Part shown: positions 1-64,000 of the stretch, piece by piece
How the letters are laid out: the number at the start of each line of letters is the position of its first letter
Position numbering within the stretch: position 1 is the first letter of the stretch
Source of the DNA: a virus
Length of the DNA: 64,000 bases
Reading direction: 5' to 3' (one strand)
UHGV virus genome: UHGV-1383976
Notes under the pieces: model-generated
Database searches by the model: none
Seen by the model: the letters and a program-made list of their open reading frames with translations, nothing else
What the model was told of the DNA's origin: nothing
Position numbers and translations under genes: made by a program

Positions 1-2891
1 CCGCATCTCCTGTCAGTGAACCGATGAGTTTTACGACTTCCGCTTCATCTATAATCATTCCGACTGGCTCAATACCCTTGAGCTGGTCGGGCGCGACCGC
101 TGGCGTCAATAATGCTATAAATAAATATAAGATTTTTTGGAAAGCGGGAAGTGCTCCAACAGCCATATCATTTGATGATAGTGCCGAAATAACAAATCCC
201 TCTGCAACATCTTATACAATAAAACTTAGTTTAGATAATACAAGTCGAGGAAAAACCATTTACACCGCGATTCAAACCTGCGGCGAAATGGGCATCAATT
301 ATGATTCTAACCTAAAGAGTGGCCCTTCCGTAAAAATAAACTCGCTACCCGCCGCGCCGATTCTTTCAGCTACAAATGTCAAATTGCCTTCAACTGCTGG
401 CGCGTATAGCGTACAAGTTTCAGCGGGATCTGATGCCGATTCTTCTCAAACTGTAAAAGTTCGTCAAGGAGCTAGCGGCGCGCTTCAAACCAGTGGCTCT
501 CAATTTTCGATTGATTCTGCGGGGGCTTTCACATTTTATTCAAATGATGGACTTGAAAATTCAGTTTCGGGTTCAACGCTTACAATAACTCGTAATGTAG
601 AGCCAAAAGTAAATAATTTTACAACGGCTTTTTCTGCGTCAACTAATACGAATGATAAGTCAATTTCGACAGCAAAATTTACTGATACAACTAAGAAATT
701 GACTGCAGCAAAATGGTATATTCGCTCCGCAGAAGAAAAAGTGAATGTGCTAAGTGCTACTTCAGAAGAAATTATTTCTGGAACTGTTTCAAATACGTCA
801 AATAGTTCAACCCTCACTCTTATAATAGACCCATTAGCACAAAATCCCATTGTAAGCCCCGGCTATTATTATCAAATTGGCGTGCGGCTCAAAGACGAAT
901 ATGAATATACCGCAATCAAATGGTCTGGAACTGAGGCAGCGCAAATTTATGGCAAGCTTCCAGATAATATTAGTGTTCCTACTATACAAAAAACTGACAC
1001 GTTAGATGCAAGCTTAACTGGCGATTATTCAGTTTATTATCGTAATCCTCAAATCAAGTTGGAATGGACAGCACCAGATAGCTTTCCTACAGGCTTATCT
1101 TCTTTATGGTATTCAATTTTTTACTCAATAGATGCAGGTAATTCTTGGAAACAATGGGGTAGTATGCAGCTGTGTACGGCTAAACAAAAATATACTTCTA
1201 CAATTGATTTCTCTAATGCTGGCCGTGGAGATTTCTTAGCTAAAGTTATCGTATATGATAAAAAAGACGGCAGTAATCAGAAAGTTGAATCAAGTCTTTC
1301 AAACAAACTGTTTTATTCGCCTGATCCCCAATGGATTGGAAATTTTACTCCGACGTTAACATATAGCAAGACTTACACAGATGGGCGTAACTATGTTCGT
1401 CCAAATTCAAGCGCAGTCAGCGAAAAGGCTTTGTCTTTGTCTATCCCCTATCCCGGCACGATTTGTACTACTCTTCAAACCAATGCTGCGGATTTACGTT
1501 ATTCCATCTTACTTTATCGAGAGGATATCTCGCAAGGCCAAGAGCTTCGTTCAATTAGGAAAGTCAGTGGAACTGAGAATGGGCCATTAGGCACAAACAT
1601 TACTTATGAAGACTTACAGTCACTTTACACAGTTCTTTTTGGAACTGAGGCTGAAAGAATTGGCCCTTACAGTATGTCAATTGTTGTGCGGTTTTATGAT
1701 GCTTTTGGCCAATCCATTGACACAACGCGAATGGGATTTGTCATTGATTTTCGTGAAAAACCGAAACAAATTACAAACCTCAAAATAGGGCGTGATGGTG
1801 TTATCTCAAATGACTATGCCGCAGTTGCTGCGAAAAAGAGTAGTAACACAGTCTTCTTTCCGAGTGATAGTGCAAGCGATGCTGACAAATCTATTTTGGC
1901 AGGTGAGCACCTGATAATTGCTTTTCAGAAGCCTGCGCTGAGCTATGCCGCACAAGTGATTGGGCAATACATTTTTACATTGTATAGTGGAGATAATGTA
2001 ATATATACCTATCAAACCTCTAATTTAATTTCAGGTTCAATCTATGGCGAATCTGCAATGAGTTGTGTTACAATTCCAACATTGAATTTTGTCAGCTCAG
2101 CCGCAACTTTTTCCGTCAAAATTAGGCAGCAAGATGGCCAGTCTTATAATGATAATATTAGTATTGAAAGTGCTAGTAGCAATTCTTTATGCGGTGGTGC
2201 ACTTGAACAACCGTCAATAGGCTTTCAAATACCAGACATTACGTCTGATGGGAGCAAACTAAAAGTTGTTTATACTGCAAATACAGCTACTCTAAGCTGG
2301 AGTGGAGTTCAAGGCAATTATAATGCTTACTTGCGCGAAATGGAGTATAGCGGAGTTAGCTATTCTCCTTCTTGTAAAATAACTTTACAATTTAGTGCAG
2401 ATAATAATTTTACATCTTCAGAAGAAATTATATTGGCGTCAAGTTCAACATCTTATAATTTGAAGTCTGGCAATGGCACGCAATCTGTCAGTTTAAGTGG
2501 CAAGTGTTTTGTTCGCCTCAAAGTTGAGTATAATACAGGGCTAAGGCTCAATGGTACAGCACTTACAACAAATCAAGTTGTTATTTATACCGCAACTCAA
2601 ATTTATTTCAGCGAAGCTCCAACTGTAAGCTATCGTCAAAATAGCGTTGGTATAAATTGCGTACCAGATAATAATAATGCCTTCAAAGTATCAATGACGC
2701 AAAACAATAATTTGATTACTTTTGATGGTTATGGATATGATGCAAATAACGACTTGATTACTCATTCAATTACTTTCGATCTTGCTAATGGTCAAATAAT
2801 CTCAACTAATTTTATGGCAACGACTGATGATATAGATGATATCTGTAATAGTGAGTTCGTCAATGCACGTGATTTGCATACTAAAATTTGA
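1..2891 (+). CDS. Very large structural protein (tail fibre or Ig-like surface protein candidate). Probably 5'-truncated by the window edge.
   Basis: The ORF track gives 24..2891 (955 aa). There is no in-frame stop between position 1 and 24 and no Shine-Dalgarno before the ATG at 24, so the gene likely starts upstream. The protein is Ser/Thr/Asn-rich and repetitive, typical of phage fibre or decoration proteins. Confidence 0.5.
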   Translation, partial: ASPVSEPMSFTTSASSIIIPTGSIPLSWSGATAGVNNAINKYKIFWKAGSAPTAISFDDSAEITNPSATSYTIKLSLDNTSRGKTIYTAIQTCGEMGINYDSNLKSGPSVKINSLPAAPILSATNVKLPSTAGAYSVQVSAGSDADSSQTVKVRQGASGALQTSGSQFSIDSAGAFTFYSNDGLENSVSGSTLTITRNVEPKVNNFTTAFSASTNTNDKSISTAKFTDTTKKLTAAKWYIRSAEEKVNVLSATSEEIISGTVSNTSNSSTLTLIIDPLAQNPIVSPGYYYQIGVRLKDEYEYTAIKWSGTEAAQIYGKLPDNISVPTIQKTDTLDASLTGDYSVYYRNPQIKLEWTAPDSFPTGLSSLWYSIFYSIDAGNSWKQWGSMQLCTAKQKYTSTIDFSNAGRGDFLAKVIVYDKKDGSNQKVESSLSNKLFYSPDPQWIGNFTPTLTYSKTYTDGRNYVRPNSSAVSEKALSLSIPYPGTICTTLQTNAADLRYSILLYREDISQGQELRSIRKVSGTENGPLGTNITYEDLQSLYTVLFGTEAERIGPYSMSIVVRFYDAFGQSIDTTRMGFVIDFREKPKQITNLKIGRDGVISNDYAAVAAKKSSNTVFFPSDSASDADKSILAGEHLIIAFQKPALSYAAQVIGQYIFTLYSGDNVIYTYQTSNLISGSIYGESAMSCVTIPTLNFVSSAATFSVKIRQQDGQSYNDNISIESASSNSLCGGALEQPSIGFQIPDITSDGSKLKVVYTANTATLSWSGVQGNYNAYLREMEYSGVSYSPSCKITLQFSADNNFTSSEEIILASSSTSYNLKSGNGTQSVSLSGKCFVRLKVEYNTGLRLNGTALTTNQVVIYTATQIYFSEAPTVSYRQNSVGINCVPDNNNAFKVSMTQNNNLITFDGYGYDANNDLITHSITFDLANGQIISTNFMATTDDIDDICNSEFVNARDLHTKI

Positions 2892-2945
2892 CTTTTTACT
2901 TCTTTTATGTTATACTATTTATATATAGAGTAAAGGAGGAATAGT

Positions 2946-3326
2946 ATGTATCTGTCTGAAGTAATACAATTTCAAACTGTATATAATACACTTGCTGAAA
3001 TAAAACTTCCATTCAAAATTGCCTATAAGCTAAACAAAATAAACGAAGAAGCTCAAAAAGAGGCTGAGTGGTATAACAAAGAGTTTGATGCAATTTTGAA
3101 TGAATATGGAATGAAAGATGAGGATGGCCATTTCGTGCGGGCTAATGATGGAATGTCAATAAAAATACAAGATGGTCGCGAAAACGAATGTCAAGCAAAA
3201 ATACAGGAACTCGCACGAGTTAATGTTGAACTTAAATCGCCAAAGCTCACAATGGATGATTTGTCGCAAATGGACGCCGAGCTAACTGTGCGCGAAGTCG
3301 CAATTCTAATGAATTTCATAGAATAA
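2946..3326 (+). CDS. Hypothetical protein
   Basis: 126-aa ORF with a strong RBS (AAGGAGG) 7 nt upstream. A rho-independent terminator follows. Confidence 0.5.
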   Translation: MYLSEVIQFQTVYNTLAEIKLPFKIAYKLNKINEEAQKEAEWYNKEFDAILNEYGMKDEDGHFVRANDGMSIKIQDGRENECQAKIQELARVNVELKSPKLTMDDLSQMDAELTVREVAILMNFIE

Positions 3327-3334
3327 ATAAAAAG

Positions 3335-3368
3335 TCCCGAAGAGGCATAATGCTTCTTCGGGATTTGT
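3335..3368 (+). terminator. Rho-independent terminator
   Basis: GC-rich hairpin tcccgaagaggc...gcttcttcggga followed by a T-rich tract. Confidence 0.6.
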
Positions 3369-3493
3369 GCATTTTGTTCAGTTTATTCTGAGATAATTGA
3401 GTAAATTGCTGAATTTCCTTTACGCTTACCAATAAAATGTCTAATAAGTCCACTAGTGCTACTTCCATATGAAGAAACAAAGGAGGTAGTAAA

Positions 3494-3841
3494 ATGAATC
3501 CTTTTCAAACCAATACCGTGCAGCCACAAAATAGATTTACGCCATCTATGTTTATGACGCCGCAAGGTAATGTTTATGTCATTGATAGCCCACTTGAAGT
3601 AGCCAATGTTCCTATGGGGACGGGTTTATCTGTCGCAATTTGTCCTAATGAAAGTCTTATGTATCTCAAGATGTATCAAAATGGTGCGCCATCAATTACG
3701 GCTTATAAACTCGCTCCCTATGAACAGCCAACTGGCAATAGTAATTTAGACAAAGTTCTACAAAACATAACTGATAGACTTGACAAAATTGAAAAATCTC
3801 TTTTACCTAAAAAGGAGGAAAAAATAAATGACCTTCTCTAA
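3494..3841 (+). CDS. Hypothetical protein
   Basis: 115-aa ORF with RBS AAGGAGG upstream. Overlaps the next ORF by 14 nt. Confidence 0.45.
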   Translation: MNPFQTNTVQPQNRFTPSMFMTPQGNVYVIDSPLEVANVPMGTGLSVAICPNESLMYLKMYQNGAPSITAYKLAPYEQPTGNSNLDKVLQNITDRLDKIEKSLLPKKEEKINDLL

Positions 3842-4067
3842 TCCTTTACAGACACTTATGCAGATGGGAAGAGGCTCAATGATGAACGCTCTTCCCAATA
3901 TACAAAAACCAGCTCAAAATCCCCCGATAAATATACAACAATTGAAACAAGCACTCCCGCAACTCACTAAAGAAAATTATGCGCAATTGGTTTCTCAGGC
4001 CCGCGCGCAAGGAATTAGTGAGCAAGACATTGAGTCAGGACTCAATTTTCTTTTACAATTAAATTGA
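3828..4067 (+). CDS. Hypothetical protein
   Basis: 79-aa ORF with RBS AAGGAGG upstream. Translationally coupled to the previous ORF. Confidence 0.4.
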   Translation: MTFSNPLQTLMQMGRGSMMNALPNIQKPAQNPPINIQQLKQALPQLTKENYAQLVSQARAQGISEQDIESGLNFLLQLN

Positions 4068-4121
4068 TTTACGTCCGGGGTAAGTCAATTTATATTATAA
4101 ATTTTTAGGAGGTTTTTTGTA

Positions 4122-4820
4122 ATGAACGAAGGACTTAGTGCTAGCGATATTCTCGCTTTGACACGTGATAACGATGATGGTATGAATAATGCTTGGAATA
4201 ACCCTTTTATTTATCTTGTTTGGTTGGCATTGTTAGGTGGCAATGGCGGACTTTTTGGCCGTCGTGATGACTGCGCAACGCAAGGCGCAATAACTCGTTC
4301 CGACCTGTTCGAAGGTTTCAACAACCAAGATGTAAATGGCCAACTTCGCGGTATTACTAATGGTATATGTGATGGCTTTTATGCTATCAATAGCGAGATG
4401 AAAGATGGCTTCTATGGCAACCAAGCCACAATCAAAGATGGCTTTTATTCCACTCAAGCAGCGCTTGCTGAAAACAGATTTGCTCAGCAGCAATGCTGCT
4501 GTGAGACGAACCGCAATATTGACAACGTTCGCTCCGAAGCCTATAAGAATACTTGTGAAATTACCACCGCAATTCATAATGAAGGTGAAGCAACTCGTGC
4601 TCTCATAACCGCAAATACAATGCAAGAACTCCGTGATAAGCTCGCTGATCGCGACAGAGATTTGCTTTATGCAAACTTCCAGAACTCTCAGCAGCTCCAG
4701 AACGCATATTTAGTCGATACTTTGCGTCCTGTTAGTAGACCTGCATATATTACCTGCAGTCCATATCAATCTGTTAACTCTTGTGGTACATCTAGCTGCG
4801 GCTGTGGCTATGGCATTTGA
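4122..4820 (+). CDS. Hypothetical protein with Cys-rich segments
   Basis: 232-aa ORF with RBS TAGGAGG. Contains QQCCCE and a C-terminal CGTSSCGCGYG cluster. Confidence 0.5.
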   Translation: MNEGLSASDILALTRDNDDGMNNAWNNPFIYLVWLALLGGNGGLFGRRDDCATQGAITRSDLFEGFNNQDVNGQLRGITNGICDGFYAINSEMKDGFYGNQATIKDGFYSTQAALAENRFAQQQCCCETNRNIDNVRSEAYKNTCEITTAIHNEGEATRALITANTMQELRDKLADRDRDLLYANFQNSQQLQNAYLVDTLRPVSRPAYITCSPYQSVNSCGTSSCGCGYGI

Positions 4821-4864
4821 GCCAACTCACCGTGAGTACATATCCGTATCAGGGGTGAAACTAA

Positions 4865-5281
4865 ATGGTAGATAGTTATAATATTCAATCTCAAACTGTT
4901 GATGTAAATGGCTTACTTACATTTCCTATCAATTCCATATTGACAGGCTGTACCGTTAGCCATACAGCAGGTAGCACAACATTCTCACTCAATAAGCCCG
5001 GACTTTATTTTGTATCATTCAATGCTGTCGGTACAATTTCAGGTGCTACTGCTGGTGCGATAACCGTTCAACTCCAGAATAATGGCACAGCAGTTCCGGG
5101 TGCGCTTAGCTCAGACACATCCGCATCAACAACTGACGTTCGTAATCTTTCCTTCACAAAAGTAATTCGAGTCAATCCATCTTGCTGTGCGGTCAATAAT
5201 CAAGCTAATCTGACATTTGTAAATGCAGGGCTTGGCGCGATTTACACCAATGCTAACGTGGTAATTACCAAGCTAGCGTAA
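4865..5281 (+). CDS. Hypothetical protein (possible virion protein)
   Basis: 138-aa ORF, Thr/Ser/Ala/Gly-rich and beta-rich. Confidence 0.45.
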   Translation: MVDSYNIQSQTVDVNGLLTFPINSILTGCTVSHTAGSTTFSLNKPGLYFVSFNAVGTISGATAGAITVQLQNNGTAVPGALSSDTSASTTDVRNLSFTKVIRVNPSCCAVNNQANLTFVNAGLGAIYTNANVVITKLA

Positions 5282-5290
5282 GGAGGCAAT

Positions 5291-5593
5291 ATGGTAAAAT
5301 ATAAAGCGCTTTATAAAGCTATGTATGATGACTTGAAAGATAGTGAAATGATGATTTGCTATGCTGATGAAATTCGTGAAAATAAAGAAGACGCGGCTTT
5401 GGCCGATGTTATAGCTAAGTATGCGCAATACCGTCTGAATCATTTTATGGAATTTCATAAGTTGTTTGAGAATGAAGCATCAAAAGAACCACAAGTCAAT
5501 GCCGAATCGGTAGCCTATTGTATGTGGGATACAACCCATGAAATGATGATGGAATGGTATGGTTCCATCAAACAAAAAATAGAAAAATTCTAA
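5291..5593 (+). CDS. Hypothetical protein
   Basis: 100-aa ORF with RBS AAGGAGG. A bidirectional terminator lies at its end. Confidence 0.5.
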   Translation: MVKYKALYKAMYDDLKDSEMMICYADEIRENKEDAALADVIAKYAQYRLNHFMEFHKLFENEASKEPQVNAESVAYCMWDTTHEMMMEWYGSIKQKIEKF

Positions 5594-5600
5594 TTTTGGA

Positions 5601-5632
5601 AGAGGAGCGTAATGCTCCTCTTTTTTATTCCC
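5601..5632. terminator. Bidirectional rho-independent terminator between convergent genes
   Basis: Hairpin agaggagcgtaatgctcctct followed by TTTTTT, located between the + strand block and the - strand gene ending at 5625. Confidence 0.6.
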
Positions 5633-6368
5633 AAGAAATCATTTTTCGGTTTGGCGCACACTGCCGGACAGCATAAGTCCCAATTCCTATCGCGTCAGCC
5701 TCATCTTCGCTAACGGAAACATCATACCATTGCTTTGCTAATAAACGCATAGAACTTTTTCGGTCACTCCTCGTGCGCCCTTTGACTCCGCACTCTTGGC
5801 GCCAAACCCCTGTATGGCATAAAGTGTAAGCAATTCCTAACTCAAAGCAACACTCAATCAAAATTCCCTGAAGCCACGCGAGTTGTTGAAATACATCAAC
5901 ACCCATCGTGCGCTTACCTTCACTTTCATTCTGAAGTTGAATGTTCTCTAAGGCCACTAAATCTGGCTGCCAATTATAAAGCATATTGACGAGCCAAACT
6001 TTTACAGCATTGCTGCGCGCAATTGTATCGGGCAATTGTGTTTGATAAGTTCCATATTTGATAAGCTCTTTGTCATCAAAAATTGAAAATCCGGTAATAT
6101 GTGTCGCTTGGTCGAGAGCGAGCACACGAAAAATATTTTTCTTTTTTGGAACAATTTTAGATGTTGCAGCCTCTGTTTTATATACATTAGCTTCACACGT
6201 CGGGCATATGCGTTTTGCACGAAGTTTTTTCCAAGGTGCAAATACGGCATGACCTTCGGGACATTCAAACCGCATTTCTGTTTCAAGATTGGTATATGTA
6301 TCGCTTACGACTTTCCAGCCGTCTTGCTCTAATTCTTCTCTAATTGAATCTAGCGAAATTTTTGCCAT
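5625..6368 (-). CDS. RuvC-like Holliday junction resolvase with N-terminal zinc-finger region
   Basis: The motif RVLALDQATHITGFSIFD resembles the RuvC N-terminal catalytic Asp motif. N-terminal CxxC...CPTC. Acidic residues lie downstream. Confidence 0.45.
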   Translation of the reverse strand: MAKISLDSIREELEQDGWKVVSDTYTNLETEMRFECPEGHAVFAPWKKLRAKRICPTCEANVYKTEAATSKIVPKKKNIFRVLALDQATHITGFSIFDDKELIKYGTYQTQLPDTIARSNAVKVWLVNMLYNWQPDLVALENIQLQNESEGKRTMGVDVFQQLAWLQGILIECCFELGIAYTLCHTGVWRQECGVKGRTRSDRKSSMRLLAKQWYDVSVSEDEADAIGIGTYAVRQCAPNRKMISWE

Positions 6369-7312
6369 TAGAACTTTCCAGTAGAACCGAAACCGCCCTG
6401 ACGGTCTTCCGCTCCATAAAGAGTTATATCATTTACTTCTTGCCAGCTTATTTTAGGAATTTCGGCAAGAACTAACTGGGCGATTTTTTGACCTTTTGTT
6501 ATGTAGACAGGTGAACCATGGAGAATTGATGTGATGATAGGGTGATGAGTTTCATTATCAAAATCATACGCTATGTCTTTGATCGCTGGCTCATTATTTT
6601 CGAGGATTATGCCAATCTCATCATGGAATCCTTCATCAACTGTGCCTATTCCATTCGCAACACGCATATGGGTGCGAGCTGACAGACCAGACTTTGCGCG
6701 CACTTGTATTTCATAGCCTTTTGGTAAAGCCACTCTCAAGCCCGTTGGAATTATTTTGATTTCGCCGGGGTCAATCGTATAATCGTCGAGTGCAAATACG
6801 TCAAGGCCACTGTCAGTTGTATGAGCATATTCAGGAAGTTTTACTTCATCAGACAATCGCTGTATAGGCACACTTACAACACGACGTGCAATTCGCTCAT
6901 TTTCACCAAGCGCATTTGCAACTATACCAAGAATGGATTTGAAGAAATCTATTTTGATTTGAGAAACTTTGCCATCCAAATTGGTTTGGAGTCTTTCTGC
7001 AATGTCGGCCAGTTCATCTATCATATCTTCAGCCGCGACACCTTGAATTGAAAGGTTCTGCGCAATACCAAGCTGAATCTGTGGGTCTTTGAAAGATGTG
7101 TAGAAATTCTCTAGTACATCTGCAGCAATTACCATAAATTTCTCATCATCAAGACTCATCAGACTCGAAAACGCTTTGACGTATTCATCAGCTTCATCAT
7201 CGTCAATCAGATTTCCAAAGAAGAAAGAAAAGGCTTCGCGCAAGGTCTGTTCGACGTCTATTTCTTCAGGCATTTCAATCGGCTGGCCTGAAATATCTAC
7301 TATATCACTCAT
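6368..7312 (-). CDS. dut: dUTP diphosphatase (trimeric dUTPase) with long N-terminal extension
   Basis: The C-terminal half carries dUTPase motifs (AKSGLSAR, GTVDEGFHDEIGIIL). About 170 aa of N-terminal sequence have unknown function. Confidence 0.7.
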   Translation of the reverse strand: MSDIVDISGQPIEMPEEIDVEQTLREAFSFFFGNLIDDDEADEYVKAFSSLMSLDDEKFMVIAADVLENFYTSFKDPQIQLGIAQNLSIQGVAAEDMIDELADIAERLQTNLDGKVSQIKIDFFKSILGIVANALGENERIARRVVSVPIQRLSDEVKLPEYAHTTDSGLDVFALDDYTIDPGEIKIIPTGLRVALPKGYEIQVRAKSGLSARTHMRVANGIGTVDEGFHDEIGIILENNEPAIKDIAYDFDNETHHPIITSILHGSPVYITKGQKIAQLVLAEIPKISWQEVNDITLYGAEDRQGGFGSTGKF

Positions 7313-7530
7313 TCAAGTCCCTCCCATATGGTGCTATATACCATTGTACAAGAAACAACTTCGCAACTGTCAATTATTTCGCCCTTAGACTTCTTATCTT
7401 TGTGAGTGTAGCCGCACTTGGCTATCTGATAACCTCTCTCGCGAGCTTCAGTGCGAAACTTTTCCATCAAATCCTTTGCTTCGTTTTCACTTTCGACTCT
7501 ATATTCCTTAGTTTCTTTGAGCAGTATCAT
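7309..7530 (-). CDS. Hypothetical small protein
   Basis: 73-aa ORF translationally coupled (ATGA overlap) with dut. Confidence 0.4.
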   Translation of the reverse strand: MILLKETKEYRVESENEAKDLMEKFRTEARERGYQIAKCGYTHKDKKSKGEIIDSCEVVSCTMVYSTIWEGLE

Positions 7531-7621
7531 TTTATTTCTCCTTTATCCAATACATATAGAAAGGACTTCCTTTCTTTTTATAATATAATTATACCACAAA
7601 AAGATAAGGAAGTCAAATTTT

Positions 7622-8908
7622 TCAATCTTTATTTTTCAAAACCAGATTGAGAATTATACCAGCCATAAGAGCAAGTGCAGTAGCAGAAATTGAGAAATCA
7701 GTTCCACCAATAGCAAGGCCGCTTATACCGAGAGAAAGAACCGCCGAAACAATTATCAGATTCTTTTGTCCATTCAGATCAACTTGTTGAAGCATCTTTA
7801 TACCACTACAAGCAATAAAACCATAGAGAACAATAGCTGCACCAGCAAAAACACAAGCTGGGATTGAACTGATAAAAGCTTGAACCGGAACGAAAAACCC
7901 CATAAGTATTAGAATAAGAGCGGCTGTCCCACTAACCTTAGCTGAAGCTACTTTACTAAAGCCCACACACGCGACGCCCTCTCCATAAGAGCAAGCGCCA
8001 AGTCCACCAAGTAAACCACTAACAGCATTTGCAAGTCCTTCACCAGCGAAGATGCGGTTAAGGCCGGGCTTCTGATATAGGTCAATACCAATTATGCCGC
8101 CAAGAGCAGCATGGTCGCTAAGGGCCTCCATCATTGCACTTATTGTATAAGCAATAAACAAAAATATCAAAGGAATAAGCTGTGGCAATTCAATGAATTT
8201 GTACCAATTGACATGAGAGATAGCGAGGTCAGGCAAAGCAAAAAGTCTCATATTTTCAAAAATACTAAAATCTACAACAGGAAAAATATTTGTAATTGTA
8301 AGCGCAACCGCATAAGTATAACCAACTAAAGTGCCAAGCAGAAACGGGAGAATCTTTATAATTCCTTTTGCATAATGTGAAAACAGTGCAATTGCTATCA
8401 TTGTGATGATAGCTATACTAACACCCCACATATTAGTTTCGCCATTTATCTGAACATAAGTCAAGATAAAAGGCATAAGATTAATACCTATAACAACCGT
8501 GACCGCGCCGATCAATGATTTGGGGAAAATTTTATATATATTTTCAACGGGAACACGACTAAAGATAAGACCAAAAATTGTATAAACAACCCAAATTACA
8601 AAACAACCAATAATTGCACCTTCATAACCACAAGAAGCAAGTGCAATTAGGATAGGAGCGACGAAAGCACCAGAATTCGAGATGAACATCGGAGACTGGC
8701 CTTTTGTTATAAGAATATAGGCCAAAGTACCGCAACCCGCGCCGACAAGTGCACCAGATATGGCAACGCCGCAAATATTGGCAATAAGCACTGTTGCCAC
8801 AAAAACTGATAACATCATCTGAATGGCAAACAGAATCAGCTTGCCAAAAGGAATTCTATCTCCAAGTGAATAAATCATTCGTGAGTCGCCTCCCAGTCTT
8901 GAAGCCAT
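7622..8908 (-). CDS. Nucleobase:cation symporter (NCS2 / xanthine-uracil permease family)
   Basis: 428 aa with about 12 predicted TM segments. N-terminal GKLILFAIQMMLSVFVATVLIA resembles the NCS2 signature region of uracil/xanthine permeases. Confidence 0.65.
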   Translation of the reverse strand: MASRLGGDSRMIYSLGDRIPFGKLILFAIQMMLSVFVATVLIANICGVAISGALVGAGCGTLAYILITKGQSPMFISNSGAFVAPILIALASCGYEGAIIGCFVIWVVYTIFGLIFSRVPVENIYKIFPKSLIGAVTVVIGINLMPFILTYVQINGETNMWGVSIAIITMIAIALFSHYAKGIIKILPFLLGTLVGYTYAVALTITNIFPVVDFSIFENMRLFALPDLAISHVNWYKFIELPQLIPLIFLFIAYTISAMMEALSDHAALGGIIGIDLYQKPGLNRIFAGEGLANAVSGLLGGLGACSYGEGVACVGFSKVASAKVSGTAALILILMGFFVPVQAFISSIPACVFAGAAIVLYGFIACSGIKMLQQVDLNGQKNLIIVSAVLSLGISGLAIGGTDFSISATALALMAGIILNLVLKNKD

Positions 8909-9432
8909 TTTATTACGTCTTCAATATTATCCACTAAAACGCCACCTTGTTTAATAAGGCCAACAGTATAAAGGTTCTGATAACAAAACTGACTCTCACC
9001 AATATCAAGACGCATTATTTCGGCTTTGGCGTCATTGTATGTGCGACTTGCCATACGACTATCGGTACAAATACCGATAATCATTTTCTTGTCTCCGCGC
9101 GTGATCTTTTCGTGAAATTTGCCAATTTCTGCACTTGTTCCAGAAGGAATCACATCGCCATCAATGCAAGCAACAAGGACATCAGTTTCATCCAAGCGCG
9201 CATTATCTCCATCCGCAATCTGCCAAGAGCTTGCACATTTTGTTTTATCATTTATTTCTTTATTTTCCAGAGGATTATAGAGGTTGATTCCGGGAATAGC
9301 ATCACGAATTTGTGCGCTCCATTTCTCATTTCTCATTCTATCTCCTTCACAAAAGATTGGCCCCGCCAAATAAACATTCATTCGTCTATATCCTCCAAAT
9401 AAATTATTTTTTTCTCTAATTGCTTTGCCCAT
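8875..9432 (-). CDS. Nucleoside 2-deoxyribosyltransferase family protein (NDT/Rcl-like)
   Basis: The motif VYLAGPIF resembles the YFGAGWF motif of NDT enzymes, and GTSAEIGKF is a nucleophile Glu motif. Confidence 0.55.
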   Translation of the reverse strand: MGKAIREKNNLFGGYRRMNVYLAGPIFCEGDRMRNEKWSAQIRDAIPGINLYNPLENKEINDKTKCASSWQIADGDNARLDETDVLVACIDGDVIPSGTSAEIGKFHEKITRGDKKMIIGICTDSRMASRTYNDAKAEIMRLDIGESQFCYQNLYTVGLIKQGGVLVDNIEDVIKWLQDWEATHE

Positions 9433-9779
9433 TCAATTTCACGTTTTGTGGATTCACCAATATAGCCATTCTTGTTTATTACAAAAATCATATCAGACAT
9501 TGAAATTTTAGCTAGATGCATACGGTCGAGCTGTTGTTTTTCTTTCTCTGTCATTGTATCACCGTAATGCCCATAAATCTCAGGACTTAGGACAATATAG
9601 CCTGCAATTGTAAATTCTTTGCGATATTGCTGAAACAAAGGAAGAAACTTAGTACTGCCACACAATGTAATAATGGGAAACTCATTTTGGTAGTTCCGCA
9701 CTAAAATTTTATTAGTTATTTGTTGTCCCACATTCATCCTCGATTCCCATTGCTGCACTAGCTGCTTTATAGCCCTCAA
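9378..9779 (-). CDS. NDT-superfamily-like small protein
   Basis: 133 aa. PIITLCGSTKF and IGESTKREIEWA resemble the NDT/DUF4406-type fold. The match is weaker than for the neighbouring gene. Confidence 0.35.
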   Translation of the reverse strand: MRAIKQLVQQWESRMNVGQQITNKILVRNYQNEFPIITLCGSTKFLPLFQQYRKEFTIAGYIVLSPEIYGHYGDTMTEKEKQQLDRMHLAKISMSDMIFVINKNGYIGESTKREIEWAKQLEKKIIYLEDIDE

Positions 9780-9966
9780 TATAGCCCATTGTATGTTCTT
9801 TATTCAGCCTTTCTTGAATATTCTTATAAACTTGCGGGAATAAACTTGCTATCACAAACTCAAAAGAAAGTTCAAGCTCATCTGTGTTTCCATTATACGT
9901 TTTTTCTACTTGCTCAATTACTCGTTTTATGTGCGTGAATCGAACCTTATCTAAATTTTCGTCCAT
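9712..9966 (-). CDS. Hypothetical small protein
   Basis: 84-aa ORF that overlaps its neighbours. Confidence 0.3.
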   Translation of the reverse strand: MDENLDKVRFTHIKRVIEQVEKTYNGNTDELELSFEFVIASLFPQVYKNIQERLNKEHTMGYIEGYKAASAAMGIEDECGTTNN

Positions 9967-10544
9967 AATGTCTCCTTTCCATAATGTAGGGTTAAAGCGC
10001 CAAATGAATTACCTAATGCAGCAACTAAAATTTTTCGGAAGGAAATTGGTATAGAGCCTGCCGCTGAATAAAACATATTGGCAATGCAGTGATCAAAACC
10101 ACAATAAACAAATAAAAACACAGGGAGCATTATAGCAAGAAGGGACTTTGTTCGTTTGAATCCTTCAACTGCGCAATAGACACATACTCCGCACAAGTAG
10201 GAGCTAAAGAGTAAATTGGCATATGGCATTTCTGCTTTTGAAGAAGCAACTGAGTCGGCCAAAAATGGATTTACCCACCACACCAATAAGCCCAATAGCG
10301 CAGCACCAGCAAAATTTGCAATAAGCATTATACTTAAATCAATAAGATCTGCGCTATCACCTACATAAGCAATACGGCCAGTATAAAGTGGAAGGCTAAG
10401 TTCTAAAATTGAAACAAGCCCAAAGCTAAATAACAGTGCACCCAATATCTTATTTTGGCTAATGAGGTTGGCATATCCGCCAACCCCAATTAGCATACCT
10501 GCAAAGAAAGCAGGAATTATATTATAATTATCTTTTTTTATCAT
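9951..10544 (-). CDS. Small integral membrane protein, possible nucleoside/vitamin-type transporter
   Basis: 197 aa with 5-6 predicted TM helices. Its own consensus promoter lies at 10547-10582. Transporter family not assignable by eye. Confidence 0.45.
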   Translation of the reverse strand: MIKKDNYNIIPAFFAGMLIGVGGYANLISQNKILGALLFSFGLVSILELSLPLYTGRIAYVGDSADLIDLSIMLIANFAGAALLGLLVWWVNPFLADSVASSKAEMPYANLLFSSYLCGVCVYCAVEGFKRTKSLLAIMLPVFLFVYCGFDHCIANMFYSAAGSIPISFRKILVAALGNSFGALTLHYGKETLWTKI

Positions 10545-10546
10545 AT

Positions 10547-10582
10547 TTATATTATATCAAAATTTTATTGAAAAATCAAATT
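10547..10582 (-). promoter_or_regulatory. Consensus phage promoter (TTGATT-N17-TATAAT)
   Basis: Minus-strand reading AAATTTGATTTTT-N-GATATAATATAAATA. The -35 is at 10574-10579 and the -10 at 10551-10556, with a 17-nt spacer. Confidence 0.55.
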
Positions 10583-11145
10583 TCGAGTTCGCAAATGTGC
10601 GCTTTTTCCAAAGTTTGGTGAACATCTATAAGGCGCTGATTACGAGAGCCACGGAATGGCAAAGTTAAATCACGCTGCTCAAGAATAAAAGGACCATCTA
10701 CCACAACATCGCAAAGTTGGAGTGTTGTTGAAATGCGGCGAGGGGGATTGAAATCCTCCCAGTCCAAGTGGTAGCCAGTATAGAGCCAAATGTCCTTATC
10801 AGGAAATTTTTCTTTGATTTCCCTTAACAACTTATAGATAGTATTGTTGTTTTGTGGCTCAAGTGGATGACCGCCAGAAAGAGTAATGCCTTTTACCCAA
10901 GGTTTAGACAGGGCGTCAAACAATTCTTCTTTTGCGGCATCATCAAAAGGCTTACCTGCACAAAAGTCCCAAGTTTCAGGATTATGACATTCTTTACAAT
11001 GGAGGGAACATCCGGATACCCAAAGGACGACACGTACACCAAAGCCATTTGCGATGTCGCATTTTGTTATTTTGATATAATTCATTATGATTCTCCCAAA
11101 TGTAAGACGCGCTCTTTTATTTCTTGGGTACGGCCAAAATTCCAA
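10576..11145 (-). CDS. nrdG: Anaerobic ribonucleotide reductase activating protein (radical SAM)
   Basis: GCSLHCKEC is a Cx3Cx2C radical-SAM cluster motif. About 190 aa, located directly downstream of nrdD. Confidence 0.8.
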   Translation of the reverse strand: MEFWPYPRNKRARLTFGRIIMNYIKITKCDIANGFGVRVVLWVSGCSLHCKECHNPETWDFCAGKPFDDAAKEELFDALSKPWVKGITLSGGHPLEPQNNNTIYKLLREIKEKFPDKDIWLYTGYHLDWEDFNPPRRISTTLQLCDVVVDGPFILEQRDLTLPFRGSRNQRLIDVHQTLEKAHICELEI

Positions 11146-13241
11146 AAATTAGAGCCAATATAGCCGCAAGTACGACGTGCAACATTCAAGGTAGAATGGT
11201 CGCGATTACCACAATTTGGACAATACCATTCCATATTATCATCAATAAGAATTTCGCCATCAAAACCACACTTCTGACAGTAGTCACTTTTTGTGTTAAG
11301 TTCAGCATACATTATGTTATCGTAAATAAACCTATAAAGCTCCAAGACAGCAGGAATGTTGTTTTGTAAATTAGGAACCTCTACATAGCTTATTGCACCA
11401 CCCGGACTAAGTTTTTGAAACTCAGCCTCAAAAGCAAGTTTATCAAAGGCATTGATTTCTTCAAAAACAGGGACATGATAACTGTTTGTAATATAATTAC
11501 GATCATGCTCATCAAGTTTAATAAATATATCATTACCAAATCGCTGCTTCAAACAACGTGCAAACTTATATGTTGTACTCTCAATAGGAGCGCCATAAAG
11601 AGAATAATCAATTTTTTCGACAGCTTTCCATTCAGCACACTTCTCATTTAAACGTGCCATTACTTCAAGAGCAAAAGGTTTTCCATCAGTTTGTGTATGA
11701 CTATGTCCTGTCATATATTTTACGCACTCATAAAGACCAGCATACCCAAGTGAAATTGTTGAATAGCCATTATGAAGCAACTTATCAAGCCTCTCACCTT
11801 TTTCAAGGCGGGCGAGTGCGCCATTTTGCCAAAGAATAGGGGCAACATCACTAAGGGTTCCCTCAAGACGTTTATGCCTAAGCTGAAGTGCTTTGTGGCA
11901 CAGTTCAGTGCGCTCTTCAAATAACTGCCAAAACTTATCAATATTGCCGCCTGAGCTAAAAGCCAAATCTGGTAAACTGATTGTAACAACACCTTGGTTG
12001 AAACGACCGTAGTATTTTGGGTTATTATTTTCATCAATATAAGGAGTTAGAAAACTTCTACAACCCATACAAGGATAGCAACGCCCCTTACCGGTTTTAT
12101 CTTTTTTTAATTCCAGCATCATTTTTTCAGAAATAATATCGGGGACAAGGCGTTTTGCTGTACATTTTGCTGCGAGTTCTGTTAAATAAAAATATTTGTC
12201 GCCCGGCCGTAAATTATCAGGTTCAAGGACATAAAGTAACTTAGGAAATGCAGGTGTGATATAAACGCCTTTTTCATTCTTGAAGCCTAAAATACGTTGC
12301 TTAATAAACTCCTCTATCAACATTGCCAATTCATTCTTATATTCTTCTGTTTCATTTAAATACATAAACACAGAAAGAAATGGTGCTTGGCCATTTGTTG
12401 TTGTCATTGAATTGACTTGATAATTGAAAGTCTGAACAGCATCAACGACTTCTTTTTTTGTATCAAGTTGCGCATACTTGCACGCACTTTCATCATCAAA
12501 GCCCCAATCCTTATACTTTTTAAGATAAGCCTCATAAGAACTTCTAACAAAAGGAGCAAGGTGCGTAAGAGTAATAGTGGCACCGCCATACGAAGAAGAA
12601 GCAACACCAAGAATTACTTGCGTTGCAATCGTAGAAGCTGTTAAAATTCTGTGTGGCTTCTCAATTTTAACATTGTTGATTACAGTTCCATTTTGAAGAA
12701 CATCTTCCAAGTTGATAAGATCGCAATTATGGAGCGTTTTCTGACCAAAATAATCAATATCGTGGAAGTGTATAATGCCTTTCTCGTGAGCATCTACAAT
12801 TTCTGGAGGAAGAAGAAATCGTTTAGAGATATCTTCACTAACAATACCTGCCATGTAATCGCGCTGTGTTGTTACAAGATCAGCGTTTTTGTTTGAATTT
12901 TCCGCGTTCCAATAATCACTTGTGCCGCTAATTAGTTCAAGTAAATCTTTGTCTGTTGTATTACCTTCGCGCGCAAGCCTATGTTTATACCTATATTCAA
13001 CATAGCGCTCAGCTACGTCTTTTCTTGAACTAGCCATAAGCCGCTCAACTACTAAGTCTTGAATTTCTTCAACACTCAAATCTCTATTAAGTTTTTCTAT
13101 TTGAGTGGCCACCATTCGTGCCTTGTTTTTGGCATAAGATGTTTCACGTCCATCTACTTCCAAAAAGGCTTTGAGAATGGCAACTCTAATTTTCTCTTTA
13201 TCAAATGGAACCGTAGTTCCATCACGTTTTATGACGTACAA
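11085..13241 (-). CDS. nrdD: Anaerobic ribonucleoside-triphosphate reductase (class III RNR)
   Basis: 718 aa. C-terminal glycyl-radical motif RRTCGYIG, a C-terminal Zn ribbon (CQKCGF...CPNCG) and an N-terminal ATP-cone-like region. Confidence 0.85.
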   Translation of the reverse strand: MYVIKRDGTTVPFDKEKIRVAILKAFLEVDGRETSYAKNKARMVATQIEKLNRDLSVEEIQDLVVERLMASSRKDVAERYVEYRYKHRLAREGNTTDKDLLELISGTSDYWNAENSNKNADLVTTQRDYMAGIVSEDISKRFLLPPEIVDAHEKGIIHFHDIDYFGQKTLHNCDLINLEDVLQNGTVINNVKIEKPHRILTASTIATQVILGVASSSYGGATITLTHLAPFVRSSYEAYLKKYKDWGFDDESACKYAQLDTKKEVVDAVQTFNYQVNSMTTTNGQAPFLSVFMYLNETEEYKNELAMLIEEFIKQRILGFKNEKGVYITPAFPKLLYVLEPDNLRPGDKYFYLTELAAKCTAKRLVPDIISEKMMLELKKDKTGKGRCYPCMGCRSFLTPYIDENNNPKYYGRFNQGVVTISLPDLAFSSGGNIDKFWQLFEERTELCHKALQLRHKRLEGTLSDVAPILWQNGALARLEKGERLDKLLHNGYSTISLGYAGLYECVKYMTGHSHTQTDGKPFALEVMARLNEKCAEWKAVEKIDYSLYGAPIESTTYKFARCLKQRFGNDIFIKLDEHDRNYITNSYHVPVFEEINAFDKLAFEAEFQKLSPGGAISYVEVPNLQNNIPAVLELYRFIYDNIMYAELNTKSDYCQKCGFDGEILIDDNMEWYCPNCGNRDHSTLNVARRTCGYIGSNFWNFGRTQEIKERVLHLGES

Positions 13242-13242
13242 A

Positions 13243-13443
13243 TCAATCCCTCCCCGGTTCCTCTAAATAACAAAAACGACAATAGCCATCAATAAATTCA
13301 TGAGTACATTGCTTCTGTAATTCACGATTTTCTTTTATCAGCGCAGCTACTGTATTATTCAGAGTATAAACATTCGGGGTCATAATGGACTGAATTATAT
13401 CATTGTTTGCTTCAATTTTTTCATGTATTTCTTGGTTAGACAT
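13243..13443 (-). CDS. Hypothetical small protein
   Basis: 66-aa ORF with CxxC at the C-terminus. Confidence 0.3.
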   Translation of the reverse strand: MSNQEIHEKIEANNDIIQSIMTPNVYTLNNTVAALIKENRELQKQCTHEFIDGYCRFCYLEEPGRD

Positions 13444-14581
13444 ATTTCAGCTTTCCTCCTTTTAGTTCTACATTGCGGGCTTCATAAAAGGCCTTGAATA
13501 AATCATAGTTTTTTACACGGATTTTTGTCAGAGAAAGGCGCGCATCAATCTTAGTGGGGACGTGCGGTCTTTTTGTTTTTTCATCTGGCAATGACCGACA
13601 AAATGCATAGACGCTATCACTATCAAGATATTCCTCAAAGACATCTCGATGGCGTGGAGACATTAGTGATACTGCATAGCAATTCATCAGATCAATTGTT
13701 TTGTCCCATCCCATTTTCTCAAAATATTCTTGGTCGTAGCGGAATTTGATTCGAGAAAATGTGTGGCGAAAATATATAATTTGCTTATGAATTAGCGGCA
13801 AAACGCGCTCATAAAAATCATCTTGTGAATTACATTCACGTGTGATGTCGCATTCAAGTTTACTTTTCTTTTTATCCCCTGTTATATAGACATTTTCCAA
13901 CATATCATTTGGAATAAGCCCATCATAAAGAAAAGTAAAATATTGAGATGAAGTCGGCAGGCTCATCCATTGGAGAAGCGAATTCGTATTCTCCGCATAA
14001 ACAGGAAATTTGCTTGAAACATATGGATGAAAAATTCCATAGTTTTTCATTTGTTTCAATAAGTCTTGAATAATTTCAAACGCTCCATCTATTTGGCCGG
14101 GCGTGAAATCATGTAAGAACAAATTGGTTTTTGAGTTGAATGAAGAGGCGAGCTGCCGCGAGAACTGTGGATTTATTGTCGTTCCATCAAGAGAAAGTCG
14201 CAGATGTTGTGCTTTCGTAAGCGATTGGAACGTTAGTGCCATTACCTCACTTGTCTCAAATAACCGTCGCTGTGTCTGATAGATAGACGTATCAGGCGGC
14301 AAATTTTCAATTTCTGGTGGCAATTGTAGATATTGGTTGTCTGAAAAAGCAAGCCCACCAGTTTCAACATTCTTATAAGTGCGGAAATTGGGAATGAAGT
14401 CGCCATCATTGTAATCCTTGTAATAATACAACTTGGTGTAATATTCTGGCGAAAAAGAGGGAGTTAAAGAAATAATATCCCTCTTTCTGCGGTAATATGT
14501 GGCCATTTTCATTATCTCAAGATTGAAGGCTGTGTGAGTAAAGTGCTTCATATCTTCATCATAGAATCCAATTGCAGCCAT
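13436..14581 (-). CDS. Hypothetical protein (replication-module associated)
   Basis: 381-aa ORF immediately downstream of, and translationally coupled to, the polymerase gene. Confidence 0.5.
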   Translation of the reverse strand: MAAIGFYDEDMKHFTHTAFNLEIMKMATYYRRKRDIISLTPSFSPEYYTKLYYYKDYNDGDFIPNFRTYKNVETGGLAFSDNQYLQLPPEIENLPPDTSIYQTQRRLFETSEVMALTFQSLTKAQHLRLSLDGTTINPQFSRQLASSFNSKTNLFLHDFTPGQIDGAFEIIQDLLKQMKNYGIFHPYVSSKFPVYAENTNSLLQWMSLPTSSQYFTFLYDGLIPNDMLENVYITGDKKKSKLECDITRECNSQDDFYERVLPLIHKQIIYFRHTFSRIKFRYDQEYFEKMGWDKTIDLMNCYAVSLMSPRHRDVFEEYLDSDSVYAFCRSLPDEKTKRPHVPTKIDARLSLTKIRVKNYDLFKAFYEARNVELKGGKLKYV

Positions 14582-17500
14582 TTACTCACCCCTTACGTGC
14601 GTTGTAATGCGACCATATTCATCAATGTCTGTTATTTCTTCGATTAGATGATATGGAGTTCGGGAGTATTTCTTTGCCAGAAACCCGTCATCCCTTCTAA
14701 TACCACACACAATAATCTTGTTGCCGCGTGAAAAGATCGATTTTTCAATAATATGCTTCTTTCCATCTGGCTCTCTTTCAGAAATTTGTTTGTCATAATT
14801 CGCAAATGCTTCTCCAAAAATTTTGACTTGAACAACACCATCTTTTGTCAATAACGAAACAATCTTTTTTGCTTTATCTCTATCCAACACAGTCCCGCAA
14901 ATACGATGTATTCTATAAATCGGAATCGGCGCGCTATCACTATCTTTGCCGCGTGGTTTGAAATAAGTTTCAACGTCAGGCTGCTCTTTCAGCTTGAAAA
15001 AGTCTGAAAAACCTTGAGCGCGCTCATCAATATTTTGCAATTCATGCTCATGGAAATAACACGAAACACTATCCATTTCCCACTTACTTATCGAGCCAAG
15101 ACAATACTTATTCCATACATCTCGCGTCAACCGCTCATTCACGGTGTCTAATAACTCGTCGTGATTTTCTTTTATCCATTTGCGAACATTATCCATATAT
15201 TTCTTATAGATTTTATCCCAAGCTGTGATACTAATTTTGAAACCACTTTCAGTTTCATCACTTGTACTCAAACAGTCGAGTGAGAAGTTTTTATCGAGAA
15301 AATTCAACGCGATATTATCCAGTCCATAGAACGAGGAATCTAACTTCATTTTTTTGAGGTATTTCGTGAAATTATAAACACGACGTTCAAAGTCAAGTTT
15401 TTCTGGTAGCATCCCAAAATTTATCAACATTGCCATATTTTGAAGGGTAATGCGTTTTTTTGTATCACTAATTAGGCCGACATATTCACGCATTAGATTT
15501 ACTCTATCGCCAAAGGCATCAAAAGCGCCGCATTTTATAAGGTTTATCATTTGTGGCTTGTTAATTTTGACTTTAGAGAGAAAGTCTGGAATTGATGTGT
15601 AGGGACGATTGGCAATTATGGATTTGACGATGTCTTCGCCGACCTTGACGATGCCGCTCATACCGTAGCGAATTGTTGAGTTTTCAACATCAGGGGAGAA
15701 GGTAAAAGTGGATTTATTGATATCAGGAGGAGAAATAGAAATCCCGGCCATTCGCATCTTACCAATCGCCGACGCAATTTTACCATAGTTGGTTGTTTTG
15801 ACTTTTTTCTTTTTCTTCTTTATATCAATTTTTTCTTCTTCTTCTTCATCATCGTCGTCATCATCTTCGGTGTCATCGACAAATTCTTCAATACAGTTAT
15901 TATAACTATATTCAATAATGTTTTCTGACGTTTCATCTTCATCATCATTTGACTCATTGCCGCCACTATCGCTAATCAAACACGCGCAATTCCAAAAAAT
16001 TGTTGGAAAACGATATGCAAGATTCATTTCCTGCAAAGCTACAAGCGAATAGGAAAGAGTGTGTGCGCGGCAGAATGAATATCCTCTCTGGACTCTGAAC
16101 AAAACATCCCATACATAATGGGCAAGAGTCATATCACAACCTTTTTCTTTTGCATTTTCAAAATAGGCTTTTTCACATTCATCAAAGAGTTTACCTTGTT
16201 TTTTTGCAATCGCCTTTCGACATTTATCCGCAAAAGTCAGATTATTTCCTCCAAGCCTTTCTTCCTGCAGAAGCTGCATCATTCCTTCTTGACTCTCACA
16301 TATACCACTCGTTATCGCATTATGTCCAATTAACCATTTTATATCTTCATTTTTTAATCCATATTGAATCATTTCGTCTTGCCATTCATTGATATTCAAA
16401 CGATATCTTGCCCACATATCAAGTGGCTGCTCGGCTCCTTTTTCAGGAGCCATTAGACGAATTACTGAATTCAAAACAGCTAATTCACTAACGTTTTTAG
16501 GATGAGTTAGTGCTATTCCAGAAATGCCACTTGGCTGTTCCATTTGGAATAAACTGGATATCTTATGATTCCAAACCATTTCCCACATTTCTGGTGCAGT
16601 TCGTTCAAGATTATATATGCCAATTACACTTTCATAAGTTTCACGTAATGTTGGCTTTCGCTCTATATAACCATAATCACATAATAAGTCTAGCTCATTA
16701 TGTATTTTATCAAGGGCTTCAATTGACAACATATCAATTTTGATTAGCGATGCATCCTCCGCATCGTGAAGCTCAAAAGCCGTGATGACTGTGCCATCAG
16801 GCGCGCGAGTTAACGCTGTCGATTCCGTAAAAGGCTCGTCAACGAAGATTACTCCACCGGCGTGAACACCAATGCCGCAAATTAGCCCCTCAATTTTTGA
16901 AGCAACTTCCCAAACATCGCTGTAGGTTTTCATTGCTTCAACAAATTGTTTTACTGGCTTAAAACCTTTGTCTTCATCGCCCTTTATACATTGAGTAAGT
17001 GAGCGAAGTTGCCCACGATCGGCTGGAATCAGAGACGCCAAATAGGATGCTATATCAACATCAATTCCCAAGCCGCGGCAGGCCGTTAAAATTGCCGATT
17101 TAGATTTTTCTGTTTTGAATGTAATAACATTCGCAACTCTGTCTTCTCCATAAAACTCACGGAACTTCTGTAAAACTTGTGCGCGACGTCCACCTTCAAT
17201 ATCGGTATCGACATCCAATACTGAAGCTCGTTCGGGATTAAGAAAACGCCAATGAAATACTTGAGTTTCTTCTTGGACTGGATTTATCTGTGTTATATCC
17301 AATGCATATAACAAAGTAAATCCTGCACCCGAACCACGCCCCGGCCCGACAAGAGAACCAGCTTCCCAACATAAATCAATATTTTTCTGCAGATTCAGAA
17401 AATAAGTCGACCAATGTGTATGATTCGTTATTGACGAACGCCATGTATCATCAAGACAAATATTTATCTCATCATACGCTCGTTTGTTCTGCAAGCCCGG

Positions 17501-18571
17501 CTTCCGCTGGATGCCATCAATAATCGCCCAAACCAGTTTTCTATCACCCCAATAATCAGAGTTATAGAAAGTTTCCAAATAAGGGATTTCTTGTTTGAGA
17601 ATATCATATGCTGCCTCATCTTCAGGAAAAGTTTTCCAATAAAGTTCTGGAATTTTTAAGGGCCGCATTAGTGAAAAATCCTCACACATTTCACCTATTT
17701 TGAGAATATTGCAATATGCGAGTTGAAGTTGCTCTTCAGTGAAATAGTTGAAATACTCTTCTATTTCTTTTGTATCCATAAGATACGTAGTTGCATAGAA
17801 ATCATCTACTTCTCGCTCACCATTTTGTGCATTAAGATATGCTTTATGAATCGCGCAGTCTTCTTTTTTGAGATAATGGCTGTCAGTTGTTATAACATAG
17901 GAAATGTCATATTTAACTGATAATTCAAGCAACTTCTTATTTACATAAATCTGCTCTTTGTTATAACTTGGTTGCATTTCAAAAAAGAAATTACCGTGCC
18001 CAAAAAGTTTATCCAAAGACAAAATCCAGTTTTCAATTTTGCCATTGAGTGAGCTATCATTTCGCGCTTTGAGAAGCTGAGTAGGAAGACAGCCGCCAAG
18101 ACAAGCTGTCATTCCCACAATATGCCCCGGATTGGCTCCCACGATTTCAAACAAATCACTATAATAAGTTGGCATACGACGCATACCTCGCGCCATATAA
18201 CTACGCAATCCTGCGCGAGTAGATAATTCTCTAATTTGTTTATGCCCGATTGCATCTTTAGCTAACAAGATAAAATGATAATATTTATCTTGTCCCGCAA
18301 TAAAATTCGATGCGTTTAACCCATTTCGACAAAGATAAATTTCATTTCCTTGAATGAATTTGAAATCAGGACATTTTTCTTTTACTTTTTTATAATACTT
18401 TTCTGCCTTAATCGCGCCAGATATTGATTCATGGTCTGTAAGAGCGACGACTTTATGACCTAACTCGATGGCGCGATCAATTAGGTCTGAGACTTTTATT
18501 ATACAGTCTCGAAGCCTTTCATTAGAATAATCCGAATGATTATGTAGCGATCCGGGATACGGAATATTCAA
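14582..18571 (-). CDS. DNA polymerase III alpha subunit (DnaE/PolC family, N-terminal PHP domain)
   Basis: 1329 aa. The N-terminal PHP motif HNHSDYS...LTDHESISG matches the Pol III alpha PHP domain. Contains an acidic/Lys low-complexity insert (DDDDDDEEEEEKIDIKKKKKK). Confidence 0.85.
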   Translation of the reverse strand: MNIPYPGSLHNHSDYSNERLRDCIIKVSDLIDRAIELGHKVVALTDHESISGAIKAEKYYKKVKEKCPDFKFIQGNEIYLCRNGLNASNFIAGQDKYYHFILLAKDAIGHKQIRELSTRAGLRSYMARGMRRMPTYYSDLFEIVGANPGHIVGMTACLGGCLPTQLLKARNDSSLNGKIENWILSLDKLFGHGNFFFEMQPSYNKEQIYVNKKLLELSVKYDISYVITTDSHYLKKEDCAIHKAYLNAQNGEREVDDFYATTYLMDTKEIEEYFNYFTEEQLQLAYCNILKIGEMCEDFSLMRPLKIPELYWKTFPEDEAAYDILKQEIPYLETFYNSDYWGDRKLVWAIIDGIQRKPGLQNKRAYDEINICLDDTWRSSITNHTHWSTYFLNLQKNIDLCWEAGSLVGPGRGSGAGFTLLYALDITQINPVQEETQVFHWRFLNPERASVLDVDTDIEGGRRAQVLQKFREFYGEDRVANVITFKTEKSKSAILTACRGLGIDVDIASYLASLIPADRGQLRSLTQCIKGDEDKGFKPVKQFVEAMKTYSDVWEVASKIEGLICGIGVHAGGVIFVDEPFTESTALTRAPDGTVITAFELHDAEDASLIKIDMLSIEALDKIHNELDLLCDYGYIERKPTLRETYESVIGIYNLERTAPEMWEMVWNHKISSLFQMEQPSGISGIALTHPKNVSELAVLNSVIRLMAPEKGAEQPLDMWARYRLNINEWQDEMIQYGLKNEDIKWLIGHNAITSGICESQEGMMQLLQEERLGGNNLTFADKCRKAIAKKQGKLFDECEKAYFENAKEKGCDMTLAHYVWDVLFRVQRGYSFCRAHTLSYSLVALQEMNLAYRFPTIFWNCACLISDSGGNESNDDEDETSENIIEYSYNNCIEEFVDDTEDDDDDDEEEEEKIDIKKKKKKVKTTNYGKIASAIGKMRMAGISISPPDINKSTFTFSPDVENSTIRYGMSGIVKVGEDIVKSIIANRPYTSIPDFLSKVKINKPQMINLIKCGAFDAFGDRVNLMREYVGLISDTKKRITLQNMAMLINFGMLPEKLDFERRVYNFTKYLKKMKLDSSFYGLDNIALNFLDKNFSLDCLSTSDETESGFKISITAWDKIYKKYMDNVRKWIKENHDELLDTVNERLTRDVWNKYCLGSISKWEMDSVSCYFHEHELQNIDERAQGFSDFFKLKEQPDVETYFKPRGKDSDSAPIPIYRIHRICGTVLDRDKAKKIVSLLTKDGVVQVKIFGEAFANYDKQISEREPDGKKHIIEKSIFSRGNKIIVCGIRRDDGFLAKKYSRTPYHLIEEITDIDEYGRITTHVRGE

Positions 18572-18599
18572 CTTATCACCCCTTTCCTTTATTTTCTAT

Positions 18600-18635
18600 A
18601 TATATTATATCAAAAATTAGCCTAAAAGTCAAACT
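18600..18635 (-). promoter_or_regulatory. Consensus phage promoter upstream of the polymerase gene
   Basis: Minus strand TTGACT (18627-18632 on +) - N17 - TATAAT (18604-18609), with extended GATATAATATATATA. Confidence 0.55.
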
Positions 18636-19717
18636 TAAAAGCTCCACTCCGCGTTTTCGACTTCAACATCTACGATTTGCAATTGGGGGGTGTAATTTCC
18701 TAACCATTCATTAACATTGGGTTTACCCACAATTGTTAAACACATTTCAGGCCATTTATGAAGCTTTTCAATCAAGTCTTTTGCACGGAACTTTATGTAG
18801 GTAATTCCATTTTTTTCAATTCGTATTGTATCTTGATTCTTGCCGATTATTTTTACATCATCGGGTTTTATATAGAGGTTTGTTATCGCTATAAGACTCT
18901 GAGGATTATTTTGACCCCAAACTCTTTCGTAGCGTGCCAAATCAAAAATAATGTTGCTTATATCACTATCACTTGCCTTGCGAACGAAATCGACGTCATA
19001 GTTATTATTACCAAAGTCATAAGATGCCAATTGGGTATTAGAAAGATTCAGTAGTTCATTGCGGCTGTTGGCTGGAATAGCAAACCCAGCAGCGTTAGCG
19101 TGCCCTTGCACATAGTCAAACAATGACGTATCTAACAAATAGTCTTTGAACGACGTGAGCGCACTCTGCGAAAGTCCTCTAATACTTCCCTTTATCATTC
19201 CATCTGAGCCTTCGCGTCCTATCATTGTTGGCTTATGGTATCGCGCGCTAAGTTGCGTGGCAATTAGACCATTCAGCTCAGGAGGAAAGTCATCATCGTC
19301 ATCAAGTTTAACAAACAAAATTTTATTTTCTAGCAAATCATACTTGTGTATCTTATACTCAAGTTGCTCGGTTGCTTTTTCTTTTGCCTTATCTTGATGC
19401 GACTTTGCATTTGTACATTCGCGCGTGCTTTCAATTGCGAGCTTTTCAAGTGTTCCTTTTGCCCCGCGCTTGCCACTTGGCACAAGTGTTTCACCCATAA
19501 CAACTGCACGATAAAGGCGCTCTTTTTCCTCTTGAGAACCTACACGAATCATTGCATTTATCAATGGTGTTATGTAAAATGCAACAGTTGTCGGATTGAT
19601 CTCACCGCCCATTGAGTAGGACTGTTTTTCAACAAGAGTTTTGAGAAAAAAGTTTTGTATGTTAGAACAACCACGCTGAACAATAAATTGATTTTCATAA
19701 GACAACATACTCATCAT
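18635..19717 (-). CDS. RecJ-like ssDNA exonuclease, C-terminal part (DHHA1 region)
   Basis: The motif VQGHANAAGFAI resembles the DHHA1 GGGH motif. Its N-terminus (MMSMLSYENQFIV) continues the RecJ motif IV region that ends the upstream DHH ORF. Confidence 0.6.
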   Translation of the reverse strand: MMSMLSYENQFIVQRGCSNIQNFFLKTLVEKQSYSMGGEINPTTVAFYITPLINAMIRVGSQEEKERLYRAVVMGETLVPSGKRGAKGTLEKLAIESTRECTNAKSHQDKAKEKATEQLEYKIHKYDLLENKILFVKLDDDDDFPPELNGLIATQLSARYHKPTMIGREGSDGMIKGSIRGLSQSALTSFKDYLLDTSLFDYVQGHANAAGFAIPANSRNELLNLSNTQLASYDFGNNNYDVDFVRKASDSDISNIIFDLARYERVWGQNNPQSLIAITNLYIKPDDVKIIGKNQDTIRIEKNGITYIKFRAKDLIEKLHKWPEMCLTIVGKPNVNEWLGNYTPQLQIVDVEVENAEWSF

Positions 19718-20714
19718 ATCGCTTATGCTTTAGCCTATATGTTTCCATATAGAATAGACTATCTTTTGCTATAAAAATATAGTGTGTCTCTTTCGATTTT
19801 CAAAGGTTTCATTTCTTAACACCTTGCTACGTATCAATAGTAGCTCTACTCCCCAGCATTTCAACCTAAGGGATAGTCGTTACAGGCTTATTTTACGTGC
19901 TTCCATGTTATATTATCGCAGACTCGTGAAATAGTAATATAAGAAACAAAAGAATATTGTTGACTAATTTGAGTTTTTGTTTTTCCTTGAGAATAAAGAT
20001 TTCGAATATTACGGACGTCCTGCTCCGTCAGTTTGGCTTTGACATTATTTTCTCCTCTATTTGCGATTGATGAATACTCTTGACGAGTTTTCTTTTCTGC
20101 AAATAATTCTTGTCCAATTTCAGGGTATGTTGTTCCCAACCAAACTTTTTCAAATACAGAGAACTTTCTGTCAGAAAAGTCTCTATATACTTCGCATTTT
20201 CTTTCCCCGTTTTTCTTCCTTTTTCTAATCCATAAAATTTCTTCATCAGAAAAAGAACGTCTAGTTTTTCTTTTTTCTTGCCCGCCTTCGGTTAAATTAT
20301 ATCCAAAATCTTTTTCATTCGCTCGGAAATATTTTATCCAGTATTTTTCTTTTTCATCTAATTCTTCGGGCAAACATTCTTCAAGGATAACAATTCTTTC
20401 TACTCGACCAAAATATTTTTTTATAGCTAAATCACAAGCCTGTTTATTTGAGCTGGGAGTATTATGCTCCCACATCCGTCTTTTTATATTAATACTTTGT
20501 CCAATATAACATTTATTATTTGGAAAATCAATCTTGTAAATACCACAAATATTTTGCTCTAAATCAGAAATTATAACTTGTTTCATAGTCCTCCTTTTTG
20601 GAGGCACGTAAAAAATTCCCACGGGATTACCATGCTTTTCAGTTTAGGTTTCCCCGTTAGCATATATTTCTATATACCCTTACTGATAAGTAAGAAAAGA
20701 CACATTCGCACCAT
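19718..20714 (-). mobile_element. Candidate group I intron (or HEG insertion) splitting the RecJ-like gene. Carries a GIY-YIG endonuclease gene.
   Basis: About 1 kb between the two RecJ halves. Contains 92 nt non-coding 5' of the HEG and 170 nt 3' of it. The 3' part has an R-like element (AACGACTATCCC, + coords 19871-19882) and an S-like element (AAGATAGTCT, + 19753-19768) that can pair as P7. Confidence 0.5.
19888..20622 (-). CDS. GIY-YIG homing endonuclease
   Basis: N-terminal CGIYKIDFPNNKCYIGQSINIKRRMWEHN is a GIY-YIG motif. Has a C-terminal DNA-binding-like region and a strong RBS (AAAGGAGG). Confidence 0.75.
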   Translation of the reverse strand: MGIFYVPPKRRTMKQVIISDLEQNICGIYKIDFPNNKCYIGQSINIKRRMWEHNTPSSNKQACDLAIKKYFGRVERIVILEECLPEELDEKEKYWIKYFRANEKDFGYNLTEGGQEKRKTRRSFSDEEILWIRKRKKNGERKCEVYRDFSDRKFSVFEKVWLGTTYPEIGQELFAEKKTRQEYSSIANRGENNVKAKLTEQDVRNIRNLYSQGKTKTQISQQYSFVSYITISRVCDNITWKHVK

Positions 20715-21344
20715 TCAGTCGATGCCTAATGCAGCTAAATCTGTATAATTCCAAGCCCAATCGTGTCCAAATGCATCATCAAGTGCTCTACAAAACTGCC
20801 ATACAACACCAGCACCACATAGGTCTTTATTCTTGTAGGCGAAGCTTGTCTGATTATTTATAAGAATCATATTGGACGGGATTTCACTTATAGGTTCTAA
20901 TTCGTGATGGTCAAGAACCAATACGGGGCAATCTAATTGTTTAATATACTCGCCATCATTAGTCCCGGCATCTGGAATTAGAACACCGCTCCAACTATGT
21001 TCAAGTAATTGTTCCATCACATCACTACAACCGTGCTGCTTACCACTATGTATTATCTGTATAATATGTTTTACAGGATTGAGTCGCTTTATATATTGAT
21101 AAATAATGCCACTTGATGTCAAGCCATCAGCGTCGCAATCACAAATAATAGCCAGTGGTTTTTCATCATCAATGTTTTGCTTGATAAATTCAATACCCTT
21201 ATCCACATTGTCAAGTGCCCGCCAGCTTTGCAGGCAGGTTTCGTCAGGATTCAAGAACAGCTCAACATTTTCAATCCCTCTAAGCCGTAAAATTTGTTCT
21301 CCATAATTATCATATATTCCATCATTTGTCAATTTATATTTCAC
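20715..21344 (-). CDS. RecJ-like ssDNA exonuclease, N-terminal DHH domain part
   Basis: AIICDCDADGLTS (motifs I/II), LVLDHHE (DHH motif) and a C-terminus ...DLAALGID (motif IV region). GTG start. Confidence 0.65.
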   Translation of the reverse strand: MKYKLTNDGIYDNYGEQILRLRGIENVELFLNPDETCLQSWRALDNVDKGIEFIKQNIDDEKPLAIICDCDADGLTSSGIIYQYIKRLNPVKHIIQIIHSGKQHGCSDVMEQLLEHSWSGVLIPDAGTNDGEYIKQLDCPVLVLDHHELEPISEIPSNMILINNQTSFAYKNKDLCGAGVVWQFCRALDDAFGHDWAWNYTDLAALGID

Positions 21345-22387
21345 TGCACTTTTACCCTCCTACGTAGCAGTTCACGAAAAATCTTTTCGCCTTTATCAGT
21401 GGGACTATCCTTTGGCTCAGTAAGTCCATCTCTATCATAAATAAAAGAAAAATTAATAAGTTTACTATACTTTTTACACATTGTGTAGAGCTTGTTGAAA
21501 TATATATATTCGCCGGGTTTTTCTTCATTATCAAAACAAAGAACAACTTCATCTGGACGCCCAATCTTGATAATTTCACGCATTGTCCATTTATTCAAAT
21601 GAGAACCACATACTGCAACCGAGCAATTGTTCATATTGAAACTCTCTTGCTGAAGGACGGACTTTTCTCCTTCATATATATAGCAGATATGATCTTGTTT
21701 TATCTTTTGTTTATTCTGATAAAGTCCATATGGGTTAAGGGAAAGCGGATGGCTATACCAAATTCCTTCAACCTGAACTGGCATATATTTACCCACATTT
21801 TCAACTTCCCATGAATTGAGCGCACGTCCTCTTATTCCAACTAACTCTCCGTTTATATTATAATGAGGAATTATAATTTTGTTCTGGCTTATCGAATAAC
21901 GAATATCAAACTTATCCATTGCTTCTTTTGTAATTCCATCATTCAACCATTCGGGTGGATAAAACTTTGTAAATACGTCTAAGACACGTTTATCATAGAT
22001 CTTCAATTCTTTTGGTTTTTGTGGTTTATACTTGTCTTTCTCACTTACATATGGTTGAATCAAAAATGAACGTTCAGCCGCTGTGTAAGTAGAACAATTC
22101 AGCGCAGGAAGTAAAATATCATTATGCCAATCATACAAGATGTTTCTTGTGTCATAATAATGTTTTAAAAAACTAAAAATTGACATATTGCCGCACTCAC
22201 TATAACAAACAAATAAATGCGTGTCAAAATAATAGTATAATTTTGGACTTCCTTCGTATGCGTTATGACAAATTGTTGTGCAGACTAAACAATTATCTTT
22301 TCTCTGGACATCACCACCAAGTTGCCGGAGTAGATTTTCTACCCCATCTGGCGTTAGTCCTTTTACAATGCCTTCGTAATCAATCAA
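21341..22387 (-). CDS. DNA primase (DnaG-like, zinc-binding plus TOPRIM)
   Basis: An N-terminal Cys/His Zn-binding segment (CTTICHNAYEG...CYSECG) and TOPRIM-like IYEGEKS / VVLCFDNEEKPGE. Overlaps the helicase gene. Confidence 0.6.
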   Translation of the reverse strand: MIDYEGIVKGLTPDGVENLLRQLGGDVQRKDNCLVCTTICHNAYEGSPKLYYYFDTHLFVCYSECGNMSIFSFLKHYYDTRNILYDWHNDILLPALNCSTYTAAERSFLIQPYVSEKDKYKPQKPKELKIYDKRVLDVFTKFYPPEWLNDGITKEAMDKFDIRYSISQNKIIIPHYNINGELVGIRGRALNSWEVENVGKYMPVQVEGIWYSHPLSLNPYGLYQNKQKIKQDHICYIYEGEKSVLQQESFNMNNCSVAVCGSHLNKWTMREIIKIGRPDEVVLCFDNEEKPGEYIYFNKLYTMCKKYSKLINFSFIYDRDGLTEPKDSPTDKGEKIFRELLRRRVKVQ

Positions 22388-23939
22388 TCTTATTCAACCT
22401 TTCTATCAGTTCTTTTATTTCATTTGCTTCACTATCATCCCAATTATATACTTCAATTTCATTGACAACAAAGTCATCAAGTGGTTCCAACAAAGAGTTT
22501 GTAATAAACAAATCTTTCTTTTTCAAACGCCCCAAATCAACATATGACCAAATGCGCGTTTGCGTCCATCGCCCGCTTCTCAATTTATAAACATCGGCAA
22601 CCTGATTGGGCGTTCCATACATACTGATAAAATTATCCTTTAGAATTAGCAATTCATCATTTGTTGGGCGCGACATAATCAAACCATTATCTGCCTTATT
22701 GATAATTGCACGGCTACCCGCAAGAGAAGATTCATTTCTTATGTCTTTGTTATCATCGGCTTTTGCATTTACTTGCGTTGAAGTAAAAACCGCAACATTC
22801 AACTCAACTGCTAAATTTTTCAGTGCGGTTGTCATAAACAAAAGCAACTCATCATTTCTAAGTGCAGCTCCTTTGAACTCATTTACTAACGAAGGACTTA
22901 TGAAAATATAGTCGTAAAATACAACATCAACTTCATTTATAATACACTGGTCGCGCACAACTGCATTTATGAGTTCAATTGTTGGCTCTGGCATACGTAT
23001 AACAATAAAGCTTTTTTCATATTGCTTCATTATTTCAAGGGCTTGTTTGATGATGCGCTGTTCTGTCTTATCAAAATTTGCATAGCGAAATCTATCTTCA
23101 TTGATGTCAGTGAGGTAAGCTAGAACCATTTTTTGAATCTCTTTTTTCTGCTGCTCCGTTATAATAAATAGAACTTTTTGCGTATTACCGCACTGAATCC
23201 ATTTACCATTCTCTGTATTATAACGAATAGGATAAGCAAGATAACAAGCATCCATTACTGCAGTACGCGTCTTACCAAGGCCGCTACTCGCTGAACGAAC
23301 TGTCAAAGTTCCTTTTAACGCGCCATTCATTATCTCATTACAAATCGCGCCCTGTATTGGATAACCAATTTCTTCTGTGGAGCCAAAACTTTCAACCAAT
23401 TCCTCAATGCCATCCGCGAGACTTTCAATTTCAACTTCTTCGCCAGCCGCATATTCACTTTCCAAATGAACAAGTTGCTTTTTTAGACCTTTGATGATAT
23501 CTTGCGGCGTCAGTTCTTTGAATCTCTCATTTATCTCACTTGCACGTGGAGCCGTCAAATCTTTCTCATAGAATGACTTGACACTATATCCTTGCTTTTC
23601 AAGATCTGTCATTAAATTGAACTTTTTGAGTTGGTTATAATAAAAGCCGAAGTTTTCAACTTCTGCCAACTCAATCAAATCCTGAACTCTTTCAAGCCCA
23701 TTTGACTGTTCAAATAAAGACTTTGACATTGGATCTTGTCCAAAAACTCCTTCAATATCAATCGGCCTTATTTTAGGAGCGCCGCTCGTGTATAACATAT
23801 AAATGGCTTTGAAAACTCGTCTATCAAACTTATCCTCAAAGTCCAGCGGTGTCAATGAATATTTGTCTGTTTCGTTTAGGAGTTTAGGCTGAAGAATCAA
23901 ACCGCCAAGAACCTGATTTATAGAAGTGCGGTCAATCAA
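22380..23939 (-). CDS. Replicative DNA helicase (DnaB family)
   Basis: 519 aa. Walker A SASSGLGKT, Walker B-like VVFYDYI, and the N-terminal DnaB domain (SINQVLGGLILQP). Confidence 0.8.
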   Translation of the reverse strand: MIDRTSINQVLGGLILQPKLLNETDKYSLTPLDFEDKFDRRVFKAIYMLYTSGAPKIRPIDIEGVFGQDPMSKSLFEQSNGLERVQDLIELAEVENFGFYYNQLKKFNLMTDLEKQGYSVKSFYEKDLTAPRASEINERFKELTPQDIIKGLKKQLVHLESEYAAGEEVEIESLADGIEELVESFGSTEEIGYPIQGAICNEIMNGALKGTLTVRSASSGLGKTRTAVMDACYLAYPIRYNTENGKWIQCGNTQKVLFIITEQQKKEIQKMVLAYLTDINEDRFRYANFDKTEQRIIKQALEIMKQYEKSFIVIRMPEPTIELINAVVRDQCIINEVDVVFYDYIFISPSLVNEFKGAALRNDELLLFMTTALKNLAVELNVAVFTSTQVNAKADDNKDIRNESSLAGSRAIINKADNGLIMSRPTNDELLILKDNFISMYGTPNQVADVYKLRSGRWTQTRIWSYVDLGRLKKKDLFITNSLLEPLDDFVVNEIEVYNWDDSEANEIKELIERLNKID

Positions 23940-24511
23940 TCTTCATCATCCTCCATTGAATAAGTTTTACGATTATTTTTCTTTTTGAAAGTGGTTTGTC
24001 GCACAATCTGTTTCTGTGCTTCAGCTTGTTTTTTCGCTTGCTCTTCAATTCGTTTGATAATATCACTGTCACGCTGATTCTGCTGTTTCCAATATTCGCG
24101 TGAATCGTCATAAATATAATCTACAATTCCGATCGCGCCATTAGAACGTTCAACTGAGTTTTTCTTTATGTCGTAAAAATATACAAGTGCAAAATAAATA
24201 CCTTTCGGAGTACGTTTCTTTTTAAGATTTGATTGCCATTGTTTGTCAAATAATGGATAATTGACAGCTATCTTTAAATGATTCTTCAAGAAATAATATG
24301 TACTATCTTTCCATTCAGTCTCTGACGCTGTATCCGTTATTTTTTTTGTCTTTCTAAGCTCCATTGCTTTTGGATAACATTCGGTGTGATAAAACCACTT
24401 TGTTGGACTTTCAATCCACGTACCTTCTGGCACGACATTTCGGTCAAACTTTTTGTGGCAATGGCGGCACTCGACTTCTCTTTTTGGATATTTCAATTGT
24501 GTTTTTGCCAC
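23936..24511 (-). CDS. Hypothetical basic protein with N-terminal Zn ribbon
   Basis: 191 aa. CRHCHKKF...C near the N-terminus and a Lys/Gln-rich C-terminus. Own promoter upstream. Confidence 0.45.
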   Translation of the reverse strand: MAKTQLKYPKREVECRHCHKKFDRNVVPEGTWIESPTKWFYHTECYPKAMELRKTKKITDTASETEWKDSTYYFLKNHLKIAVNYPLFDKQWQSNLKKKRTPKGIYFALVYFYDIKKNSVERSNGAIGIVDYIYDDSREYWKQQNQRDSDIIKRIEEQAKKQAEAQKQIVRQTTFKKKNNRKTYSMEDDED

Positions 24512-24532
24512 TTTCTCACTCCTTTCATATAT

Positions 24533-24568
24533 AAATATTATATCACAATTTTTCTAAAAAGTCAAATT
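24533..24568 (-). promoter_or_regulatory. Consensus phage promoter
   Basis: Minus strand AATTTGACTTTTT-N-GATATAATATTTATA. The -35 is at + 24560-24565 and the -10 at + 24537-24542, with a 17-nt spacer. Confidence 0.55.
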
Positions 24569-24593
24569 AGAAAAGGGGCGACTACAATATAAA

Positions 24594-24622
24594 GTAGTCG
24601 CCCGTGAGCAGTTATACAATAT
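24594..24622 (-). terminator. Rho-independent terminator
   Basis: Hairpin gggcgactac...gtagtcgccc followed by a T-rich tract on the minus strand, downstream of the ATPase gene. Confidence 0.5.
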
Positions 24623-25609
24623 TTAGTTGCTCTTCTCTTTGAGAAGGTCTTCCATCTCAAGATTGACAAGATTGAGCAAATCGACTTGGTCTTCGGTAGC
24701 TTCGCTGAGCTTCATTGGATGACCGAAAATCATTTCGATCTTCTTAGAAATGCGACGAGCCATATCAGCATCAGCATTTTCACCTGTACCGACAAGCTTA
24801 ACCCAAAGGTCTTGTGCGTGATTACGAACAGTTATGTAATCAAGAGTCTCTTCATCCTTGATTACAACATTATCTACTGCTGAGCCACCACTTACTTCAA
24901 TTTCCTTATCTATTGCGCGGCCTACCGCATCCTCAAGATAAGAATATCCGAATGGAAGAACAGGGTCAAGGAAACGAAAACGACTACCCGCGGTGATAGT
25001 AGGTGTTGCTCTCGTAACGAGATATCTTTCACATTCACCCTTATCATTCCATTTCTTAGTAATAACTCCAATGACATCAACGAGACTATTCACAACCTTG
25101 AGACAACGAGGATTAAGGTCGGGCTTATAGCCAATAACCGCACCTTTGTCATCAAGTTCTTCCTTCAAGTGAGAAGTTAAAATCTCGCCATAACCAAGCA
25201 TTGTAATTTTACGAAGAGTCCGCTCAAATTCCTGAGACAAAGATTTATAGCCAGCGCCATAAGGAATATCACCAATCTTTTGAACGCCAGCCTGCGCGCA
25301 AATATATTGCTCACACAAATCCCAAGCAATTGCAACAGTGTCAAAGCAAATAACCTTAAACCGTTGCTTTATTTCAGGCTTTTCAAGCTGTCTTACAATA
25401 AGTTTGACATCACTCCATTTCTCTACTGGCTGAATCATTGCTCCCGGACGAGCGTTAGTGCCCATTTCAAAAGCAAGAATTAGAGAATCTTTTGCCGTTG
25501 TGCAAAATTCCGTTTTCCCAATCTTAGGTTCTCCAGAAAGCAGAATATATTTGCCAGACAGATTTCTTGGAATAACGCTCGGCTGTATTGCCATTAAATC
25601 AATAGCCAT
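24623..25609 (-). CDS. RecA-like / Sak4-like recombination ATPase
   Basis: 328 aa. Walker A LLSGEPKIGKTEF and Walker B-like KVICFDTV. Sits beside the putative SSB. Confidence 0.5.
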   Translation of the reverse strand: MAIDLMAIQPSVIPRNLSGKYILLSGEPKIGKTEFCTTAKDSLILAFEMGTNARPGAMIQPVEKWSDVKLIVRQLEKPEIKQRFKVICFDTVAIAWDLCEQYICAQAGVQKIGDIPYGAGYKSLSQEFERTLRKITMLGYGEILTSHLKEELDDKGAVIGYKPDLNPRCLKVVNSLVDVIGVITKKWNDKGECERYLVTRATPTITAGSRFRFLDPVLPFGYSYLEDAVGRAIDKEIEVSGGSAVDNVVIKDEETLDYITVRNHAQDLWVKLVGTGENADADMARRISKKIEMIFGHPMKLSEATEDQVDLLNLVNLEMEDLLKEKSN

Positions 25610-25623
25610 AGGTCAAGACCTCC

Positions 25624-26565
25624 TTAGAAACCAAGGTCAAGACCCATAGATGCAGTTGAAGAATTCTGAGCCGGTGCTTTACGCTGTGCAGCACGAGCAC
25701 GGCCATTGGCTTTCTGCTGCTCCTGACGCTCCTTTCTCTTACTGAGGCCCGCGCTTATCTCTTCAAGAGTCCAAGCTTTATCACCTTCAAGAGGGGTTGG
25801 GCAGCCGCCAGTGATGACAAGTTCACTCAGATTCAGAGTGCGAGTTTCTTCATGCGGTTCGCCAAAGCCCGGATTGACTATCTCAGTACGCACAGTTGAA
25901 GTAAAGTTCAAACGACCCTCAGCTGCAACGCAATCATTTTCCTGCCAATATTCACTTATTGCCGCGCGAACATTCTCGCTCTTGACAATAAATGGAATAA
26001 CATCAACAGTATCACCCCAGCCGGGAACAACACCCCGGATTATCATATTACCAGTCTCAATGCCTTCCTTATCAAGTTCAGGAGACATATTAGCCAGCAT
26101 CATCTCAATAGAGAAATCAGCCTTGGGCTTCATCTCATCCTTACGCACAACATTGACAAAAGATGCTTGAATCTGAGGATAAGAAACCATAGAAGAACCA
26201 TCCTGAGATGGATATTCATTCATAGAAATCTTGCCAGTCAGACGGACACGAGTTGCATCAGCCTCGCCAACCTGCGCAATACTATGCATTTCGTCCAGAA
26301 TACGCTGAACAGATGCATACGCAGGATTAGCATTACCATCACGCTTAGTTTTATTTGCAAACAGCTTTACAGGGATTTCAAGAAGTCCCTCTTTGCTATT
26401 GACTCTTATCTTTATAGAACCACCAAGATACTCAGTGGTGCGGCCGTCCTTTTCAAAAGAGCCATTCTTCAGGTCAGTTTCACTCAATATTCCTTCAATA
26501 TATACTTTATTAGTTGCTTCTCTCATTTCCTTACTCCTTATTTTTATTTTGACTCTTTTGAACAT
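25624..26565 (-). CDS. Putative single-stranded DNA-binding protein
   Basis: 313 aa, OB-fold-like composition. The basic, Gln-rich tail ends in an acidic/hydrophobic tip (MGLDLGF) reminiscent of SSB C-terminal tails. Position in the replication module supports the call. Weak. Confidence 0.3.
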   Translation of the reverse strand: MFKRVKIKIRSKEMREATNKVYIEGILSETDLKNGSFEKDGRTTEYLGGSIKIRVNSKEGLLEIPVKLFANKTKRDGNANPAYASVQRILDEMHSIAQVGEADATRVRLTGKISMNEYPSQDGSSMVSYPQIQASFVNVVRKDEMKPKADFSIEMMLANMSPELDKEGIETGNMIIRGVVPGWGDTVDVIPFIVKSENVRAAISEYWQENDCVAAEGRLNFTSTVRTEIVNPGFGEPHEETRTLNLSELVITGGCPTPLEGDKAWTLEEISAGLSKRKERQEQQKANGRARAAQRKAPAQNSSTASMGLDLGF

Positions 26566-26605
26566 AAGGAGCCTGACTATTCATCAGGCTCCGATATATT
26601 CAAAA

Positions 26606-26860
26606 TTACTCTTCGTCAGTGGACGGAACGAAAACCTTGCCTTCATCAGTCAGATTGACATAGGTGATGTCCTTGGCGTCCTCGCCTTCACCAGCAACCT
26701 TCTCACGAACAACAAGACCCTTCTTCTGAAGGTCAGTTACGTTTGCGCCAATAGAACGAGCAGCACGGCCAAGAGCGGAAACCAGCTCATCAATGGAAAT
26801 GTGACCACCATTGTCGCGAATGTAATCAAAAACCTGACTGGACTTTTCTGTGAGTTTCAT
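26606..26860 (-). CDS. Small putative DNA-binding protein (MKLTEK paralog 1)
   Basis: 84 aa, probable winged-helix. Paralog of the CDS at 48255..48515. Confidence 0.45.
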   Translation of the reverse strand: MKLTEKSSQVFDYIRDNGGHISIDELVSALGRAARSIGANVTDLQKKGLVVREKVAGEGEDAKDITYVNLTDEGKVFVPSTDEE

Positions 26861-26935
26861 AATGTGTTTTTCTCCTTGTTTTGTTTCATAAATTTTTTAT
26901 TTTATATAAATGGGAATTATTTCCCCATTCAACAA

Positions 26936-26971
26936 ATATATTATATCAAAAATTTCACTCAAAGTCAAATT
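26936..26971 (-). promoter_or_regulatory. Consensus phage promoter
   Basis: Minus strand TTGACT (+ 26963-26968) - N17 - TATAAT (+ 26940-26945). Confidence 0.55.
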
Positions 26972-27025
26972 TTCAATATTCAATTTTAGAAAAGAATAAT
27001 TTCTTTCTTTCCTTATCTTGTATAT

Positions 27026-27061
27026 ATATATTATATCGCAGATTTTGAAAAAAGTCAAATT
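27026..27061 (-). promoter_or_regulatory. Consensus phage promoter (tandem with the previous one)
   Basis: Minus strand TTGACT (+ 27053-27058) - N17 - TATAAT (+ 27030-27035). Confidence 0.5.
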
Positions 27062-29427
27062 TTGACCAGACCAATTACTTCATTTTTACCAGACAACTTC
27101 AATGTCTTGACTCCTTGCGCTGTTCGACTCTGAAGCGGCAAATCATTTACTTTGATGCGAAGGCGCGCACTTGTCGATATAACAACCAGTTCGCGCTCAT
27201 TCTGTAGAGCAACAAAATCAACAATTCCTTCTGGCATTGCTTTCACGCCCTTTGTATAGCGACCCTGAACAGGTAGCTCGTCAACAGACAACCGCTTTGC
27301 CAATCCTTCTTTTGACACAACGACAATTTCTTTTTCCGATGTAATAGCACGGGCACTTGATACTTCATCGCCGAGACTTAGCTTGATGCCATGAACACCT
27401 TTTGTAGCACGTCCAATGGCATTTATCGAGTCAGTCTCAATTATGAGGAACTGGCCCTTCTTTGTGGAAAGTGCAAGATTTTCCTCGTTTATTAGCAATA
27501 CATTGACTAATTCATCACCAGTAGTAAACTCAATTGCTTTTATACCGCCAGAACGATTAGTATTATATTCTTTGAGTTCAGTTTTTTTGACAAAACCTTG
27601 CTTCGTGATAAACATAGCATGGCGCGCACTTGTGGTTTTGTTGTAAGATGTAAGTGTAAGAACCTTGTCATCACCCGCAAAATCGAGATAGGTTTTCTTT
27701 TCATTTTCAAAAGATGACAAAGGCCGTACATACATCTGCCCTTTTTGTGTAAAAAACAAGAGCACATCGCCTGTCATACAGGAAGTTGAATATGTGATAT
27801 ATTCGCCATCTGCCAATTTCATTTTATTGCCAACCGTATTACGGCTTTGGGAATAAAGAGAAGAAATCTCATTGACATAAATCTCATTCTGATTTGTCAG
27901 ACTTACCTGATATTTTTTTACTTCAACAGGTTCATCGTTTTCATCTGCTGACAAATTCAAAATCTGTGTGCGACGGTCATCTCCAAATTTCTCGGCAACT
28001 TCACGCCATCCCTTTTTGATTTCTTCTTTGAACAGTTCCTCATTATTGAGAGTTTTTTCAATAGACTCCGCTTTAGAAATCAAATCAGCCCTTTCGTTTT
28101 CCAGCTTTTGAACTTCTAAGTGTGCTAAACGGCTTAACTTCATATCTAATACAGCTTTGGCTTGTGCTTCATCGAGTAAAAAATTCTGTCGCAATGCAAC
28201 AGAGGCAGCGCTAGCTGACGTGGAACTGCGAATTGTTTGAACAATCTCCTCAATATGTGCCATACAAATCAGCAGACCATCAATAATGTGAATACGAGAT
28301 TTGATTTTATTAAGGTCAAATTCAAAAGCACGACGATACACAACGCGCTCATGGTCGATATGAGACTGAAGCATCTCCTTCCAACCAAATACACGAGGAA
28401 AACGGCCATTATCTAGCATTGTGAAGTTGATGCCATAATGGTACTGAAGAAACGTATTTTTGAACAGATACTTTAGTACTTTATCAGGATTTGCTTTCTT
28501 TGTTAAGTAAATTTTAATTAGCGGAGTAGAACCGGTAAGGTCATTAAATCTTTCGATGCCGGGGTTATCCTCTCCGTTCACAATTTCCTCAAGTTGGCCG
28601 CAGATTGTATTGGTGTAAACCCCATATGGAATTTCAGTTATAGTAAAACATTTTTCCTTAGAGTCATACTTAGCCACACTGCGCAACTTACAAGCAAATC
28701 CCTGACCATTCTTCATAGATTTCTTTACATCATCTTCGTTATAAAGAATAGCGCCAGTAGCAAAATCGGGGGCGCAATAGATTTCATTAAAATCGCAATC
28801 TGGATTGTCAATAAGATAAATAAGCGCATTGTTCAATTCACGCAGGTTATATTGAGGAATAGAGCAGGCCATACCCGTTGCAATACCACTACTACCATTT
28901 ACGATGTTGTAATACCCCTTAGTAGGAAGTACAGATGGATACAGCTCATTATCAGCATAATTATCACGCCAATCATCAATAGTATCTTTATCAATGTCAG
29001 CAAATAAATATGCAGCGAGCTTAGAGAGCCTTGTCTCCGTATAACGAGGAGCCGCCCAGTTGCCAGATGATAACAAAGTTCCGCCATTGCCTTTTACTTC
29101 TACAAGTGGATATCTCATAGCAAAAGCCTGACCAGCACGCATTATAATACCTTCACAAGAACTGTCACCGTGAATATAAAAATGTTTCATAGCATCACCA
29201 ATCGCGGCCATTGTTTTTTGAAAGGGCTTGGTTGCCACATATTTATATTTATCCATACAGTAAAAAATTTGACGCGCAGATGGTTTAAGTCCATCGCGCA
29301 CATCGACCAATGCTCGCGATTGAATAACTGCAGCTGCGTATTGCGCGAAACTTTGCTTTATTATGTCGGTCATATTATTGCTGTTCACTAAATATTTCCT
29401 CCAATCTATCTTCAATAATTTCTTCAT
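27055..29427 (-). CDS. Type II DNA topoisomerase, A-like (GyrA/ParC/T4 gp52-like) subunit
   Basis: 790 aa. DVRDGLKPSARQIFYCM resembles the GyrA N-terminal motif around the catalytic-Tyr region. Confidence 0.85.
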   Translation of the reverse strand: MKKLLKIDWRKYLVNSNNMTDIIKQSFAQYAAAVIQSRALVDVRDGLKPSARQIFYCMDKYKYVATKPFQKTMAAIGDAMKHFYIHGDSSCEGIIMRAGQAFAMRYPLVEVKGNGGTLLSSGNWAAPRYTETRLSKLAAYLFADIDKDTIDDWRDNYADNELYPSVLPTKGYYNIVNGSSGIATGMACSIPQYNLRELNNALIYLIDNPDCDFNEIYCAPDFATGAILYNEDDVKKSMKNGQGFACKLRSVAKYDSKEKCFTITEIPYGVYTNTICGQLEEIVNGEDNPGIERFNDLTGSTPLIKIYLTKKANPDKVLKYLFKNTFLQYHYGINFTMLDNGRFPRVFGWKEMLQSHIDHERVVYRRAFEFDLNKIKSRIHIIDGLLICMAHIEEIVQTIRSSTSASAASVALRQNFLLDEAQAKAVLDMKLSRLAHLEVQKLENERADLISKAESIEKTLNNEELFKEEIKKGWREVAEKFGDDRRTQILNLSADENDEPVEVKKYQVSLTNQNEIYVNEISSLYSQSRNTVGNKMKLADGEYITYSTSCMTGDVLLFFTQKGQMYVRPLSSFENEKKTYLDFAGDDKVLTLTSYNKTTSARHAMFITKQGFVKKTELKEYNTNRSGGIKAIEFTTGDELVNVLLINEENLALSTKKGQFLIIETDSINAIGRATKGVHGIKLSLGDEVSSARAITSEKEIVVVSKEGLAKRLSVDELPVQGRYTKGVKAMPEGIVDFVALQNERELVVISTSARLRIKVNDLPLQSRTAQGVKTLKLSGKNEVIGLVKI

Positions 29428-30301
29428 AAGTAATATAATATAATTTTATATTATGTTCTTGGCAATAATTATATTTAATTTTATCTCGCTTTTGGCAATC
29501 TTTTAGAGCTTCTTCTGTATTCCAACCAGTTCCAATTTTAAAATGAATATTACCTTGAAATTCAATTAAAAAATCAAGCTCTCCACTATCCTTAAATATT
29601 GCAAAATCAAATTTATAATAATTGCCTAAAGTTGTGTAAAAATCCTTAAAGAAATATTCAGCTTGATAATTCTTATGATTAGCATTTAACCAACGCGCTA
29701 TACTTGCATTGCCTCTTGACTTAGTACATCCACAAGATTCCGTATCACCAAAGCGCAGATACCTATGATTGACAATACATTCATTACCACAATCGCATTT
29801 ACATAGCCACATTCTATCTCTATGCCCATTATTATGGTCTAGCCAATGACTAAATTTTATTACAGTTAACTTACCAAACCGTTGTCCTGCTAAATTGTTA
29901 AAATTTGTTCTTTCAATGTGATTGTTTTTATTTCCACAATAATGAACTACATTTGAAGTTAATTGAGTTCTTTCAAAAACAACTTCATCACCACAAGAGC
30001 ATTTACACTTATATAAACGAGGAGAGGAATTTTCTATTTCCTCTATAACAGTTAAATCACCAAACTGCATACCCGGTAGATATAATCCATTTTTACAACC
30101 GCAGCTCGTGGTACGATAATTCTTTCTGGTCAAATTATTACCTCTCACTTCTACAATTTTTCCACAACTACATTGGCATTTCCAAGCTACTGCATTTCCT
30201 TTATTTTTTACTCTATATAAAACTGTTAATCTACCAAAAACTTTTCCTCTTAAATCCTTAGCTTTTCCAACAGGAATCTCATCTTCATGCATTTTATTCA
30301 A
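29375..30301 (-). CDS. Putative homing endonuclease: four Cys-rich repeats plus a C-terminal PD-(D/E)XK (DUF559/Vsr-like) domain
   Basis: The repeat unit WxCxCxCG-x(14-17)-SCGC occurs four times. The C-terminus FDFAIF...LIEFQGNIH resembles the DUF559 core. Paralog of 32536..33255 and, in the C-terminal domain, of 37176..37583. Confidence 0.55.
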   Translation of the reverse strand: MNKMHEDEIPVGKAKDLRGKVFGRLTVLYRVKNKGNAVAWKCQCSCGKIVEVRGNNLTRKNYRTTSCGCKNGLYLPGMQFGDLTVIEEIENSSPRLYKCKCSCGDEVVFERTQLTSNVVHYCGNKNNHIERTNFNNLAGQRFGKLTVIKFSHWLDHNNGHRDRMWLCKCDCGNECIVNHRYLRFGDTESCGCTKSRGNASIARWLNANHKNYQAEYFFKDFYTTLGNYYKFDFAIFKDSGELDFLIEFQGNIHFKIGTGWNTEEALKDCQKRDKIKYNYCQEHNIKLYYITYEEIIEDRLEEIFSEQQ

Positions 30302-30515
30302 CCTCTACTAAAATTATCATATTATTATTTTCATTATTGAAACTAACATTTCTGACGATTTTATTATAATAAGGCTCTAATTTGTCTAAGGTTCTTCCAA
30401 TTTTAGGACTATTATCCATAATAATACGCCAACAATATTCTTTTCCCTCAATTGAGGTAAAGAAATATATGCCATCTAAATTACAGAGAGAAGTAAATTG
30501 CTCTAAATTAATCAT
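30294..30515 (-). CDS. Hypothetical small protein
   Basis: 73-aa ORF with ATGA overlap to the upstream small ORF and to the endonuclease gene. Confidence 0.4.
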   Translation of the reverse strand: MINLEQFTSLCNLDGIYFFTSIEGKEYCWRIIMDNSPKIGRTLDKLEPYYNKIVRNVSFNNENNNMIILVEVE

Positions 30516-30667
30516 GTATCTAGACTATCCTTTTCTTTATTTTCCTCAATTAACTTTTTAAAATATTTATACCAATAGCAGGACTTATCTGGTAGACAAG
30601 TCCTGCACATAGCAGTTTTGCAATTACAGAATTCAAACAAAGGGCATTTATTCCATTTATTAGTCAT
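30512..30667 (-). CDS. Unlisted small Cys-rich ORF (51 aa) translationally coupled to the topoisomerase B gene
   Basis: Hand translation gives MTNKWNKCPLFEFCNCKTAMCRTCLPDKSCYWYKYFKKLIEENKEKDSLDT. The start overlaps the topoisomerase B stop (gaATGA) and the stop overlaps the next ATG. Confidence 0.3.
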   Translation of the reverse strand: MTNKWNKCPLFEFCNCKTAMCRTCLPDKSCYWYKYFKKLIEENKEKDSLDT

Positions 30668-32523
30668 TCTCTGATCTCCGAAAAGTCTACATTCTGTATA
30701 ATAAAGTCACGTCTTGGACTTACTTCACTTCCCATTAGAGAATAAAGTAAATCCATTGCCTCTTCATCATACTCTATCACGTCCATACGCTGATATTCAG
30801 GATCAAACATAGATTTACGTGCCTGATTGGGTTCAAGAGAACCGAGGCCCTTATTACGCTGAACTTCGCCCTTTACCTTGGTTTTATTTGCTTCATATTC
30901 TGCATCAGTAAAGAAATAAGACTCAGTTTTTCCATTATTTACAATCCACAAAGGAGAGCGCAACCAACACAGTCTGCCTTCACGAATAAACTGAGGAGCA
31001 ATATGTGCTAAAGCTGCCATAATAAGTAGGCCAATATGATAGCCGTCACTATCAGCATCGGTACAGATGGCAAGCTTGCCGTATCGAAGTTTTTTTGCAT
31101 CATACTTTTCAGGTACAATGTTCATAGCACTTAATAGCAATTTAATTTCTTCATTCTCATAAACCTTCTCATCAGGATTAGATAAGGCATTGATAATTTT
31201 ACCTCGAATAGCCATAATACCATACTTAGTATAATCACGACCCTGCGCCAAGCCTCCTAGTGCAGAATCACCCTCAGCAATCAACAGAGTGGAATCTTCT
31301 CCCAAAAATTCCGCGTCTTTCAATTTATCACTTGAAAAGACTTTTCGCTTTTGATTTTTTTCAACTTCTTTAGAAGCGTTCAAAACTTGCTGACGCGCAC
31401 GCTCAGCCATCATTTCAGCTTTCTTTTCTTTAGCCAAAAGTTCAACAACTTTATCAAATTCATCCTTATGCTTTCTTACAAACTCTTTTATCGCTTCGGT
31501 AAAAACTATTTGTGTATAACCTCGAAGTTCAGGATTCTGAATACGAGATTTAGTTTGATTCTGATAAATTGGATGAGGATGCCGTACATTTACAATATAT
31601 ACAAGTCCTTTACGTATCATATCGGCGTTATAATCACCTTTAGATAAAGAATTGATAGTGCGCGTAAAAGCTGTTTTTGCACCCGTACTGGGTGTTCCTC
31701 CATCTATATTAAGTGCGCCATTAGAAAAAATGTATTCAGTTTCTTTTCCACTCGTCCATTGGGCAAAAACCTCAACTTCAACCTCATCATCAAACTCTTT
31801 ATATCCATAAATATAAGACTTATGAAGCGGCTTGCTAATATTGTCTTTTGCAAAATCTTTCAGCCCATTTAGTGAATAAAAGGTTTCACTTTTACCTTTA
31901 TAAGTAAAAACAAAATAAACCTTTGGAATAAAGTAAGATGTAAGTCGAAGTTCTTCTCTAATTCGCTCACACTGAAAGGCTGGTTGGTCTTTTTCAATGT
32001 TCAATACCTCTTTATTAGGAGTAAATCTAAAAGTAGAACCGGTAGTTAATATATCTCGAACTTTCTGGCTTTTAGGAGAAGCAGGAATACCATCATTAAA
32101 TTTTAAATAATATTCTGCGCCTTCTCTTCGACTCCATACTTCAAATATACTTGAACAAACGCAAACCGCCGATGTCCCAATTCCATGACAACCGCGTACC
32201 TTTTTGTAATTTATCGTATCAAATTTACCTGAGCTGTGCGCGGAACTGAAAAGTTCAATAAGAACTTCCTCACAGTCCTTATTTGGTCCCCTAGGGACTC
32301 CCGCCCCACTATCTACACACATTAAAGTATTGCAATCATCAGAAAGAGTAATTTCAATTTTATTTCCTCGGCCCATCATTGCTTCATCACAAGCATTATT
32401 CAAGACTTCAAGAAAACAATTGAACGCCGCATCTTGCGCGGTTGCACCTAAGTACATACCCGGAGTTGAGCGGCAGGCCGTTCTGAAGTCTCTTACTTGG
32501 ATAGAATTAGCATCATAACTCAT
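30664..32523 (-). CDS. Type II DNA topoisomerase, B-like (GyrB/T4 gp39-like ATPase plus TOPRIM) subunit
   Basis: 619 aa. GHKL ATPase motifs (NNACDEAMMG, GxGxPRG) and TOPRIM LLIAEGDSALGG. Confidence 0.85.
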   Translation of the reverse strand: MSYDANSIQVRDFRTACRSTPGMYLGATAQDAAFNCFLEVLNNACDEAMMGRGNKIEITLSDDCNTLMCVDSGAGVPRGPNKDCEEVLIELFSSAHSSGKFDTINYKKVRGCHGIGTSAVCVCSSIFEVWSRREGAEYYLKFNDGIPASPKSQKVRDILTTGSTFRFTPNKEVLNIEKDQPAFQCERIREELRLTSYFIPKVYFVFTYKGKSETFYSLNGLKDFAKDNISKPLHKSYIYGYKEFDDEVEVEVFAQWTSGKETEYIFSNGALNIDGGTPSTGAKTAFTRTINSLSKGDYNADMIRKGLVYIVNVRHPHPIYQNQTKSRIQNPELRGYTQIVFTEAIKEFVRKHKDEFDKVVELLAKEKKAEMMAERARQQVLNASKEVEKNQKRKVFSSDKLKDAEFLGEDSTLLIAEGDSALGGLAQGRDYTKYGIMAIRGKIINALSNPDEKVYENEEIKLLLSAMNIVPEKYDAKKLRYGKLAICTDADSDGYHIGLLIMAALAHIAPQFIREGRLCWLRSPLWIVNNGKTESYFFTDAEYEANKTKVKGEVQRNKGLGSLEPNQARKSMFDPEYQRMDVIEYDEEAMDLLYSLMGSEVSPRRDFIIQNVDFSEIRE

Positions 32524-32535
32524 TTTTTTACCTCA

Positions 32536-33255
32536 TCATTCTAACTCTAAATCTTCCCATATAACATCTCGTCCTCTTTGATAATAAACACATAAAAGCG
32601 GAATATTATTTTTCTTACAATATTCTTCTTTCATTTTATCGTGTTTTATCAATTCATCACTAAAAAATCCATTAGAGGGCTGGGTATGTTGTTCCCCTTG
32701 AAATTCAATTAATTTTATTAGTTCTCTATTGTTATTAAAAATGGCGAAATCAAAGCGAAGCGACAACTGATCTTTCAAATCATCAAAAATATATTCTTTC
32801 TCATATAAAATTCCGTGTTTTTTCAAAAGCGTTTCTATTTGAAATTCTCCTTTTGATCGCATACAACCACAAGACGTAGTGTCTCCAATAGCAAGATAAG
32901 TATGTTGAACACGGCAATAATTTCCACAATCGCACAGACACTTATATATCCGATTTCTTTTTCCATTTGGTTTTACAATAAATCCATCTTCAGACAGCAC
33001 TTGTAATTTTCCAATTTTTTGGCCAACTAAAGAACCGCCGCGTTTTAGATTCGACTCAACAGCTCTTTGCTTTTGATAACACCCGCAAGATTTTGTGTTG
33101 CCACTTCTAAGATGCTTCCCCAGAACGACAACCCCATTGCCACATCTACAACGGCATTTCCAACGTGCCCTTCTATCTTTAGAATTTTCGGCTCTTCCTA
33201 TTACTTCCAAATAGCCATATTGATTACCTATTTCATTTATTACGGTGCTTCCCAT
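32536..33255 (-). CDS. Putative homing endonuclease paralog: two Cys-rich repeats plus PD-(D/E)XK (DUF559-like) domain
   Basis: Repeats KCRCRCGNGVVV...SCGCY and KCLCDCGNYCRV...SCGCM. C-terminus FDFAIF...LIEFQGEQH. Confidence 0.55.
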   Translation of the reverse strand: MGSTVINEIGNQYGYLEVIGRAENSKDRRARWKCRCRCGNGVVVLGKHLRSGNTKSCGCYQKQRAVESNLKRGGSLVGQKIGKLQVLSEDGFIVKPNGKRNRIYKCLCDCGNYCRVQHTYLAIGDTTSCGCMRSKGEFQIETLLKKHGILYEKEYIFDDLKDQLSLRFDFAIFNNNRELIKLIEFQGEQHTQPSNGFFSDELIKHDKMKEEYCKKNNIPLLCVYYQRGRDVIWEDLELE

Positions 33256-33319
33256 TTATAGCTATTTCATCTCCAATCTTATTTTTCTTTTTTAATTATA
33301 ACAAAAATTGAGGAAGAAA

Positions 33320-33547
33320 TCAAATTTCTTCCTCTAAATTCATTTTGTCGATTTGTCTTTTATCTCTTGGTGAATGGTCAACGGCTGCACCATAGGCCCC
33401 TTTATGTCGATATGATGCGTGACCATTTTTGGCTTTAGTTTTCTTTGATTTTCCTGCTGTTATGTATTTACTTATTTCACCGCTATTGGCAAAATAGCCG
33501 TCCTTTACATCGACAGCGCGCCCAGCATGATCAAGATGAGATAACAA
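33320..33547 (-). CDS. Hypothetical small basic protein
   Basis: 75-aa ORF. Confidence 0.3.
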   Translation of the reverse strand: MLSHLDHAGRAVDVKDGYFANSGEISKYITAGKSKKTKAKNGHASYRHKGAYGAAVDHSPRDKRQIDKMNLEEEI

Positions 33548-33597
33548 ATGGCGGCGGCGTTCAATTTTTCTTTTTGCGAGCTTTGCGCATTTCTTCT

Positions 33598-34014
33598 TTA
33601 GTTCGACTCATTTCCTATTTCAACTCTCATTAGTTCATTATTCCCAAAAGGAATTCCACTAAAAGAAATATTTGTTGTCAATCCTTTTTCAAATGTCTCT
33701 CTTAGTATTGTCAAATTACCTCGTCCTCCAGTAATATCATTTGTCGAATAAGACTGTTCAATTGTTGTTAATTTTGGTTTTACAAATTGTGTAATATAGC
33801 AATTAAAACCTTTATATTTTGTCTTTATCTTTAAATAAAAAGGCTTTTCGTTTTCAAAATCAATACAGCTCATATCAAAATAAGTAGTTCCGCAATATGG
33901 GCATTTATTTAGTTCGGGTTCGATTGGAGCCGCGCAATTAGGACAGTTTATTTTCAAGGCTTTTCTTCCTCCCAATTTGGTGGAACAAAATTTGTTGCAA
34001 AATCCCAAACCCAC
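33598..34014 (-). CDS. Zinc-ribbon protein (start uncertain, probably a TTG near 33958)
   Basis: CPNCAAP...CPYCG zinc ribbon. GGGAGG RBS 8 nt upstream of an in-frame TTG. An unlisted 55-aa ORF (about 33955..34122, -) lies upstream in another frame, behind the promoter at 34142-34177. Confidence 0.35.
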   Translation of the reverse strand: MGLGFCNKFCSTKLGGRKALKINCPNCAAPIEPELNKCPYCGTTYFDMSCIDFENEKPFYLKIKTKYKGFNCYITQFVKPKLTTIEQSYSTNDITGGRGNLTILRETFEKGLTTNISFSGIPFGNNELMRVEIGNESN

Positions 34015-34141
34015 TTACCACGCCATACAAGAAAAAAGGTAGTGCCGCACGTATTATCAACATAAGTATCCAAAATGGGTTCAATTTTTTGTGTTTTTAT
34101 ATTCTTTGCTTTGAACATTCATTCCACCACCTTTTATTTTA

Positions 34142-34177
34142 TTATATTATATCAAAATTTCTTTTCAAAATCAAATT
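34142..34177 (-). promoter_or_regulatory. Consensus phage promoter
   Basis: Minus strand TTGATT (+ 34169-34174) - N17 - TATAAT (+ 34146-34151). Confidence 0.5.
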
Positions 34178-34224
34178 TGTAGAGTTTCGGTTATATTAGC
34201 CTACTTATATAAGTCAAAGGAGGG

Positions 34225-34410
34225 ATGATATCTATGGCTGATACCAAAAAAGCCCATGAATGCCGTAATAGAATTATGGCATATGTTGCAAATAAACGCA
34301 TTAATTATCGTGTATTAGAAACTCTGTTGGACAATCTCGAAGCGGCTATTATTACTGATAATAAAACCGAAGAAACACCGATTCAACCGGAAGGCCCTTC
34401 AGAGGGATAA
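34225..34410 (+). CDS. Hypothetical small protein
   Basis: 61-aa ORF with RBS AAGGAGGG. A bidirectional terminator follows. Confidence 0.4.
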   Translation: MISMADTKKAHECRNRIMAYVANKRINYRVLETLLDNLEAAIITDNKTEETPIQPEGPSEG

Positions 34411-34411
34411 A

Positions 34412-34450
34412 TTATGCGCCAGTCTTTTAATAAGACTGGCGTTTTTTATT
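34412..34450. terminator. Bidirectional rho-independent terminator
   Basis: Hairpin cgccagtctt...aagactggcg flanked by T/A-rich tracts. Confidence 0.6.
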
Positions 34451-34742
34451 TATCTTCAGAACTCCATTTGTTAAGAGTTTTTTGATCAACTCGCAAAATG
34501 TATAAATCATCATCCTCTCCATTTTTCTGAATGAGAAGTGTATTGATGCCAAATCTATTTAAATGCGGCATAAACAAATATAGTCCTTCCAAAGTAGTGC
34601 CACAGAAGTTCATATTACGCAGATTATGATAAATAAACTGGCGTGTTGTTTCGTTTTCTCTTTCCCAATCTATTCTTTCTATCATTCCCAACTCCTGAAT
34701 TTTTGTTCTTGTTCTTTCTTGACGCGACGGCGTTTTACCCAT
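34446..34742 (-). CDS. Hypothetical protein
   Basis: 98-aa ORF overlapping the helicase gene end. Confidence 0.4.
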   Translation of the reverse strand: MGKTPSRQERTRTKIQELGMIERIDWERENETTRQFIYHNLRNMNFCGTTLEGLYLFMPHLNRFGINTLLIQKNGEDDDLYILRVDQKTLNKWSSEDK

Positions 34743-35791
34743 AAAAGAAAGTCCTGAGCACGTGTAATAGCAACATAAGCAAGACGTCCTTCTTCGACCA
34801 TACCAAGCGGCGCTCTGTGAGTATAATAGTTCGGCTCAGGAATTGTTGCGCCTATTACAACGACTTTCTTTTGTTGAAGTCCTTTTGAAGAATGTATTGT
34901 GAGGACTTTAACGGTATTCTGTTTCATTTTTTCTTGGAGTTGCCCAAGATTTACTTCCTTTTGCTTGAAAGTATCGCAAAAAATGCCGCGGCTTTCAAGA
35001 TAAGATTTGACAGTTTCAAGCTGTGCATTAGTGCGAGTCAATACAAACCATTCACCAAATTTACCATCTTGAAGTATATAATTTGCAACCGTTTCCAAAT
35101 TGTAAAGAATTGTAATCTTTTTCCCCATTTCATCTCGCATTAGAGTAGAATTGTCATAATAGCCACAATTCATCCGCTCAATAGCCCATTTTCCAAATTC
35201 GTGAATAACGCGCGCATTGCGGAAATTTTCAGATAGCTTATAAGTTGCTACTCCATCAGTTTGGCTCAAATTTACAATAAGGTCAGGATTACTGCCTGCA
35301 AATGCATATATCGTTTGCTTCTCGTCCCCTAATATTGTAAATCGTTTTGGATTTACCATTTCCAGAATAAATTCAAACTGATGGTTATTACTATCCTGCG
35401 CCTCGTCAAGCAGCAAATGATCAACAGGAAAATTACTTACACAGCGCGGGTTTTGTTTTACTAAATTGAATAGTTCATCAAAATCCTCACTTTCAATCGT
35501 CTCTCTGGTTGCAATTTGTTCAGTATGAAGTAAAAAGTTTGCAAATGAATGAACAGTGCCGCAAAATCCAATTTGTAAAGGTTCAAGGCGATTTATAATT
35601 TCTTGCGCCGCATTATTTGTAAATGTAATAGCCACAATATGTGAGGGCAATGTTCCCTGAGATACAAGCCACTTTATGCGTTCAATAAGACAAAAAGTCT
35701 TTGAAGTACCCGCGCTAGACATTACGACAACCTTGTCTTCTGGTGCGGTTATTATTCTACGCTGTTGTTCTGTTATTTTTATTTCATTCAT
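34682..35791 (-). CDS. UvrD/Rep-like superfamily 1 DNA helicase (short form)
   Basis: Walker A MSSAGTSKTF, motif II LLLDEAQD, and a C-terminal VLTIHSSKGLQ / VAITRA (motifs V/VI). Confidence 0.6.
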   Translation of the reverse strand: MNEIKITEQQRRIITAPEDKVVVMSSAGTSKTFCLIERIKWLVSQGTLPSHIVAITFTNNAAQEIINRLEPLQIGFCGTVHSFANFLLHTEQIATRETIESEDFDELFNLVKQNPRCVSNFPVDHLLLDEAQDSNNHQFEFILEMVNPKRFTILGDEKQTIYAFAGSNPDLIVNLSQTDGVATYKLSENFRNARVIHEFGKWAIERMNCGYYDNSTLMRDEMGKKITILYNLETVANYILQDGKFGEWFVLTRTNAQLETVKSYLESRGIFCDTFKQKEVNLGQLQEKMKQNTVKVLTIHSSKGLQQKKVVVIGATIPEPNYYTHRAPLGMVEEGRLAYVAITRAQDFLLWVKRRRVKKEQEQKFRSWE

Positions 35792-36603
35792 TATCCTACT
35801 CTCTCATTCAATCCAAATTTTTTTGTATCATAAAATTCAGTCCAATATTTTTCGCGTTCAGTTAGCTTATCTTTTGAAACTTTTTCCAGCAATTCAAAAG
35901 TAAAGTTTTCAATCCCATCTTCCTCCATTATGGTATGAAGGCGCGAATGACTGATGGTGCCACAATGATAGGCAGACTTAGCGTGTTGAACCCAACGGTC
36001 GCGCACATTTGTGGATTTGCCTATATAAATTTCGCCTGTTTTTTCACGTGTGATTTTATAGATGCCACTTGGTTGTTCTCCGTTTAAGACACGGCGTGTC
36101 ATTTCAAGGACAGGTTTAGCACAATAAGTATCATAAATCATCTTGTCAATATCAATTCGACGATTGAGCCGTGGAGCAATTTCTCGCAAAACTTGTATAT
36201 CACTTAACGCTTCAGGAGACAAATTGATTTTGAAGAAGGTTTGTTCTTCGATTTTCTTTTTTTCACGACGTATATCTTCATTTAGAACTTCGCGGCGTTC
36301 ACGCAAAGCGTCAAGAGTCTTTTGGACAATATCACATTGATATTGCGCGTCTTGCGTTTCTTGACTTATTTGTTCCATTCGAGCGTTATGTTGAAGTTCA
36401 ACCTCATCAAGCTCTTGTCGATATTTTTCTCTTACTTCTAAGACATTGCGCGCTGCTTCGTCTATAATTTCTTTTTCTTTTCGTAAAACTAAATTTCTTT
36501 TATAATAGTGAATGTATATAAAGTTAACAATTATCAGAGCAGCTATTATGAATATGGCCATCACAATTCCTCCTATATTTCTTACTATATATAAGTATAA
36601 CAT
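35791..36603 (-). CDS. Membrane-anchored coiled-coil protein with C-terminal GIY-YIG nuclease domain
   Basis: An N-terminal TM helix (IVMAIFIIAALIIVNFIYI), a long coiled coil, then GIYKITREKTGEIYIGKSTNVRDRWVQH (GIY-YIG). Confidence 0.5.
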   Translation of the reverse strand: MLYLYIVRNIGGIVMAIFIIAALIIVNFIYIHYYKRNLVLRKEKEIIDEAARNVLEVREKYRQELDEVELQHNARMEQISQETQDAQYQCDIVQKTLDALRERREVLNEDIRREKKKIEEQTFFKINLSPEALSDIQVLREIAPRLNRRIDIDKMIYDTYCAKPVLEMTRRVLNGEQPSGIYKITREKTGEIYIGKSTNVRDRWVQHAKSAYHCGTISHSRLHTIMEEDGIENFTFELLEKVSKDKLTEREKYWTEFYDTKKFGLNERVG

Positions 36604-36605
36604 AA

Positions 36606-36640
36606 AAAAGGCTGGAAGTCAAATTTTTGACTTCCAGCTT
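36606..36640 (-). terminator. Hairpin terminator overlapping a -35-like TTGACTT
   Basis: Near-perfect inverted repeat gctggaagtcaaa-ttttt-gacttccagc between two minus-strand genes. Confidence 0.4.
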
Positions 36641-36645
36641 ATATT

Positions 36646-37203
36646 TTATGGGTTGGGTTCATCCTCTAATACTTGCCAACACGACATTCGTGTATAATAT
36701 TTGTCTATATAACTATTACCTTTGAGCTTTTTATAGTCTTTATAAAGAGTATCCAATTGTTCTTTTACAGACATAGGAAAAATTCTTACATCTCGATAGG
36801 CATGATATATATCCATTATATTCGCGCGCAAGATATTCTTTTGGCTAATGGCTAGTAAATTTATTTGTTCGCTTTGTCGAGTATTGGTTTCTTCAATTCT
36901 ATCTAAGCGTTCATCAATCCCGTCAAGCCGAGTATCAATATTACCCAACTGTTTTTGTATAGGGGCGAGTTTCTTTTCAATTTCTTTTCCGACTTCTCCT
37001 GCTCGTCTCTGTTTTATTTTACTCCAAAGACCTTGAAAGAAGCCAAATTTTTTACAAATTTTTTCAAATCCATCGGCGACAAGGTAAATAGCTATAACTA
37101 CGCCACCGATAAGTTCTGGTGAAAGTTCCATTCGCTCACCTCCTCGTCTTATAGAAGTAGCAATTAGAGCATTTATTATACAGAATTTTGATGCTCTCTC
37201 CAA
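36646..37203 (-). CDS. Membrane plus coiled-coil protein
   Basis: 185 aa. An N-terminal TM segment (LIGGVVIAIYLV) and a coiled-coil middle. Confidence 0.4.
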   Translation of the reverse strand: MERASKFCIINALIATSIRRGGERMELSPELIGGVVIAIYLVADGFEKICKKFGFFQGLWSKIKQRRAGEVGKEIEKKLAPIQKQLGNIDTRLDGIDERLDRIEETNTRQSEQINLLAISQKNILRANIMDIYHAYRDVRIFPMSVKEQLDTLYKDYKKLKGNSYIDKYYTRMSCWQVLEDEPNP

Positions 37204-37583
37204 ACTTCATCATTATGCCAACGAGATTTCGCGCGATATTTATCCTGAAATAGTTCGTGCGCATTAGTAAGCGAATAAATATCCCAAAATGGGATGATAT
37301 ACAAGGGAATACAATTGGCTAGTGCATAACTGATTTTTCGGCGATCATGCTCTTGTTGTTTCAGTAAGCCACTACGACCGCCAAAGACTTCATAATAATG
37401 TTGTTGACCATTTACTTCGATAAGGCCGTGCGGCGTTGAAAAATCATAACGGAACCGACCGCCGCGCAAATCCGTGTAAGATACTTCTTTTTGATAATCA
37501 ATATGAGATTTTTGAAGTAAATCGCTTATAAAATTTTCATAATGGCTAGCCATTATATTTCCTCTATTTGACGCCACAAGCAC
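37176..37583 (-). CDS. Small PD-(D/E)XK (DUF559/Vsr-like) endonuclease
   Basis: RFRYDFSTPHGLIEVNGQQHY shares its core with the C-terminal domains of 29375..30301 and 32536..33255. Confidence 0.5.
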   Translation of the reverse strand: MLVASNRGNIMASHYENFISDLLQKSHIDYQKEVSYTDLRGGRFRYDFSTPHGLIEVNGQQHYYEVFGGRSGLLKQQEHDRRKISYALANCIPLYIIPFWDIYSLTNAHELFQDKYRAKSRWHNDEVWREHQNSV

Positions 37584-38662
37584 TCAGATTTGTCTTTGTC
37601 ATCACGGAAGCGCACAAATTTAGGATGTCGCAACATTTTATCATCCGTTAGCTGCATTGCGCTTACTTCAATAACACGGCCAGCATAAGATTCGGGATGA
37701 GACTTTATTTCTTCAGTAAGGCCACTAAGAAAACCAATAGGATGAATCTTATCATTATTATACACCGCGATTTCAAGACTGCCGGCCATTCCATAAAAGA
37801 ATGATTTTGTGACAGGTTCATACTGCGCGCCTTTTGAAAATTCTTTATAAAAATTGCCTTTCTTGAACTCGTTAGTTTTAGTATCAAGCCAATACTCCCA
37901 CGTTTCAATCTCTTTGCCAATATAAGTGCGGGTTGGCTTTGTATAGCGTCCAGTAAAGAAACAATCAATTGTGTCTTCAAGTTCCTTCTTTATTTTGAGG
38001 GAAATCTTAGTTGAACGTTTGCCCGGCTGGTAGATACCATTCTCATTTAGAATAACACCACCCTCACCGCCAGCCGCAAGAGTGTCAGCTATCATATTCC
38101 ACAGTTCCTGTCCCCAATAAAACCTTGCGGCAGTTGCATAGAGATAATGATTATCTTTTACTATATCATCAATATGCGCTAAATAAGACATACGAACTTT
38201 TGCTGGTTGATTCATAAGAGATATGCCATCCCAAGCCAGTATATCAAAAGCATAAAAATGAAGCTTATCATTTTTCTGGCGTGCGATTGCCTTGTCGGTA
38301 AGAGCGCCCATTACTTTGGTGACTTCGCTAGATCCTTCGTGTGTTGGAAAATAAATTTCACCAAGAATACAGGTTCCAATCGGCAAGGCATCAAAAAATG
38401 ATTGAAGTTGTGGGACGTGGTCGAGTTTATCAGCAAAATCGCCACTTACACCACGAGAGCGACTAAGTAGCATCATATTGTTATCTTCATCTTTTACAAA
38501 TTTAGAGAAGTAGCCATCCATCTTACGAGCACCCATCCATTCACCAGAAAAGACGCGCTTACGTGCCTCTTCTTTTGGATCACCTTTATAGGACTTTGGA
38601 TGAGCGTAATAACGCATTGGTTCCATCTCTTTGAAATTAAATCCATCTATATAGCCAAGCAT
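37553..38662 (-). CDS. ATP-dependent DNA ligase
   Basis: The adenylation motif ARKMDGYFSKF (KxDG), downstream ligase motifs and an OB-fold C-terminus. Confidence 0.8.
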   Translation of the reverse strand: MLGYIDGFNFKEMEPMRYYAHPKSYKGDPKEEARKRVFSGEWMGARKMDGYFSKFVKDEDNNMMLLSRSRGVSGDFADKLDHVPQLQSFFDALPIGTCILGEIYFPTHEGSSEVTKVMGALTDKAIARQKNDKLHFYAFDILAWDGISLMNQPAKVRMSYLAHIDDIVKDNHYLYATAARFYWGQELWNMIADTLAAGGEGGVILNENGIYQPGKRSTKISLKIKKELEDTIDCFFTGRYTKPTRTYIGKEIETWEYWLDTKTNEFKKGNFYKEFSKGAQYEPVTKSFFYGMAGSLEIAVYNNDKIHPIGFLSGLTEEIKSHPESYAGRVIEVSAMQLTDDKMLRHPKFVRFRDDKDKSECLWRQIEEI

Positions 38663-38832
38663 TTTGTGGCCTCCTATCTTTTCTTTTTTAGAAACATTCT
38701 TTTTGTTTATTTTTCTTGAAGTAATTTTTTCTTTTCTTAACTTATAAGTATTACTTATAAGTAAGACACATACATATCTTACTTATAAGTACAACTTACA
38801 TTTTATATTATATATTTATAATACGCTTTGGC

Positions 38833-39402
38833 TTACGTGTTTACTATACCAGAATTTTGGAAAGAAGTCAAATTTTTGATAAATCGCTTTGCTTCAACTT
38901 CTAAGTCCTCAAAAGTTTGATTGTTGTCTATTATATAGTCATATTCATAGTTAAGGACATTTGCATCAGCATGATTTGATGCCTTTGAAGCCTCCGCTGA
39001 ATCGCGCCGTATAAGTAAGGTCGTACCATTTGTGGCCTTCTTGAGCTTGTCAATTTCGGCAGGTTCGCGCACATCTACAAAAATAAAACCTTTTCGCGGA
39101 TCGATTTGATAGGACAGCAATTCATCTTCAAACTCGCGCACGTATTTCATTATATCACGGAAAGGCGCATTGTTGTATGCACTCATTAGATCTTTTAAGT
39201 CTGACAGAAATTTACGATCACGTGGTTCTTTTACACCTTGCCAACCAACTTTCGCGGCAACCTCTTTTACCAGATCTACGCTACTACGCGCCCTATAATA
39301 TGGGCCGAGAATAAAGCTACACATTTGTTCAAACGTAGTTTTGCCACTACTGGGCGCACCATTTACTATAACCACATTTACGTGATTTTCAGCTATTTCC
39401 AT
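38833..39402 (-). CDS. P-loop nucleotide kinase-like protein (dNMP kinase candidate)
   Basis: Walker A VNGAPSSGKTTF near the N-terminus. 189 aa. Confidence 0.45.
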   Translation of the reverse strand: MEIAENHVNVVIVNGAPSSGKTTFEQMCSFILGPYYRARSSVDLVKEVAAKVGWQGVKEPRDRKFLSDLKDLMSAYNNAPFRDIMKYVREFEDELLSYQIDPRKGFIFVDVREPAEIDKLKKATNGTTLLIRRDSAEASKASNHADANVLNYEYDYIIDNNQTFEDLEVEAKRFIKNLTSFQNSGIVNT

Positions 39403-39922
39403 TTACCATTTCTCCTTCAATTTTTTTTCGAGCCTTGACGGCAAGCTTATCAACTCGCTCATTATAATCTATTCCTATGTGCCCGCGCACTTTTTTCCAT
39501 TGAATGCGAGCGTTTTCAAAGTAAGGAATAAGTTCTAGCCAAAGGCCCTTATTTGCAACAGGCTTTTTTTGTGAGTTCAACCAATTGTATCTCTGCCACG
39601 ACTTGTACCATTTCTGTTCATAACAATTATGAATGTAGGCGCTGTCAGTAAATATCACACATTCATCGAAGCCAGTAAAAGGCGTTTGTTCTGTTAGATA
39701 TTTCAGCCCTTCAATAATGCCGCGCATCTCCATTTGGTTGTTGGTTGCGCCAACCTCACCGCCGCTTTGTTCAGCGATTATTCCTTTGCCTTTCTGAATC
39801 AATACAAAGCCCCAACCGCCAATAGCGCCATCCTTGCCATTTTTACTACAAGCGCCATCAGCCCAAAGCTCATACGTCATAAATCGTTGCCCCTTTCGCA
39901 AAATATGTATCATAAATGTCAC
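39389..39922 (-). CDS. Ribonuclease H (RNase HI type)
   Basis: YELWADGACSKNG...GGWGFVL, TNNQMEMRG and FTDSAY carry the RNase H catalytic D/E/D residues. Confidence 0.8.
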   Translation of the reverse strand: MTFMIHILRKGQRFMTYELWADGACSKNGKDGAIGGWGFVLIQKGKGIIAEQSGGEVGATNNQMEMRGIIEGLKYLTEQTPFTGFDECVIFTDSAYIHNCYEQKWYKSWQRYNWLNSQKKPVANKGLWLELIPYFENARIQWKKVRGHIGIDYNERVDKLAVKARKKIEGEMVNGNS

Positions 39923-40337
39923 TAAAAATATTTACATTGCTTACTCGATTAGAGTGAAGTTCAAAAGCAATTAGATCAAGCGGGTCAATTTTGACATCAC
40001 CGCGTGGTTTAGCAAATGCACCAGCATAGCGGAAGTAATGGAATGACTTAGGCCCAAACTCCTTCCAAACAAATTTGACAAATGCAAACCAATTTTTTGC
40101 GGGCAAATAAATTTTGCTATCTTTTGAGAAGATTACAGTTTTAAGCGCAAGGTGTACTATAGCTTTGTAATTATTGTCAGCCGTGTCTACATTTACAGTG
40201 AACTGTATGTCACCACCCTGTATGTAATGCGAAAAATTTAGATAAGTAATCTGACAAAGGTAATCATAATAGTTATACTTATCATTTATGTCAGCAAATT
40301 CATCAGAGCGATCTTCTCCTGTTTTGAAATCATACAT
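39870..40337 (-). CDS. Hypothetical protein
   Basis: 155-aa ORF, first gene of the minus-strand block. Confidence 0.45.
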   Translation of the reverse strand: MYDFKTGEDRSDEFADINDKYNYYDYLCQITYLNFSHYIQGGDIQFTVNVDTADNNYKAIVHLALKTVIFSKDSKIYLPAKNWFAFVKFVWKEFGPKSFHYFRYAGAFAKPRGDVKIDPLDLIAFELHSNRVSNVNIFSDIYDTYFAKGATIYDV

Positions 40338-40487
40338 AATAGAAACCTCCTTTTCCTATTTTACTATATATAGTATAGCATAAAACTGCTAAAATTTCAA
40401 GTTTCCCCTCTTTTTTGTAAAGTAAGTCTTATAAATTTACTTCTATATGAATAGAGATATTCAAATAATTTTGGGAGGTTTGACATA

Positions 40488-40772
40488 ATGGATATGTTAG
40501 CTCTTCTGCTTGCCGTTTCTATGATTGAGTGGTATATTATCGACAGAGCCAAGTCCGCAATTTGGGACCAGCTTTCTTTTGGTAAATACATCACTATGGC
40601 GGTCAGCCTGATTGCGTCCTTCTGCCTTGCCTTTGCTTTCAAGCTTGATGTGCTTGTTGCTGTTGGCCTTGTTGAGGAAGTTTCCAATGCGGGTATTATC
40701 CTGACTGGTTTTGCACTGTCTAGCGGTAGTTCTGCTATCGCTGAGATTGTTGGCGGAATTAGCGGTAAGTGA
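40488..40772 (+). CDS. Small membrane protein (holin-like)
   Basis: 94 aa with 2-3 TM helices and a strong RBS (GGGAGG). A terminator follows. The antisense ORF 40397..40807 is rejected. Confidence 0.45.
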   Translation: MDMLALLLAVSMIEWYIIDRAKSAIWDQLSFGKYITMAVSLIASFCLAFAFKLDVLVAVGLVEEVSNAGIILTGFALSSGSSAIAEIVGGISGK

Positions 40773-40781
40773 TATAACAAG

Positions 40782-40815
40782 TGGGAGTAGAATTTTTCTA
40801 CTCCCAATTTTTTCT
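40782..40815 (+). terminator. Rho-independent terminator
   Basis: Hairpin gggagtagaa-ttt-ttctactccc followed by aatttttt. Confidence 0.6.
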
Positions 40816-40929
40816 ATCCACACCTTTTATTATAATTATATAAAATATTTTGGGTTACGCTTTTAGCATAATCCAATTTTTTTATTTTTTCAAGTTTTTG
40901 AAATTGCTTATCCATTGGATTTTATGAAA

Positions 40930-40966
40930 AAAATTTGATTTTTCAAAAAAATGATGATATAATAAA
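40930..40966 (+). promoter_or_regulatory. Consensus phage promoter
   Basis: AAATTTGATTTTT, TTGATT at 40935-40940, N17, TATAAT at 40958-40963. Confidence 0.55.
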
Positions 40967-40988
40967 TATATAAAATGAGAAAGGAGAT

Positions 40989-42347
40989 ATGTCAATGGTC
41001 AAAGTAGGATTGCGTTTTCTTGATAAAAATAATGACATTGGTAATAAAACATATTGGTATATTGTAAAAGATAAAAAGGTTTGGGCAGACTTAAACAAAG
41101 CTGCAATGGTAAGCATTTCGACTCAAAATTCAACAGCATTTAAAATCACAAACGAGACTGGATATGGATATAGAGATGCTTGGGTTGTTTGGGTTGATAT
41201 TGATACAGTAAAAGAGGGTGATGATAAAGAACTTGTTGTCATAAGCGAAATTAGAGGATATGATGACACAAGACCCAGAAAGAAGGTTTCTTTTCCTGTT
41301 TGGGGGATTTGTGGAATAAATAGGCCTGAGTGTTATGATAGTTATTTTTCCGAGCCTATATCGTATAACTTTGATGCTGGTTTGGATCTCACTGTAAACA
41401 ATGGCGCATTTTATCTTAATACTTCTGACGGTTATAAGCCGCTCAAGGTTTCGTTTGATGGTTCAATGTCTAATATGACGAACACTTGTGAGTCAGAGAA
41501 TTCTAAACTTCAATCTCTTTTCGGTAGCTCTGAAAATATTACTCATACATTAACTGATACTCTCACTACGTCTAATTTTGAAGACTTGAAAAATTTGATT
41601 TATGAAAAAAATTCATCTATAATAAATACACAAAATAAAAAGGAGAAAAATGAAATGAATATGAAAATTTTTGACACTCAGTTCGGCAAAGTTGATGATG
41701 TAGCAATGTCTATCTATGGCGCGACTTTCAAGACCGTAGGTACTGATGGCCTTGCGCGCTCTATCGCATATGACCCTAATACTCAGGAGTATATCGACGT
41801 CCCCAATGAGATGATTATCGCAAAAGGCTCTTATTGTTATGCCATGCCTTGCACTGCCGATAATCTTCATATTGGTGAGTATATTCGTCATAATGGAGCA
41901 TGGGCACGTGTAATTGATGTTGATGATGCTGCGCGACTTGTAATTGAAAAGATATCGACTCGTGAGGTAGCGACTATTCTGCCTGTACGTTCTATGTTTG
42001 GCTATTCTTTCTATACTAAGCTCATTACTCCATTCCAGAGTGGCTTTACGACTGCTGATGCGGCTCATCCTTTTGGCGATATGCTTCCCTTCCTTATGAT
42101 GGACGATGAAAAGATGGATGATATGCTTCCTCTTATATTGATGATGGGTCAGAACGGTGCGGCGCAGTTTGATATGTCAAATCCTATGATGCTTATGATG
42201 CTTATGAATGAAAAAGATGGCAAGGATTCTGATGTATTCAAAATGATGGCAATGATGTCTATGTTCAATCAGGCAAAGCCTGTTGTTAAGACCGATGCCC
42301 GCCACTGTGAGTGTGATTGTTGCGACACTGAAAGGAAGTCTTACTAA
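40989..42347 (+). CDS. Hypothetical protein with Met-rich, Cys-clustered C-terminus
   Basis: 452 aa with RBS AAAGGAG. The C-terminal 90 aa contain about 25 Met (MLPFLMMDD...MMLMMLMNEK...MMAMMSMF) and end in HCECDCCD. Confidence 0.55.
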   Translation: MSMVKVGLRFLDKNNDIGNKTYWYIVKDKKVWADLNKAAMVSISTQNSTAFKITNETGYGYRDAWVVWVDIDTVKEGDDKELVVISEIRGYDDTRPRKKVSFPVWGICGINRPECYDSYFSEPISYNFDAGLDLTVNNGAFYLNTSDGYKPLKVSFDGSMSNMTNTCESENSKLQSLFGSSENITHTLTDTLTTSNFEDLKNLIYEKNSSIINTQNKKEKNEMNMKIFDTQFGKVDDVAMSIYGATFKTVGTDGLARSIAYDPNTQEYIDVPNEMIIAKGSYCYAMPCTADNLHIGEYIRHNGAWARVIDVDDAARLVIEKISTREVATILPVRSMFGYSFYTKLITPFQSGFTTADAAHPFGDMLPFLMMDDEKMDDMLPLILMMGQNGAAQFDMSNPMMLMMLMNEKDGKDSDVFKMMAMMSMFNQAKPVVKTDARHCECDCCDTERKSY

Positions 42348-42802
42348 TGGATAGTCGTATTCAGTATTCGGTTGATTATGAAAATGGGGTTGTGCTGGCT
42401 TGGTTCAACCCCGACGAGATAATGAGCGACCTTATTGAGGAAACTATACATCTTGCTGATAAGATGCAGAATTCAACTTTGCGTTGGGGCGTTGTGTTTG
42501 AGCAGTTTGAAAAGTTTAGAAAGCAGAATAAGACTGCTCTTGGCAATCTGTGCGGTAAGGCAAAGTGTAATATGGATGCGGGAGACAAGTTCGACGTTAA
42601 GATAGGTGAAGAGCTTGCCAAACGCCGTTTGCTTATAAAGGTAGCAAGCCTTCGCTCTCGTTGGTTTTGGAAGCTTGAGTTTATGGTGATGGATGATATG
42701 TTTCGTTTTATCGATCGGCAGTGTCATCATCAGAAGATCGCTTGTGATTATGATGAAGAACTTATAAACTATGCCCCGTTTGGCAGTCAATCTTTACATT
42801 GA
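42347..42802 (+). CDS. Hypothetical protein
   Basis: 151-aa ORF with ATGA-type coupling to the previous gene. Confidence 0.5.
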   Translation: MDSRIQYSVDYENGVVLAWFNPDEIMSDLIEETIHLADKMQNSTLRWGVVFEQFEKFRKQNKTALGNLCGKAKCNMDAGDKFDVKIGEELAKRRLLIKVASLRSRWFWKLEFMVMDDMFRFIDRQCHHQKIACDYDEELINYAPFGSQSLH

Positions 42803-42811
42803 ATTGAAATT

Positions 42812-43369
42812 TTGAAAGGGGCGAGTGCTACGCGAATTGCAAAGAATTTAGATAACTATGACTATACAAATCGGCTCAAAACCCGCAATCTTGATAATAC
42901 TGATATGCTCGATTTCAACTGCGGTGGAGCCGCGCTAATGACGTTTGACGGATTTGTTCCTGACCATGAGCGTGATTCATATGAAGAAGGTATAGATGAA
43001 GATATCGAGGCCGGACTTGCGTCTTGGGAAATTATTGATAGGCTTCTTTGGCGTGATGTTGATGAGATGCTTCATCTATTTGCAGGACGTCTTCGATTGG
43101 CTGATGCGGGAGAACAACCACGAGAAAATGAACGTCTTATTGCGTATCGGGTAGCACTTTCTTATGAAAAAGATGGCGATACAGGCGCACCGTTTGATAC
43201 CGACTTTCATTTCAAATATATGGATAGTGATGGGCAGTGGTATGAGAAAAGAGGGTTTTTCAATCCTATTGAGAAGTGCGATCTTTCTGCCGATTCAATT
43301 TGGGAATGTGGGCCTTTTTGCCCGCCTTATACATCAGATATTGTGTTTATGATGCTTACGAAAATTTGA
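42812..43369 (+). CDS. Hypothetical protein (possible Cys-nucleophile hydrolase)
   Basis: 185 aa. NCGGAALMTF and a downstream His. Function not assignable. Confidence 0.4.
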   Translation: MKGASATRIAKNLDNYDYTNRLKTRNLDNTDMLDFNCGGAALMTFDGFVPDHERDSYEEGIDEDIEAGLASWEIIDRLLWRDVDEMLHLFAGRLRLADAGEQPRENERLIAYRVALSYEKDGDTGAPFDTDFHFKYMDSDGQWYEKRGFFNPIEKCDLSADSIWECGPFCPPYTSDIVFMMLTKI

Positions 43370-43394
43370 TTTTCTTTCAGATTTTTTATATAAT
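43366..43394 (+). promoter_or_regulatory. Consensus phage promoter
   Basis: TTGATT at 43366-43371, N17, TATAAT at 43389-43394. Followed by the duplicated leader ATATATATAGAAAGTTGAGAGAGA. Confidence 0.55.
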
Positions 43395-43427
43395 ATATAT
43401 AGAAAGTTGAGAGAGAGGAGCTTGAAA

Positions 43428-43721
43428 ATGGCTAATCGTATAACCCCCGAACAGATAAAACAAATCAATTTAGCTTATCTTTCGTGCCACACATATAGTG
43501 GTGCGGCAAAAGCAGCGGGTGTTAGCCCGTCAACAGCAAAGAAATATATCGATCCAAATTTTCAAGCTCCGGATGCGAATATTGTAGCTAAAGTAGTAGA
43601 GCCGCTACCTATGAATACAATCAATCCGTTTGTGTGCGCGAGTGAAATTTTTGAAGCAACTCAGTTATCTGACGCAGAAAAATCTGAAATGCCATTGTTT
43701 TGGAAGGAGATTTTGATATGA
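43428..43721 (+). CDS. Small HTH DNA-binding protein (regulator candidate)
   Basis: The likely start is MANRITPEQ (RBS GAGAGAGGAG). The listed ORF starts at 43407. Helix-turn-helix LSCHTYSGAAKAAGVSPSTAKKYI. Confidence 0.45.
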   Translation: MANRITPEQIKQINLAYLSCHTYSGAAKAAGVSPSTAKKYIDPNFQAPDANIVAKVVEPLPMNTINPFVCASEIFEATQLSDAEKSEMPLFWKEILI

Positions 43722-43999
43722 AAACTTGGTTTATGTATCGAGAGAATCCAGACGGGAAATTTACAATAGTTCCTATTTATAAAAACTTTGGTGAAGATTG
43801 GAAAATAATGGGATCTTGGGCGGTGCTTCCCGCACGGCTGTTTGGATTGAGTTGGGCCGACTATTTACGTTATTGTAGGCAGTGTGGCGCCGATGTGCGA
43901 GGTAAGACGCATCAGTATCCCATTATTGCGTGGAATGAAAAGAATAATGAATTTTTAAATGAATTGAATAAACGCGCGAATCAGTTAATTAAAATTTGA
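43700..43999 (+). CDS. Hypothetical protein
   Basis: 99-aa ORF that overlaps the previous gene. Confidence 0.4.
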   Translation: MEGDFDMKTWFMYRENPDGKFTIVPIYKNFGEDWKIMGSWAVLPARLFGLSWADYLRYCRQCGADVRGKTHQYPIIAWNEKNNEFLNELNKRANQLIKI

Positions 44000-44023
44000 T
44001 TTTTCTAAAAAATTTGTATATAA
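43995..44023 (+). promoter_or_regulatory. Consensus phage promoter driving the tRNA island
   Basis: TTGATT at 43995-44000, N17, TATAAT at 44018-44023. Confidence 0.55.
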
Positions 44024-44044
44024 TATATATACAAAATAAGAAAT

Positions 44045-44130
44045 GCGGGTGTGTCGGAATGGGTAGACGATATGGACTTAAAATCCATTGGCGGGATGCT
44101 GTACGGGTTCGAGTCCCGTCACCCGTACCA
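44045..44130 (+). tRNA. tRNA-Leu (anticodon TAA), type II
   Basis: Cloverleaf by eye. Anticodon stem atgga/tccat with loop cttaaaa, a long variable arm, T-loop gggttcgagtccc and encoded CCA. Confidence 0.75.
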
Positions 44131-44313
44131 AATGATAATAAGTAGTGCAGTGAATTCTTCCTAAGCCAATGTGTATGGTAGGCCAATCAAGATAATTAGG
44201 GTTAAGTATTCATGGGTCATGCACGGCTCTGCTTATTATCATTACCAACTGTCGTTCTCAATAGCGACTTAGAAGCAATTCTCAAAAAGTATCAAAAAGA
44301 AAGGAGAAAAGGG

Positions 44314-45216
44314 ATGTCATTTTTCGTAAGGACAGCAACTGATCGGTATGGGGATACAAATAGTTATCCTCGTTGGGGCAGAATAGTGGGATGCGCTATA
44401 GGAGCACTACTTGTTCTGATTATAATTCTCTCTTGTTTCACCAAAGTTCCTACTGGTAATACTGGTATCGTCACTACATTTGGTAAGGTTGAGAATTATA
44501 CGCTGGATTCAGGTTTTCATCTAAAGGCTCCATGGCAGAAGATAGTTAAGATGGATAATCGCGTTCAGAAGCAGAGTATTGATTTGATGTGTTTTTCTTC
44601 TGATATTCAGGAAGTATCTATGACTTATACAATTAACTTCCAGATTAGTAAGAGTGATGCAATGACGATTTATTCTACCATCGGAACTCATTATTATGAA
44701 ACCGTTATTATGCCTTGTATTACTGAGTCAGTTAAGACAGTTTGCGCACGATATACCGCTGAAGAGTTAGTGGGCATGAGAAGTGAACTTGCTTCAGCAA
44801 TAGAGGCAGATCTTTCTGAGAAGCTAATTAATTACAACATAGAGCTTGTTTCTACCTCTGTTGAGAACATGGATTTTACTGATGTCTTTACTGATGCTGT
44901 TGAAGCAAAGCAGGTTGCAGCACAGAATAAGCTCACTGCACAGACTCGTGCCGAGCAGGAAGTTATTGAAGCCGAAGCGGCGGCTAAGGTTCAGGTAATT
45001 CAGGCACAGGCTGATGCAGATGCCATGGTTGCTAAGGCCCAAGCCGAGGCAGAAGCAACTCGGATTCGTGCAGAAGCTGAAGCAGAAGCCAATGCAAAGG
45101 TCGCAGCGTCTCTAACAAATGCACTAATTGATTATACTTATGCGCAGCATTGGGATGGTAAGTATCCTACCTATTATGGTGGTAACGGTACAACTCCTGT
45201 TATCGATCTTAGATAA
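44314..45216 (+). CDS. SPFH/band-7 (prohibitin/HflK-like) domain protein with Ala/Glu-rich coiled-coil tail
   Basis: The listed ORF (44212) starts inside the tRNA spacer. The real start is the ATG at 44314 (RBS AAAGGAG). A TM segment is followed by the SPFH core (TGNTGIVTTFGKV...) and AEAEA repeats. Confidence 0.65.
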   Translation: MSFFVRTATDRYGDTNSYPRWGRIVGCAIGALLVLIIILSCFTKVPTGNTGIVTTFGKVENYTLDSGFHLKAPWQKIVKMDNRVQKQSIDLMCFSSDIQEVSMTYTINFQISKSDAMTIYSTIGTHYYETVIMPCITESVKTVCARYTAEELVGMRSELASAIEADLSEKLINYNIELVSTSVENMDFTDVFTDAVEAKQVAAQNKLTAQTRAEQEVIEAEAAAKVQVIQAQADADAMVAKAQAEAEATRIRAEAEAEANAKVAASLTNALIDYTYAQHWDGKYPTYYGGNGTTPVIDLR

Positions 45217-45254
45217 ATAAATGAGCTGGCATCTCAATAAACTGCCATTAATAT

Positions 45255-45330
45255 GCCCAGATAGCTCAGCAGGTAGAGCAGAGGATTGAAGATCCCCGTG
45301 TCGCTAGTTCGATTCTGGCTCTGGGCACCA
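45255..45330 (+). tRNA. tRNA-Phe (GAA)
   Basis: 76 nt with perfect acceptor gcccaga/tctgggc, anticodon loop ttGAAga, T-loop ttcgatt and CCA. Closely resembles the canonical bacterial tRNA-Phe (GAA) anticodon arm. Confidence 0.85.
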
Positions 45331-45501
45331 TTTGGGATTGTTTACTGTTTCTTGTTCCCTTAATTGCAAAAGTGCATGAGTAGCAATTAAAAAACATCTA
45401 AGCGGCGTGTATCGTTGGTCATTCGAGGGCTATGTCAAGGCTTAAAAGACCACAGTCGATTGGGGTTGGTAAACCTCCTGCGGGGAAGCTTCCATTATTA
45501 T

Positions 45502-45584
45502 GGGCGAGTGGTGGAACTGGTAGACACAGTAGCCTTAGGAGCTACCACTTCAGTGTAGGGGTTCGAGTCCCCTCCCGCCCACCA
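45502..45584 (+). tRNA. tRNA-Leu (TAG), type II
   Basis: Anticodon stem gtagc/gctac with loop ctTAGga, a long variable arm, T-loop ttcgagt and CCA. Confidence 0.75.
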
Positions 45585-45704
45585 TAAGTCTCCAAGAGGA
45601 TGGATTCCGGCTAAACTACCACCGGCGCACAATGTGTGATATGTGGCTTTGTCATTTGTGGAGACTATAATAAATAAAAACGAAAGTAAGCCGTTTTGAA
45701 ATAT

Positions 45705-45789
45705 GGGGGATTGGTGAAATAGGTAGACACGTGGCACTCAAAATGCTATGGCGAGAGCCGTATCAGTTCAAATCTGATATCCCCTACCA
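45705..45789 (+). tRNA. tRNA-Leu (CAA), type II
   Basis: Anticodon stem tggca/tgcta with loop ctCAAaa, long variable arm tggcgagagccgta, T-loop ttcaaat and CCA. Confidence 0.75.
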
Positions 45790-45812
45790 TTTACACAATA
45801 AAAGGAGATAAA

Positions 45813-46397
45813 ATGTCAAAGAATTTTTACATTAGTGACACCCATTTTGGACACGCTAACATTCTGAGATTTGATAGACGCCCATTCAATTCTGTTGAAG
45901 AAATGAACGCCGCGCTCATCAAGAATTGGAATGACGCAGTTGACCCGAATGACAATATTTACATACTGGGCGATTTTTGCTGGGGCAAGTCTGATGAATG
46001 GATTGATATTTTGTCTCAGCTCCAAGGCAACAAATATCTTATTGCAGGCAACCATGACTTGCGTAATCCTCCTTCTACTGTGCGGCGGTTCTTTCAGGAT
46101 TGGCGCGACTACAAAGAAATTTCTAACAACGATCGTAAGGTTATAATGTGTCATTATCCGATTCCATTTTACAAGTCAGATTACAACTCAAACACTTATA
46201 TGTTATTTGGTCATTTGCATACAACATTTGAGAATGAATATCTGGAAAATTTGCGATATCAAATAGAAAATGATCCTTATGAGCGGCCAGCCAAAAATCT
46301 TTGTCAGTTTTATAACGTCGGCTGTATGATGCCGTGGATGGACTATACACCGCGCACATTGGATGAAATTGTAGATGGATTTGCTAAGTTCCATTGA
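45813..46397 (+). CDS. Calcineurin-like metallophosphoesterase
   Basis: DTHFGH, GDF and GNHD motifs. 194 aa. RBS AAAGGAGA. Confidence 0.7.
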   Translation: MSKNFYISDTHFGHANILRFDRRPFNSVEEMNAALIKNWNDAVDPNDNIYILGDFCWGKSDEWIDILSQLQGNKYLIAGNHDLRNPPSTVRRFFQDWRDYKEISNNDRKVIMCHYPIPFYKSDYNSNTYMLFGHLHTTFENEYLENLRYQIENDPYERPAKNLCQFYNVGCMMPWMDYTPRTLDEIVDGFAKFH

Positions 46398-46409
46398 AGG
46401 GGAATAGGC

Positions 46410-46961
46410 ATGGCAGTAAATAAAGGATATTTAACAGCAAAAACAGATAAAGAGTCTGATGAAGTATATACACCAGCATATGCTGTTCGACCTTTGGTTA
46501 AGTATTTGCGATTTTTTGAAAAAATAAAGGGGCATCCAATAAAAATTTGGTGTCCTTTTGATACGCAAAGCTCGCAATATGTTCAAGTGTTTAGAGAAGC
46601 TGGTTTTGAGGTTATTCACTCTCATATTGAGGAAGGGAAAAATTTCTTTTTCTACGAACCCGATGAACGGTATGATATTATTATTTCGAATCCACCTTTT
46701 TCACAAAAGGACAATGTTTTGAAACGTTTGTTTGAGTTAAACAAGCCATATGCGATGTTATTGCCAATTCCAGCCTTGCAAGGGCAAAAGCGTTTCCCTT
46801 ATATAAAAGATGGACTACAATATCTTGGTTTTGATAAGAGAATTAATTATTATACTAATGCAGATTTTTCTCAAGTGCAAAAAGGGGTTTCTTTTGGTTC
46901 TTGTTATTTGTGTAAGCAATTTCTTCCAAGAGATTTAATTCTTGAAGAGTTGGAAGCGTAA
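46410..46961 (+). CDS. Phage Dam-like N6-adenine DNA methyltransferase (NPPF motif)
   Basis: DEVYTP followed by DIIISNPPFS. The small size (183 aa) is typical of phage Dam-family MTases. Confidence 0.55.
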   Translation: MAVNKGYLTAKTDKESDEVYTPAYAVRPLVKYLRFFEKIKGHPIKIWCPFDTQSSQYVQVFREAGFEVIHSHIEEGKNFFFYEPDERYDIIISNPPFSQKDNVLKRLFELNKPYAMLLPIPALQGQKRFPYIKDGLQYLGFDKRINYYTNADFSQVQKGVSFGSCYLCKQFLPRDLILEELEA

Positions 46962-46966
46962 AAAAT

Positions 46967-47054
46967 GCGGGATGAACTCAGACGGCTCTGAAACCGGTCT
47001 TGAAAACCGTGGGCAGGCAAAACCTGTGGGGATCGACACCTCCGTCCCGCGCCA
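46967..47054 (+). tRNA. tRNA-Ser (TGA), type II
   Basis: Acceptor gcgggat/gtcccgc, anticodon loop ctTGAaa (4 bp plus C-T at the stem top), a long variable arm and CCA. Confidence 0.65.
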
Positions 47055-47058
47055 ATAT

Positions 47059-47144
47059 GCGGAGTAAATTTAGAAGGTCTAAAGCTCCCCTGCTAAGGGA
47101 TGCGTGGTGAAAACCATGGGGTTCGCGTCCTCTGCTCCGCGCCA
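47059..47144 (+). tRNA. tRNA-Ser (GCT), type II
   Basis: Acceptor gcggagt/gctccgc, anticodon loop ctGCTaa, variable arm gtggtgaaaaccat and CCA. Same architecture as the neighbouring Ser tRNA. Confidence 0.65.
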
Positions 47145-47232
47145 GCCCCATCTTCAGTTCTATAGCTGGTGAAGATGGATAGGCGATGAAGTATAGCAAT
47201 AATATGGCATGAGAACTATGATAGTGTTTCAT

Positions 47233-47322
47233 GAGAGCGTAACTCAGTCGGTAGAGTTTTATAGCGTGAAGGGATATGCTATTGAATGCCCTTAGTCGCC
47301 AGTTCGAATCTGGCCGCTCTCA
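47233..47322 (+). tRNA. Aberrant tRNA-like gene (perfect acceptor, D and T arms; about 17 extra nt in the anticodon/variable region; no encoded CCA)
   Basis: Acceptor gagagcg/cgctctc, D-arm actcagtcggtagagt, T-arm gccagttcgaatctggc. The central 40 nt do not give a canonical 5-7-5 anticodon arm. A 5-bp atagc/gctat helix encloses a 12-nt loop. Confidence 0.4.
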
Positions 47323-47350
47323 TTAAAAATATATATGAAGAGGAATAGTT

Positions 47351-47605
47351 ATGGCAATTAATATCATTAGTAAAGGAATAGATTTAAATAATCCTACCTA
47401 TGAAACACAGTGTCCTCATTGTAAATGTGTGTTTACCTATCAAGATTCTGATACTACTCAAAAACCTACTGGTAGATATTATAAAGATTTTGAGGAGTAT
47501 TTCATTAAGATGGATGATTGCAATAGGAAAGAAATTGCTGTGTATATTGATTGCCCTTGGTGCCATGAAAGAAACCATGTGAAAGATAAATATGTAAAAA
47601 TATAA
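47351..47605 (+). CDS. Small zinc-ribbon protein
   Basis: 84 aa. CPHCKC...CPWCHE. RBS GAGGAA. Confidence 0.45.
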   Translation: MAINIISKGIDLNNPTYETQCPHCKCVFTYQDSDTTQKPTGRYYKDFEEYFIKMDDCNRKEIAVYIDCPWCHERNHVKDKYVKI

Positions 47606-47610
47606 TAAAT

Positions 47611-48153
47611 GGCTCAGTAGCTCAGAGGCAGAGCGTGCGGCTGTTTACTTGACCTTATCATTCTTTATGAAAAAGATAATGAATAGTAAGCAAAAAGGAA
47701 ACATTACAGAACTTGAAACAATGTTAGCATTTCTAAAACTTGGTTATAATGTTTTAACTCCATATGGAGATTGTGAGAGATATGACTTTGTTGTAGATGT
47801 TAATGGAAAATTTATTCGAGTTCAAGCTAAAACATCAAATACTGAAGATGATGGTGCATCATTTAAATTTTCTTGTAGAAGTTGCAATAGAAAAGATGGT
47901 AAAATTGTGCATCATATATATTTAAGCGAAGAAATTGATTACTTCGTAACTACTTTTAATGGAAAATGTTATTTAATTCCAGTTGAAGAGTGCGGAGCTG
48001 ATAAAAGACTTCGTATTCTTCCAACAAAAAATGGACAGGTAAGAGGTATTACTTGGGCAAAAGATTATGAATTGGAGGAAGTAGTAAAGAATTGGTAAGC
48101 TGATGTGTAAGCAACCGCAAGGTCGAGATATCGTAATTCTCCTGAGCCTCCAT
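47611..48153 (+). tRNA. tRNA (Asn GTT or Asp GTC) interrupted in the anticodon loop by an insertion of about 467 nt that carries a PD-(D/E)XK endonuclease ORF
   Basis: The 5' half is 47611-47645: ggctcag-ta-gctc-agaggca-gagc-g-tgcgg-ctgtt. The 3' half is 48113-48153: aa-ccgca-aggtc-gagat-atcgtaa-ttctc-ctgagcc-t-cca. The acceptor pairs 7/7, the D-stem 4/4 and the anticodon stem tgcgg/ccgca 5/5, with CCA encoded. Confidence 0.55.
47649..48098 (+). CDS. Small PD-(D/E)XK nuclease-like protein inside the interrupted tRNA (homing endonuclease candidate)
   Basis: ERYDFVVDVNGKFIRVQAKT is a D...(E/Q)xK signature. Paralog of 49599..49958. The start may be the internal Met at 47667. Confidence 0.5.
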   Translation: MTLSFFMKKIMNSKQKGNITELETMLAFLKLGYNVLTPYGDCERYDFVVDVNGKFIRVQAKTSNTEDDGASFKFSCRSCNRKDGKIVHHIYLSEEIDYFVTTFNGKCYLIPVEECGADKRLRILPTKNGQVRGITWAKDYELEEVVKNW

Positions 48154-48158
48154 ATTAT

Positions 48159-48234
48159 GCGCCATTAGCTCAGTTGGTAGAGCATGGCACTTTTAATGCT
48201 GGGGTCTGCGGTTCAAGTCCGCAATGGCGCACCA
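48159..48234 (+). tRNA. tRNA-Lys (TTT)
   Basis: Perfect acceptor gcgccat/atggcgc, anticodon loop ctTTTaa, T-loop ttcaagt and CCA. Confidence 0.8.
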
Positions 48235-48254
48235 TAAATTTTGGAGGAAGTAAA

Positions 48255-48515
48255 ATGAAGCTGACAGAGAAAGGGACAATTGTATTTGCCGCTGCGTTAG
48301 AGCATTGTCCCAATGAACCTTTTACAGCGGCCAGTTTATCAACAAAGTGTGGCCTTCCTATTTCTGCAGCTACACTCAATGGTATCACCAATCAGGGACT
48401 TATGACTCGACTTGGCGGTTCGCCCGTTAAGTTTGAGTTAGTTTCTAACGCGAAAGACTTGTATAACAAGGCGCGCGAAGGCAAATCGGCGAATGAAAAT
48501 TTAAATAAAGCGTAG
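48255..48515 (+). CDS. Small putative DNA-binding protein (MKLTEK paralog 2)
   Basis: The listed ORF 48174.. begins inside tRNA-Lys. The real start is the ATG at 48255 with RBS GGAGGAAG. Paralog of 26606..26860. Confidence 0.45.
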   Translation: MKLTEKGTIVFAAALEHCPNEPFTAASLSTKCGLPISAATLNGITNQGLMTRLGGSPVKFELVSNAKDLYNKAREGKSANENLNKA

Positions 48516-48581
48516 GTTGCGAAAAATGATGAGTTTTATACTCAATATCAAGACATTGAAAAAGAGATTCTGCAGTATGAC

Positions 48582-49358
48582 TTGCGTGGTAAAAAGGTTT
48601 TATGTAATTGTAATGATGGTTTGACAAGTGAGTTCTTAAATTATTTTGTCAATAATTTTGATTGTCTTGAACTTGATGAACTTGTTTGTTTGACTTATAA
48701 TAAAGATGGAAAGGCATATAAGTATACCAAGCGTCCTAAAGTTGACCTTATGGTTGAACCACTCATCGGTTCTGGTGCATTTGATTCACAGGAAGGCCGA
48801 GATGCTCTTGCCGCTTGTGATATTGTTATAACAAATCCTCCCTTTAGTCAATTTCGAGATTTTGTCAATTTGATTTTGTCTTACAAAAAAGATTTTTTGA
48901 TAATTGGCAGTAAAAATGCTATTACCTACAAAGAATTTTTTCCACTTTTAATGAGTGGTAAAGTTCATATTGGCAATTTCAATGTTTCTACTTTTAAACA
49001 GCCAGATGGTACTGATAAAAAATTTGGTAATATCGGTTGGTTTACGACTCTTTCTGTTGTAAAAGCGGCACAACCAATTCCTTTAACAGCAACCTATGAT
49101 CCGCAAAATTATCCTACTTATGATAACTTCCGTGCAATTGAAGTAAGTCGCACAGCTAATATTCCTAAGGACTATGATGGCGTAATGGGGGTTCCTATTT
49201 CATTTCTGGACAAATTTTGTCCTACTCAATTTAAAATTGTTGGATGGAGTCGTCATAATGACGAAGGAATGGATGGCGGATACTGGACGGGTGGTTGTGC
49301 TGATGCTACTATAAATGGTAAGCAAGTTTATCGCAGAATTTTGATTCAGAAAATTTGA
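48582..49358 (+). CDS. Second N6-adenine DNA methyltransferase-like protein (NPPF motif)
   Basis: CDIVITNPPFSQFRDF. 258 aa. Paralogous catalytic motif to the CDS at 46410..46961. Confidence 0.5.
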   Translation: MRGKKVLCNCNDGLTSEFLNYFVNNFDCLELDELVCLTYNKDGKAYKYTKRPKVDLMVEPLIGSGAFDSQEGRDALAACDIVITNPPFSQFRDFVNLILSYKKDFLIIGSKNAITYKEFFPLLMSGKVHIGNFNVSTFKQPDGTDKKFGNIGWFTTLSVVKAAQPIPLTATYDPQNYPTYDNFRAIEVSRTANIPKDYDGVMGVPISFLDKFCPTQFKIVGWSRHNDEGMDGGYWTGGCADATINGKQVYRRILIQKI

Positions 49359-49383
49359 TTTTTATTAAAATTTTCGATATAAT
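49355..49383 (+). promoter_or_regulatory. Consensus phage promoter with duplicated leader
   Basis: TTGATT at 49355-49360, N17, TATAAT at 49378-49383, then ATATATATAGAAAGTTGAGAGAGA, identical to the leader at 43389-43412. Confidence 0.55.
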
Positions 49384-49598
49384 ATATATAGAAAGTTGAG
49401 AGAGAAACTTCCAGAGGTTGCGAATTAGCTATTCAATACAAAATCTCTCAAAATGATAAGGTTTTCGGTGTTTTACTTATCGGTTTTCTATGCAAAATGG
49501 TTCTAACAAGCCAGCGTGCGCGCGAGTAAAAGTTGTTAATAAGCGGTTGGCATACGTGATAAGCCGTTGCCCCAGCGAGAAGATTTAATAAATCTTCT

Positions 49599-49958
49599 TT
49601 GTTGGTGGTGTTTAATAAAAATGCGTCAGTAGCAACCCAGTGGTATGATTTGATTATAGAAAAAGATGATAAATTTGAAACAGTACAATGTAAGTGTACT
49701 GGTTCTCAGAACAACGTCATTAGTCTAAAGTCTTGTGGCGGTACAAAAGGTGAAGCTTATGACAATGTTCTTAATCATTCTGGGCTTGATAAATTATTTT
49801 GCGTGGATATAAATGGTAATATGTACGTGATCCCGATGTCAGAGGTTGTGGCATCTGGAAATACTAAGCAAATTACTTTACGTACTGAACCCACAGCAAA
49901 TAATCAAGGTTTTCAAACTCATAAATTTCGAGTTCAATTCTCGTTTCAAGCGTCGTAA
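49599..49958 (+). CDS. PD-(D/E)XK nuclease-like paralog (TTG start, long 5' leader)
   Basis: Shares YDxxxxxxxKFxxVQxK...SxKSC and a C-terminal (M/C)Y(L/V)IP(V/M)xE with the CDS at 47649..48098. No clear RBS. Confidence 0.35.
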   Translation: MLVVFNKNASVATQWYDLIIEKDDKFETVQCKCTGSQNNVISLKSCGGTKGEAYDNVLNHSGLDKLFCVDINGNMYVIPMSEVVASGNTKQITLRTEPTANNQGFQTHKFRVQFSFQAS

Positions 49959-50009
49959 ACCCGTTTCCTTCGAGAGTAACTGGATCGACACCAGTCTGAC
50001 GCACCATTT

Positions 50010-50083
50010 CGGGAATGTGGTGTAATGGTAGCACACTTGATTTGGGGTCAAGGAGAGTGGTTCGAATCCAACATTTCCGACCA
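50010..50083 (+). tRNA. tRNA-Pro (TGG)
   Basis: C1-G72 acceptor cgggaat/atttccg, anticodon stem cttga/tcaag with loop ttTGGgg, T-loop ttcgaat and CCA. Confidence 0.7.
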
Positions 50084-50087
50084 AGAT

Positions 50088-50174
50088 GCTGAGTTCCCAT
50101 AGTGGTCGATTGGAGCGGTCTTGTAAGCCGCAGACTTCGTGTCCGCATCAGTTCGAATCTGATACTCAGCTCCA
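50088..50174 (+). tRNA. Type II tRNA with ambiguous anticodon (TGT by canonical parse; Tyr-like architecture)
   Basis: Acceptor gctgagt/actcagc, 3-bp D-stem, anticodon stem gcggt/gccgc with loop cttgtaa, a 15-nt variable arm, T-arm atcagttcgaatctgat and CCA. Confidence 0.55.
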
Positions 50175-50178
50175 CTAT

Positions 50179-50254
50179 AAGGGAGTAGCCCAATAGGTAA
50201 GGCAGCAGTCTCCAAAACTGAAGATTAAAGGTTCGAGTCCTTTCTCTCTTGCCA
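50179..50254 (+). tRNA. tRNA-Trp (CCA)
   Basis: Acceptor aagggag/ctctctt, anticodon loop ctCCAaa, T-arm aaaggttcgagtccttt and CCA. Confidence 0.7.
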
Positions 50255-50287
50255 ATAATTTCATTTTTCAAATTTCCTTTCTTAAAA

Positions 50288-50317
50288 TTTGACTTTTTCA
50301 AAAAATCTTGATATAAT
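50288..50317 (+). promoter_or_regulatory. Consensus phage promoter in front of the GC-rich ORF-free region
   Basis: AAAATTTGACTTTTT, TTGACT at 50288-50293, N18, TATAAT at 50312-50317. Confidence 0.55.
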
Positions 50318-50324
50318 ATATACA

Positions 50325-51060
50325 TAAGATAAAGAAAAGAAAAAGTCAAAAGGAGGACAATGCTAGTGCCACCTACACGTGGTGTCCTCTGTTTTCGCTA
50401 AGAGCGCTGGCATATATCCAATTAAATAATACTAACTCAGTGAAGACGGAATTCGATGTTCCGGCTGAGAAATTCCAGCTAGCACAGCAGAAACGAAACA
50501 AGGATACTTGTGGATACTGGACTGAGAGGCCATCGAGAGATGAGCCGAAGTAGAGCGGTCGCTCAAGTGGGAAGAAGAGCAGGAATTGTGCTGAGTGAAT
50601 CGCAAGCAAACGCAGCCGTGGAGTGGCGAGCGCAATAGACAGCTTGGTGAATAGCCAAGCCGAACCCAAGTTAGGTCTTAGTTGGTGCCTGTGGCAATCC
50701 TTGGGAAAACCAATAAGCTCGTTCCGTTGAGACGACAGGGAATGTGAAATCTGTCTTTGACACTCTACAGCATCCGAGTAGCGGAACACAACGGGGACTT
50801 ATAGAAAAGATGGTCAGTAATAATAGAAATTGCTATTTTATCTTTCTGAACATCCCGTGAAAGGTAGAGGTAATCAACCCTCTGGCGGATTAGGCGACAT
50901 TAGACACTTGGGCTATCCAAGAGTAACAAGTCAATGTTGTTGCTGGGGTAAGAAGTGTATGGGCGACGGCCTGTATGCTCAGACTTATCTCCCGCGTGGC
51001 AGAATATGCTTGAAGGTTTATCGAGGTAGGGCGAAGGCCCAGTAATATTTAGTTGGATTT
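50325..51060 (+). ncRNA. Candidate large structured non-coding RNA (about 0.7 kb, GC-rich, no credible ORF)
   Basis: Local GC is well above the roughly 36% background. Only short mutually overlapping ORFs occur on both strands, none with an RBS. The region is preceded by a consensus promoter, contains many stable local hairpins and is flanked by tRNA-Trp and tRNA-Met. Confidence 0.4.
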
Positions 51061-51064
51061 ATAT

Positions 51065-51137
51065 GGCAGGACGAGAAGGTTCTCCATTTGGCCTCATAAG
51101 CCAGATTTCGTGGGTTCGATTCCCACTCCTGCATCCA
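51065..51137 (+). tRNA. tRNA-Met or tRNA-Ile2 (CAT), short D-arm
   Basis: Anticodon stem ttggc/gccag with loop ctCATaa, T-arm gtgggttcgattcccac and CCA. G1-A72 mismatch and a compact D-arm. Confidence 0.55.
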
Positions 51138-51140
51138 TAT

Positions 51141-51215
51141 GTCGTATTGGTGTTAGTGGCAGCACGATAGCCTTCCAAGCTATATGGAGGAGTTCGAGTC
51201 TCCTATACGACTCCA
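51141..51215 (+). tRNA. tRNA-Gly (TCC)
   Basis: Acceptor gtcgtat/atacgac, anticodon stem atagc/gctat with loop ctTCCaa, T-arm aggagttcgagtctcct and CCA. Confidence 0.7.
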
Positions 51216-51361
51216 TTTTAGAAATGTCTTGAACGACAGGAGGTTTTGCTTATGGATATAACAAAATCTAATGAGGACTGCGGTCCAACGAACAGGACAA
51301 AGAGTTGGGCCTCTCTATAAAAAGGCCCTCGTAAGAAAATTTGGAAAGGAAGTAAAGTAAA

Positions 51362-51775
51362 ATGAAGTATTATAGTGATGTTCTTCATACGCTGTTTGAT
51401 ACTCAGGATGCGCTTGAGGAAGCCGAAGCGAAGAAAACCGCGGCAGATGCTGAGAAAGTACATGCAAAAGAAACGGCTAGAAAACGTAGAGAAGAAGATA
51501 AAGAACGTTTCCTTGAGTTGAGAAAGAAGTTCAATAAGATCAGCACTGAGTATGACAAGACATCTAAAGAGTATATGGACTATGCTGATAAGATGATGCA
51601 GGAGTATTCATTAGATGCTGTGCTGGATTGGCTTTCTGATGCTTTTCTTTATGATTGTGCCACAGCTAAGACGAAAGCAGATGCATCATCTACCACAACT
51701 GCTACCACGAAAACTGCGCGGGAGCCTGAAAACTTGGGAGAAATTCTTGCCCGTATTTTTGAGGATATGCGCTGA
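51362..51775 (+). CDS. Hypothetical coiled-coil protein
   Basis: 137 aa, Lys/Glu/Ala-rich. RBS AAAGGAAG. Confidence 0.45.
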   Translation: MKYYSDVLHTLFDTQDALEEAEAKKTAADAEKVHAKETARKRREEDKERFLELRKKFNKISTEYDKTSKEYMDYADKMMQEYSLDAVLDWLSDAFLYDCATAKTKADASSTTTATTKTAREPENLGEILARIFEDMR

Positions 51776-51779
51776 GAAT

Positions 51780-52340
51780 TTTGAATAAATTGGCGCGATT
51801 GATTATCAAATCGTCCCACGGAGTTGAAGCTAAAACGTTAGCGGTGAATATGGCCATTCCCGCAAGCTCGGCGGTTTGTTAGGCAACCGCGCGGATGTAA
51901 ATTATTGATAGGAAACTTTGGTTTAATTTACTCACTGAAGTTCTCCAAAAGTCGAACTAGAGCCTAAACTGAGTTCGCAGTGCTGAGGCCGGCATACGCT
52001 CGGAGAGGATGCGTTATTGAGCTAATTGGATTAGTGTCAATGTGAGGCAACGGTGGCCAACTCTTAGAGAGCCACGCGACAGAGTTATGCTAAAAGGCAA
52101 TGCCCAGTATCGGTGCCACTAGGGTTGATAGACAAGTAGTAAAAGTCAGGTGAAGACAATACCGGCTGACATAATTGGGACGTAGTCATAGGCGTAGGCC
52201 GTGCCAAAACTAAAAATCAAAGTGTGCGGCACACGAAACCCAAGTCAGATGCGGGCGATTGAAACGGCGCCCTCAACCCATATAAGGTTTTACAAGAGAT
52301 TTTCCTTGTGTTAGACTAAAAAATCTCTTTTTTGTATAAA
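51780..52340 (+). ncRNA. Second candidate large structured non-coding RNA (about 0.55 kb, GC-rich, completely free of ORFs of 60 aa or more)
   Basis: No ORF is listed on either strand across 51776-52525. GC is elevated. The region ends in an intrinsic terminator (52296-52340) just before tRNA-Gln. Confidence 0.4.
52296..52340 (+). terminator. Rho-independent terminator at the end of the ORF-free region
   Basis: Hairpin aagagatttt...aaaatctctt followed by TTTTTTG. Confidence 0.55.
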
Positions 52341-52343
52341 TTT

Positions 52344-52418
52344 AGAGGTATAGTGTAATTGGCAACACATCGGCCTTTGACGCCGTATTTATAGGTTCGA
52401 GTCCTGTTACCTCTGCCA
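52344..52418 (+). tRNA. tRNA-Gln (TTG)
   Basis: Acceptor agaggta/tacctct, anticodon loop ctTTGac, T-arm ataggttcgagtcctgt and CCA. Confidence 0.65.
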
Positions 52419-52525
52419 ACAGTTCCACATTAGAAAAACCTAATGTGGACTTTTTTATATATATCAGCTACAAAAAATCTACTTAGAAATGCGGGCAACC
52501 GCAAAACACATCAAAGGAGGAGCCT

Positions 52526-53149
52526 ATGGAAGAATTAGGTCTGTTTTTGGGTTTGGGAGATGATGCTAACTATCAGCTTGCTAATCCAAGCCTGTTAGCG
52601 TATTACAAAGAACTCAATGAGCGTCGTCTCTGGCTCGATTGCGAGGTAGATGATGAAGCGATAGGTGATATGTGCCGCCAGATTATTCGCTGGAATAAGG
52701 AGGATGACGCAATAGAACCTTCGAAGAGGAAAAAGATTATTATCTATTTTGTCAGCCCCGGTGGCAGTTTAGACAGCTATCTATGGCTCAAAGACGTAAT
52801 AAATCTGAGTATTACTCCGATAGTTGGTATTATGATGAGCCGCACAGCTAGCGCGGCTGCTCTGATATATCTTCATTGCCACGAACGCTATGCTCTTGAG
52901 AGTTCAAAAATCTTGTTCCATTATGGTTCGATTTCTCTCGCACAAGACGCCGCAAATGCGATTGAGGCGGTAAAAAATTATGAGCAGGAAATCAAAAAGT
53001 TTGTTGACGTAATTCGTGAGCACTCTGACTTTTCAGATGATTATATTCGTGATAAGTTGGTCAAGGATTGGGAACTTACGGCTGACGAAGCTCTCGAACA
53101 TGGCATTGTTCAAAAAATAATAAGCGATATCAGCGAACTCTGGAACTAA
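52526..53149 (+). CDS. ClpP-family serine protease (possible prohead protease)
   Basis: VSPGGSLDS and MMSRTASAAALIY match the ClpP active-site Ser region. RBS AAAGGAGGAG. Confidence 0.6.
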   Translation: MEELGLFLGLGDDANYQLANPSLLAYYKELNERRLWLDCEVDDEAIGDMCRQIIRWNKEDDAIEPSKRKKIIIYFVSPGGSLDSYLWLKDVINLSITPIVGIMMSRTASAAALIYLHCHERYALESSKILFHYGSISLAQDAANAIEAVKNYEQEIKKFVDVIREHSDFSDDYIRDKLVKDWELTADEALEHGIVQKIISDISELWN

Positions 53150-53160
53150 GGAGGTTTGTT

Positions 53161-53481
53161 ATGGATAAATATACTGGCTATTATGAGTGGCATCCATCAG
53201 AACAAGGACTTGAGGATTTTTATTCTGGCCTTTTTACACCTGCAGGGATGGGCTTGGTTGAAAACCAGTATTTGATTATCTATGACTCCGAAGATAAGGT
53301 TATAGATAAATATTTTTGTAAGAACAATGAATTTGAAAAGGTTCATTATATGGCGCTTCAAAGCGATTACTGTGGGGTTATCAAACCACGCAATGTATAT
53401 CAGGAATTGGCTATTCATTCCCTTATGGATAGACGTGTTCCCGTAAAAGTTTTGGGTGGCGTCTTTGGCTCGGGTAAATAA
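53161..53481 (+). CDS. PhoH-like ATPase, exon 1 (ends inside the Walker A motif)
   Basis: Ends ...AIHSLMDRRVPVKVLGGVFGSGK followed by a stop. GxxGSGK is a P-loop truncated just before the expected T/S. The remainder of PhoH is encoded by 54409..54942. Confidence 0.6.
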   Translation: MDKYTGYYEWHPSEQGLEDFYSGLFTPAGMGLVENQYLIIYDSEDKVIDKYFCKNNEFEKVHYMALQSDYCGVIKPRNVYQELAIHSLMDRRVPVKVLGGVFGSGK

Positions 53482-54411
53482 CTTGCCCCTTCTTAGGGCG
53501 ACCTAAGAATGAAAATCGCGTGAATTGCTGGAAGCCTAAGCCGCAAGGTATGGTAATCAGCAGCCAAGCCGTTTTAGCAACGGAAGGTTCAACGACTATC
53601 CCGGCAGGGAGTAGGGAGCAATCCCGAAGCGCGCGACAACTTTTGTTTTGTTTTTATTTTAATAAAGGAGGTGAGGTTATAAATAAGTGGACAGATGAAC
53701 AAAAAGCAGAAATTATTGATGATTATACCAAAAAAGGTATGACTTTGGCAGAGATTGGAAAAAAATTTCATTCTAAAGGAGATACAATTAGTAAATATCT
53801 AAAGTCTTGGGATATTCCCATCAATCGTAGAAAGAAAAATCGGCTTATGAATGAAAAGTTTTTTTCTATAATTGACTCAGCTGAAAAGAGTTATTTTCTG
53901 GGCTTGTTATTCGCTGATGGTTCAGTTGTTTTAAATAGCGAGCGGGCGCCATATGTTTCTTTAGAATTAGTAGAAAAGGACAAAGAAATATTAGAAATTT
54001 TCCGTTCATTATTAAATTGTCAAAATGACTTATACTACAATAAGCGAGATAATCGGAAGAATGGAACATATACTTTTGGAGTAAGAAGTCAATTACTAGC
54101 TGATGATTTAGCTAAATTTAATATCATTCCAAATAAAACTTATGAAACAACCCAAGTAATTTTCCCAGAAAATTTTCTTATTGATTTTCTAAGAGGGTAT
54201 ATTGATGGCGATGGCTCTATTTATCAAAATGTTTATAAGGCCGTTTGGAATGGACAAGATGCTAAACGAATTATAAACATTCTCTATTTAAAGAACGATG
54301 GCATTGCGCTCTCTCGAAAACGAGAACGAGCTAAGTTAGCTCAACAAAACAAAAGTTGATGATATAGTCTAATCCCTTTTTAAAAATATCGGGAAACCGA
54401 GGGTATAAATG
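53476..54411 (+). mobile_element. Group I intron (IA-like) in the phoH-like gene, carrying a LAGLIDADG homing endonuclease ORF
   Basis: Q-like AATCAGCAGCC (53555-53565), R-like GGTTCAACGACTATCCC (53586-53602) and S-like TGATGATATAGTCTAATCC (54357-54376). R/S give a GACTAT/ATAGTC P7 pairing. Proposed splice sites are after U53475 and after G54411, giving an in-frame junction GSG/KDLL. Confidence 0.6.
53520..54359 (+). CDS. LAGLIDADG homing endonuclease (double-motif)
   Basis: Two LAGLIDADG motifs, LGLLFADGSV and LRGYIDGDGSI. The true start is uncertain because the upstream part of the listed ORF overlaps conserved intron elements. The likely start is near 53680, after AAAGGAGG. Confidence 0.75.
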   Translation: MNCWKPKPQGMVISSQAVLATEGSTTIPAGSREQSRSARQLLFCFYFNKGGEVINKWTDEQKAEIIDDYTKKGMTLAEIGKKFHSKGDTISKYLKSWDIPINRRKKNRLMNEKFFSIIDSAEKSYFLGLLFADGSVVLNSERAPYVSLELVEKDKEILEIFRSLLNCQNDLYYNKRDNRKNGTYTFGVRSQLLADDLAKFNIIPNKTYETTQVIFPENFLIDFLRGYIDGDGSIYQNVYKAVWNGQDAKRIINILYLKNDGIALSRKRERAKLAQQNKS

Positions 54412-54942
54412 AAGGATCTTCTAATGAGCGGGGCTTGTTTTAGCTTTATCGAAAAAGGTATTTTTGAAAAACTTGTTTATATACGCCCCAATATCACGCT
54501 TGAAGGAGTGCCTGATATTGGCTACCTCAAAGGCGGAATGGACGAAAAGCTTGAATGGACTTTAGCTCCATTATGGGATAAGTTCGGTGGCCGCGAAGCT
54601 ACTCAAAATCTTGTTGCTTCTGGCAAGATTGAGCTTGTAGCCTTACCTTTTATCAAAGGTCGCAGTTTTGAAAACAGCATTATTTATGTCAGTGAAGGCC
54701 AGAACATTACTCGTAAAGTCGCTGGCAATATTATTAGTCGCGCTGGTGAGGGCACTGAAATTTGGATAAATGGCGACTATCACAGTCAGACCGATCGCAG
54801 AATGTTTGAGGTTGATAATGGTATGCGTGCGATGGAGGAAACCCTGAAAGGCAATGCGCTCTATGAAACTATTTATCTTCCTATTACAGAGCGTTCTGCT
54901 GTAGCTCAACTTGCTGGAATTGTTTGTAACACTGAAAATTGA
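54409..54942 (+). CDS. PhoH-like ATPase, exon 2
   Basis: IELVALPFIKGRSFENSIIYVSEGQNIT and GEGTEIWINGDYHSQTD resemble PhoH Walker B and downstream motifs. Confidence 0.6.
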   Translation: MKDLLMSGACFSFIEKGIFEKLVYIRPNITLEGVPDIGYLKGGMDEKLEWTLAPLWDKFGGREATQNLVASGKIELVALPFIKGRSFENSIIYVSEGQNITRKVAGNIISRAGEGTEIWINGDYHSQTDRRMFEVDNGMRAMEETLKGNALYETIYLPITERSAVAQLAGIVCNTEN

Positions 54943-55043
54943 GCAACTCTTTTTTAGAATGAAGTTTCACTAAATCTACTTACTATTGCCACAGGTCAGT
55001 TAGTTCCGTAGTGGCAGCGGCATTGAAAGACTAACTGTTTATA

Positions 55044-55074
55044 TATCGTGAGGGGCAATCGCCCCTCTTTTTTT
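55044..55074 (+). terminator. Rho-independent terminator
   Basis: Hairpin gaggggcaatcgcccctc followed by TTTTTTT. Confidence 0.6.
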
Positions 55075-55097
55075 ATATCTAAAAGGAGGGCTTGTAG

Positions 55098-56789
55098 ATG
55101 GGAACGGTTTATAATGATGTATTACATACTTATTCGCCTTACGGCCCGAATAATTATATGCCGCGCACAGGTCGCTACAAATTTAACCAGCGGCACAATT
55201 ATGAGAACAATATAAAAGCTTTGCGAGAAAAAGAGAATACTTTTTATAGCGCCATACTAGGGACAACGGTTTCTTCTTTTGGAGAATTTGTGCGGCAAGT
55301 CAAAGAAAAACTGTCAAAATTTCAGCAAGATACAAATGCTTTGCGGCAATTAGATAACGATAGGCTTACTCAAGCGCTTTACCGTAAATATGGTTTTTCT
55401 ACAAAAGGGCAATGGGATCAAGACGCTACTTTTTCTCGTCTTGTCGTTAAATTGGACGCTTCTGTTGCTGAGAACACCTTGAATACTTATATTAAAGAGA
55501 TAGAAAAAACTGTTATTGCTGAACTCCAAAAGATAGGCCAAGTTGGGAAGGCTGATTTAAAGCTATCAGTTAGTGGCAATTTGAAGGCTGGCACACTTAC
55601 TATAGATTTTGGTCTTGACAAGGGCGCAATTGAGAAAAAACTAGACGAAACTGGCTTGCTAAAAGGTGTTGTCAATGCCGCAATGGGTCGTAAGTTGAAA
55701 GTCGAAGCACAAAGTCTTGAATGGTTTAAAAACCAAATTTTGAATGATCCAAATTTGATAAGCTTGACAACTAATAAAAAAGAATTTGTTTGGGAAGCTA
55801 ATTCAAAACTTAGGACAAAAGATAGAGAAGGCAATGCGAATCCTTTTGCGATAAGTAAAAAAGGCTTAGCAAAAAAGAATATTAGTCAACAGCAACAAAT
55901 TGAGGAAGAAATCAAATCTTTTATAATGGCTACAATTGGCTATGGTCAGACATCGCAAGATTTTCAAAATGTTTTTCAAGAAGCTTGGCGCACACAAATC
56001 TCTAGCCGGAAATTAGGTATTGCAGGATATACTTGGAATGGTGCAATAGCTAATATAGTTGGCGCTTTTGGTGAGTTTCAAACTTATGTTTTATTCCAAT
56101 ACATCTCACATTTGTTTGGGGGAAAAGCGCAAGGTAAAATAGCTGACGCTTTTGCTAGTGGCGAACAAATGAAAGCCGATATCCAGTTTTTCCAAGGGTT
56201 TGGCATCCAAGTAAAAAATTATTCTGGCTATGGTTCTGAACTAAAGGAACTTAAATTTAATATTCATCCAAATAAACTTATTCAATATCCGCAAATCAGC
56301 GAATGGATTGGTTCAAGTTTTTCAGAATATATTGCAAATTACTACTTCAATAAAGATATCAATCGCACGCCATTTGCGAGCATTATTGATGGACTAAAGC
56401 GAGCTTTTGCTGAAATAGCTTCAATGGGAACAACAGATGATGTGCCTGACACCGTTTGTCTTTATAATTTAGGTGGTGGTTATCTAATTCCAGCGTCAGA
56501 TTTACTTGAGCAAGTTTATTTACGGTCTTATCGCTTAGACGATACTCAAGTTGCGATTACATCCGCTTTTGAAGGCTCTACAAATAAAGAGTTTCATAAA
56601 AAGAAAAAAGGAAAGGATGGAAAACAACAAGAGCCAACTTTTTTGAAATACTGGGAAAGAGATGGAGAAAGCTGGAAGCCAAAAGATGAAAACAGAAACC
56701 TCTACGCACAAATGCTCAATTCAAAAATTTCAATCCGCGCGGTAGTTCCTTATGAACAATTTCTCCGTGAGGGTTATAAATTATGGTGA
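55098..56789 (+). CDS. Hypothetical large protein (virion or baseplate candidate)
   Basis: 563 aa with RBS AAAGGAGGG. First gene of the late block that ends in tail fibres. Confidence 0.45.
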   Translation: MGTVYNDVLHTYSPYGPNNYMPRTGRYKFNQRHNYENNIKALREKENTFYSAILGTTVSSFGEFVRQVKEKLSKFQQDTNALRQLDNDRLTQALYRKYGFSTKGQWDQDATFSRLVVKLDASVAENTLNTYIKEIEKTVIAELQKIGQVGKADLKLSVSGNLKAGTLTIDFGLDKGAIEKKLDETGLLKGVVNAAMGRKLKVEAQSLEWFKNQILNDPNLISLTTNKKEFVWEANSKLRTKDREGNANPFAISKKGLAKKNISQQQQIEEEIKSFIMATIGYGQTSQDFQNVFQEAWRTQISSRKLGIAGYTWNGAIANIVGAFGEFQTYVLFQYISHLFGGKAQGKIADAFASGEQMKADIQFFQGFGIQVKNYSGYGSELKELKFNIHPNKLIQYPQISEWIGSSFSEYIANYYFNKDINRTPFASIIDGLKRAFAEIASMGTTDDVPDTVCLYNLGGGYLIPASDLLEQVYLRSYRLDDTQVAITSAFEGSTNKEFHKKKKGKDGKQQEPTFLKYWERDGESWKPKDENRNLYAQMLNSKISIRAVVPYEQFLREGYKLW

Positions 56790-56795
56790 TTCAAA

Positions 56796-57050
56796 ATGCT
56801 CTATTTTGCGCAATGCGGCGACCCTATCAATTATGAATCCTTTATTGTCGATGCCGAAAGTCTTTCGGATGTTGTAGAATGGATAAAGGACTTTTCTTCA
56901 ATTGATGAGGAGCCGCAAGACGAAGACCAAACATATGCTTCTGCTATATCTGGACATTTGTGGTATAACATTGAACAGTTTGACTCTCGTAATGAGGAAC
57001 ATTCTGATGTCTTATCACAAATGAATGGAATCCCACTCTGTATAGAGTAA
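56796..57050 (+). CDS. Hypothetical acidic small protein
   Basis: 84-aa ORF. Confidence 0.4.
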   Translation: MLYFAQCGDPINYESFIVDAESLSDVVEWIKDFSSIDEEPQDEDQTYASAISGHLWYNIEQFDSRNEEHSDVLSQMNGIPLCIE

Positions 57051-57054
57051 AAAC

Positions 57055-57083
57055 TTGATTTTCGACGAAATTTTCGTTATAAT
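57055..57083 (+). promoter_or_regulatory. Consensus phage promoter
   Basis: TTGATT at 57055-57060, N17, TATAAT at 57078-57083. Confidence 0.5.
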
Positions 57084-57116
57084 AAATTGTAAAAAGTTTT
57101 ACTGGGAGAGATACAT

Positions 57117-57443
57117 ATGGAAGCTAAAAAAGACATAAACGTTTCAATATCCAAAGAAGACTTTATCGGCTTATTGATTTCAGCCGTTGAATATGACGAT
57201 TGGATAGATATGTTGGATAAAAATGGAATTTCTTTCAACGCTCCTGCGCTCGATGGCGTAACTCGTAAGATAATAGACTTCTTCGAGAGAGTGCTGGATG
57301 ACGATGAGGGGGTAATAAAATACTACCTTTGGGGTATTGCTGGTGGGCATTATAAATCTGAAAAGAGAATGATAACTCGCACAGGCAAACCCATACTTAT
57401 TGAAAGTGCGGAAGATGTTTGGGACTATCTTACAAATAAATAA
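57117..57443 (+). CDS. Hypothetical protein
   Basis: 108-aa ORF with RBS GGGAGAGA. A terminator follows. Confidence 0.45.
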   Translation: MEAKKDINVSISKEDFIGLLISAVEYDDWIDMLDKNGISFNAPALDGVTRKIIDFFERVLDDDEGVIKYYLWGIAGGHYKSEKRMITRTGKPILIESAEDVWDYLTNK

Positions 57444-57451
57444 GACATTTA

Positions 57452-57480
57452 CAGTCGTGAGAAATCACGGCCTGTTTTTA
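57452..57480 (+). terminator. Rho-independent terminator
   Basis: Hairpin cgtgagaaatcacg followed by GCCTGTTTTTA. Confidence 0.45.
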
Positions 57481-57540
57481 TTGGACTAAAGAACGGTTTT
57501 AGCTACTTTACAGAAGAGAAAATCTGTGAGGTGAGAAACA

Positions 57541-57870
57541 ATGGTTCGTGGTGGCACACACCGTCATAATTTCTATATTCCATTCGACGCGGCGCAAATT
57601 GAAAAAGTATTTGTGTCTTATTCTCAGAATGGAGAAGTAGTTTTAGAAAAATCAACAGATGATTGCGTATTCAACTCTACCAAAAATTGCCTTCAAGTTG
57701 ATTTATCTCAAGAGGATACTTTGTCTTTTGCCGCGCCCGGAATTATTACGACACCAGAACGGAGCCTCGTGATTATTCAACTCAGAGTCTTATTGGCAAA
57801 TGGACACAGTTATGTATCCGCACCAATCAAAGAGAGATTGTTTGATGTTCTGAAAGGAGGACAAATCTAA
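57541..57870 (+). CDS. Hypothetical protein (tail-associated candidate)
   Basis: 109-aa ORF with RBS GAGGTGAG. Confidence 0.45.
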   Translation: MVRGGTHRHNFYIPFDAAQIEKVFVSYSQNGEVVLEKSTDDCVFNSTKNCLQVDLSQEDTLSFAAPGIITTPERSLVIIQLRVLLANGHSYVSAPIKERLFDVLKGGQI

Positions 57871-58033
57871 TGCTTAGAACTATTGATGAAATAGAGCACA
57901 TTAGTGAGGACTATCAAGTCAAGTTCTATGATTATGAGAAGACTTTCTATGGTTCAACCTCCAATCCTGATGAATCCGATGATAACGTCATTATATATGA
58001 TGGCGGCGGCGTCTCTGGCTGGACGAAGGAGAA

Positions 58034-58417
58034 ATGATGGCAAGAGTAATAAAAATCACATTTCAACTGCGCCGCGGCCTGCACGATAAATGGATTGAAG
58101 AGAATCCAATACTCAGTGAAGGAGAGCCGGCCTTTGAGACAGATACCTTCCGTCTGAAAATTGGCGATGGCAAAACCGCGTATCAGGCTTTACCTTATAT
58201 TGGTGGAGATGGGAGTGAGGATGACGCCCGCGTGGTAAATGCGGATACTCACTATGATTTTCCATCTATAGGCAAAGCCAATACGATATATAAGGCGGAC
58301 AAAGAAAGAACTCTCTATCAATGGGACGAAGAAACATTGACTTATGTTTCACTAAATTCTTTTGAAAATGTAAAAATTATCCACGGAGGGAACGCTGATG
58401 GCTACGACTACATTTAA
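58034..58417 (+). CDS. Short tail-fibre-family protein (HylP-like N-terminal domain only)
   Basis: KITFQLRRGLHDKWIEENPILSEGEPAFETDTFRLKIGDGKTAYQALPY matches the conserved N-terminal module of the downstream fibre genes and of streptococcal prophage hyaluronidase/tail-fibre N-termini. Confidence 0.5.
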   Translation: MMARVIKITFQLRRGLHDKWIEENPILSEGEPAFETDTFRLKIGDGKTAYQALPYIGGDGSEDDARVVNADTHYDFPSIGKANTIYKADKERTLYQWDEETLTYVSLNSFENVKIIHGGNADGYDYI

Positions 58418-59651
58418 CACTCGCATAGTCCTGCGCAATGATAGCACAGCAAAATGGCTTGAGAACAAAGATCAAGTTTTACTCAAGGGCGAACTTGGTG
58501 TCGAATTCGAAGCTGATGGCGGTGTCAAGATAAAAATTGGCGACGGTGCAAAAACTTGGGAACAGCTCGAATATTTTGGTGGGGCAAGCGCCGCGCAAGT
58601 ATTTCAGGCCGAGTCTGCAAACGCTGCAGGCGACCTTGCTGCTATTACTACCGCAGTAGGCAGTGCAAAACTTCAATCTGGCGATTTCGCTATTGTGAGC
58701 CATGATATTGATGGCACGCATAAATCTTATACAGCCTATGTTTATGATGGTGAAAGCTGGAAAGCAATGGACGGCAACTATGATGCGTCCAATGTTTATT
58801 TCGGCGATAACATTACAATGGCTGGTTCTTACAGCCAAATCGGTAATTTGACCAAAACTCAAAATGGTACAGCAACTTTTGCTGTCAAAGGTAAGTCTGT
58901 TGCTGAAGCTTTTACTCAAATCTTCTCTAAGAGACTTCAGCCCGGTGCTCCTACTCAGCCGTCTGTTAGCTTGACCTTTAGCCAAGCAAAAGCTTATGAA
59001 GTCGGTACTACTGTCACTCCGACTTGGAGCGCGACTTTGAGCACTGGTTCTTATACTTACGGCCCTGCTACTGGTATTACTGCTATGGCTTGGGAAATTA
59101 GTGATACGGCTGGCAACACCGCTACCACAGCAAGCGGCTCTTTTGATGCTATTACTGTTGCTGATGGTACCAACTACAAGATAACTGCTAAAGCAACTCA
59201 TGGAGCCGGCGCGGTTGCAAATGATAACCTTGGTAGCCCGTCTAGTCCAGAAGTCAAAATTGCGGCTGGTTCTAAGAGTAAAACTTCTGATGCAATCACT
59301 GGCTACCGCAATACTTTCTATGGTACTAAAACTACAAAGGATGCACTTGATAGTGCGGCGATTCGTAGCTTGTCTAACAAATCCAATACTGCTTGGGCCA
59401 ATGGCAAGTCTTTTACCGTGCAAATTCCTGTTGGTGCAGTTCGTGTTGTTTTTGCTTATCCTGCGACGCTGCGTGATGTCAACTCCGTAAAGGATGTTAA
59501 CGGTTTGAACGCGGAGATCAAGAGCGCATTTGCTAAATCCACTATTGCTGTTGAAGGTGCAAATGGTGCAACTGCAATTGACTATAAGGTTTATACGACT
59601 GATTTCGCTGAGCCTGTCGCAAAGGCAAACAGCTACACTATCACAATTTGA
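58398..59651 (+). CDS. Tail fibre protein paralog
   Basis: N-terminus ATTTFNTRIVLRNDSTAKWLENKDQVLLKGELGVEFEADGGVKIKIGDGAKTWEQLEY, then a Thr/Ser/Ala-rich beta-rich region. Confidence 0.55.
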   Translation: MATTTFNTRIVLRNDSTAKWLENKDQVLLKGELGVEFEADGGVKIKIGDGAKTWEQLEYFGGASAAQVFQAESANAAGDLAAITTAVGSAKLQSGDFAIVSHDIDGTHKSYTAYVYDGESWKAMDGNYDASNVYFGDNITMAGSYSQIGNLTKTQNGTATFAVKGKSVAEAFTQIFSKRLQPGAPTQPSVSLTFSQAKAYEVGTTVTPTWSATLSTGSYTYGPATGITAMAWEISDTAGNTATTASGSFDAITVADGTNYKITAKATHGAGAVANDNLGSPSSPEVKIAAGSKSKTSDAITGYRNTFYGTKTTKDALDSAAIRSLSNKSNTAWANGKSFTVQIPVGAVRVVFAYPATLRDVNSVKDVNGLNAEIKSAFAKSTIAVEGANGATAIDYKVYTTDFAEPVAKANSYTITI

Positions 59652-59669
59652 TAAAGGAGGGAAAATATA

Positions 59670-60965
59670 ATGGCACTGACATTTGGTACTCTTGATTTTG
59701 CTGTTGCTTTTAGCCGTCAGACGGCATTCCCTCTGGACGCTAAAAGTTATTTTGAAAGTTTAGAACTTGCTCAAGCAGCCGCGGCAACTGCGCAAGAAGC
59801 GGGCAGTTCTGAAACCGTTTATTATTTCGGTCAAACTATCGCTGTTGTTGAGAACAGTGTTGCGACTCTTTATGTAATACAACCAGACAAAACCTTGAAA
59901 GAGGTTGGCGGTAATATTGCCATCAATGAGAATGTATTTGTCAAGAGCGACGACAAGCTCGATCTCGTTGGTTTTTCGAGTGCTGTCGCTGGCGCACAAC
60001 TTGTCAAAGGTGCCGATGGTAGACTTAGTTGGGTAAAGCCTGATACTACTACTGTTGAAGGCCTTTCAACAAGCGTAACGGCCCTTGAACATACTGTCAA
60101 TGGTTATACTGATGATGGTGGCGTTGTTCACGAGGGGCTTGGCTCTAAGGTTTCTACTTTGGAAACCAAGGTGGGCAATATCTATACAAAAGCCGAAGTC
60201 GATGCAAAAGTTTCCAGCGTTATGCGCTATAAGGGTAGTAAAGACACTTATGCAGAGCTGCCTTCTGAAGGAAATGAAATCGGCGATGTTTGGAACGTTG
60301 TAGGCGCTGATGCTGCAAATGGCGTGCGCGCCGGTGATAATTTTGCTTGGAATGGTACTGGCTGGGATAATCTTGGTGGCGCGGTTGTTCTTGATGGCTA
60401 TGCAACCAAAGATGACCTCAATGGGAAAGTTGACAAGGTTGAAGGCTCTCGTTTGATGACTTCAGCTGAGGGCGAAAAACTTGCTGGTATAGCGACCGGC
60501 GCGGAAGTCAATGTTGTAAAGTCTGTTGATGATGTAGAATTTACACTTGATGAGAACGGTAAGCTCAACATCAAGGCTCTTGGTCAAGACAAAATAACAG
60601 GTCTGGCTGATGCGCTCGCTGGTAAGGTTTCTACCGAAACTGGCAAAGGGTTGTCCTCTAATGACTATACCGATGCTGAAAAGGAAAAATTAGGGGCAAT
60701 TGAGGCTGGCTCTCAAGCAAACATCCTTGAGGCTATTTCCATTGGCGGCACTGATGCTCCGATTAGCGAAAAGAAAGTCGATATTCCTGTTGCTACTGCT
60801 GAGAAACTTGGCGTTGTCAAGAGTTCTTCCGCGAAAGACCAAATTGCGGTTGGTGCAGACGGCATTATGTCTATCAATACGGTAAGTCTTTCTAAGATAG
60901 TTCAAGCAGCTGATGAAACTCTCATCATAAATGGCGGTAATAGTGGCCTTACTATAGGGGAGTGA
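59670..60965 (+). CDS. Tail fibre protein paralog with phage tail-fibre repeat
   Basis: Contains ETGKGLSSNDYTDAEKEKLGAIEAGSQANI (GLSxNDYT...EKxKL fibre repeat). RBS AAAGGAGGG. Confidence 0.6.
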   Translation: MALTFGTLDFAVAFSRQTAFPLDAKSYFESLELAQAAAATAQEAGSSETVYYFGQTIAVVENSVATLYVIQPDKTLKEVGGNIAINENVFVKSDDKLDLVGFSSAVAGAQLVKGADGRLSWVKPDTTTVEGLSTSVTALEHTVNGYTDDGGVVHEGLGSKVSTLETKVGNIYTKAEVDAKVSSVMRYKGSKDTYAELPSEGNEIGDVWNVVGADAANGVRAGDNFAWNGTGWDNLGGAVVLDGYATKDDLNGKVDKVEGSRLMTSAEGEKLAGIATGAEVNVVKSVDDVEFTLDENGKLNIKALGQDKITGLADALAGKVSTETGKGLSSNDYTDAEKEKLGAIEAGSQANILEAISIGGTDAPISEKKVDIPVATAEKLGVVKSSSAKDQIAVGADGIMSINTVSLSKIVQAADETLIINGGNSGLTIGE

Positions 60966-60970
60966 TATAA

Positions 60971-62446
60971 ATGGCAAACACTACATTCAATACAAGAATA
61001 CAGAATAAAATAGACACTTTTGCAAATTGGCAAACCAACAACCCTAAGTTGTTGAATGGCGAAATTGCAATTGTTGTCGTCCCAGCAAAAGCTGGTGCCG
61101 TTGCCCAAGAGCCGGCCATTTTGTTCAAGGTTGGCGATGGCGTAAAGTTATTCAAAGAATTGGGCTGGGCAAGCGGTATTGCGGCTGATGTTTATGATTG
61201 GGCGAAAGCCGCCAGTAAGCCATCCTATAGTGCGGACGAAATTGACGGTTTGGAAGGTTATATTGCTGGCCAGATTCAGGACACTGACACTCAATATAAG
61301 ATTGAGGTTGATGCGGATGATCCTCATAAGTATTACCTATACTCTAAGAGCAAAGGTGGTGCTTGGGGGACTACTCCTATAAGCACCATTACCATTCCTG
61401 CCGATAAGGTTTATACCCTTGTTGAAGGTACGGCTAACGGTACGGTAAAGTTCGATGGAACCGATGTAAAAGTTCATGGCCTTGGCTCTGCAGCTTATAC
61501 TGATTCTACAGCATATGACGCGAAAGGCGCGGCAGATACGGCATTAGAAGCTGCGAAAGAGTATGCTAATGGCAAAGACGTATCTATTGCTGAAGCTAAA
61601 GCGGCTGGTGATAATGCAAAAGCAGCTGTCGATGCTCTGAGCGAAAAAGTTGGTACTGTTCCTAGTGATAAGACTGTCGTTCAAATGATTGCAGATGCGA
61701 AAACTGCTGCAACTTATGATGACACTGCAATCAAAGCATCAATCAAGACAAATACTGACGCCATTACTAAGTTAAATGGTGCGGATACTGTTGAAGGTTC
61801 TGTTGATAAGAAGATAAAAGATGCAATCAATAAGTTTGCAACTGATGTTAGCGATAATAGTACAATCGACACATTCAAAGAGCTGATTGATTATGCGGCT
61901 AGCCATCAAGGTGAGTATTCTACCCTGTCTGCTGAAGTTCAAAAGAACACGACCGCAATAGCAACTTTGAATGGTGATGGCGCGGGTTCTGTCACTAAGG
62001 CCATCAGCGATGCAGTTGATGCTGCGAAAACTGAACTGCAGACCAGCATTGGCGGTAAGGTCGATAAGGAAGAAGGCAAAGGGCTTTCTACTAATGACTA
62101 TACGACAACTGAGAAGACTAAGCTTTCTAAAATCGCTGAAGGCGCACAAGTCAATGTCATTGAAGAAATTCAAGTCAATGGAACAAAAGTCGCTCCTTCT
62201 GGTAAGAAAGTCAATATTTCTGTCCCGACTGGCGCGCTGGCAAGTAAGAGTGAAGTGGCTAAAACGGACTTGGCCGCGGCTCTTAAAACTGAAATTGAAG
62301 GGAAGGTCAATTCAGCCGATTGTGGCGATATTATTTCTCATAACGCAAGTGAGTTTGCTGTCGCTAATCACAATCACAAAATTGAAGACTTAACTCAAAC
62401 AGATTATATAATTTTTAACTGCGGTTCTTCTTCTACGGTAATATAA
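60971..62446 (+). CDS. Tail fibre protein paralog
   Basis: N-terminus ANTTFNTRIQNKIDTFANWQTNNPKLLNGEIAIV...KVGDG. The fibre repeat EEGKGLSTNDYTTTEKTKLSKIAEGAQVNV occurs later. Confidence 0.6.
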   Translation: MANTTFNTRIQNKIDTFANWQTNNPKLLNGEIAIVVVPAKAGAVAQEPAILFKVGDGVKLFKELGWASGIAADVYDWAKAASKPSYSADEIDGLEGYIAGQIQDTDTQYKIEVDADDPHKYYLYSKSKGGAWGTTPISTITIPADKVYTLVEGTANGTVKFDGTDVKVHGLGSAAYTDSTAYDAKGAADTALEAAKEYANGKDVSIAEAKAAGDNAKAAVDALSEKVGTVPSDKTVVQMIADAKTAATYDDTAIKASIKTNTDAITKLNGADTVEGSVDKKIKDAINKFATDVSDNSTIDTFKELIDYAASHQGEYSTLSAEVQKNTTAIATLNGDGAGSVTKAISDAVDAAKTELQTSIGGKVDKEEGKGLSTNDYTTTEKTKLSKIAEGAQVNVIEEIQVNGTKVAPSGKKVNISVPTGALASKSEVAKTDLAAALKTEIEGKVNSADCGDIISHNASEFAVANHNHKIEDLTQTDYIIFNCGSSSTVI

Positions 62447-62454
62447 ATCTATGA

Positions 62455-62500
62455 AAACCCGCCTCGTTTTTAAAACGAACGGGGCGGGTGTTTCTATTTT
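62455..62500 (+). terminator. Rho-independent terminator between fibre genes
   Basis: Hairpin cccgcctcgtt...aacgaacggggcggg followed by a T-rich tract. Confidence 0.5.
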
Positions 62501-62513
62501 AGGAGGTTTTTCA

Positions 62514-63398
62514 ATGGCTCGTGAATTTCTTTCAAGAATACAAAATAAACGAGACACTAGTGCAAACTGGACAAAAAATAATCCTGTAATTCTCAATGGC
62601 GAAATTATTCTGGTTGATACAGCGGAAGGCGAACTTCGCGCGAAAATTGGTGATGGGACTAAAACTTATACACAGTTGCCGTTTTCTGACGAGGCATTGA
62701 AAAGCCTCATAAATACGGTAGCGCAAAATGTAGCGGATAATACAACGGCGAGGCATAGTCATAGTAATAAAGATGTGTTGGATAAAATTACAGGAATTGT
62801 TACGAAAGATAATGTTAACAAGCCCGCGCATACTAGTGATCTTGTTGACTATTCAGGGTTTCAAGCTGGAAGCCAGCAAATTATAAATCAGATTCCTACT
62901 AAAACAAGTGATATTACTAATGATAGTGGGTTTACAACTGAAACTTATGTAAACACCAAAGTAGCTGGTATTGTAAATTCCGCACCTGAAACTCTCGACA
63001 CTCTAAACGAACTTGCGGAAGCCCTTGGTAATGACCCAAATTTTGCAACTACGATGGCAACTGAGCTGGGCAAAAAGGTTAATGCTGAAACAGGCAAGGG
63101 CTTATCTACAAATGACCTAACTACGACCCTCAAATCACATTATGATACAGCTTACACGCATAGCCAAACCGCGCACGCGCCTTCAAATGCGGAGCGTAAC
63201 GTAATTGTCGGTATTCAGAAGAATGGAACAGATATTAGTGTAAATGCCTCTACTCGTAAGGTAAATATCACCGTTCCAACAAAGACATCTGAGCTAACTA
63301 ATGACAGCAGTTTTATCAAAGGCCCTTTTCTAACAGAGGGTGAGATCGATACGATTTGCGGAACGGCTGTGGCAAATGCATCTAATTTGACTTACTAA
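62514..63398 (+). CDS. Tail fibre protein paralog
   Basis: The real start is MAREFLSRIQNKRDTSANW at 62514 (RBS AGGAGG). The listed ORF 62451 starts inside the terminator. Contains ETGKGLSTNDLTTT. Confidence 0.6.
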   Translation: MAREFLSRIQNKRDTSANWTKNNPVILNGEIILVDTAEGELRAKIGDGTKTYTQLPFSDEALKSLINTVAQNVADNTTARHSHSNKDVLDKITGIVTKDNVNKPAHTSDLVDYSGFQAGSQQIINQIPTKTSDITNDSGFTTETYVNTKVAGIVNSAPETLDTLNELAEALGNDPNFATTMATELGKKVNAETGKGLSTNDLTTTLKSHYDTAYTHSQTAHAPSNAERNVIVGIQKNGTDISVNASTRKVNITVPTKTSELTNDSSFIKGPFLTEGEIDTICGTAVANASNLTY

Positions 63399-63420
63399 TT
63401 GGAGTAAAGGAGGAATATAA

Positions 63421-64000
63421 ATGGCACAAACTGAGAAACCTTTAGGCACGACAGGCGCAGCACGCCTATGGCATAATTTTATACAAAAATTAAATACTGT
63501 AAAAACTGAGCTTCAGGCAGATATTGACAATAAGGTTGATAAAGAAACTGGCAAAGGATTGTCTTCTAATGATTATACGTCTGGAGAGAAATCCAAACTT
63601 GCTGGTATTGCCGCGAATGCAAACAATTATAGTCTGCCCAAAGCAGGGAGCTCTCTTGGTGGTGTTCAAAGTGGTGGTGACGTGTCTATTGCAAATGGCT
63701 TAATTTCTTATGAGTCTACAATGCCTATAGCAAAAGGCGGTACTGGAGCGACAAACGCTGCGCAAGCCTGTACGAATTTGGGGGCTTTACCTACGGCTGG
63801 TGGTACAATGACTGGCCCACTCAAGTTGACCAAAGATGTTCACTATGGTGCGACTGAACCTTCTCATCCAACCACTGGTCAAATGTTCTTGAAAGAAGTC
63901 AATGTTGCACAGCTTGTCTATCCGGTTGGTGCGATTTATATGTCAACTGTTGCAACTAATCCAAGTACGCTGTTTGGATTCGGCACGTGGGAGCAAATCA
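63421..64000 (+). CDS. Tail fibre protein paralog (3'-truncated by the window end)
   Basis: ATG at 63421 with RBS AAAGGAGG. Contains ETGKGLSSNDYTSGEKSKLAGIAANANNY. Runs off the window. Confidence 0.55.
   Translation, partial: MAQTEKPLGTTGAARLWHNFIQKLNTVKTELQADIDNKVDKETGKGLSSNDYTSGEKSKLAGIAANANNYSLPKAGSSLGGVQSGGDVSIANGLISYESTMPIAKGGTGATNAAQACTNLGALPTAGGTMTGPLKLTKDVHYGATEPSHPTTGQMFLKEVNVAQLVYPVGAIYMSTVATNPSTLFGFGTWEQI

Follow-up and report, generated by a model that had tools for sequence, protein, structure and literature searches.

A virus tRNA-Asn gene interrupted beside its anticodon by a homing endonuclease element with a predicted exon-intron RNA rod

The interrupted tRNA-Asn gene

The window, as the whole 64,000-nt stretch of the virus genome UHGV-1383976 is called here, carries at 47611-48152 a single tRNA gene whose anticodon loop is interrupted by 467 inserted nt. 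The gene was called by ARAGORN with introns allowed (-i), and it was not called at 47611-48152 by ARAGORN or Rfam in default mode. An earlier note on this DNA, made from the letters alone, had described a tRNA split by such an insertion; the intron-tolerant call and an intronless allele agree with this, and the 3' end was corrected, from 48153 to 48152 as given by ARAGORN. The features of the locus are as follows.

47579..47606, + strand: promoter-like site, GTGAAA-16-TATAAT; a consensus match only, the count of such sites being not above shuffled expectation
47611..47645, + strand: tRNA-Asn exon 1 (acceptor 5' strand, D arm, anticodon stem 5' strand, loop nucleotides 32-36); ARAGORN -i, identical to nucleotides 1-35 of the intronless allele L165
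47636-47640, + strand: anticodon stem 5' strand, inside exon 1
47646..48112, + strand: intron-like insertion of 467 nt between tRNA nucleotides 36 and 37; BLAST break against intronless L165
47679..48098, + strand: homing endonuclease gene of the I-Ssp6803I family, 139 amino acids plus stop; Pfam, PDB 2OST, homologues
48113..48152, + strand: tRNA-Asn exon 2 (loop nucleotides 37-38, aa, to CCA); ARAGORN -i, match to L165

In exon 1 the loop nucleotides 32-36 read c t GTT, and exon 2 runs from aa through the anticodon stem 3' strand, the variable loop, the T arm and the acceptor 3' strand to U73 and CCA. The complementarities on which the earlier proposal rested were found again both in the sequence and by ARAGORN: the acceptor stem of the joined halves is paired at 7/7 positions, and the anticodon stem (tgcgg/ccgca) at 5/5 across the insert. 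The promoter-like site stops 5 nt upstream of the tRNA, and no terminator was found between the split tRNA and tRNA-Lys (48159).

Scanning for the joined anticodon arm of the window tRNA located an uninterrupted allele, L165 (IMG/VR contig 3300045988_123155), which is identical to exon 1 plus exon 2 over 75 of 75 nucleotides and whose BLAST alignment to the window breaks at 47645|48113. A second, independent presence/absence comparison, of Enterococcus phage EFP01 with its relatives (iF6), gave the junction ...CTGTT|AACC..., the same site as in the window. The comparison with intronless homologous tRNAs in related phages that the earlier note had suggested thus found the exons joined there and fixed the junction, with an insert that starts with U and ends with C. 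The note had hesitated between Asn and Asp. Since the intronless alleles place the junction at GUU|A, the interrupted tRNA is, on these comparisons, tRNA-Asn with anticodon GUU and with the insertion between nucleotides 36 and 37; the Asp (GUC) junction, which would have obeyed the U...G rule, is ruled out by the same alleles. That the two halves do not lie together by chance, as had also been argued, follows from the 75/75 intronless allele and from the recurrence of the arrangement in about 60 phage tRNAs. The unusual T arm (GAGAT ATCGTAA TTCTC) and U73 are present in the intronless allele too and are therefore not post-insertion decay. An intact separate tRNA-Asn or tRNA-Asp, which had been named in advance as evidence against the proposal, is absent from the window as scanned by ARAGORN and Rfam in default mode.

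The insert is, as had been noticed before, almost entirely an open reading frame (ORF), with only about 33 + 14 nt of non-coding sequence, and has therefore no room for a classical self-splicing core. The mechanical ORF extends over 47649-48098 from a TTG at 47649; to judge from homologues, the true start is probably the ATG at 47679 (MNSKQKGN...), or else the in-frame ATG at 47667. No Shine-Dalgarno sequence was visible upstream of the gene. The protein matches Pfam PF11645 PDDEXK_5 (E=1.5e-30; 106.5 bits against a cut-off of 26.1; profile positions 1-137 of 138) and PDB 2OST, I-Ssp6803I (E=7.6e-9). In an alignment of 17 homologues E11, D36, Q49 and K51 are invariant, and these E, D and Q-x-K residues presumably correspond to the published active site of I-Ssp6803I. 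As judged from these matches, the insert-encoded protein belongs to the I-Ssp6803I / PF11645 PD-(D/E)XK homing endonucleases, so that its earlier placement beside a cyanobacterial homing endonuclease was correct. Two homologues (L021 and L028) carry an identical in-frame TAG; recoding of the stop codon, and not decay, may be the reason.

Related inserts in phage tRNA genes

EFP01 (KY549443) has a 463-nt insert, encoding a protein 59-60% identical to that of the window, in a different tRNA body. Among 31 matched records (about 30 distinct phages) the insert is present only in EFP01, and about 28 other Schiekvirus records, iF6 among them, have an uninterrupted gene annotated as tRNA-Asn. EFP01, with the insert, and iF6, without it, are thus a cultured phage pair on the host Enterococcus faecium. 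The only tRNA-Asn of EFP01 is the interrupted one, and yet the phage is a viable isolate.

Protein and alignment searches of IMG/VR and GTDB genomes yielded about 120 loci. Of 86 loci analysed with ARAGORN, about 80% have the ORF inside a split tRNA, and removal of duplicates left about 60 distinct phage tRNAs with related inserts, 45 of which could be parsed cleanly. All 45 are in phage tRNA arrays, often adjoining ROOL or tmRNA genes, and they represent 12 anticodons (GUU, GAU, UUU, UUG, GCU, UGU, UGC, ACG, UGG, GGU, GGG and UUC). In most members the non-coding parts measure 14-35 nt on the 5' side and 6-15 nt on the 3' side; a minority of relatives have inserts of 600-670 nt with about 225 nt of additional 5' sequence. 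From these comparisons the insert is a mobile element consisting of little beyond an I-Ssp6803I-type endonuclease gene, in a constant 36|37 position. In the Asn class the inserts are 75-88% identical and their host tRNAs 60-75%, which suggests horizontal homing; presence or absence at an identical site, together with inserts more similar than their host tRNAs, fits homing, as far as sequence comparison can tell. If homing in the Asn class was recent, the intact exons there may merely be young. The window also contains a decayed second copy (49599-50006), which shows that such elements can end up as dead tRNAs.

The earlier note had considered a group I catalytic core overlapping the ORF and had proposed a search with group I covariance models. 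Neither Intron_gpI nor any other Rfam family matched at 47300-48400 at E<=10, and no Intron_gpI reached the gathering threshold in 20 related loci, the 600-670-nt inserts included; a genuine group I intron elsewhere in the window (53466-53741) was found by Rfam with 66.7 bits. The insert thus has no P3-P9 core by the covariance model RF00028. In place of an omega-G it ends in a base that follows nucleotide 34 across the family and is C in the window, and in place of a P1/guide pairing the anticodon covaries with the 3' terminal triplet of the intron. The 5' exon ends with U in the window but with G or C in the Gln, Pro, Ala, Arg and Glu members. Synonymous variation among the homologues is flat, at 0.3-0.5, along the whole ORF with no dip, and the proteins diverge to about 35% identity, so that an RNA core hidden in the ORF is unlikely. 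With the Rfam scans and the synonymous-site profile all negative, a core outside or within the ORF was discarded; on every feature that could be compared the insert departs from group I introns, and to judge from its sequence it is not a recognisable member of that group.

Two further RNA candidates were rejected. A hammerhead assembled from CUGAUG...GAAA is contradicted by the window, which has GUAAGC in place of GAAA and no stem II, and by class 2 of the inserts, which lacks the motif. A helix of the RNase P or external-guide type followed by NCCA does not fit either, the following bases being AGCA, AUCA or AAAA and variable.

Pairing of the insert ends with the anticodon

The last three bases of the insert pair with the anticodon in all 45 cleanly parsed members. 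The bases preceding this triplet pair with the first bases of the insert, and U33 pairs with A37 or G37. The paired insert ends and the anticodon are thereby predicted, with strong covariation, to extend the anticodon stem into a rod, whose elements in the window are given below.

47642..47648, + strand: proximal rod helix, 5' strand (U33, G34 U35 U36, insert +1 to +3); fold and covariation
48107..48113, + strand: proximal rod helix, 3' strand (insert -6 to -1, GUAAGC, and A37); fold and covariation
47649..47653, + strand: internal-loop motif, 5' strand, (U)UGAC, 'box-D-like' CUGA in relatives; class-1 conservation
48100..48106, + strand: internal-loop motif, 3' strand, CUGAUGU, 'box-C-like'; conserved beyond coding
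47654..47668, + strand: distal rod helix, 5' strand, in the 5' UTR of the endonuclease gene; mini-precursor fold and cognate pairing
48084..48099, + strand: distal rod helix, 3' strand (last codons, stop and 1 nt); mini-precursor fold and cognate pairing

Covariation was computed on a gap-free anchored alignment of the 45 members. The eight proximal pairs are paired in 93.6% of cases, with changes on both sides in seven of the eight; in controls with the partner slid by 1-3 columns the pairing was 36-43%, and none of 500 shuffles equalled the observed value. The 3' terminal triplet follows the anticodon through all 12 anticodon types. G.U pairs are frequent in the triplet helix, for example U35.G(-2) in nearly all Asn members, which points to pairing at the level of RNA rather than DNA; the conserved G.U pairs likewise speak against terminal inverted repeats at the DNA level. 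Mini-precursors folded alike, as a rod, in 45/45 members. Cognate 5' and 3' ends gave -17.2 kcal/mol and non-cognate ends -6.9 kcal/mol, the cognate partner ranking best in 35/45. When the full window transcript of 542 nt was folded by minimum free energy, the stems of acceptor and anticodon were kept, but local alternatives took the place of the rod; the support for the rod rests on the comparative evidence.

The rod contains an internal loop with a 1x2 asymmetry, which in both classes of insert is separated from the 5' junction by 7-8 pairs. In class 1, which includes the window, 5' (C/U)UGA-C stands opposite 3' CU-GAUG-(U), for which tandem G.A/A.G and U.U pairs with a bulged U are predicted; this motif is kept although the tRNA bodies differ. 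In class 2 the 1x2 loop has A opposite CA inside AAACUU/AAGCAUU. The few conserved non-coding nucleotides thus differ between the two classes. In the window the sequence GCUGAUG comes after the stop codon, and in EFP01 the TGA stop is part of it; since its placement relative to the stop differs, it is conserved at the nucleotide level. Compared with a kink-turn, CUGA opposite CUGAUG permits G.A, A.G, U.U and G-C pairs, but the loop has 2 nt and 1 nt and no 3-nt bulge, and class 2 has Watson-Crick pairs and the 1x2 loop (A/CA) in place of the motif. Past the loop, the 5' UTR pairs with the final codons and the stop codon in a distal helix of 6-16 bp, which closes off the ORF.

The two junctions flank the triplet formed by the anticodon and its complement in the insert, with two-fold symmetry and a 3-nt 3' stagger. 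The hallmarks of the bulge-helix-bulge (BHB) motif, two 3-nt bulges and a 4-bp helix, were seen in none of the 45 folds; the helix is continuous, with the junctions 3 bp apart, and only the 32.38 mismatch interrupts it in the junction region. A BHB fold, including a register that loops out the anticodon, is contradicted by the covariation of -2 with nucleotide 35 in the Ile and Lys members.

The interrupted tRNAs themselves look well preserved. Joined in silico at 36|37, all 45 were called as tRNAs by ARAGORN. The isotype suits the body, the five GCU members all being class II with the long variable arm of tRNA-Ser, and the discriminators of the 45 spliced sequences largely match the isotype. 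U33 is invariant, nucleotide 37 is always a purine, and 32.38 is usually unpaired. In a trio of tRNA-Gln members similarity of about 84% is limited to the tRNA and the insert, the flanks being unrelated, and exons and inserts have diverged about equally. Nearly all exon differences in this trio are in stems and are compensated, with the acceptor stem paired at 7/7 in all three and the T and anticodon stems kept, which indicates selection on the cloverleaf while it was linked to the insert; the rod also shows compensatory changes. Such selection would fit a functional spliced tRNA and a tRNA-shaped processing frame alike.

Possible fates of the insert and comparison with known systems

Taken together, the sequence evidence sets the insert apart as neither a group I intron nor a BHB intron but a homing-endonuclease element with a conserved exon-intron rod, and the evidence points in the direction of the last alternative of the earlier note, a disrupted tRNA or a novel processing route. 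Our main reading, to which we give a probability of about 50%, is that the insert is an intron, mobile and without a ribozyme, that protein enzymes excise. The rod would be the splicing substrate, a reading prompted by the junction-exact pairing, the internal loop at a fixed distance and the retained tRNA features. A structure-measuring protein endonuclease of the host or the phage would cut both strands at the two junctions; recognition of shape is suggested because structure and geometry, and not sequence, are conserved between the two classes. An RNA ligase (RtcB or Rnl-type) would then reseal the anticodon loop, leaving a functional tRNA-Asn and, closed by its stem, the endonuclease mRNA. 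In the DNA, the encoded endonuclease would cleave intronless tRNA alleles and the element would spread via homing. We hold more tentatively that Bacillota phages carry such ribozyme-free mobile tRNA introns widely, excised by protein enzymes that would recognise the anticodon-paired rod.

We know of no bacterial enzyme that makes such cuts; RNase III leaves overhangs of 2 nt, not 3 nt. A search of about 40 ORFs of the window, and of the iF6 annotation over 1-50 kb and 106-156 kb (100 of 156 kb), showed no RNA ligase, RtcB or Pnkp; only metallophosphoesterases and a DUF2828 protein were seen, and no EndA was seen among the window ORFs scanned. The decayed copy at 49599-50006 may also speak against splicing, as may the whole-transcript fold, in which the rod is absent, and the possibility that the intact exons of the Asn class reflect recent homing.

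These points lend some weight to the main rival, an explanation without splicing, which we regard as possible though less probable. According to this explanation, the endonuclease gene has split and inactivated the tRNA ('intronless homing') and the phage uses the host tRNA-Asn. The tRNA halves and the rod would be kept as a tRNA-shaped frame on which RNase P and RNase Z could process the array correctly and which gives the endonuclease mRNA base-paired, exonuclease-resistant ends. Neither a ribozyme nor splicing enzymes were identified in the scans, EFP01 is viable with its sole tRNA-Asn interrupted, and a decayed copy is present in the window. The inserts move among very different tRNA-Asn bodies, so that youth could explain intact exons, and selection for a tRNA-like frame also explains the compensatory changes in the exon stems. 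A clamp of this kind, however, needs neither pairing that begins exactly at the U33-A37 pair and always takes in the three anticodon bases, through 12 anticodons, nor an asymmetric loop conserved in sequence and placed at a constant distance from the junctions. U33, purine 37, the 32.38 mismatch and isotype-fitting bodies and discriminators are moreover all retained, and the loss of a tRNA with each homing event should be costly.

The boldest version of protein-dependent removal has the intron's own PD-(D/E)XK enzyme cutting both the DNA target and the RNA rod: it would recognise the anticodon duplex in the DNA allele as well as in the rod and cut on both sides of it. Bonocora and Shub are said to have found in 2001 that DNA cleavage by I-Ssp6803I leaves 3-nt 3' overhangs flanking the anticodon triplet, which is the geometry of the RNA junctions with their two-fold symmetry and 3-nt 3' stagger, and the proposal rests partly on this likeness. 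The helix of nucleotides 27-33 and 37-43 mimics one DNA half-site almost exactly. In addition, the PD-(D/E)XK fold is common to tRNA-splicing endonucleases (PMC3424549). The stagger is, however, automatic, because it follows from insertion at 36|37 plus pairing with the anticodon; in most members the intron side of the rod is unlike the second half-site; RNA in the A form differs greatly from DNA as a substrate; and the protein, with the residues of a metal-dependent DNase, is an ordinary single-domain homologue of I-Ssp6803I. We consider cutting of the rod by the intron's own enzyme very unlikely.

Self-splicing, by a group I or other ribozyme core overlapping the ORF or by a terminal pair of small self-cleaving ribozymes followed by ligation, is the least probable explanation: the endonuclease family otherwise resides in group I introns of tRNA genes (tRNA-fMet and tRNA-Arg, the latter in Bacteroidota and Campylobacterota; PMC13011429), the 5' exon ends in U, and some relatives of 600-670 nt have about 225 nt more 5' sequence, but Intron_gpI is unmatched even in these long versions, the final base of the insert complements nucleotide 34 (C, A, U or G) and is not a fixed G, the 5' exon end pairs with the insert 3' end and not with a 5'-proximal guide, synonymous variation is uniform over the ORF of proteins at about 35% identity, the conserved non-coding nucleotides are few and unlike between the classes, and the junctions lie within a regular helix, a geometry that disfavours in-line cleavage.

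The phage insert shares with the cyanobacterial tRNA-fMet group I intron of I-Ssp6803I, and with the PF11645-bearing group I introns in tRNA-Arg, the endonuclease family, a site in the anticodon loop and presence/absence mobility. In contrast to those introns, it is found in phages of Bacillota, lacks a group I core, omega-G and P1/guide pairing, sits at 36|37, and consists of about 460 nt that are nearly all ORF, with ends paired to each other and to the anticodon.

The closest architecture, by analogy, is that of archaeal ORF-bearing BHB introns, of which the phage insert would be a bacterial/phage counterpart minus the bulges. With these introns and the split tRNAs of Nanoarchaeum it has in common a boundary helix with an ORF in its loop, the pairing of anticodon and intron, a site adjacent to the anticodon and, if our main reading is right, the requirement of a protein endonuclease and a ligase for removal. 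It differs in its continuous helix without 3-nt bulges or 4-bp central helix, and its endonuclease is of the PD-(D/E)XK type whereas the archaeal ones are LAGLIDADG proteins. To our knowledge EndA is found in no bacteria or their phages.

Phages also have free-standing homing endonuclease genes in or near tRNA clusters, such as T4 SegB, and in Aeromonas phage Aeh1 the insertion of mobE splits nrdA into working pieces. These resemble the present gene in being ribozyme-less endonuclease genes spread among phage genomes and tRNA arrays; the present gene differs in its place, a single constant nucleotide position inside the tRNA, and in being tied to the exons by an RNA structure that covaries. 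The nearest published report is that of Lak megaphage tRNAs with 'enigmatic' short introns of no known class (bioRxiv 10.1101/356790), where a phage tRNA is likewise interrupted by an unclassified sequence; the Lak introns are, however, short and ORF-less. For ribozyme-free endonuclease introns in phage tRNAs no description was found in the full-text literature, of which coverage was incomplete, so that a prior description is possible.

The introns of bacteria and phages are generally regarded as self-splicing ones of group I or II, and tRNA introns spliced by proteins count as typical of archaea and eukaryotes. The insert may be a new, protein-dependent type of intron in bacteria, and the finding extends beyond a single-locus curiosity: it represents either a new bacterial route of intron removal or a new way for a selfish gene to inhabit a tRNA. 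If Bacillota phages do carry protein-excised introns of this kind widely, no tRNA splicing pathway that depends on proteins would have preceded theirs in the bacterial world, and the inserts would be a natural substrate for the long-unexplained RtcB and Rnl tRNA-repair ligases of bacteria and phages. Splicing would also bear on the origin of ORF-only archaeal introns and of composite group I/endonuclease introns, and would mean that functional phage tRNAs are overlooked by standard annotation, as the split tRNA was by default ARAGORN and Rfam. The cultured pair EFP01 and iF6 puts the question of splicing within reach of ordinary methods.

An ARAGORN short-intron scan of the related loci for ORF-less, rod-only derivatives gave mostly false positives. 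A short ORF-less family of 45-66 nt, GGGGCAGCA...CACCA, was seen in the related loci.

A second, decayed copy of the element

At 49599-50006 the window holds a second element of the kind inserted at 47646-48112, in a decayed state and with the following parts:

49599-49958: ORF matching PF11645, E=7.7e-8
49623-49629: GCGTCAG, complement of the acceptor strand below, within the ORF
49979-49995: T arm of the tRNA 3' part
49996-50002: acceptor strand CTGACGC, followed by A and then CCA

The PF11645 match begins only at profile position 33, and the N-terminal catalytic Glu is therefore absent. A deletion seems to have taken the D/anticodon arm, the 5' end of the insert and the first ~32 codons of the endonuclease. 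Directly upstream of this copy lies a seemingly structured stretch of high G+C content (49388-49598), in which no Rfam family matched at the gathering threshold. TTGATT...TATAAT, resembling a promoter, stands before the stretch at about 49353-49388.

Variant and ORF-less insertions in related phages

Several relatives bearing the endonuclease depart from the common form of the insert. In loci L025 / L066 (IMGVR_UViG_7000000052_000049) the joined loop of the interrupted tRNA reads UUUUAAA, giving the anticodon UUA (ochre suppressor). The 3' non-coding tail of this insert is wholly absent, and the endonuclease's own UAA stop codon supplies the last three bases that pair with the anticodon. In two further loci, L021 and L028, which come from the same contigs as L062 and L069, codon 27 of the endonuclease ORF is an in-frame TAG. 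It falls on a variable residue, and the frame is otherwise open; the phages may be TAG-recoded rather than carriers of pseudogenes. The inserts of L105, L106 and L107, located in tRNA-Thr and tRNA-Pro, are 657-670 nt long; an extra segment of ~225-260 nt, for which nothing was matched in Rfam, separates the ORF from the 5' junction.

A distinct family is made up of insertions of 45-66 nt without an ORF, in the anticodon loops of phage tRNAs. Its members were located on L165, the contig with the uninterrupted tRNA-Asn allele, and at two other related loci:

L165 4785-4916, reverse strand: short ORF-less insertion
L165 379-519, reverse strand: short ORF-less insertion
L083 101-236: short ORF-less insertion
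L015 2569-2690: short ORF-less insertion

They share the motifs GGGGCAG(C/T)A and CACCA(A/U)(A/U), directly before exon 2, and an internal segment of the insert pairs with part of the anticodon.

Unusual tRNA-like genes in the array

46966-47056: tRNA-like gene, 3' end GCGCCA
47060-47148: tRNA-like gene, 3' end GCGCCA
47232-47323: 'tRNA-Phe(GAA)', 92 nt, called by ARAGORN only

The first two are overlooked by both ARAGORN and Rfam. Inspected by eye, they appear to be class II tRNAs with unusual D arms, the loop being CUUGAAA (Ser UGA) in the first and CUGCUAA (Ser GCU) in the second; L165 keeps both (87% and 99%). The 'tRNA-Phe(GAA)', not reported by Rfam at the gathering score, has mismatches in its anticodon stem as well as a long extra arm, and may be a pseudogene or a tRNA carrying a short insert.

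Other homing elements, RNAs and proteins

19888-20622: GIY-YIG endonuclease gene
35791-36603: GIY-YIG endonuclease gene
53466-53741: genuine group I intron, 66.7 bits
53520-54359: LAGLIDADG ORF of this intron
50412-51059: ROOL RNA, 271.8 bits, within the tRNA array
45813-46397, 46410-46961, 48582-49358: protein genes scattered in the array

With the two GIY-YIG genes as well, the window is rich in homing elements. A PhoH-like ORF lies just downstream of the group I intron and its LAGLIDADG ORF, and since its profile match starts at position 40, the host gene of the intron is probably phoH. A ROOL RNA also adjoins the interrupted tRNA-Asn in Enterococcus phage EFP01 (L001 3912-4498) and in the related locus L084. 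Of the three protein genes, one encodes a calcineurin-like metallophosphoesterase and the others EcoRI-methylase-like (NPPF) proteins, with DNA methylation or RNA end-healing/modification as candidate roles; one of the two NPPF genes is directly 3' of tRNA-Lys.

Follow-up and report, generated by a model that had tools for sequence, protein, structure and literature searches.

A full-length ROOL RNA gene within a tRNA island of a distantly SPbeta-like, uncultivated phage

Analysis of a 64,000-nt stretch of the viral genome UHGV-1383976 (hereafter the window) revealed a full-length ROOL RNA gene on the plus strand at positions 50412-51059, i.e. a member of a previously known family (Weinberg et al. 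2017, PMC5737381), in a context known for that family. Taken as a whole, this locus is very probably a ROOL gene that is transcribed from its own phage promoter and whose RNA, cut free at its 3' end by RNase P, self-assembles into an octameric cage. The RNase P release and the cage assembly are the most likely course of events by analogy with homologous RNAs.

A cmscan search with 4227 Rfam families assigned 648 nt (50412-51059, +) to ROOL (RF03087), with a score of 271.8 bits, or almost threefold the gathering score of 99.1, an E-value of 4e-61 and a full-length match covering model positions 1-574 of 574. ROOL was the only non-tRNA RNA family with E < 0.01 over 50200-51150 and the sole family matching 50325-51060 at E up to 1. 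When 50200-51150 was scanned permissively, the only additions were the flanking tRNAs and one chance match, far below threshold, on the strand opposite the tRNA(CAU). The GOLLD family (RF01998) gave no match, whether in 50200-51150 with E allowed up to 1 or in the whole window at the gathering score, and no covariance-model match was obtained within 50325-51060 for tmRNA, RNase P, or group I and group II introns. The original prediction had proposed for 50325-51060 a large ornate non-coding RNA of the GOLLD or ROOL type, and had seen no tmRNA or RNase P signals there. Both statements are borne out, the former by the ROOL score together with a covarying structure and the latter by the Rfam scans, which found ROOL and none of the other families named. 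Its alternative of an undescribed RNA is excluded by the full-length match to RF03087, and the extent that it gave stands in part: 50412-51059 is the RNA proper, whereas 50325-50411 is a promoter-proximal leader outside the family model.

The structure line of the Rfam model was transferred to the window sequence and then projected onto homologues. A total of 154 consensus pairs could be mapped, 129 of them canonical in the window. Homologues were gathered with a conserved 17-mer (GCTCAGACTTATCTCCC), which yielded 26 viral contigs, all carrying a ROOL at the Rfam gathering level; three are close relatives, 92-98% identical (one is cut at its 5' end), and the others are 47-67% identical. For covariation, 17 ROOLs were aligned with plain MAFFT; these share 47-67% identity with that of the window apart from two near-identical clade members. 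In this alignment, (i) 72.6% of cells were paired with the given structure versus 34-48% when partners were slid by 1-3 columns, (ii) 108 pairs were changed on both sides versus 54-71 in the slid controls, (iii) the covariation score was 0.426 versus at most 0.157, and (iv) none of 500 shuffles reached the observed value on any pairing or covariation measure. The covariation among homologues, named in the original prediction as a check, is therefore strong. The closing helix P1 (helix 1), whose 5' strand (50418-50433, +) pairs with about 51041-51056 according to the structure line of the covariance model, has 14 of its 16 pairs changed on both sides across ROOLs and is also formed in the minimum free energy fold. 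The latter reaches -210 kcal/mol for 50412-51059 (z = -3.98 relative to shuffles), in agreement with the stable helices initially proposed. The worst-fitting part of the structure comprises consensus helices 10-13 (50593-50613 with 51000-51024) in the register of the covariance model; a one-base register shift between these two segments restores a perfect AAGCA/UGCUU helix.

The blocks conserved among ROOLs, as defined by the covariance-model alignment and by the invariant columns of the MAFFT alignment, are all present in the window: CAGUGAAGA, CAAUAGAC, GUAGC, UUCUGAA, GUGAAAG, GGUAAUCAA, CUGGGGUAAGAAGU, GCUCAGACUUAUCUCCC and GGGCGAAGGCCC. Two segments are variable. A variable AT-rich linker (50787-50844, +) has the lowest posterior probabilities in the covariance-model alignment, and about half of its positions differ in the clade variant L030, the core being at least 94% identical; in solved ROOLs, the linker is disordered and lies inside the cage. 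A 45-nt insertion (50896-50940, +), at a place where the model has 5 nt, corresponds to the clade-specific long form of a variable peripheral hairpin whose length also differs in other ROOLs. The clade of the window comprises four variants with cores 94-98% identical, and the few substitutions between them are compensatory or wobble-compatible, as in the change of GAGCG/CGCUC to GAGCA/UGCUC or of CCCAAG/CUUGGG to UCCAAG/CUUGGA. Compensatory changes of this kind, combined with a freely diverging linker, are the pattern expected for a structurally selected RNA rather than for a relic.

With respect to inter-subunit contacts, the reference is env-120, a rumen ROOL (PDB 9MDS), which was shown by cryo-EM (Kretsch et al. 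2025, PMC12286853) to form a D4 homo-octameric hollow cage of about 28 nm. Protein-free octamer assembly is known for env-120 and two bacterial ROOLs (PMC12286853, PMC12515178). Positions were mapped onto env-120 with a sequence of it lacking about 9-10 nt, and its 5' 100 nt are too divergent for sequence alignment. Bridge B4 of env-120 is a conserved inter-subunit kissing loop in which G307-A310 pair with U332-C335 (PMC12286853, supplement), and it is the only bridge mapped with confidence. Its equivalents in the window are the B4 loop GGUG (50684-50687, +) and its partner AACC (50708-50711, +), between which three of four Watson-Crick pairs are possible (GGU/ACC). Among 73 unique ROOLs, B4 has four pairs in 48 and three in 24, and its inner pairs covary across the family (GGU/ACC, GGC/GCC, GAC/GUC and GAU/AUC). 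The residues of bridge B3 align tentatively to C50640 and G50649, and one residue of bridge B2 was mapped, also tentatively. Furthermore, the UCUGA that borders the linker on its 3' side (50845-50849, +) is complementary to the UCAGA of J17/18 (50979-50983), a pairing that covaries as GCUGA/UCAGC in other ROOLs and that is a family pseudoknot, or possibly bridge B7 (for the context, PMC12286853). The L18 loop GACG (50965-50968, +) contains a self-complementary CG and belongs to the commonest L18 loop type among the ROOLs collected, env-120 having UUGCUAA instead; it is tentatively equated with the symmetric kissing loop (bridge B6) in env-120.

The gene lies between tRNA-Trp (50179-50254) upstream and a tRNA(CAU) downstream, which starts at 51060 according to ARAGORN or at 51066 according to Rfam. 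The position between two tRNAs that had been reported initially is confirmed by both programs, with a spacer of about 805 nt in place of about 730 nt. ROOLs are located in phages or prophages, often within tRNA arrays or next to them, and the window holds an island of 12 tRNAs (44045-52418) along with phage replication and tail genes. The GC content is 46.3% for 50325-51060 and 46.6% for the ROOL core versus 38.7% for the 64,000-nt window, so that the initial statement of a GC content above the phage background stands. Only 1.6% of the 648-nt windows are as GC-rich as the ROOL core, and the other GC peak is also within the tRNA island.

A sigma-70/sigma-A-type promoter is predicted upstream of the gene (50289-50317, +), with a TTGACT box, a 17-nt spacer containing an extended -10 TG, and a TATAAT box. 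It is nearly invariant in the clade relatives. An extended consensus, aaaaTTGACTTTTT-N-TGATATAATATAT, is common to six sites of the window, namely 50289 (+), which faces the ROOL, and five minus-strand sites (27058, 26968, 24565, 18632 and 7616), these five facing the replication genes. Since six sites share this extended consensus, the label of phage consensus promoter given in the original prediction is fair; the site spans 50289-50317 and matches at 11 of 12 promoter positions. The sharing of a promoter type by the ROOL gene and replication genes suggests that the ROOL is expressed with the same gene class.

The promoter is followed by a 94-nt leader (50318-50411, +), which extends to the ROOL start and is outside the ROOL model. 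It shows 1-2 substitutions among the four clade variants, and no similar leader was found in 88 other ROOL loci, so it is clade-specific. Its fold is no more stable than that of shuffles (z = -0.47). It contains a weak, terminator-like hairpin, GGAGGAC.../...GUCCUC (50352-50390, +), followed by UGUUUU, which could limit read-through. An SD-like AAGGAGG (50350-50356) lies 3 nt before the ATG at 50360 of a 13-codon ORF (50360-50401), and this AAGGAGG doubles as the 5' arm of the leader hairpin. The leader could act as a weak attenuator or terminator, as a 5' stabiliser such as those known in Bacillota or as the template of a leader peptide, or it could have no role.

Downstream, the tRNA(CAU), atypical though conserved (51065-51137, +; ARAGORN 51060-51137, Rfam 51066-51133) has an encoded CCA, a score just at threshold with the Rfam tRNA model (29.1 bits), a short 4-nt D-loop and a possible G1-A72 mismatch; a compensatory change in its T-stem in the variant L030 suggests that it is a functional tRNA. 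The next gene is tRNA-Gly(UCC) (51141-51215, +), found by ARAGORN and Rfam. As the ROOL stops 5-6 nt before the tRNA(CAU), RNase P cleavage of this tRNA would define the 3' end of the ROOL. The proposed sequence of events would be as follows. The host RNA polymerase would start at the promoter 50289-50317, with a transcription start near 50325 (50324-50326), and produce a transcript made of the 94-nt leader, the ROOL, the tRNA(CAU) and the tRNA-Gly, which may run to a strong terminator at 52424-52449. An RNase P cut at the 5' end of the tRNA(CAU) would leave about 5 nt of tail on the ROOL 3' end, the RNA would fold into the flat monomer of the family with P1 as its closing helix, and eight monomers would assemble without protein into a hollow D4 cage of about 28 nm, as in env-120. 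According to the work of Ling et al. (2025), as relayed in PMC12515178, a tRNA precursor fused to the ROOL 3' end does not disturb octamer formation; on that account, even an unprocessed precursor could assemble. Published proposals for the ROOL cage are that, during infection, it encapsulates or displays cargo, for instance tRNAs or parts of ribosomes. As a separate observation, nine contigs bearing ROOLs of the main group (L008-L010, L013-L015, L020, L024 and L026) carry a phage tmRNA of about 86 bits in the same tRNA array, about 1.2 kb downstream.

Other explanations of the region were considered. That the region encodes a protein is extremely improbable. The ORFs of 50325-51060 overlap on both strands, as noted initially, and the longest encodes 138 aa on the minus strand (50373-50789); this ORF does exist and is called as a gene on a public contig, and yet it is preceded by no SD, and no match was obtained in a Pfam and PHROG search with the ORFs of the region. 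No conserved ORF was found across ROOL homologues: among the 22 ROOL sequences compared, open stretches vary in length, frame and place, the longest being only 54-62 codons in two of the homologues, and the substitutions track RNA pairing instead. The original claim that the region has no ORF with a ribosome-binding site calls for a small correction, namely the SD-like AAGGAGG of the leader in front of the 13-codon ORF. The gene call concerned, on Logan contig L028 (1104-1520, equivalent to 50373-50789 of the window, minus strand), is probably an artefact, i.e. a spurious hypothetical protein in databases. Equally, there is hardly any chance that another or an undescribed large RNA (GOLLD, a group I or group II intron, tmRNA, RNase P or a new class) merely resembles ROOL here. 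The setting in a phage tRNA island is shared with GOLLD, and a group I intron is located 2.4 kb away; against this, ROOL is the sole non-tRNA family with E < 0.01 over 50200-51150, it is matched over the full length of its model, and it is the structure of that family that covaries.

A ROOL relic, having lost its function or its ability to assemble, would account for a score below that of the main ROOL group (271.8 versus about 400 bits), for the three pairs out of four in B4 and for the one helix region that fits the consensus poorly. This is most unlikely, since a three-pair B4 occurs in a third of ROOLs, the core is kept at 94-98% identity in four or more variants of the phage, where compensatory changes stand beside a diverging linker, and the gene has a strong predicted promoter of its own. 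Instead of forming a free cage, the RNA could have its main role in cis, where it would serve the two downstream tRNAs as a structured leader or as a scaffold for their processing. The distance of 5-6 nt to the tRNA(CAU), the tightest among 46 distinct ROOL clusters, would fit such a role, as would the presence of a same-strand tRNA at most 36 nt from a ROOL end in 13 of these 46 clusters. This reading is nonetheless improbable: solved ROOLs assemble on their own, and 15 of the 46 clusters have no same-strand tRNA in the available DNA (flanks being short in some), so that the role of the family cannot depend on a tRNA in cis. The preferred explanation is still a ROOL gene whose product would form a free cage.

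The phage that carries this gene is uncultivated, about 129 kb in size and distantly SPbeta-like, without a cultured close relative. The window encodes a YorL/PolIII-alpha-like polymerase, topoisomerase II subunits, a DnaB-like helicase and tail genes, and the polymerase, aligned over 95-99% of its length, is 38% identical at the amino acid level to the YorL-type polymerase of SPbeta-like Bacillus phages. GenBank phages gave no match when searched at the nucleotide level with the region or with a 20-kb flank. Copies of the locus that are 100% identical are found on a Logan contig and on a 129,281-bp contig of an ENA metagenome, and near-identical ROOLs occur on contigs labelled human-gut metagenome. 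Human-gut samples in which this phage occurs include those behind ERZ27261302, ERR1137000 and ORTG01000137. Species-representative bacterial genomes were scanned with the clade-specific and the 'GACG-type' ROOL motifs, and no carrier was found among them.

Several other elements of the tRNA island and its surroundings are unusual. In brief, these include: a tRNA-like gene (46966-47051, +) with a sub-threshold match to the tRNA-Sec model (41.2 bits, gathering score 47) that is not called by ARAGORN; a 'tRNA-Phe' (47232-47323, +) of 90-92 nt with its anticodon at position 37; and an 87-nt tRNA (50088-50174, +) whose anticodon is UGU and whose variable arm is long. A group I intron was also detected with Rfam (66.7 bits at 53466-53741, +; weak second match at 54178-54391), which carries a LAGLIDADG ORF (53520-54359). 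As this intron is located between a 106-aa ORF (53161-53481) and an ORF annotated as PhoH on the matching public contig, it probably splits a phoH gene.

A second segment without substantial ORFs (51776-52343, +) was observed farther downstream in the island. It is about 560 nt long, with a GC content of 45-47% and ORFs of at most 57 aa. Identity among the clade relatives is 91-92% for this segment and only 68-84% for the neighbouring ORF (51362-51775); the indels of the segment among relatives are of 1, 2 and 7 nt, and its substitutions show no codon periodicity. A sequence within it, GUCAG-GUGAAGAC..CCGG-CUGAC, is similar to the 5' hairpin of ROOL. It gave no Rfam match even at E = 10, and no homologue was found in other loci, outside the clade. 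Its minimum free energy is close to that of shuffles (z = -0.18), and the four sequences at hand are close and too few for covariation. This segment may be a second, undescribed non-coding RNA. It is conceivable, though rather doubtful, that a phage 'RNA operon' of about 2.1 kb has the ROOL as its first gene and extends from the promoter at 50289 to the terminator at 52424-52449, with this segment included. Such an operon would hold the ROOL, the two abutting tRNAs, a small ORF, a tRNA-Gln and the non-coding segment 51776-52343; if so, the latter could be a large RNA made together with the ROOL and possibly acting with it.

These results firmly annotate a region that appears as a hypothetical protein in one public gene call or more, and they add a divergent ROOL subclade from phages in human-gut metagenomes. 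The locus is also a clean natural case for ROOL biogenesis, as it combines a dedicated promoter, predicted to be strong, with a conserved leader and with a tRNA located 5-6 nt from the 3' end.

Compared with known systems, the phage resembles the SPbeta-like Bacillus phages SPBc2, phi3T and Goe13 in having a genome of about 130 kb and a YorL-type DNA polymerase; it differs from them in the lack of nucleotide similarity to any GenBank phage and in the origin of the near-identical contigs, which come from human-gut metagenomes. GOLLD (RF01998) is likewise a large ornate RNA found near tRNAs in phages and prophages, and it forms an RNA-only cage, in that case a 14-mer, but its sequence and fold are unrelated and it has no match in the window. 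With the ROOL family, the RNA of the window shares the full-length fit to the model, the helices, the conserved motifs, the position of the linker, the B4 complementarity, the UCUGA/UCAGA pairing, the phage origin and the tRNA-island setting. Its length of 648 nt compares with a family mean of 581 nt and with 659 nt for env-120. It represents a separate ROOL subclade, with no more than 70% identity to any other ROOL collected and 44% identity to env-120. Its distinguishing features are a longer peripheral hairpin (the 45-nt insertion), a B4 with three of four pairs and a GACG loop in L18, as well as its own consensus promoter, a 94-nt clade-specific leader and a gap of 5-6 nt to the following tRNA.

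Follow-up and report, generated by a model that had tools for sequence, protein, structure and literature searches.

A conserved composite RNA locus with a cloverleaf-like 3' module upstream of tRNA-Gln in a phage tRNA island

The window (the whole stretch of phage DNA analysed, 64,000 nt) contains a structured non-coding RNA locus on the + strand of its tRNA island, between a 137-aa ORF (ORF137) and tRNA-Gln. The locus is composite, with a clade-specific 5' part followed by a widely distributed cloverleaf-like 3' module. Its features and immediate neighbours are:

51362-51775, + strand: upstream ORF of 137 aa (ORF list); its stop codon abuts the RNA region
51791-51818, + strand: variable two-tier 5' hairpin, directly after the ORF137 stop codon
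51821-51904, + strand: domain 1 (domain-wise RNAalifold)
51911-51978, + strand: domain 2, two hairpins (51911-51946 and 51951-51978)
51979-52117, + strand: domain 3, closed by a long-range helix (51979-86 / 52110-17)
52122-52280, + strand: cloverleaf-like module with a four-way junction, 159 nt (models R2 and R3)
52294-52335, + strand: AU-rich hairpin and U-tract (inverted repeat I2)
52344-52418, + strand: tRNA-Gln (UUG) with encoded CCA (ARAGORN; Rfam tRNA, 63.4 bits)
52424-52455, + strand: intrinsic terminator-like hairpin and T-run (terminator scan; inverted repeat I3)

ORFs of at least 60 aa cover 93.8% of the window. As the original prediction stated for the gap upstream of tRNA-Gln, no ORF of 60 codons or more occurs on either strand over 51776-52525; at 750 nt this is the longest such gap in the 64-kb window, the runner-up measuring 281 nt. 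The longest ORFs overlapping it (57, 56 and 51 aa) all extend in from the upstream gene. The GC content is raised, as had also been noted (44.7% versus 38.6% for the whole window), a value matched by just 41 of 635 stretches of the same length, and the core reaches 48.3%. ORF137 is Lys/Glu-rich and fast-evolving, much more variable than the RNA core; at its position in relatives an ORF of 96-147 aa is called, and searches of ORF137 against Pfam gave weak sub-threshold matches at most. A tblastn search with the 563-aa neighbour protein did not find an isolated relative.

Two accounts at odds with a non-coding RNA, a protein gene hidden by frameshifts or recoding and an element acting at the DNA level (an origin or a packaging site, for instance), are hardly credible here, even though the stretch is conserved within a densely coding phage and stop-codon recoding occurs in some gut phages. 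All six frames contain 7-16 stops of all three kinds, so that recoding one stop codon would still leave no gene, and the indels that separate relatives within the region (7, 10, 2 and 1 nt) have lengths not divisible by three. A frameshifted or recoded gene, which the original prediction had named as the finding that would speak against it, was thus looked for and not found. Direct repeats or iterons, which would point to an origin, were not found in the region, and the compensatory changes and strand-specific G-U pairing described below argue against a gene and a DNA element alike. A decayed gene was also rejected, the region being a conserved, folded non-coding RNA.

The neighbouring element at 50412-51059, 0.7 kb upstream, is an ordinary ROOL RNA (RF03087, 271.8 bits; threshold 99.1 bits). 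The Rfam comparison proposed at the outset returned ROOL for 50325-51060 and tRNA-Gln only for 51700-52450 (Rfam 15, at the gathering score as well as at E<=10), likewise for the divergent variant L338; with the E-value multiplied by 4227 families, a very weak resemblance could escape this cutoff. The tRNA island had been proposed to carry two large non-coding RNAs, either related modules or independent. A second large non-coding element is present, but the two are not halves or paralogs, since their best local alignment scores 20 versus 20.9 +/- 2.3 for shuffled sequences; the ROOL at 50412-51059 and the region at 51776-52343 are unrelated, and the suggestion of independent elements holds. 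Models of domain 3 (R1) and of the module (R2, R3) matched neither the ROOL of the window nor 88-89 other ROOL loci, and searching 90 ROOL loci with nhmmer and with the three models gave one match, L200. Base pairing between ROOL and the region was considered and rejected: the longest complementary words are two 9-mers, with about 1.3 expected by chance from the lengths of the two RNAs, and one of them is not conserved. Unrestricted RNAduplex on the same pair was uninformative. RNase P RNA was likewise rejected, with no Rfam match and with CR-I-like and CR-V-like words separated by 11 nt and not by an S-domain; local alignment of the region to E. coli M1 RNA scored 41 versus 32.9 +/- 5.2 for shuffles, 22 of 300 of which did as well.

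The 5' part (51791-52117, ~330 nt) consists of three domains and was found in just one clade of human-gut phages (~130 kb), sampled here as 34 sequence variants. In the leading hairpin (helices 1-2) the sequence varies by lineage while pairing is kept: 97.5-98.3% of cells pair, and four of ten pairs change on both sides. The closing helix of domain 1 (51821-25 / 51865-69) surrounds an invariant hairpin at 51841-51863, whose loop AUGGCC includes the palindrome GGCC; an invariant run of 27 nt spans 51844-51870, and a second hairpin (51871-51890) lies 3' of the closing helix. In helix 6 of this domain both partners have changed in two pairs, as in A-U to G-C. Domain 2 helices show many exchanges among G-U, A-U and G-C; in helices 8 and 9, 97% of cells pair and one pair has changed on both sides. 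One version of a domain 2 stem is common to the window and L338, and another is found in the remaining lineages. Domain 3 contains hairpins P5 (52010-52049) and P6 (52051-52078) and a small hairpin, and its closing pair is G-C in 19, A-U in 13, G-U in one and A-C in one of the 34 variants. P5 has six pairs changed on both sides and three different lineage-specific tip sequences, with three of the four variants tested taking the same folded shape at the tip; P6 has two compensatory pairs. Model R1 of domain 3 matched nowhere outside this phage clade, and the domain is absent from the other loci that carry the module.

In each of the 46 related loci with enough flank, the region is present at a constant distance from clpP. 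Among 30 variants, 26% of core columns are variable, compared with 37-63% at third codon positions of neighbouring genes; the spacer after tRNA-Gln (23% variable columns) is about as conserved as the RNA core. The tested structure has 166 pairs, and 98.8% of its cells are canonical. Double-sided changes number 18, compared with 4.8 +/- 1.5 in shuffled alignments (none of 500 reaches 18) and 1-8 in slid controls. In L338 and L339, which were fetched after the structure was fixed, 20 of 26 and 10 of 12 changed pairs are canonical, against roughly 23-47% in the slid controls for this test. The compensatory changes in the 5' part represent few independent events, since they come mostly from the window, L305, L338 and L339. 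An all-against-all listing of column covariation was swamped by lineage effects.

The strand is also indicated by the structure. The consensus fold reaches -256 kcal/mol on the + strand and -217 kcal/mol on the - strand, G-U makes up 13.9% of paired cells, and only 85.6% of cells pair when the same structure is read on the - strand. The minimum free energy of the single sequence is unremarkable against shuffles, with z at -0.32 over the whole region, +0.35 over the core and -3.98 for ROOL; the lack of a better energy than shuffled sequence counts against an ornate RNA.

The module is closed by an acceptor-like stem of 7 bp (52122-28 / 52273-79). This is followed by a linker UA and a 3-bp stem with an 11-nt loop (52131-47), whose D-like loop sequence is AAGUAGUAAAA, then by a short arm (52149-63) with the loop AAGACAA, a long variable arm (52166-52248), the junction AUGC, and a last stem of 5 bp with the loop AUUGAAACGG (52253-72). 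A single unpaired A follows, and CCA is not encoded. A loop-loop contact is predicted between CAA of the D-like loop and UUG of the last loop. Within the clade the module core is nearly invariant, with 7 variable columns of 112.

Relatives of the module were found in at least 19 other phage contigs (23-72 bits), mostly inside or beside tRNA arrays. The family model R3 scores 124.3 bits for the window and 93 bits for L200; the family was seeded from the window, so the window belongs to it by construction, and the independent support for the family is provided by the other 19 contigs. In alignment A8, which was fitted to the model and so favours the structure, 94.2% of cells pair versus 71.8% in shuffles, both partners change in 35 of 47 pairs, and the covariation score is 0.431 versus 0.143 shuffled. 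Four motifs are conserved across the family: ACAAGnAUUAAAAGU, AAGAnAAUA (also written AAGAcAAUA), AUGC and GAUUGAAACUG. All tRNAs and tmRNAs cited beside family matches are on the same strand as the match. In L412 a tRNA lies 6 nt away on each side, in L377 the module sits between a tmRNA and a tRNA, and in L431 it lies 2 nt after a tRNA; the module of the window lies 63 nt before tRNA-Gln. In at least three other phages it stands alone, 0-6 nt from flanking tRNAs or tmRNA, indicating that it can function without domains 1-3.

We conclude that the module is a member of a widespread phage RNA family absent from Rfam 15. At the gathering score, no Rfam family matched the module-homologous positions in 13 other loci, and blastn of the region against GenBank phages and plasmids returned tRNA-Gln or nothing. 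A description of the family was not found in a literature search; the candidate RNAs of PMC10690425 (29-151 nt) could include it. Early motif scans returned only the close clade and chance matches in coding sequence. The metagenome and genome scans say little about absence, as the pattern was too narrow and GACAAGTAG is not invariant (AAGGAG in L305).

The resemblance of the module to a tRNA is suggested by topology and by low-scoring model matches. In the T4 tRNA region, the best matches of R2 with filters off are the class II tRNAs for Leu and Ser, at only 16.2 and 12.3 bits; the closing stem aligns to the acceptor stem, and the D, anticodon, variable and T arms follow in turn. ARAGORN called no tRNA in 51776-52343, and the Rfam tRNA and tRNA-Sec models gave no match there at E<=10. 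A true decoding tRNA of class II, of very unusual form (anticodon GAC or GAU) and missed by gene finders, is a very unlikely identity for the module. Its cloverleaf, its 7-bp acceptor-like stem, the 7-nt loop at the anticodon position in this clade and its location in tRNA arrays would fit such a tRNA, but beyond its escape from all three tRNA detectors, an A replaces the near-universal U33, the "anticodon" stem has only about 2 bp in most family members, the D-like loop has no GG, and the last loop is AUUGAAACUG and not a T-psi-C loop. Moreover, CCA follows the module in none of 24 aligned sequences, though the tRNA-Gln of the window encodes it.

A second alternative, and an unlikely one, is that the region serves the tRNA operon in cis as a leader or spacer, contains a decayed class II tRNA gene and is limited in its role to transcript processing or stability. 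This reading would account for tRNA-like topology without tRNA hallmarks, for a position between an ORF and a tRNA where no promoter of its own was found, and for the unremarkable folding energy. Decay is at odds, however, with four near-invariant loop and junction motifs and fully covarying stems across 19 phage contigs drawn from many metagenomes, with a module core in which 6% of columns vary compared with 37-63% at synonymous sites, and with helices in domains 1-3 that are kept through compensatory changes.

The original prediction placed a clean terminator immediately before tRNA-Gln. A hairpin and a U-tract do exist there, with ten perfect pairs (52294-52303 / 52320-52329), two of them G-C, and 16 nt between the arms, but "clean" overstates the case: the stem is AU-rich, the loop is long, and a promoter-like site (TTTACA-17-TAGACT, 52289-52317) overlaps it. 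The AU-rich stem and long loop explain its omission from the terminator scan. In relatives the hairpin is kept with some mismatches (94.9% of cells pair), and its role may lie in weak termination or in processing. The hairpin at 52424-52449, 3' of tRNA-Gln, is a more convincing terminator (10 bp, 6-nt loop), and the transcription unit probably ends at 52424-52455. A consensus scan found no promoter directly upstream of the region, and the promoter element that recurs in this phage has no copy there either. With no promoter found in front and a weak terminal hairpin that overlaps a promoter-like site, the claim of a discrete transcription unit of ~550 nt is not borne out.

The two parts of the locus could instead form a single non-coding RNA of ~500 nt, in which the module would be the conserved core and domains 1-3 a lineage-specific elaboration, with a scaffold or assembly role by analogy with ROOL and GOLLD; we regard this as possible, though doubtful. 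Domain 3 ends at 52117 and the module starts at 52122, so that 51821-52280 is continuous, and it is conserved and structured without a domain 3/module spacer in all 34 variants. A hairpin with a U-tract is found only 3' of the module, the tRNA island also includes ROOL, 0.7 kb upstream, the arrangement recalls the variable 5' and conserved 3' organisation of GOLLD (PMC12286853), and the invariant GGCC palindromic loop in domain 1 could mediate self-association. Against a single RNA, at least three other phages have the module by itself next to tRNAs or a tmRNA, no other module-carrying locus yielded domain 3, the region, unlike ROOL, does not fold better than its shuffles, and Rfam, including any GOLLD model in it, gives no match at E<=10.

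We give roughly an even chance to a composite + strand non-coding RNA locus, co-expressed with the phage tRNAs, in which clade-specific 5' domains precede the widespread cloverleaf module. What the analysis shows is that the region does not code for protein, is read on the + strand and keeps its helices, and that its module belongs to the family and lies in a tRNA array; co-transcription, cleavage, mimicry and a binding partner are inferred. As a best guess, transcription and processing of the region would be shared with the tRNAs, and the cloverleaf would serve as a tRNA mimic. Transcription would start at an upstream promoter together with ORF137, and perhaps with ROOL and the two preceding tRNAs. 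The cloverleaf would be seen as a pre-tRNA and excised by tRNA-processing enzymes, with a putative RNase P cut at 52121/52122 that would also make the 3' end of a separate structured RNA of ~330 nt. Recognition by RNase P is an assumption, as the module has neither U33, GG, T-psi-C loop nor CCA. Once freed, the module, which does not have the hallmarks of a decoding tRNA, might act as a mimic whose invariant loops (ACAAGnAUUAAAAGU, AAGAcAAUA, AUGC and GAUUGAAACUG) would contact a host or phage factor that interacts with tRNAs. A more ambitious and rather improbable proposal is a new class of phage tRNA mimic, serving perhaps as a decoy or inhibitor of a host defence that targets tRNAs (an anticodon nuclease, for example) or as a hijacker of a tRNA-binding enzyme or the ribosome, with RNase P maturing a new ~330-nt structured RNA in this phage clade.

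The locus adds a structured RNA family without a match in Rfam 15 or in the literature searched. The family is small (100-230 nt) and tractable, spans many phage lineages and shows covariation in almost every stem; its four invariant loop and junction motifs point to a specific partner, and its model can be used to annotate a recurrent "gap" in phage tRNA arrays. If the module is a tRNA mimic, it would be relevant to the manipulation or protection of the tRNA pool by phages, and if it is recognised by RNase P, it would offer a phage route to the 3' end of another structured RNA. The locus would then be a bacterial-virus counterpart of MALAT1-mascRNA and, with ROOL, the tRNA island would hold three unrelated structured RNAs.

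ROOL and GOLLD are large RNAs of phage tRNA islands that form striking RNA-only assemblies. ROOL is a large structured RNA followed directly by a tRNA (PMC12286853), and the region likewise lies in a phage tRNA island ahead of a tRNA; unlike the region, ROOL folds far better than its shuffles. In GOLLD, conservation is lower in the 5' region and universal in the 3' region (PMC12286853), and the likeness is one of organisation only, a lineage-specific 5' part preceding a widely conserved 3' module near tRNAs. GOLLD exceeds 800 nt, compared with ~500 nt here, and the conserved module here, a small cloverleaf-like junction, is found by itself in other phages. Homology to T4 rnaC and rnaD (species 1 and 2) was rejected, as neither R2 (filters off) nor R3 matched L466:1909-2172; these are also small stable RNAs directly beside phage tRNA genes (NC_000866 annotation). 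The module resembles class II tRNAs in topology, with its 7-bp closing stem, 2-nt linker (U-A/G), 3-bp stem with an 11-nt loop, long variable arm and 5-bp last stem, and in its tRNA-like spacing in arrays; it differs in escaping tRNA finders and in loops with invariant motifs of their own. In MALAT1/mascRNA, tRNA-like elements serve as processing signals, and by analogy cleavage on the 5' side of the module would define the 3' terminus of the structured RNA that precedes it.

By content, the window comes from a large phage, with a 12-tRNA island at 44-52.4 kb and gyrase, PhoH and ClpP-like genes; its close relatives, from human-gut assemblies, measure 75-133 kb. ORFs of at least 60 codons cover 93.8% of the window. 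From the stop of a 137-aa ORF (51775) to the ClpP-like gene (52526) none occurs in any of the six frames, as originally predicted, and these 750 nt are the longest such stretch in the 64 kb (runner-up, 281 nt). The predicted rise in GC was also found: 44.7% for the stretch and 48.3% for its core, against 38.6% for the window, with 41 of 635 windows of the same length reaching 44.7%. A hidden frameshifted or recoded protein gene was rejected given 7-16 stops, of all three kinds, in every frame, together with indels of 7, 10, 2 and 1 nt among relatives. A DNA repeat element was rejected as well, since the ORF-free element upstream of tRNA-Gln contains no direct repeats. The clean terminator predicted at 52296-52340 stands in part: a perfect 10-bp inverted repeat (52294-52303/52320-52329) is followed by a T-run and then by tRNA-Gln at 52344, but its stem is AU-rich, its arms lie 16 nt apart and it is missing from the output of the terminator scan. 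A promoter-like site overlaps this hairpin, and the scan places a convincing terminator 3' of tRNA-Gln.

The region at 50412-51059, thought possibly to be a half or paralog of the element, is a full-length match to Rfam ROOL (271.8 bits). The element, like its most divergent variant, matches no Rfam family at E<=10. When the two regions were aligned, similarity did not exceed chance, and models of the element matched neither the window's ROOL nor 88-89 further ROOL loci retrieved specifically for this test. Judged by these comparisons, ROOL and the element are unrelated.

Several other features were observed around ROOL. The window's ROOL, on the + strand, has the region's best sigma-70-like promoter (50289-50317, TTGACT-17-TATAAT with TG) in front of it. 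The intervening 50341-50400 looks like an attenuator and holds a ribosome-binding site (AAGGAGG) plus a ~13-codon ORF that starts with the ATG at 50361 and overlaps a terminator-like hairpin (50366-50385) with a T-run. tRNA-Met (51060) lies directly 3' of the window's ROOL; ROOL abuts or overlaps a tRNA in other phages too. Upstream of ROOL in another phage, 738 nt (L190:4597-5334, -) hold only short ORFs (longest 104 aa) and are much more stable when folded than their shuffles (z = -4.88); they include T-arm-like sequences left uncalled there by the Rfam tRNA model. Three related phage contigs carry type II hammerhead ribozymes (49-62 bits) at a distance of a few kb from their ROOL (L239:3872-3941, L243:3931-4000, L265:3992-4060 and 4763-4831).

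First motif scans of viral, metagenome and genome collections returned only close relatives; the metagenome and genome scans used a motif later found too narrow, and the distribution is known from viral contigs. Loci were gathered via contigs encoding variants of the adjacent ClpP-like protein, and the element lies at a fixed distance from clpP in 46 of 46, giving 34 distinct sequences of 82-99% identity. Variable positions make up 26% of the core columns in 30 of these sequences, as compared with third codon positions of clpP (46%), phoH (63%) and a 563-aa gene (37%), and with ROOL (17%) and the spacer 3' of tRNA-Gln (23%). One relative carries a GIY-YIG endonuclease ORF between tRNA-Gln and clpP (L316:2114-2848), which places the element 1116 nt upstream of clpP instead of 181-185 nt.

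Domain-wise RNAalifold gave a modular fold, as follows.

Predicted domains of the element (RNAalifold)
51791-51818, +, variable 5' hairpin
51821-51904, +, domain 1
51911-51978, +, domain 2, two hairpins
51979-52117, +, domain 3, long-range closing helix
52122-52279, +, domain 4, closing helix GGGUUGA/UCAACCC
52294-52329, +, terminal hairpin

In the 30-sequence alignment, standard pairs occupy 98.8% of cells. Double-sided changes occur at 18 pairs; shuffles average 4.8 +/- 1.5, with none of 500 attaining 18, and slid controls give 1-8. Domain 3 is closed by a G-C pair in 19 of the 34 sequences, by A-U in 13, and by G-U and A-C in one each. The tips of hairpin P5 comprise three unrelated sequences by lineage, three of four tested variants sharing one fold, and two lineages have cleanly deleted one small hairpin. 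Three variants retrieved only after the structure was fixed agree with it; changed pairs stay canonical in 20 of 26 cases in one (L338) and 10 of 12 in another (L339), compared with roughly 23-47% in slid controls. Support for domains 1-3 comes from few independent lineages. Consensus energy is -256 kcal/mol on the + strand and -217 kcal/mol on the - strand, G-U makes up 13.9% of paired cells, and a - strand reading of the same structure pairs in 85.6%; the + strand is favored for the element RNA. Folded singly, the sequence is no more stable than its shuffles (z = -0.32 and +0.35; ROOL, z = -3.98), a point against an RNA of the highly stable, "ornate" kind. The element is a conserved, folded, non-coding region of the + strand.

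The covariance model of domain 4 (R2) picked out a weak match along its full length in L200, also a ROOL phage, where the module directly follows a small ORF and precedes a tRNA, as in the window. A motif that the two share (ACAAGnAnUAAAA...AAGAnAAUA) was used to retrieve further phage contigs. R2 matches at least 17 contigs from the last motif scan, with scores of 23-72 bits and E as low as about 1e-14 (E-values are rough owing to shortened calibration), as well as L346 (55.9 bits) and L347 (28.7 bits). Across 24 sequences, in an alignment fitted to the model, which favors structure, 94.2% of cells pair (shuffles 71.8%, slid controls about 35%), double-sided changes affect 35 of 47 pairs, covariation scores 0.431 (shuffles 0.143), and single pairs take up to five standard types. 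The family model (R3) scores 124 bits in the window and 93 bits in L200. No Rfam family reaches gathering score at the module positions of 13 loci scanned. Domain 3 is absent from all other module-bearing loci retrieved, so domains 1-3 are confined to the window's clade.

Further ORF-poor stretches flank the L200 module (L200:8495-8880 and 7226-7950, both -), with only weak sub-threshold Rfam matches and none at gathering score. One contains GGGGAGGAAAGU, the same sequence that begins CR-I of E. coli RNase P, and an AAUAUGG hairpin resembling domain 1 of the window.

Parts of the module, 5' to 3'
1, closing stem, 7 bp, sequence free, pairing always kept
2, linker UA or UG
3, stem of 3 bp, loop of 11 nt, consensus ACAAGnAUUAAAAGU
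4, short arm with AAGAcAAUA
5, variable arm, 20-157 nt
6, AUGC junction
7, covarying 5-bp stem, loop AUUGAAACUG
8, closing stem 3' strand and one unpaired base, never followed by CCA

The module is typical of phage tRNA arrays. A tRNA flanks it on both sides in L412, 6 nt away each; in L377 it begins where a tmRNA ends and has a tRNA on the other side; in L431 a tRNA ends 2 nt upstream; and in the window tRNA-Gln lies 63 nt downstream. All of these tRNAs and tmRNAs are on the strand of the module. Phage-encoded tmRNA genes (L377:2019-2334 and L451:6001-6346) were observed in the same tRNA arrays as the module. With filters off, the best matches of R2 in the T4 tRNA region are class II tRNA-Leu and tRNA-Ser, weak at 16 and 12 bits, and the acceptor, D, anticodon, variable and T arms align one to one; the module models find nothing at rnaC and rnaD, T4's own stable RNAs. 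From this arm-wise alignment and the placement in tRNA arrays, we conclude that the module resembles a tRNA in topology and setting and plausibly derives from one. A decoding tRNA was rejected, as every hallmark fails (A at the U33 position, a D-like loop without GG, no T-psi-C loop, no CCA) and neither ARAGORN nor the Rfam tRNA model calls the module.

Other features of the window and its relatives were recorded. A ~50-nt element, probably a phage-specific promoter family, is repeated at at least 10 window sites (about 50283-50336, 49350-49394, 43361-43405, 43990-44046, 40930-40987, 33274-33331, 27009-27063, 24523-24568, 18587-18636, 10544-10583 and 2882-2935), with no window copy directly upstream of the ORF-free element; three copies occur in L200, an unrelated-looking ROOL phage, one of them (ttgattttcttttaaatatatagtataat) just 5' of a ribosome-binding site and start codon. 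A group I intron (53466-53741, 66.7 bits) bearing a LAGLIDADG-like ORF (53520-54359) interrupts phoH (53161-54942). Relatives (L307, L309, L312, L315, L338 and others) show three states: PhoH intact (281 aa), or the gene split by a gap without or with the LAGLIDADG ORF. PD-(D/E)XK endonuclease ORFs lie within the tRNA island (47649-48095, 49599-49955); in this neighborhood such an ORF is called in some relatives only, which suggests mobile homing-endonuclease-like insertions. An EcoRI-like adenine methylase ORF has 258 aa in the window (48582-49358) and 367-373 aa in relatives, and a 113-aa ORF (48174-48515) overlapping tRNA-Lys may be its N-terminal part, detached by frameshift, insertion or assembly error. 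ARAGORN calls a 92-nt "tRNA-Phe" at 47232-47323 that Rfam does not confirm, and L001:2008-2093 is a borderline Rfam tRNA-Sec match (47.5 bits, cut-off 47).

No promoter was found directly in front of the element; an upstream promoter would drive element and tRNAs as one transcript. tRNA-processing enzymes may recognize the cloverleaf, and processing would both free a ~160-nt tRNA mimic and determine where, on its 3' side, a structured RNA of ~330 nt (domains 1-3) ends. RNase P cutting at MALAT1/mascRNA has the same double outcome. The invariant loops would bind a tRNA-interacting factor. The main rival explanation is that the ~500 nt are kept as a single RNA with the module as its conserved core, a layout akin to that of GOLLD, whose 5' half is variable and 3' half conserved (PMC12286853).

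The module family has no description in Rfam 15 or in the literature searched, and it may be one of the unnamed candidate RNAs of 29-151 nt in PMC10690425. With tRNAs and tRNA-like processing elements the module shares its shape, but it is not a tRNA. With ROOL and GOLLD the element shares its genomic setting and the status of a phage RNA of unknown function, but it is a member of neither; we rate it as belonging with the structured, tRNA-associated phage RNAs.
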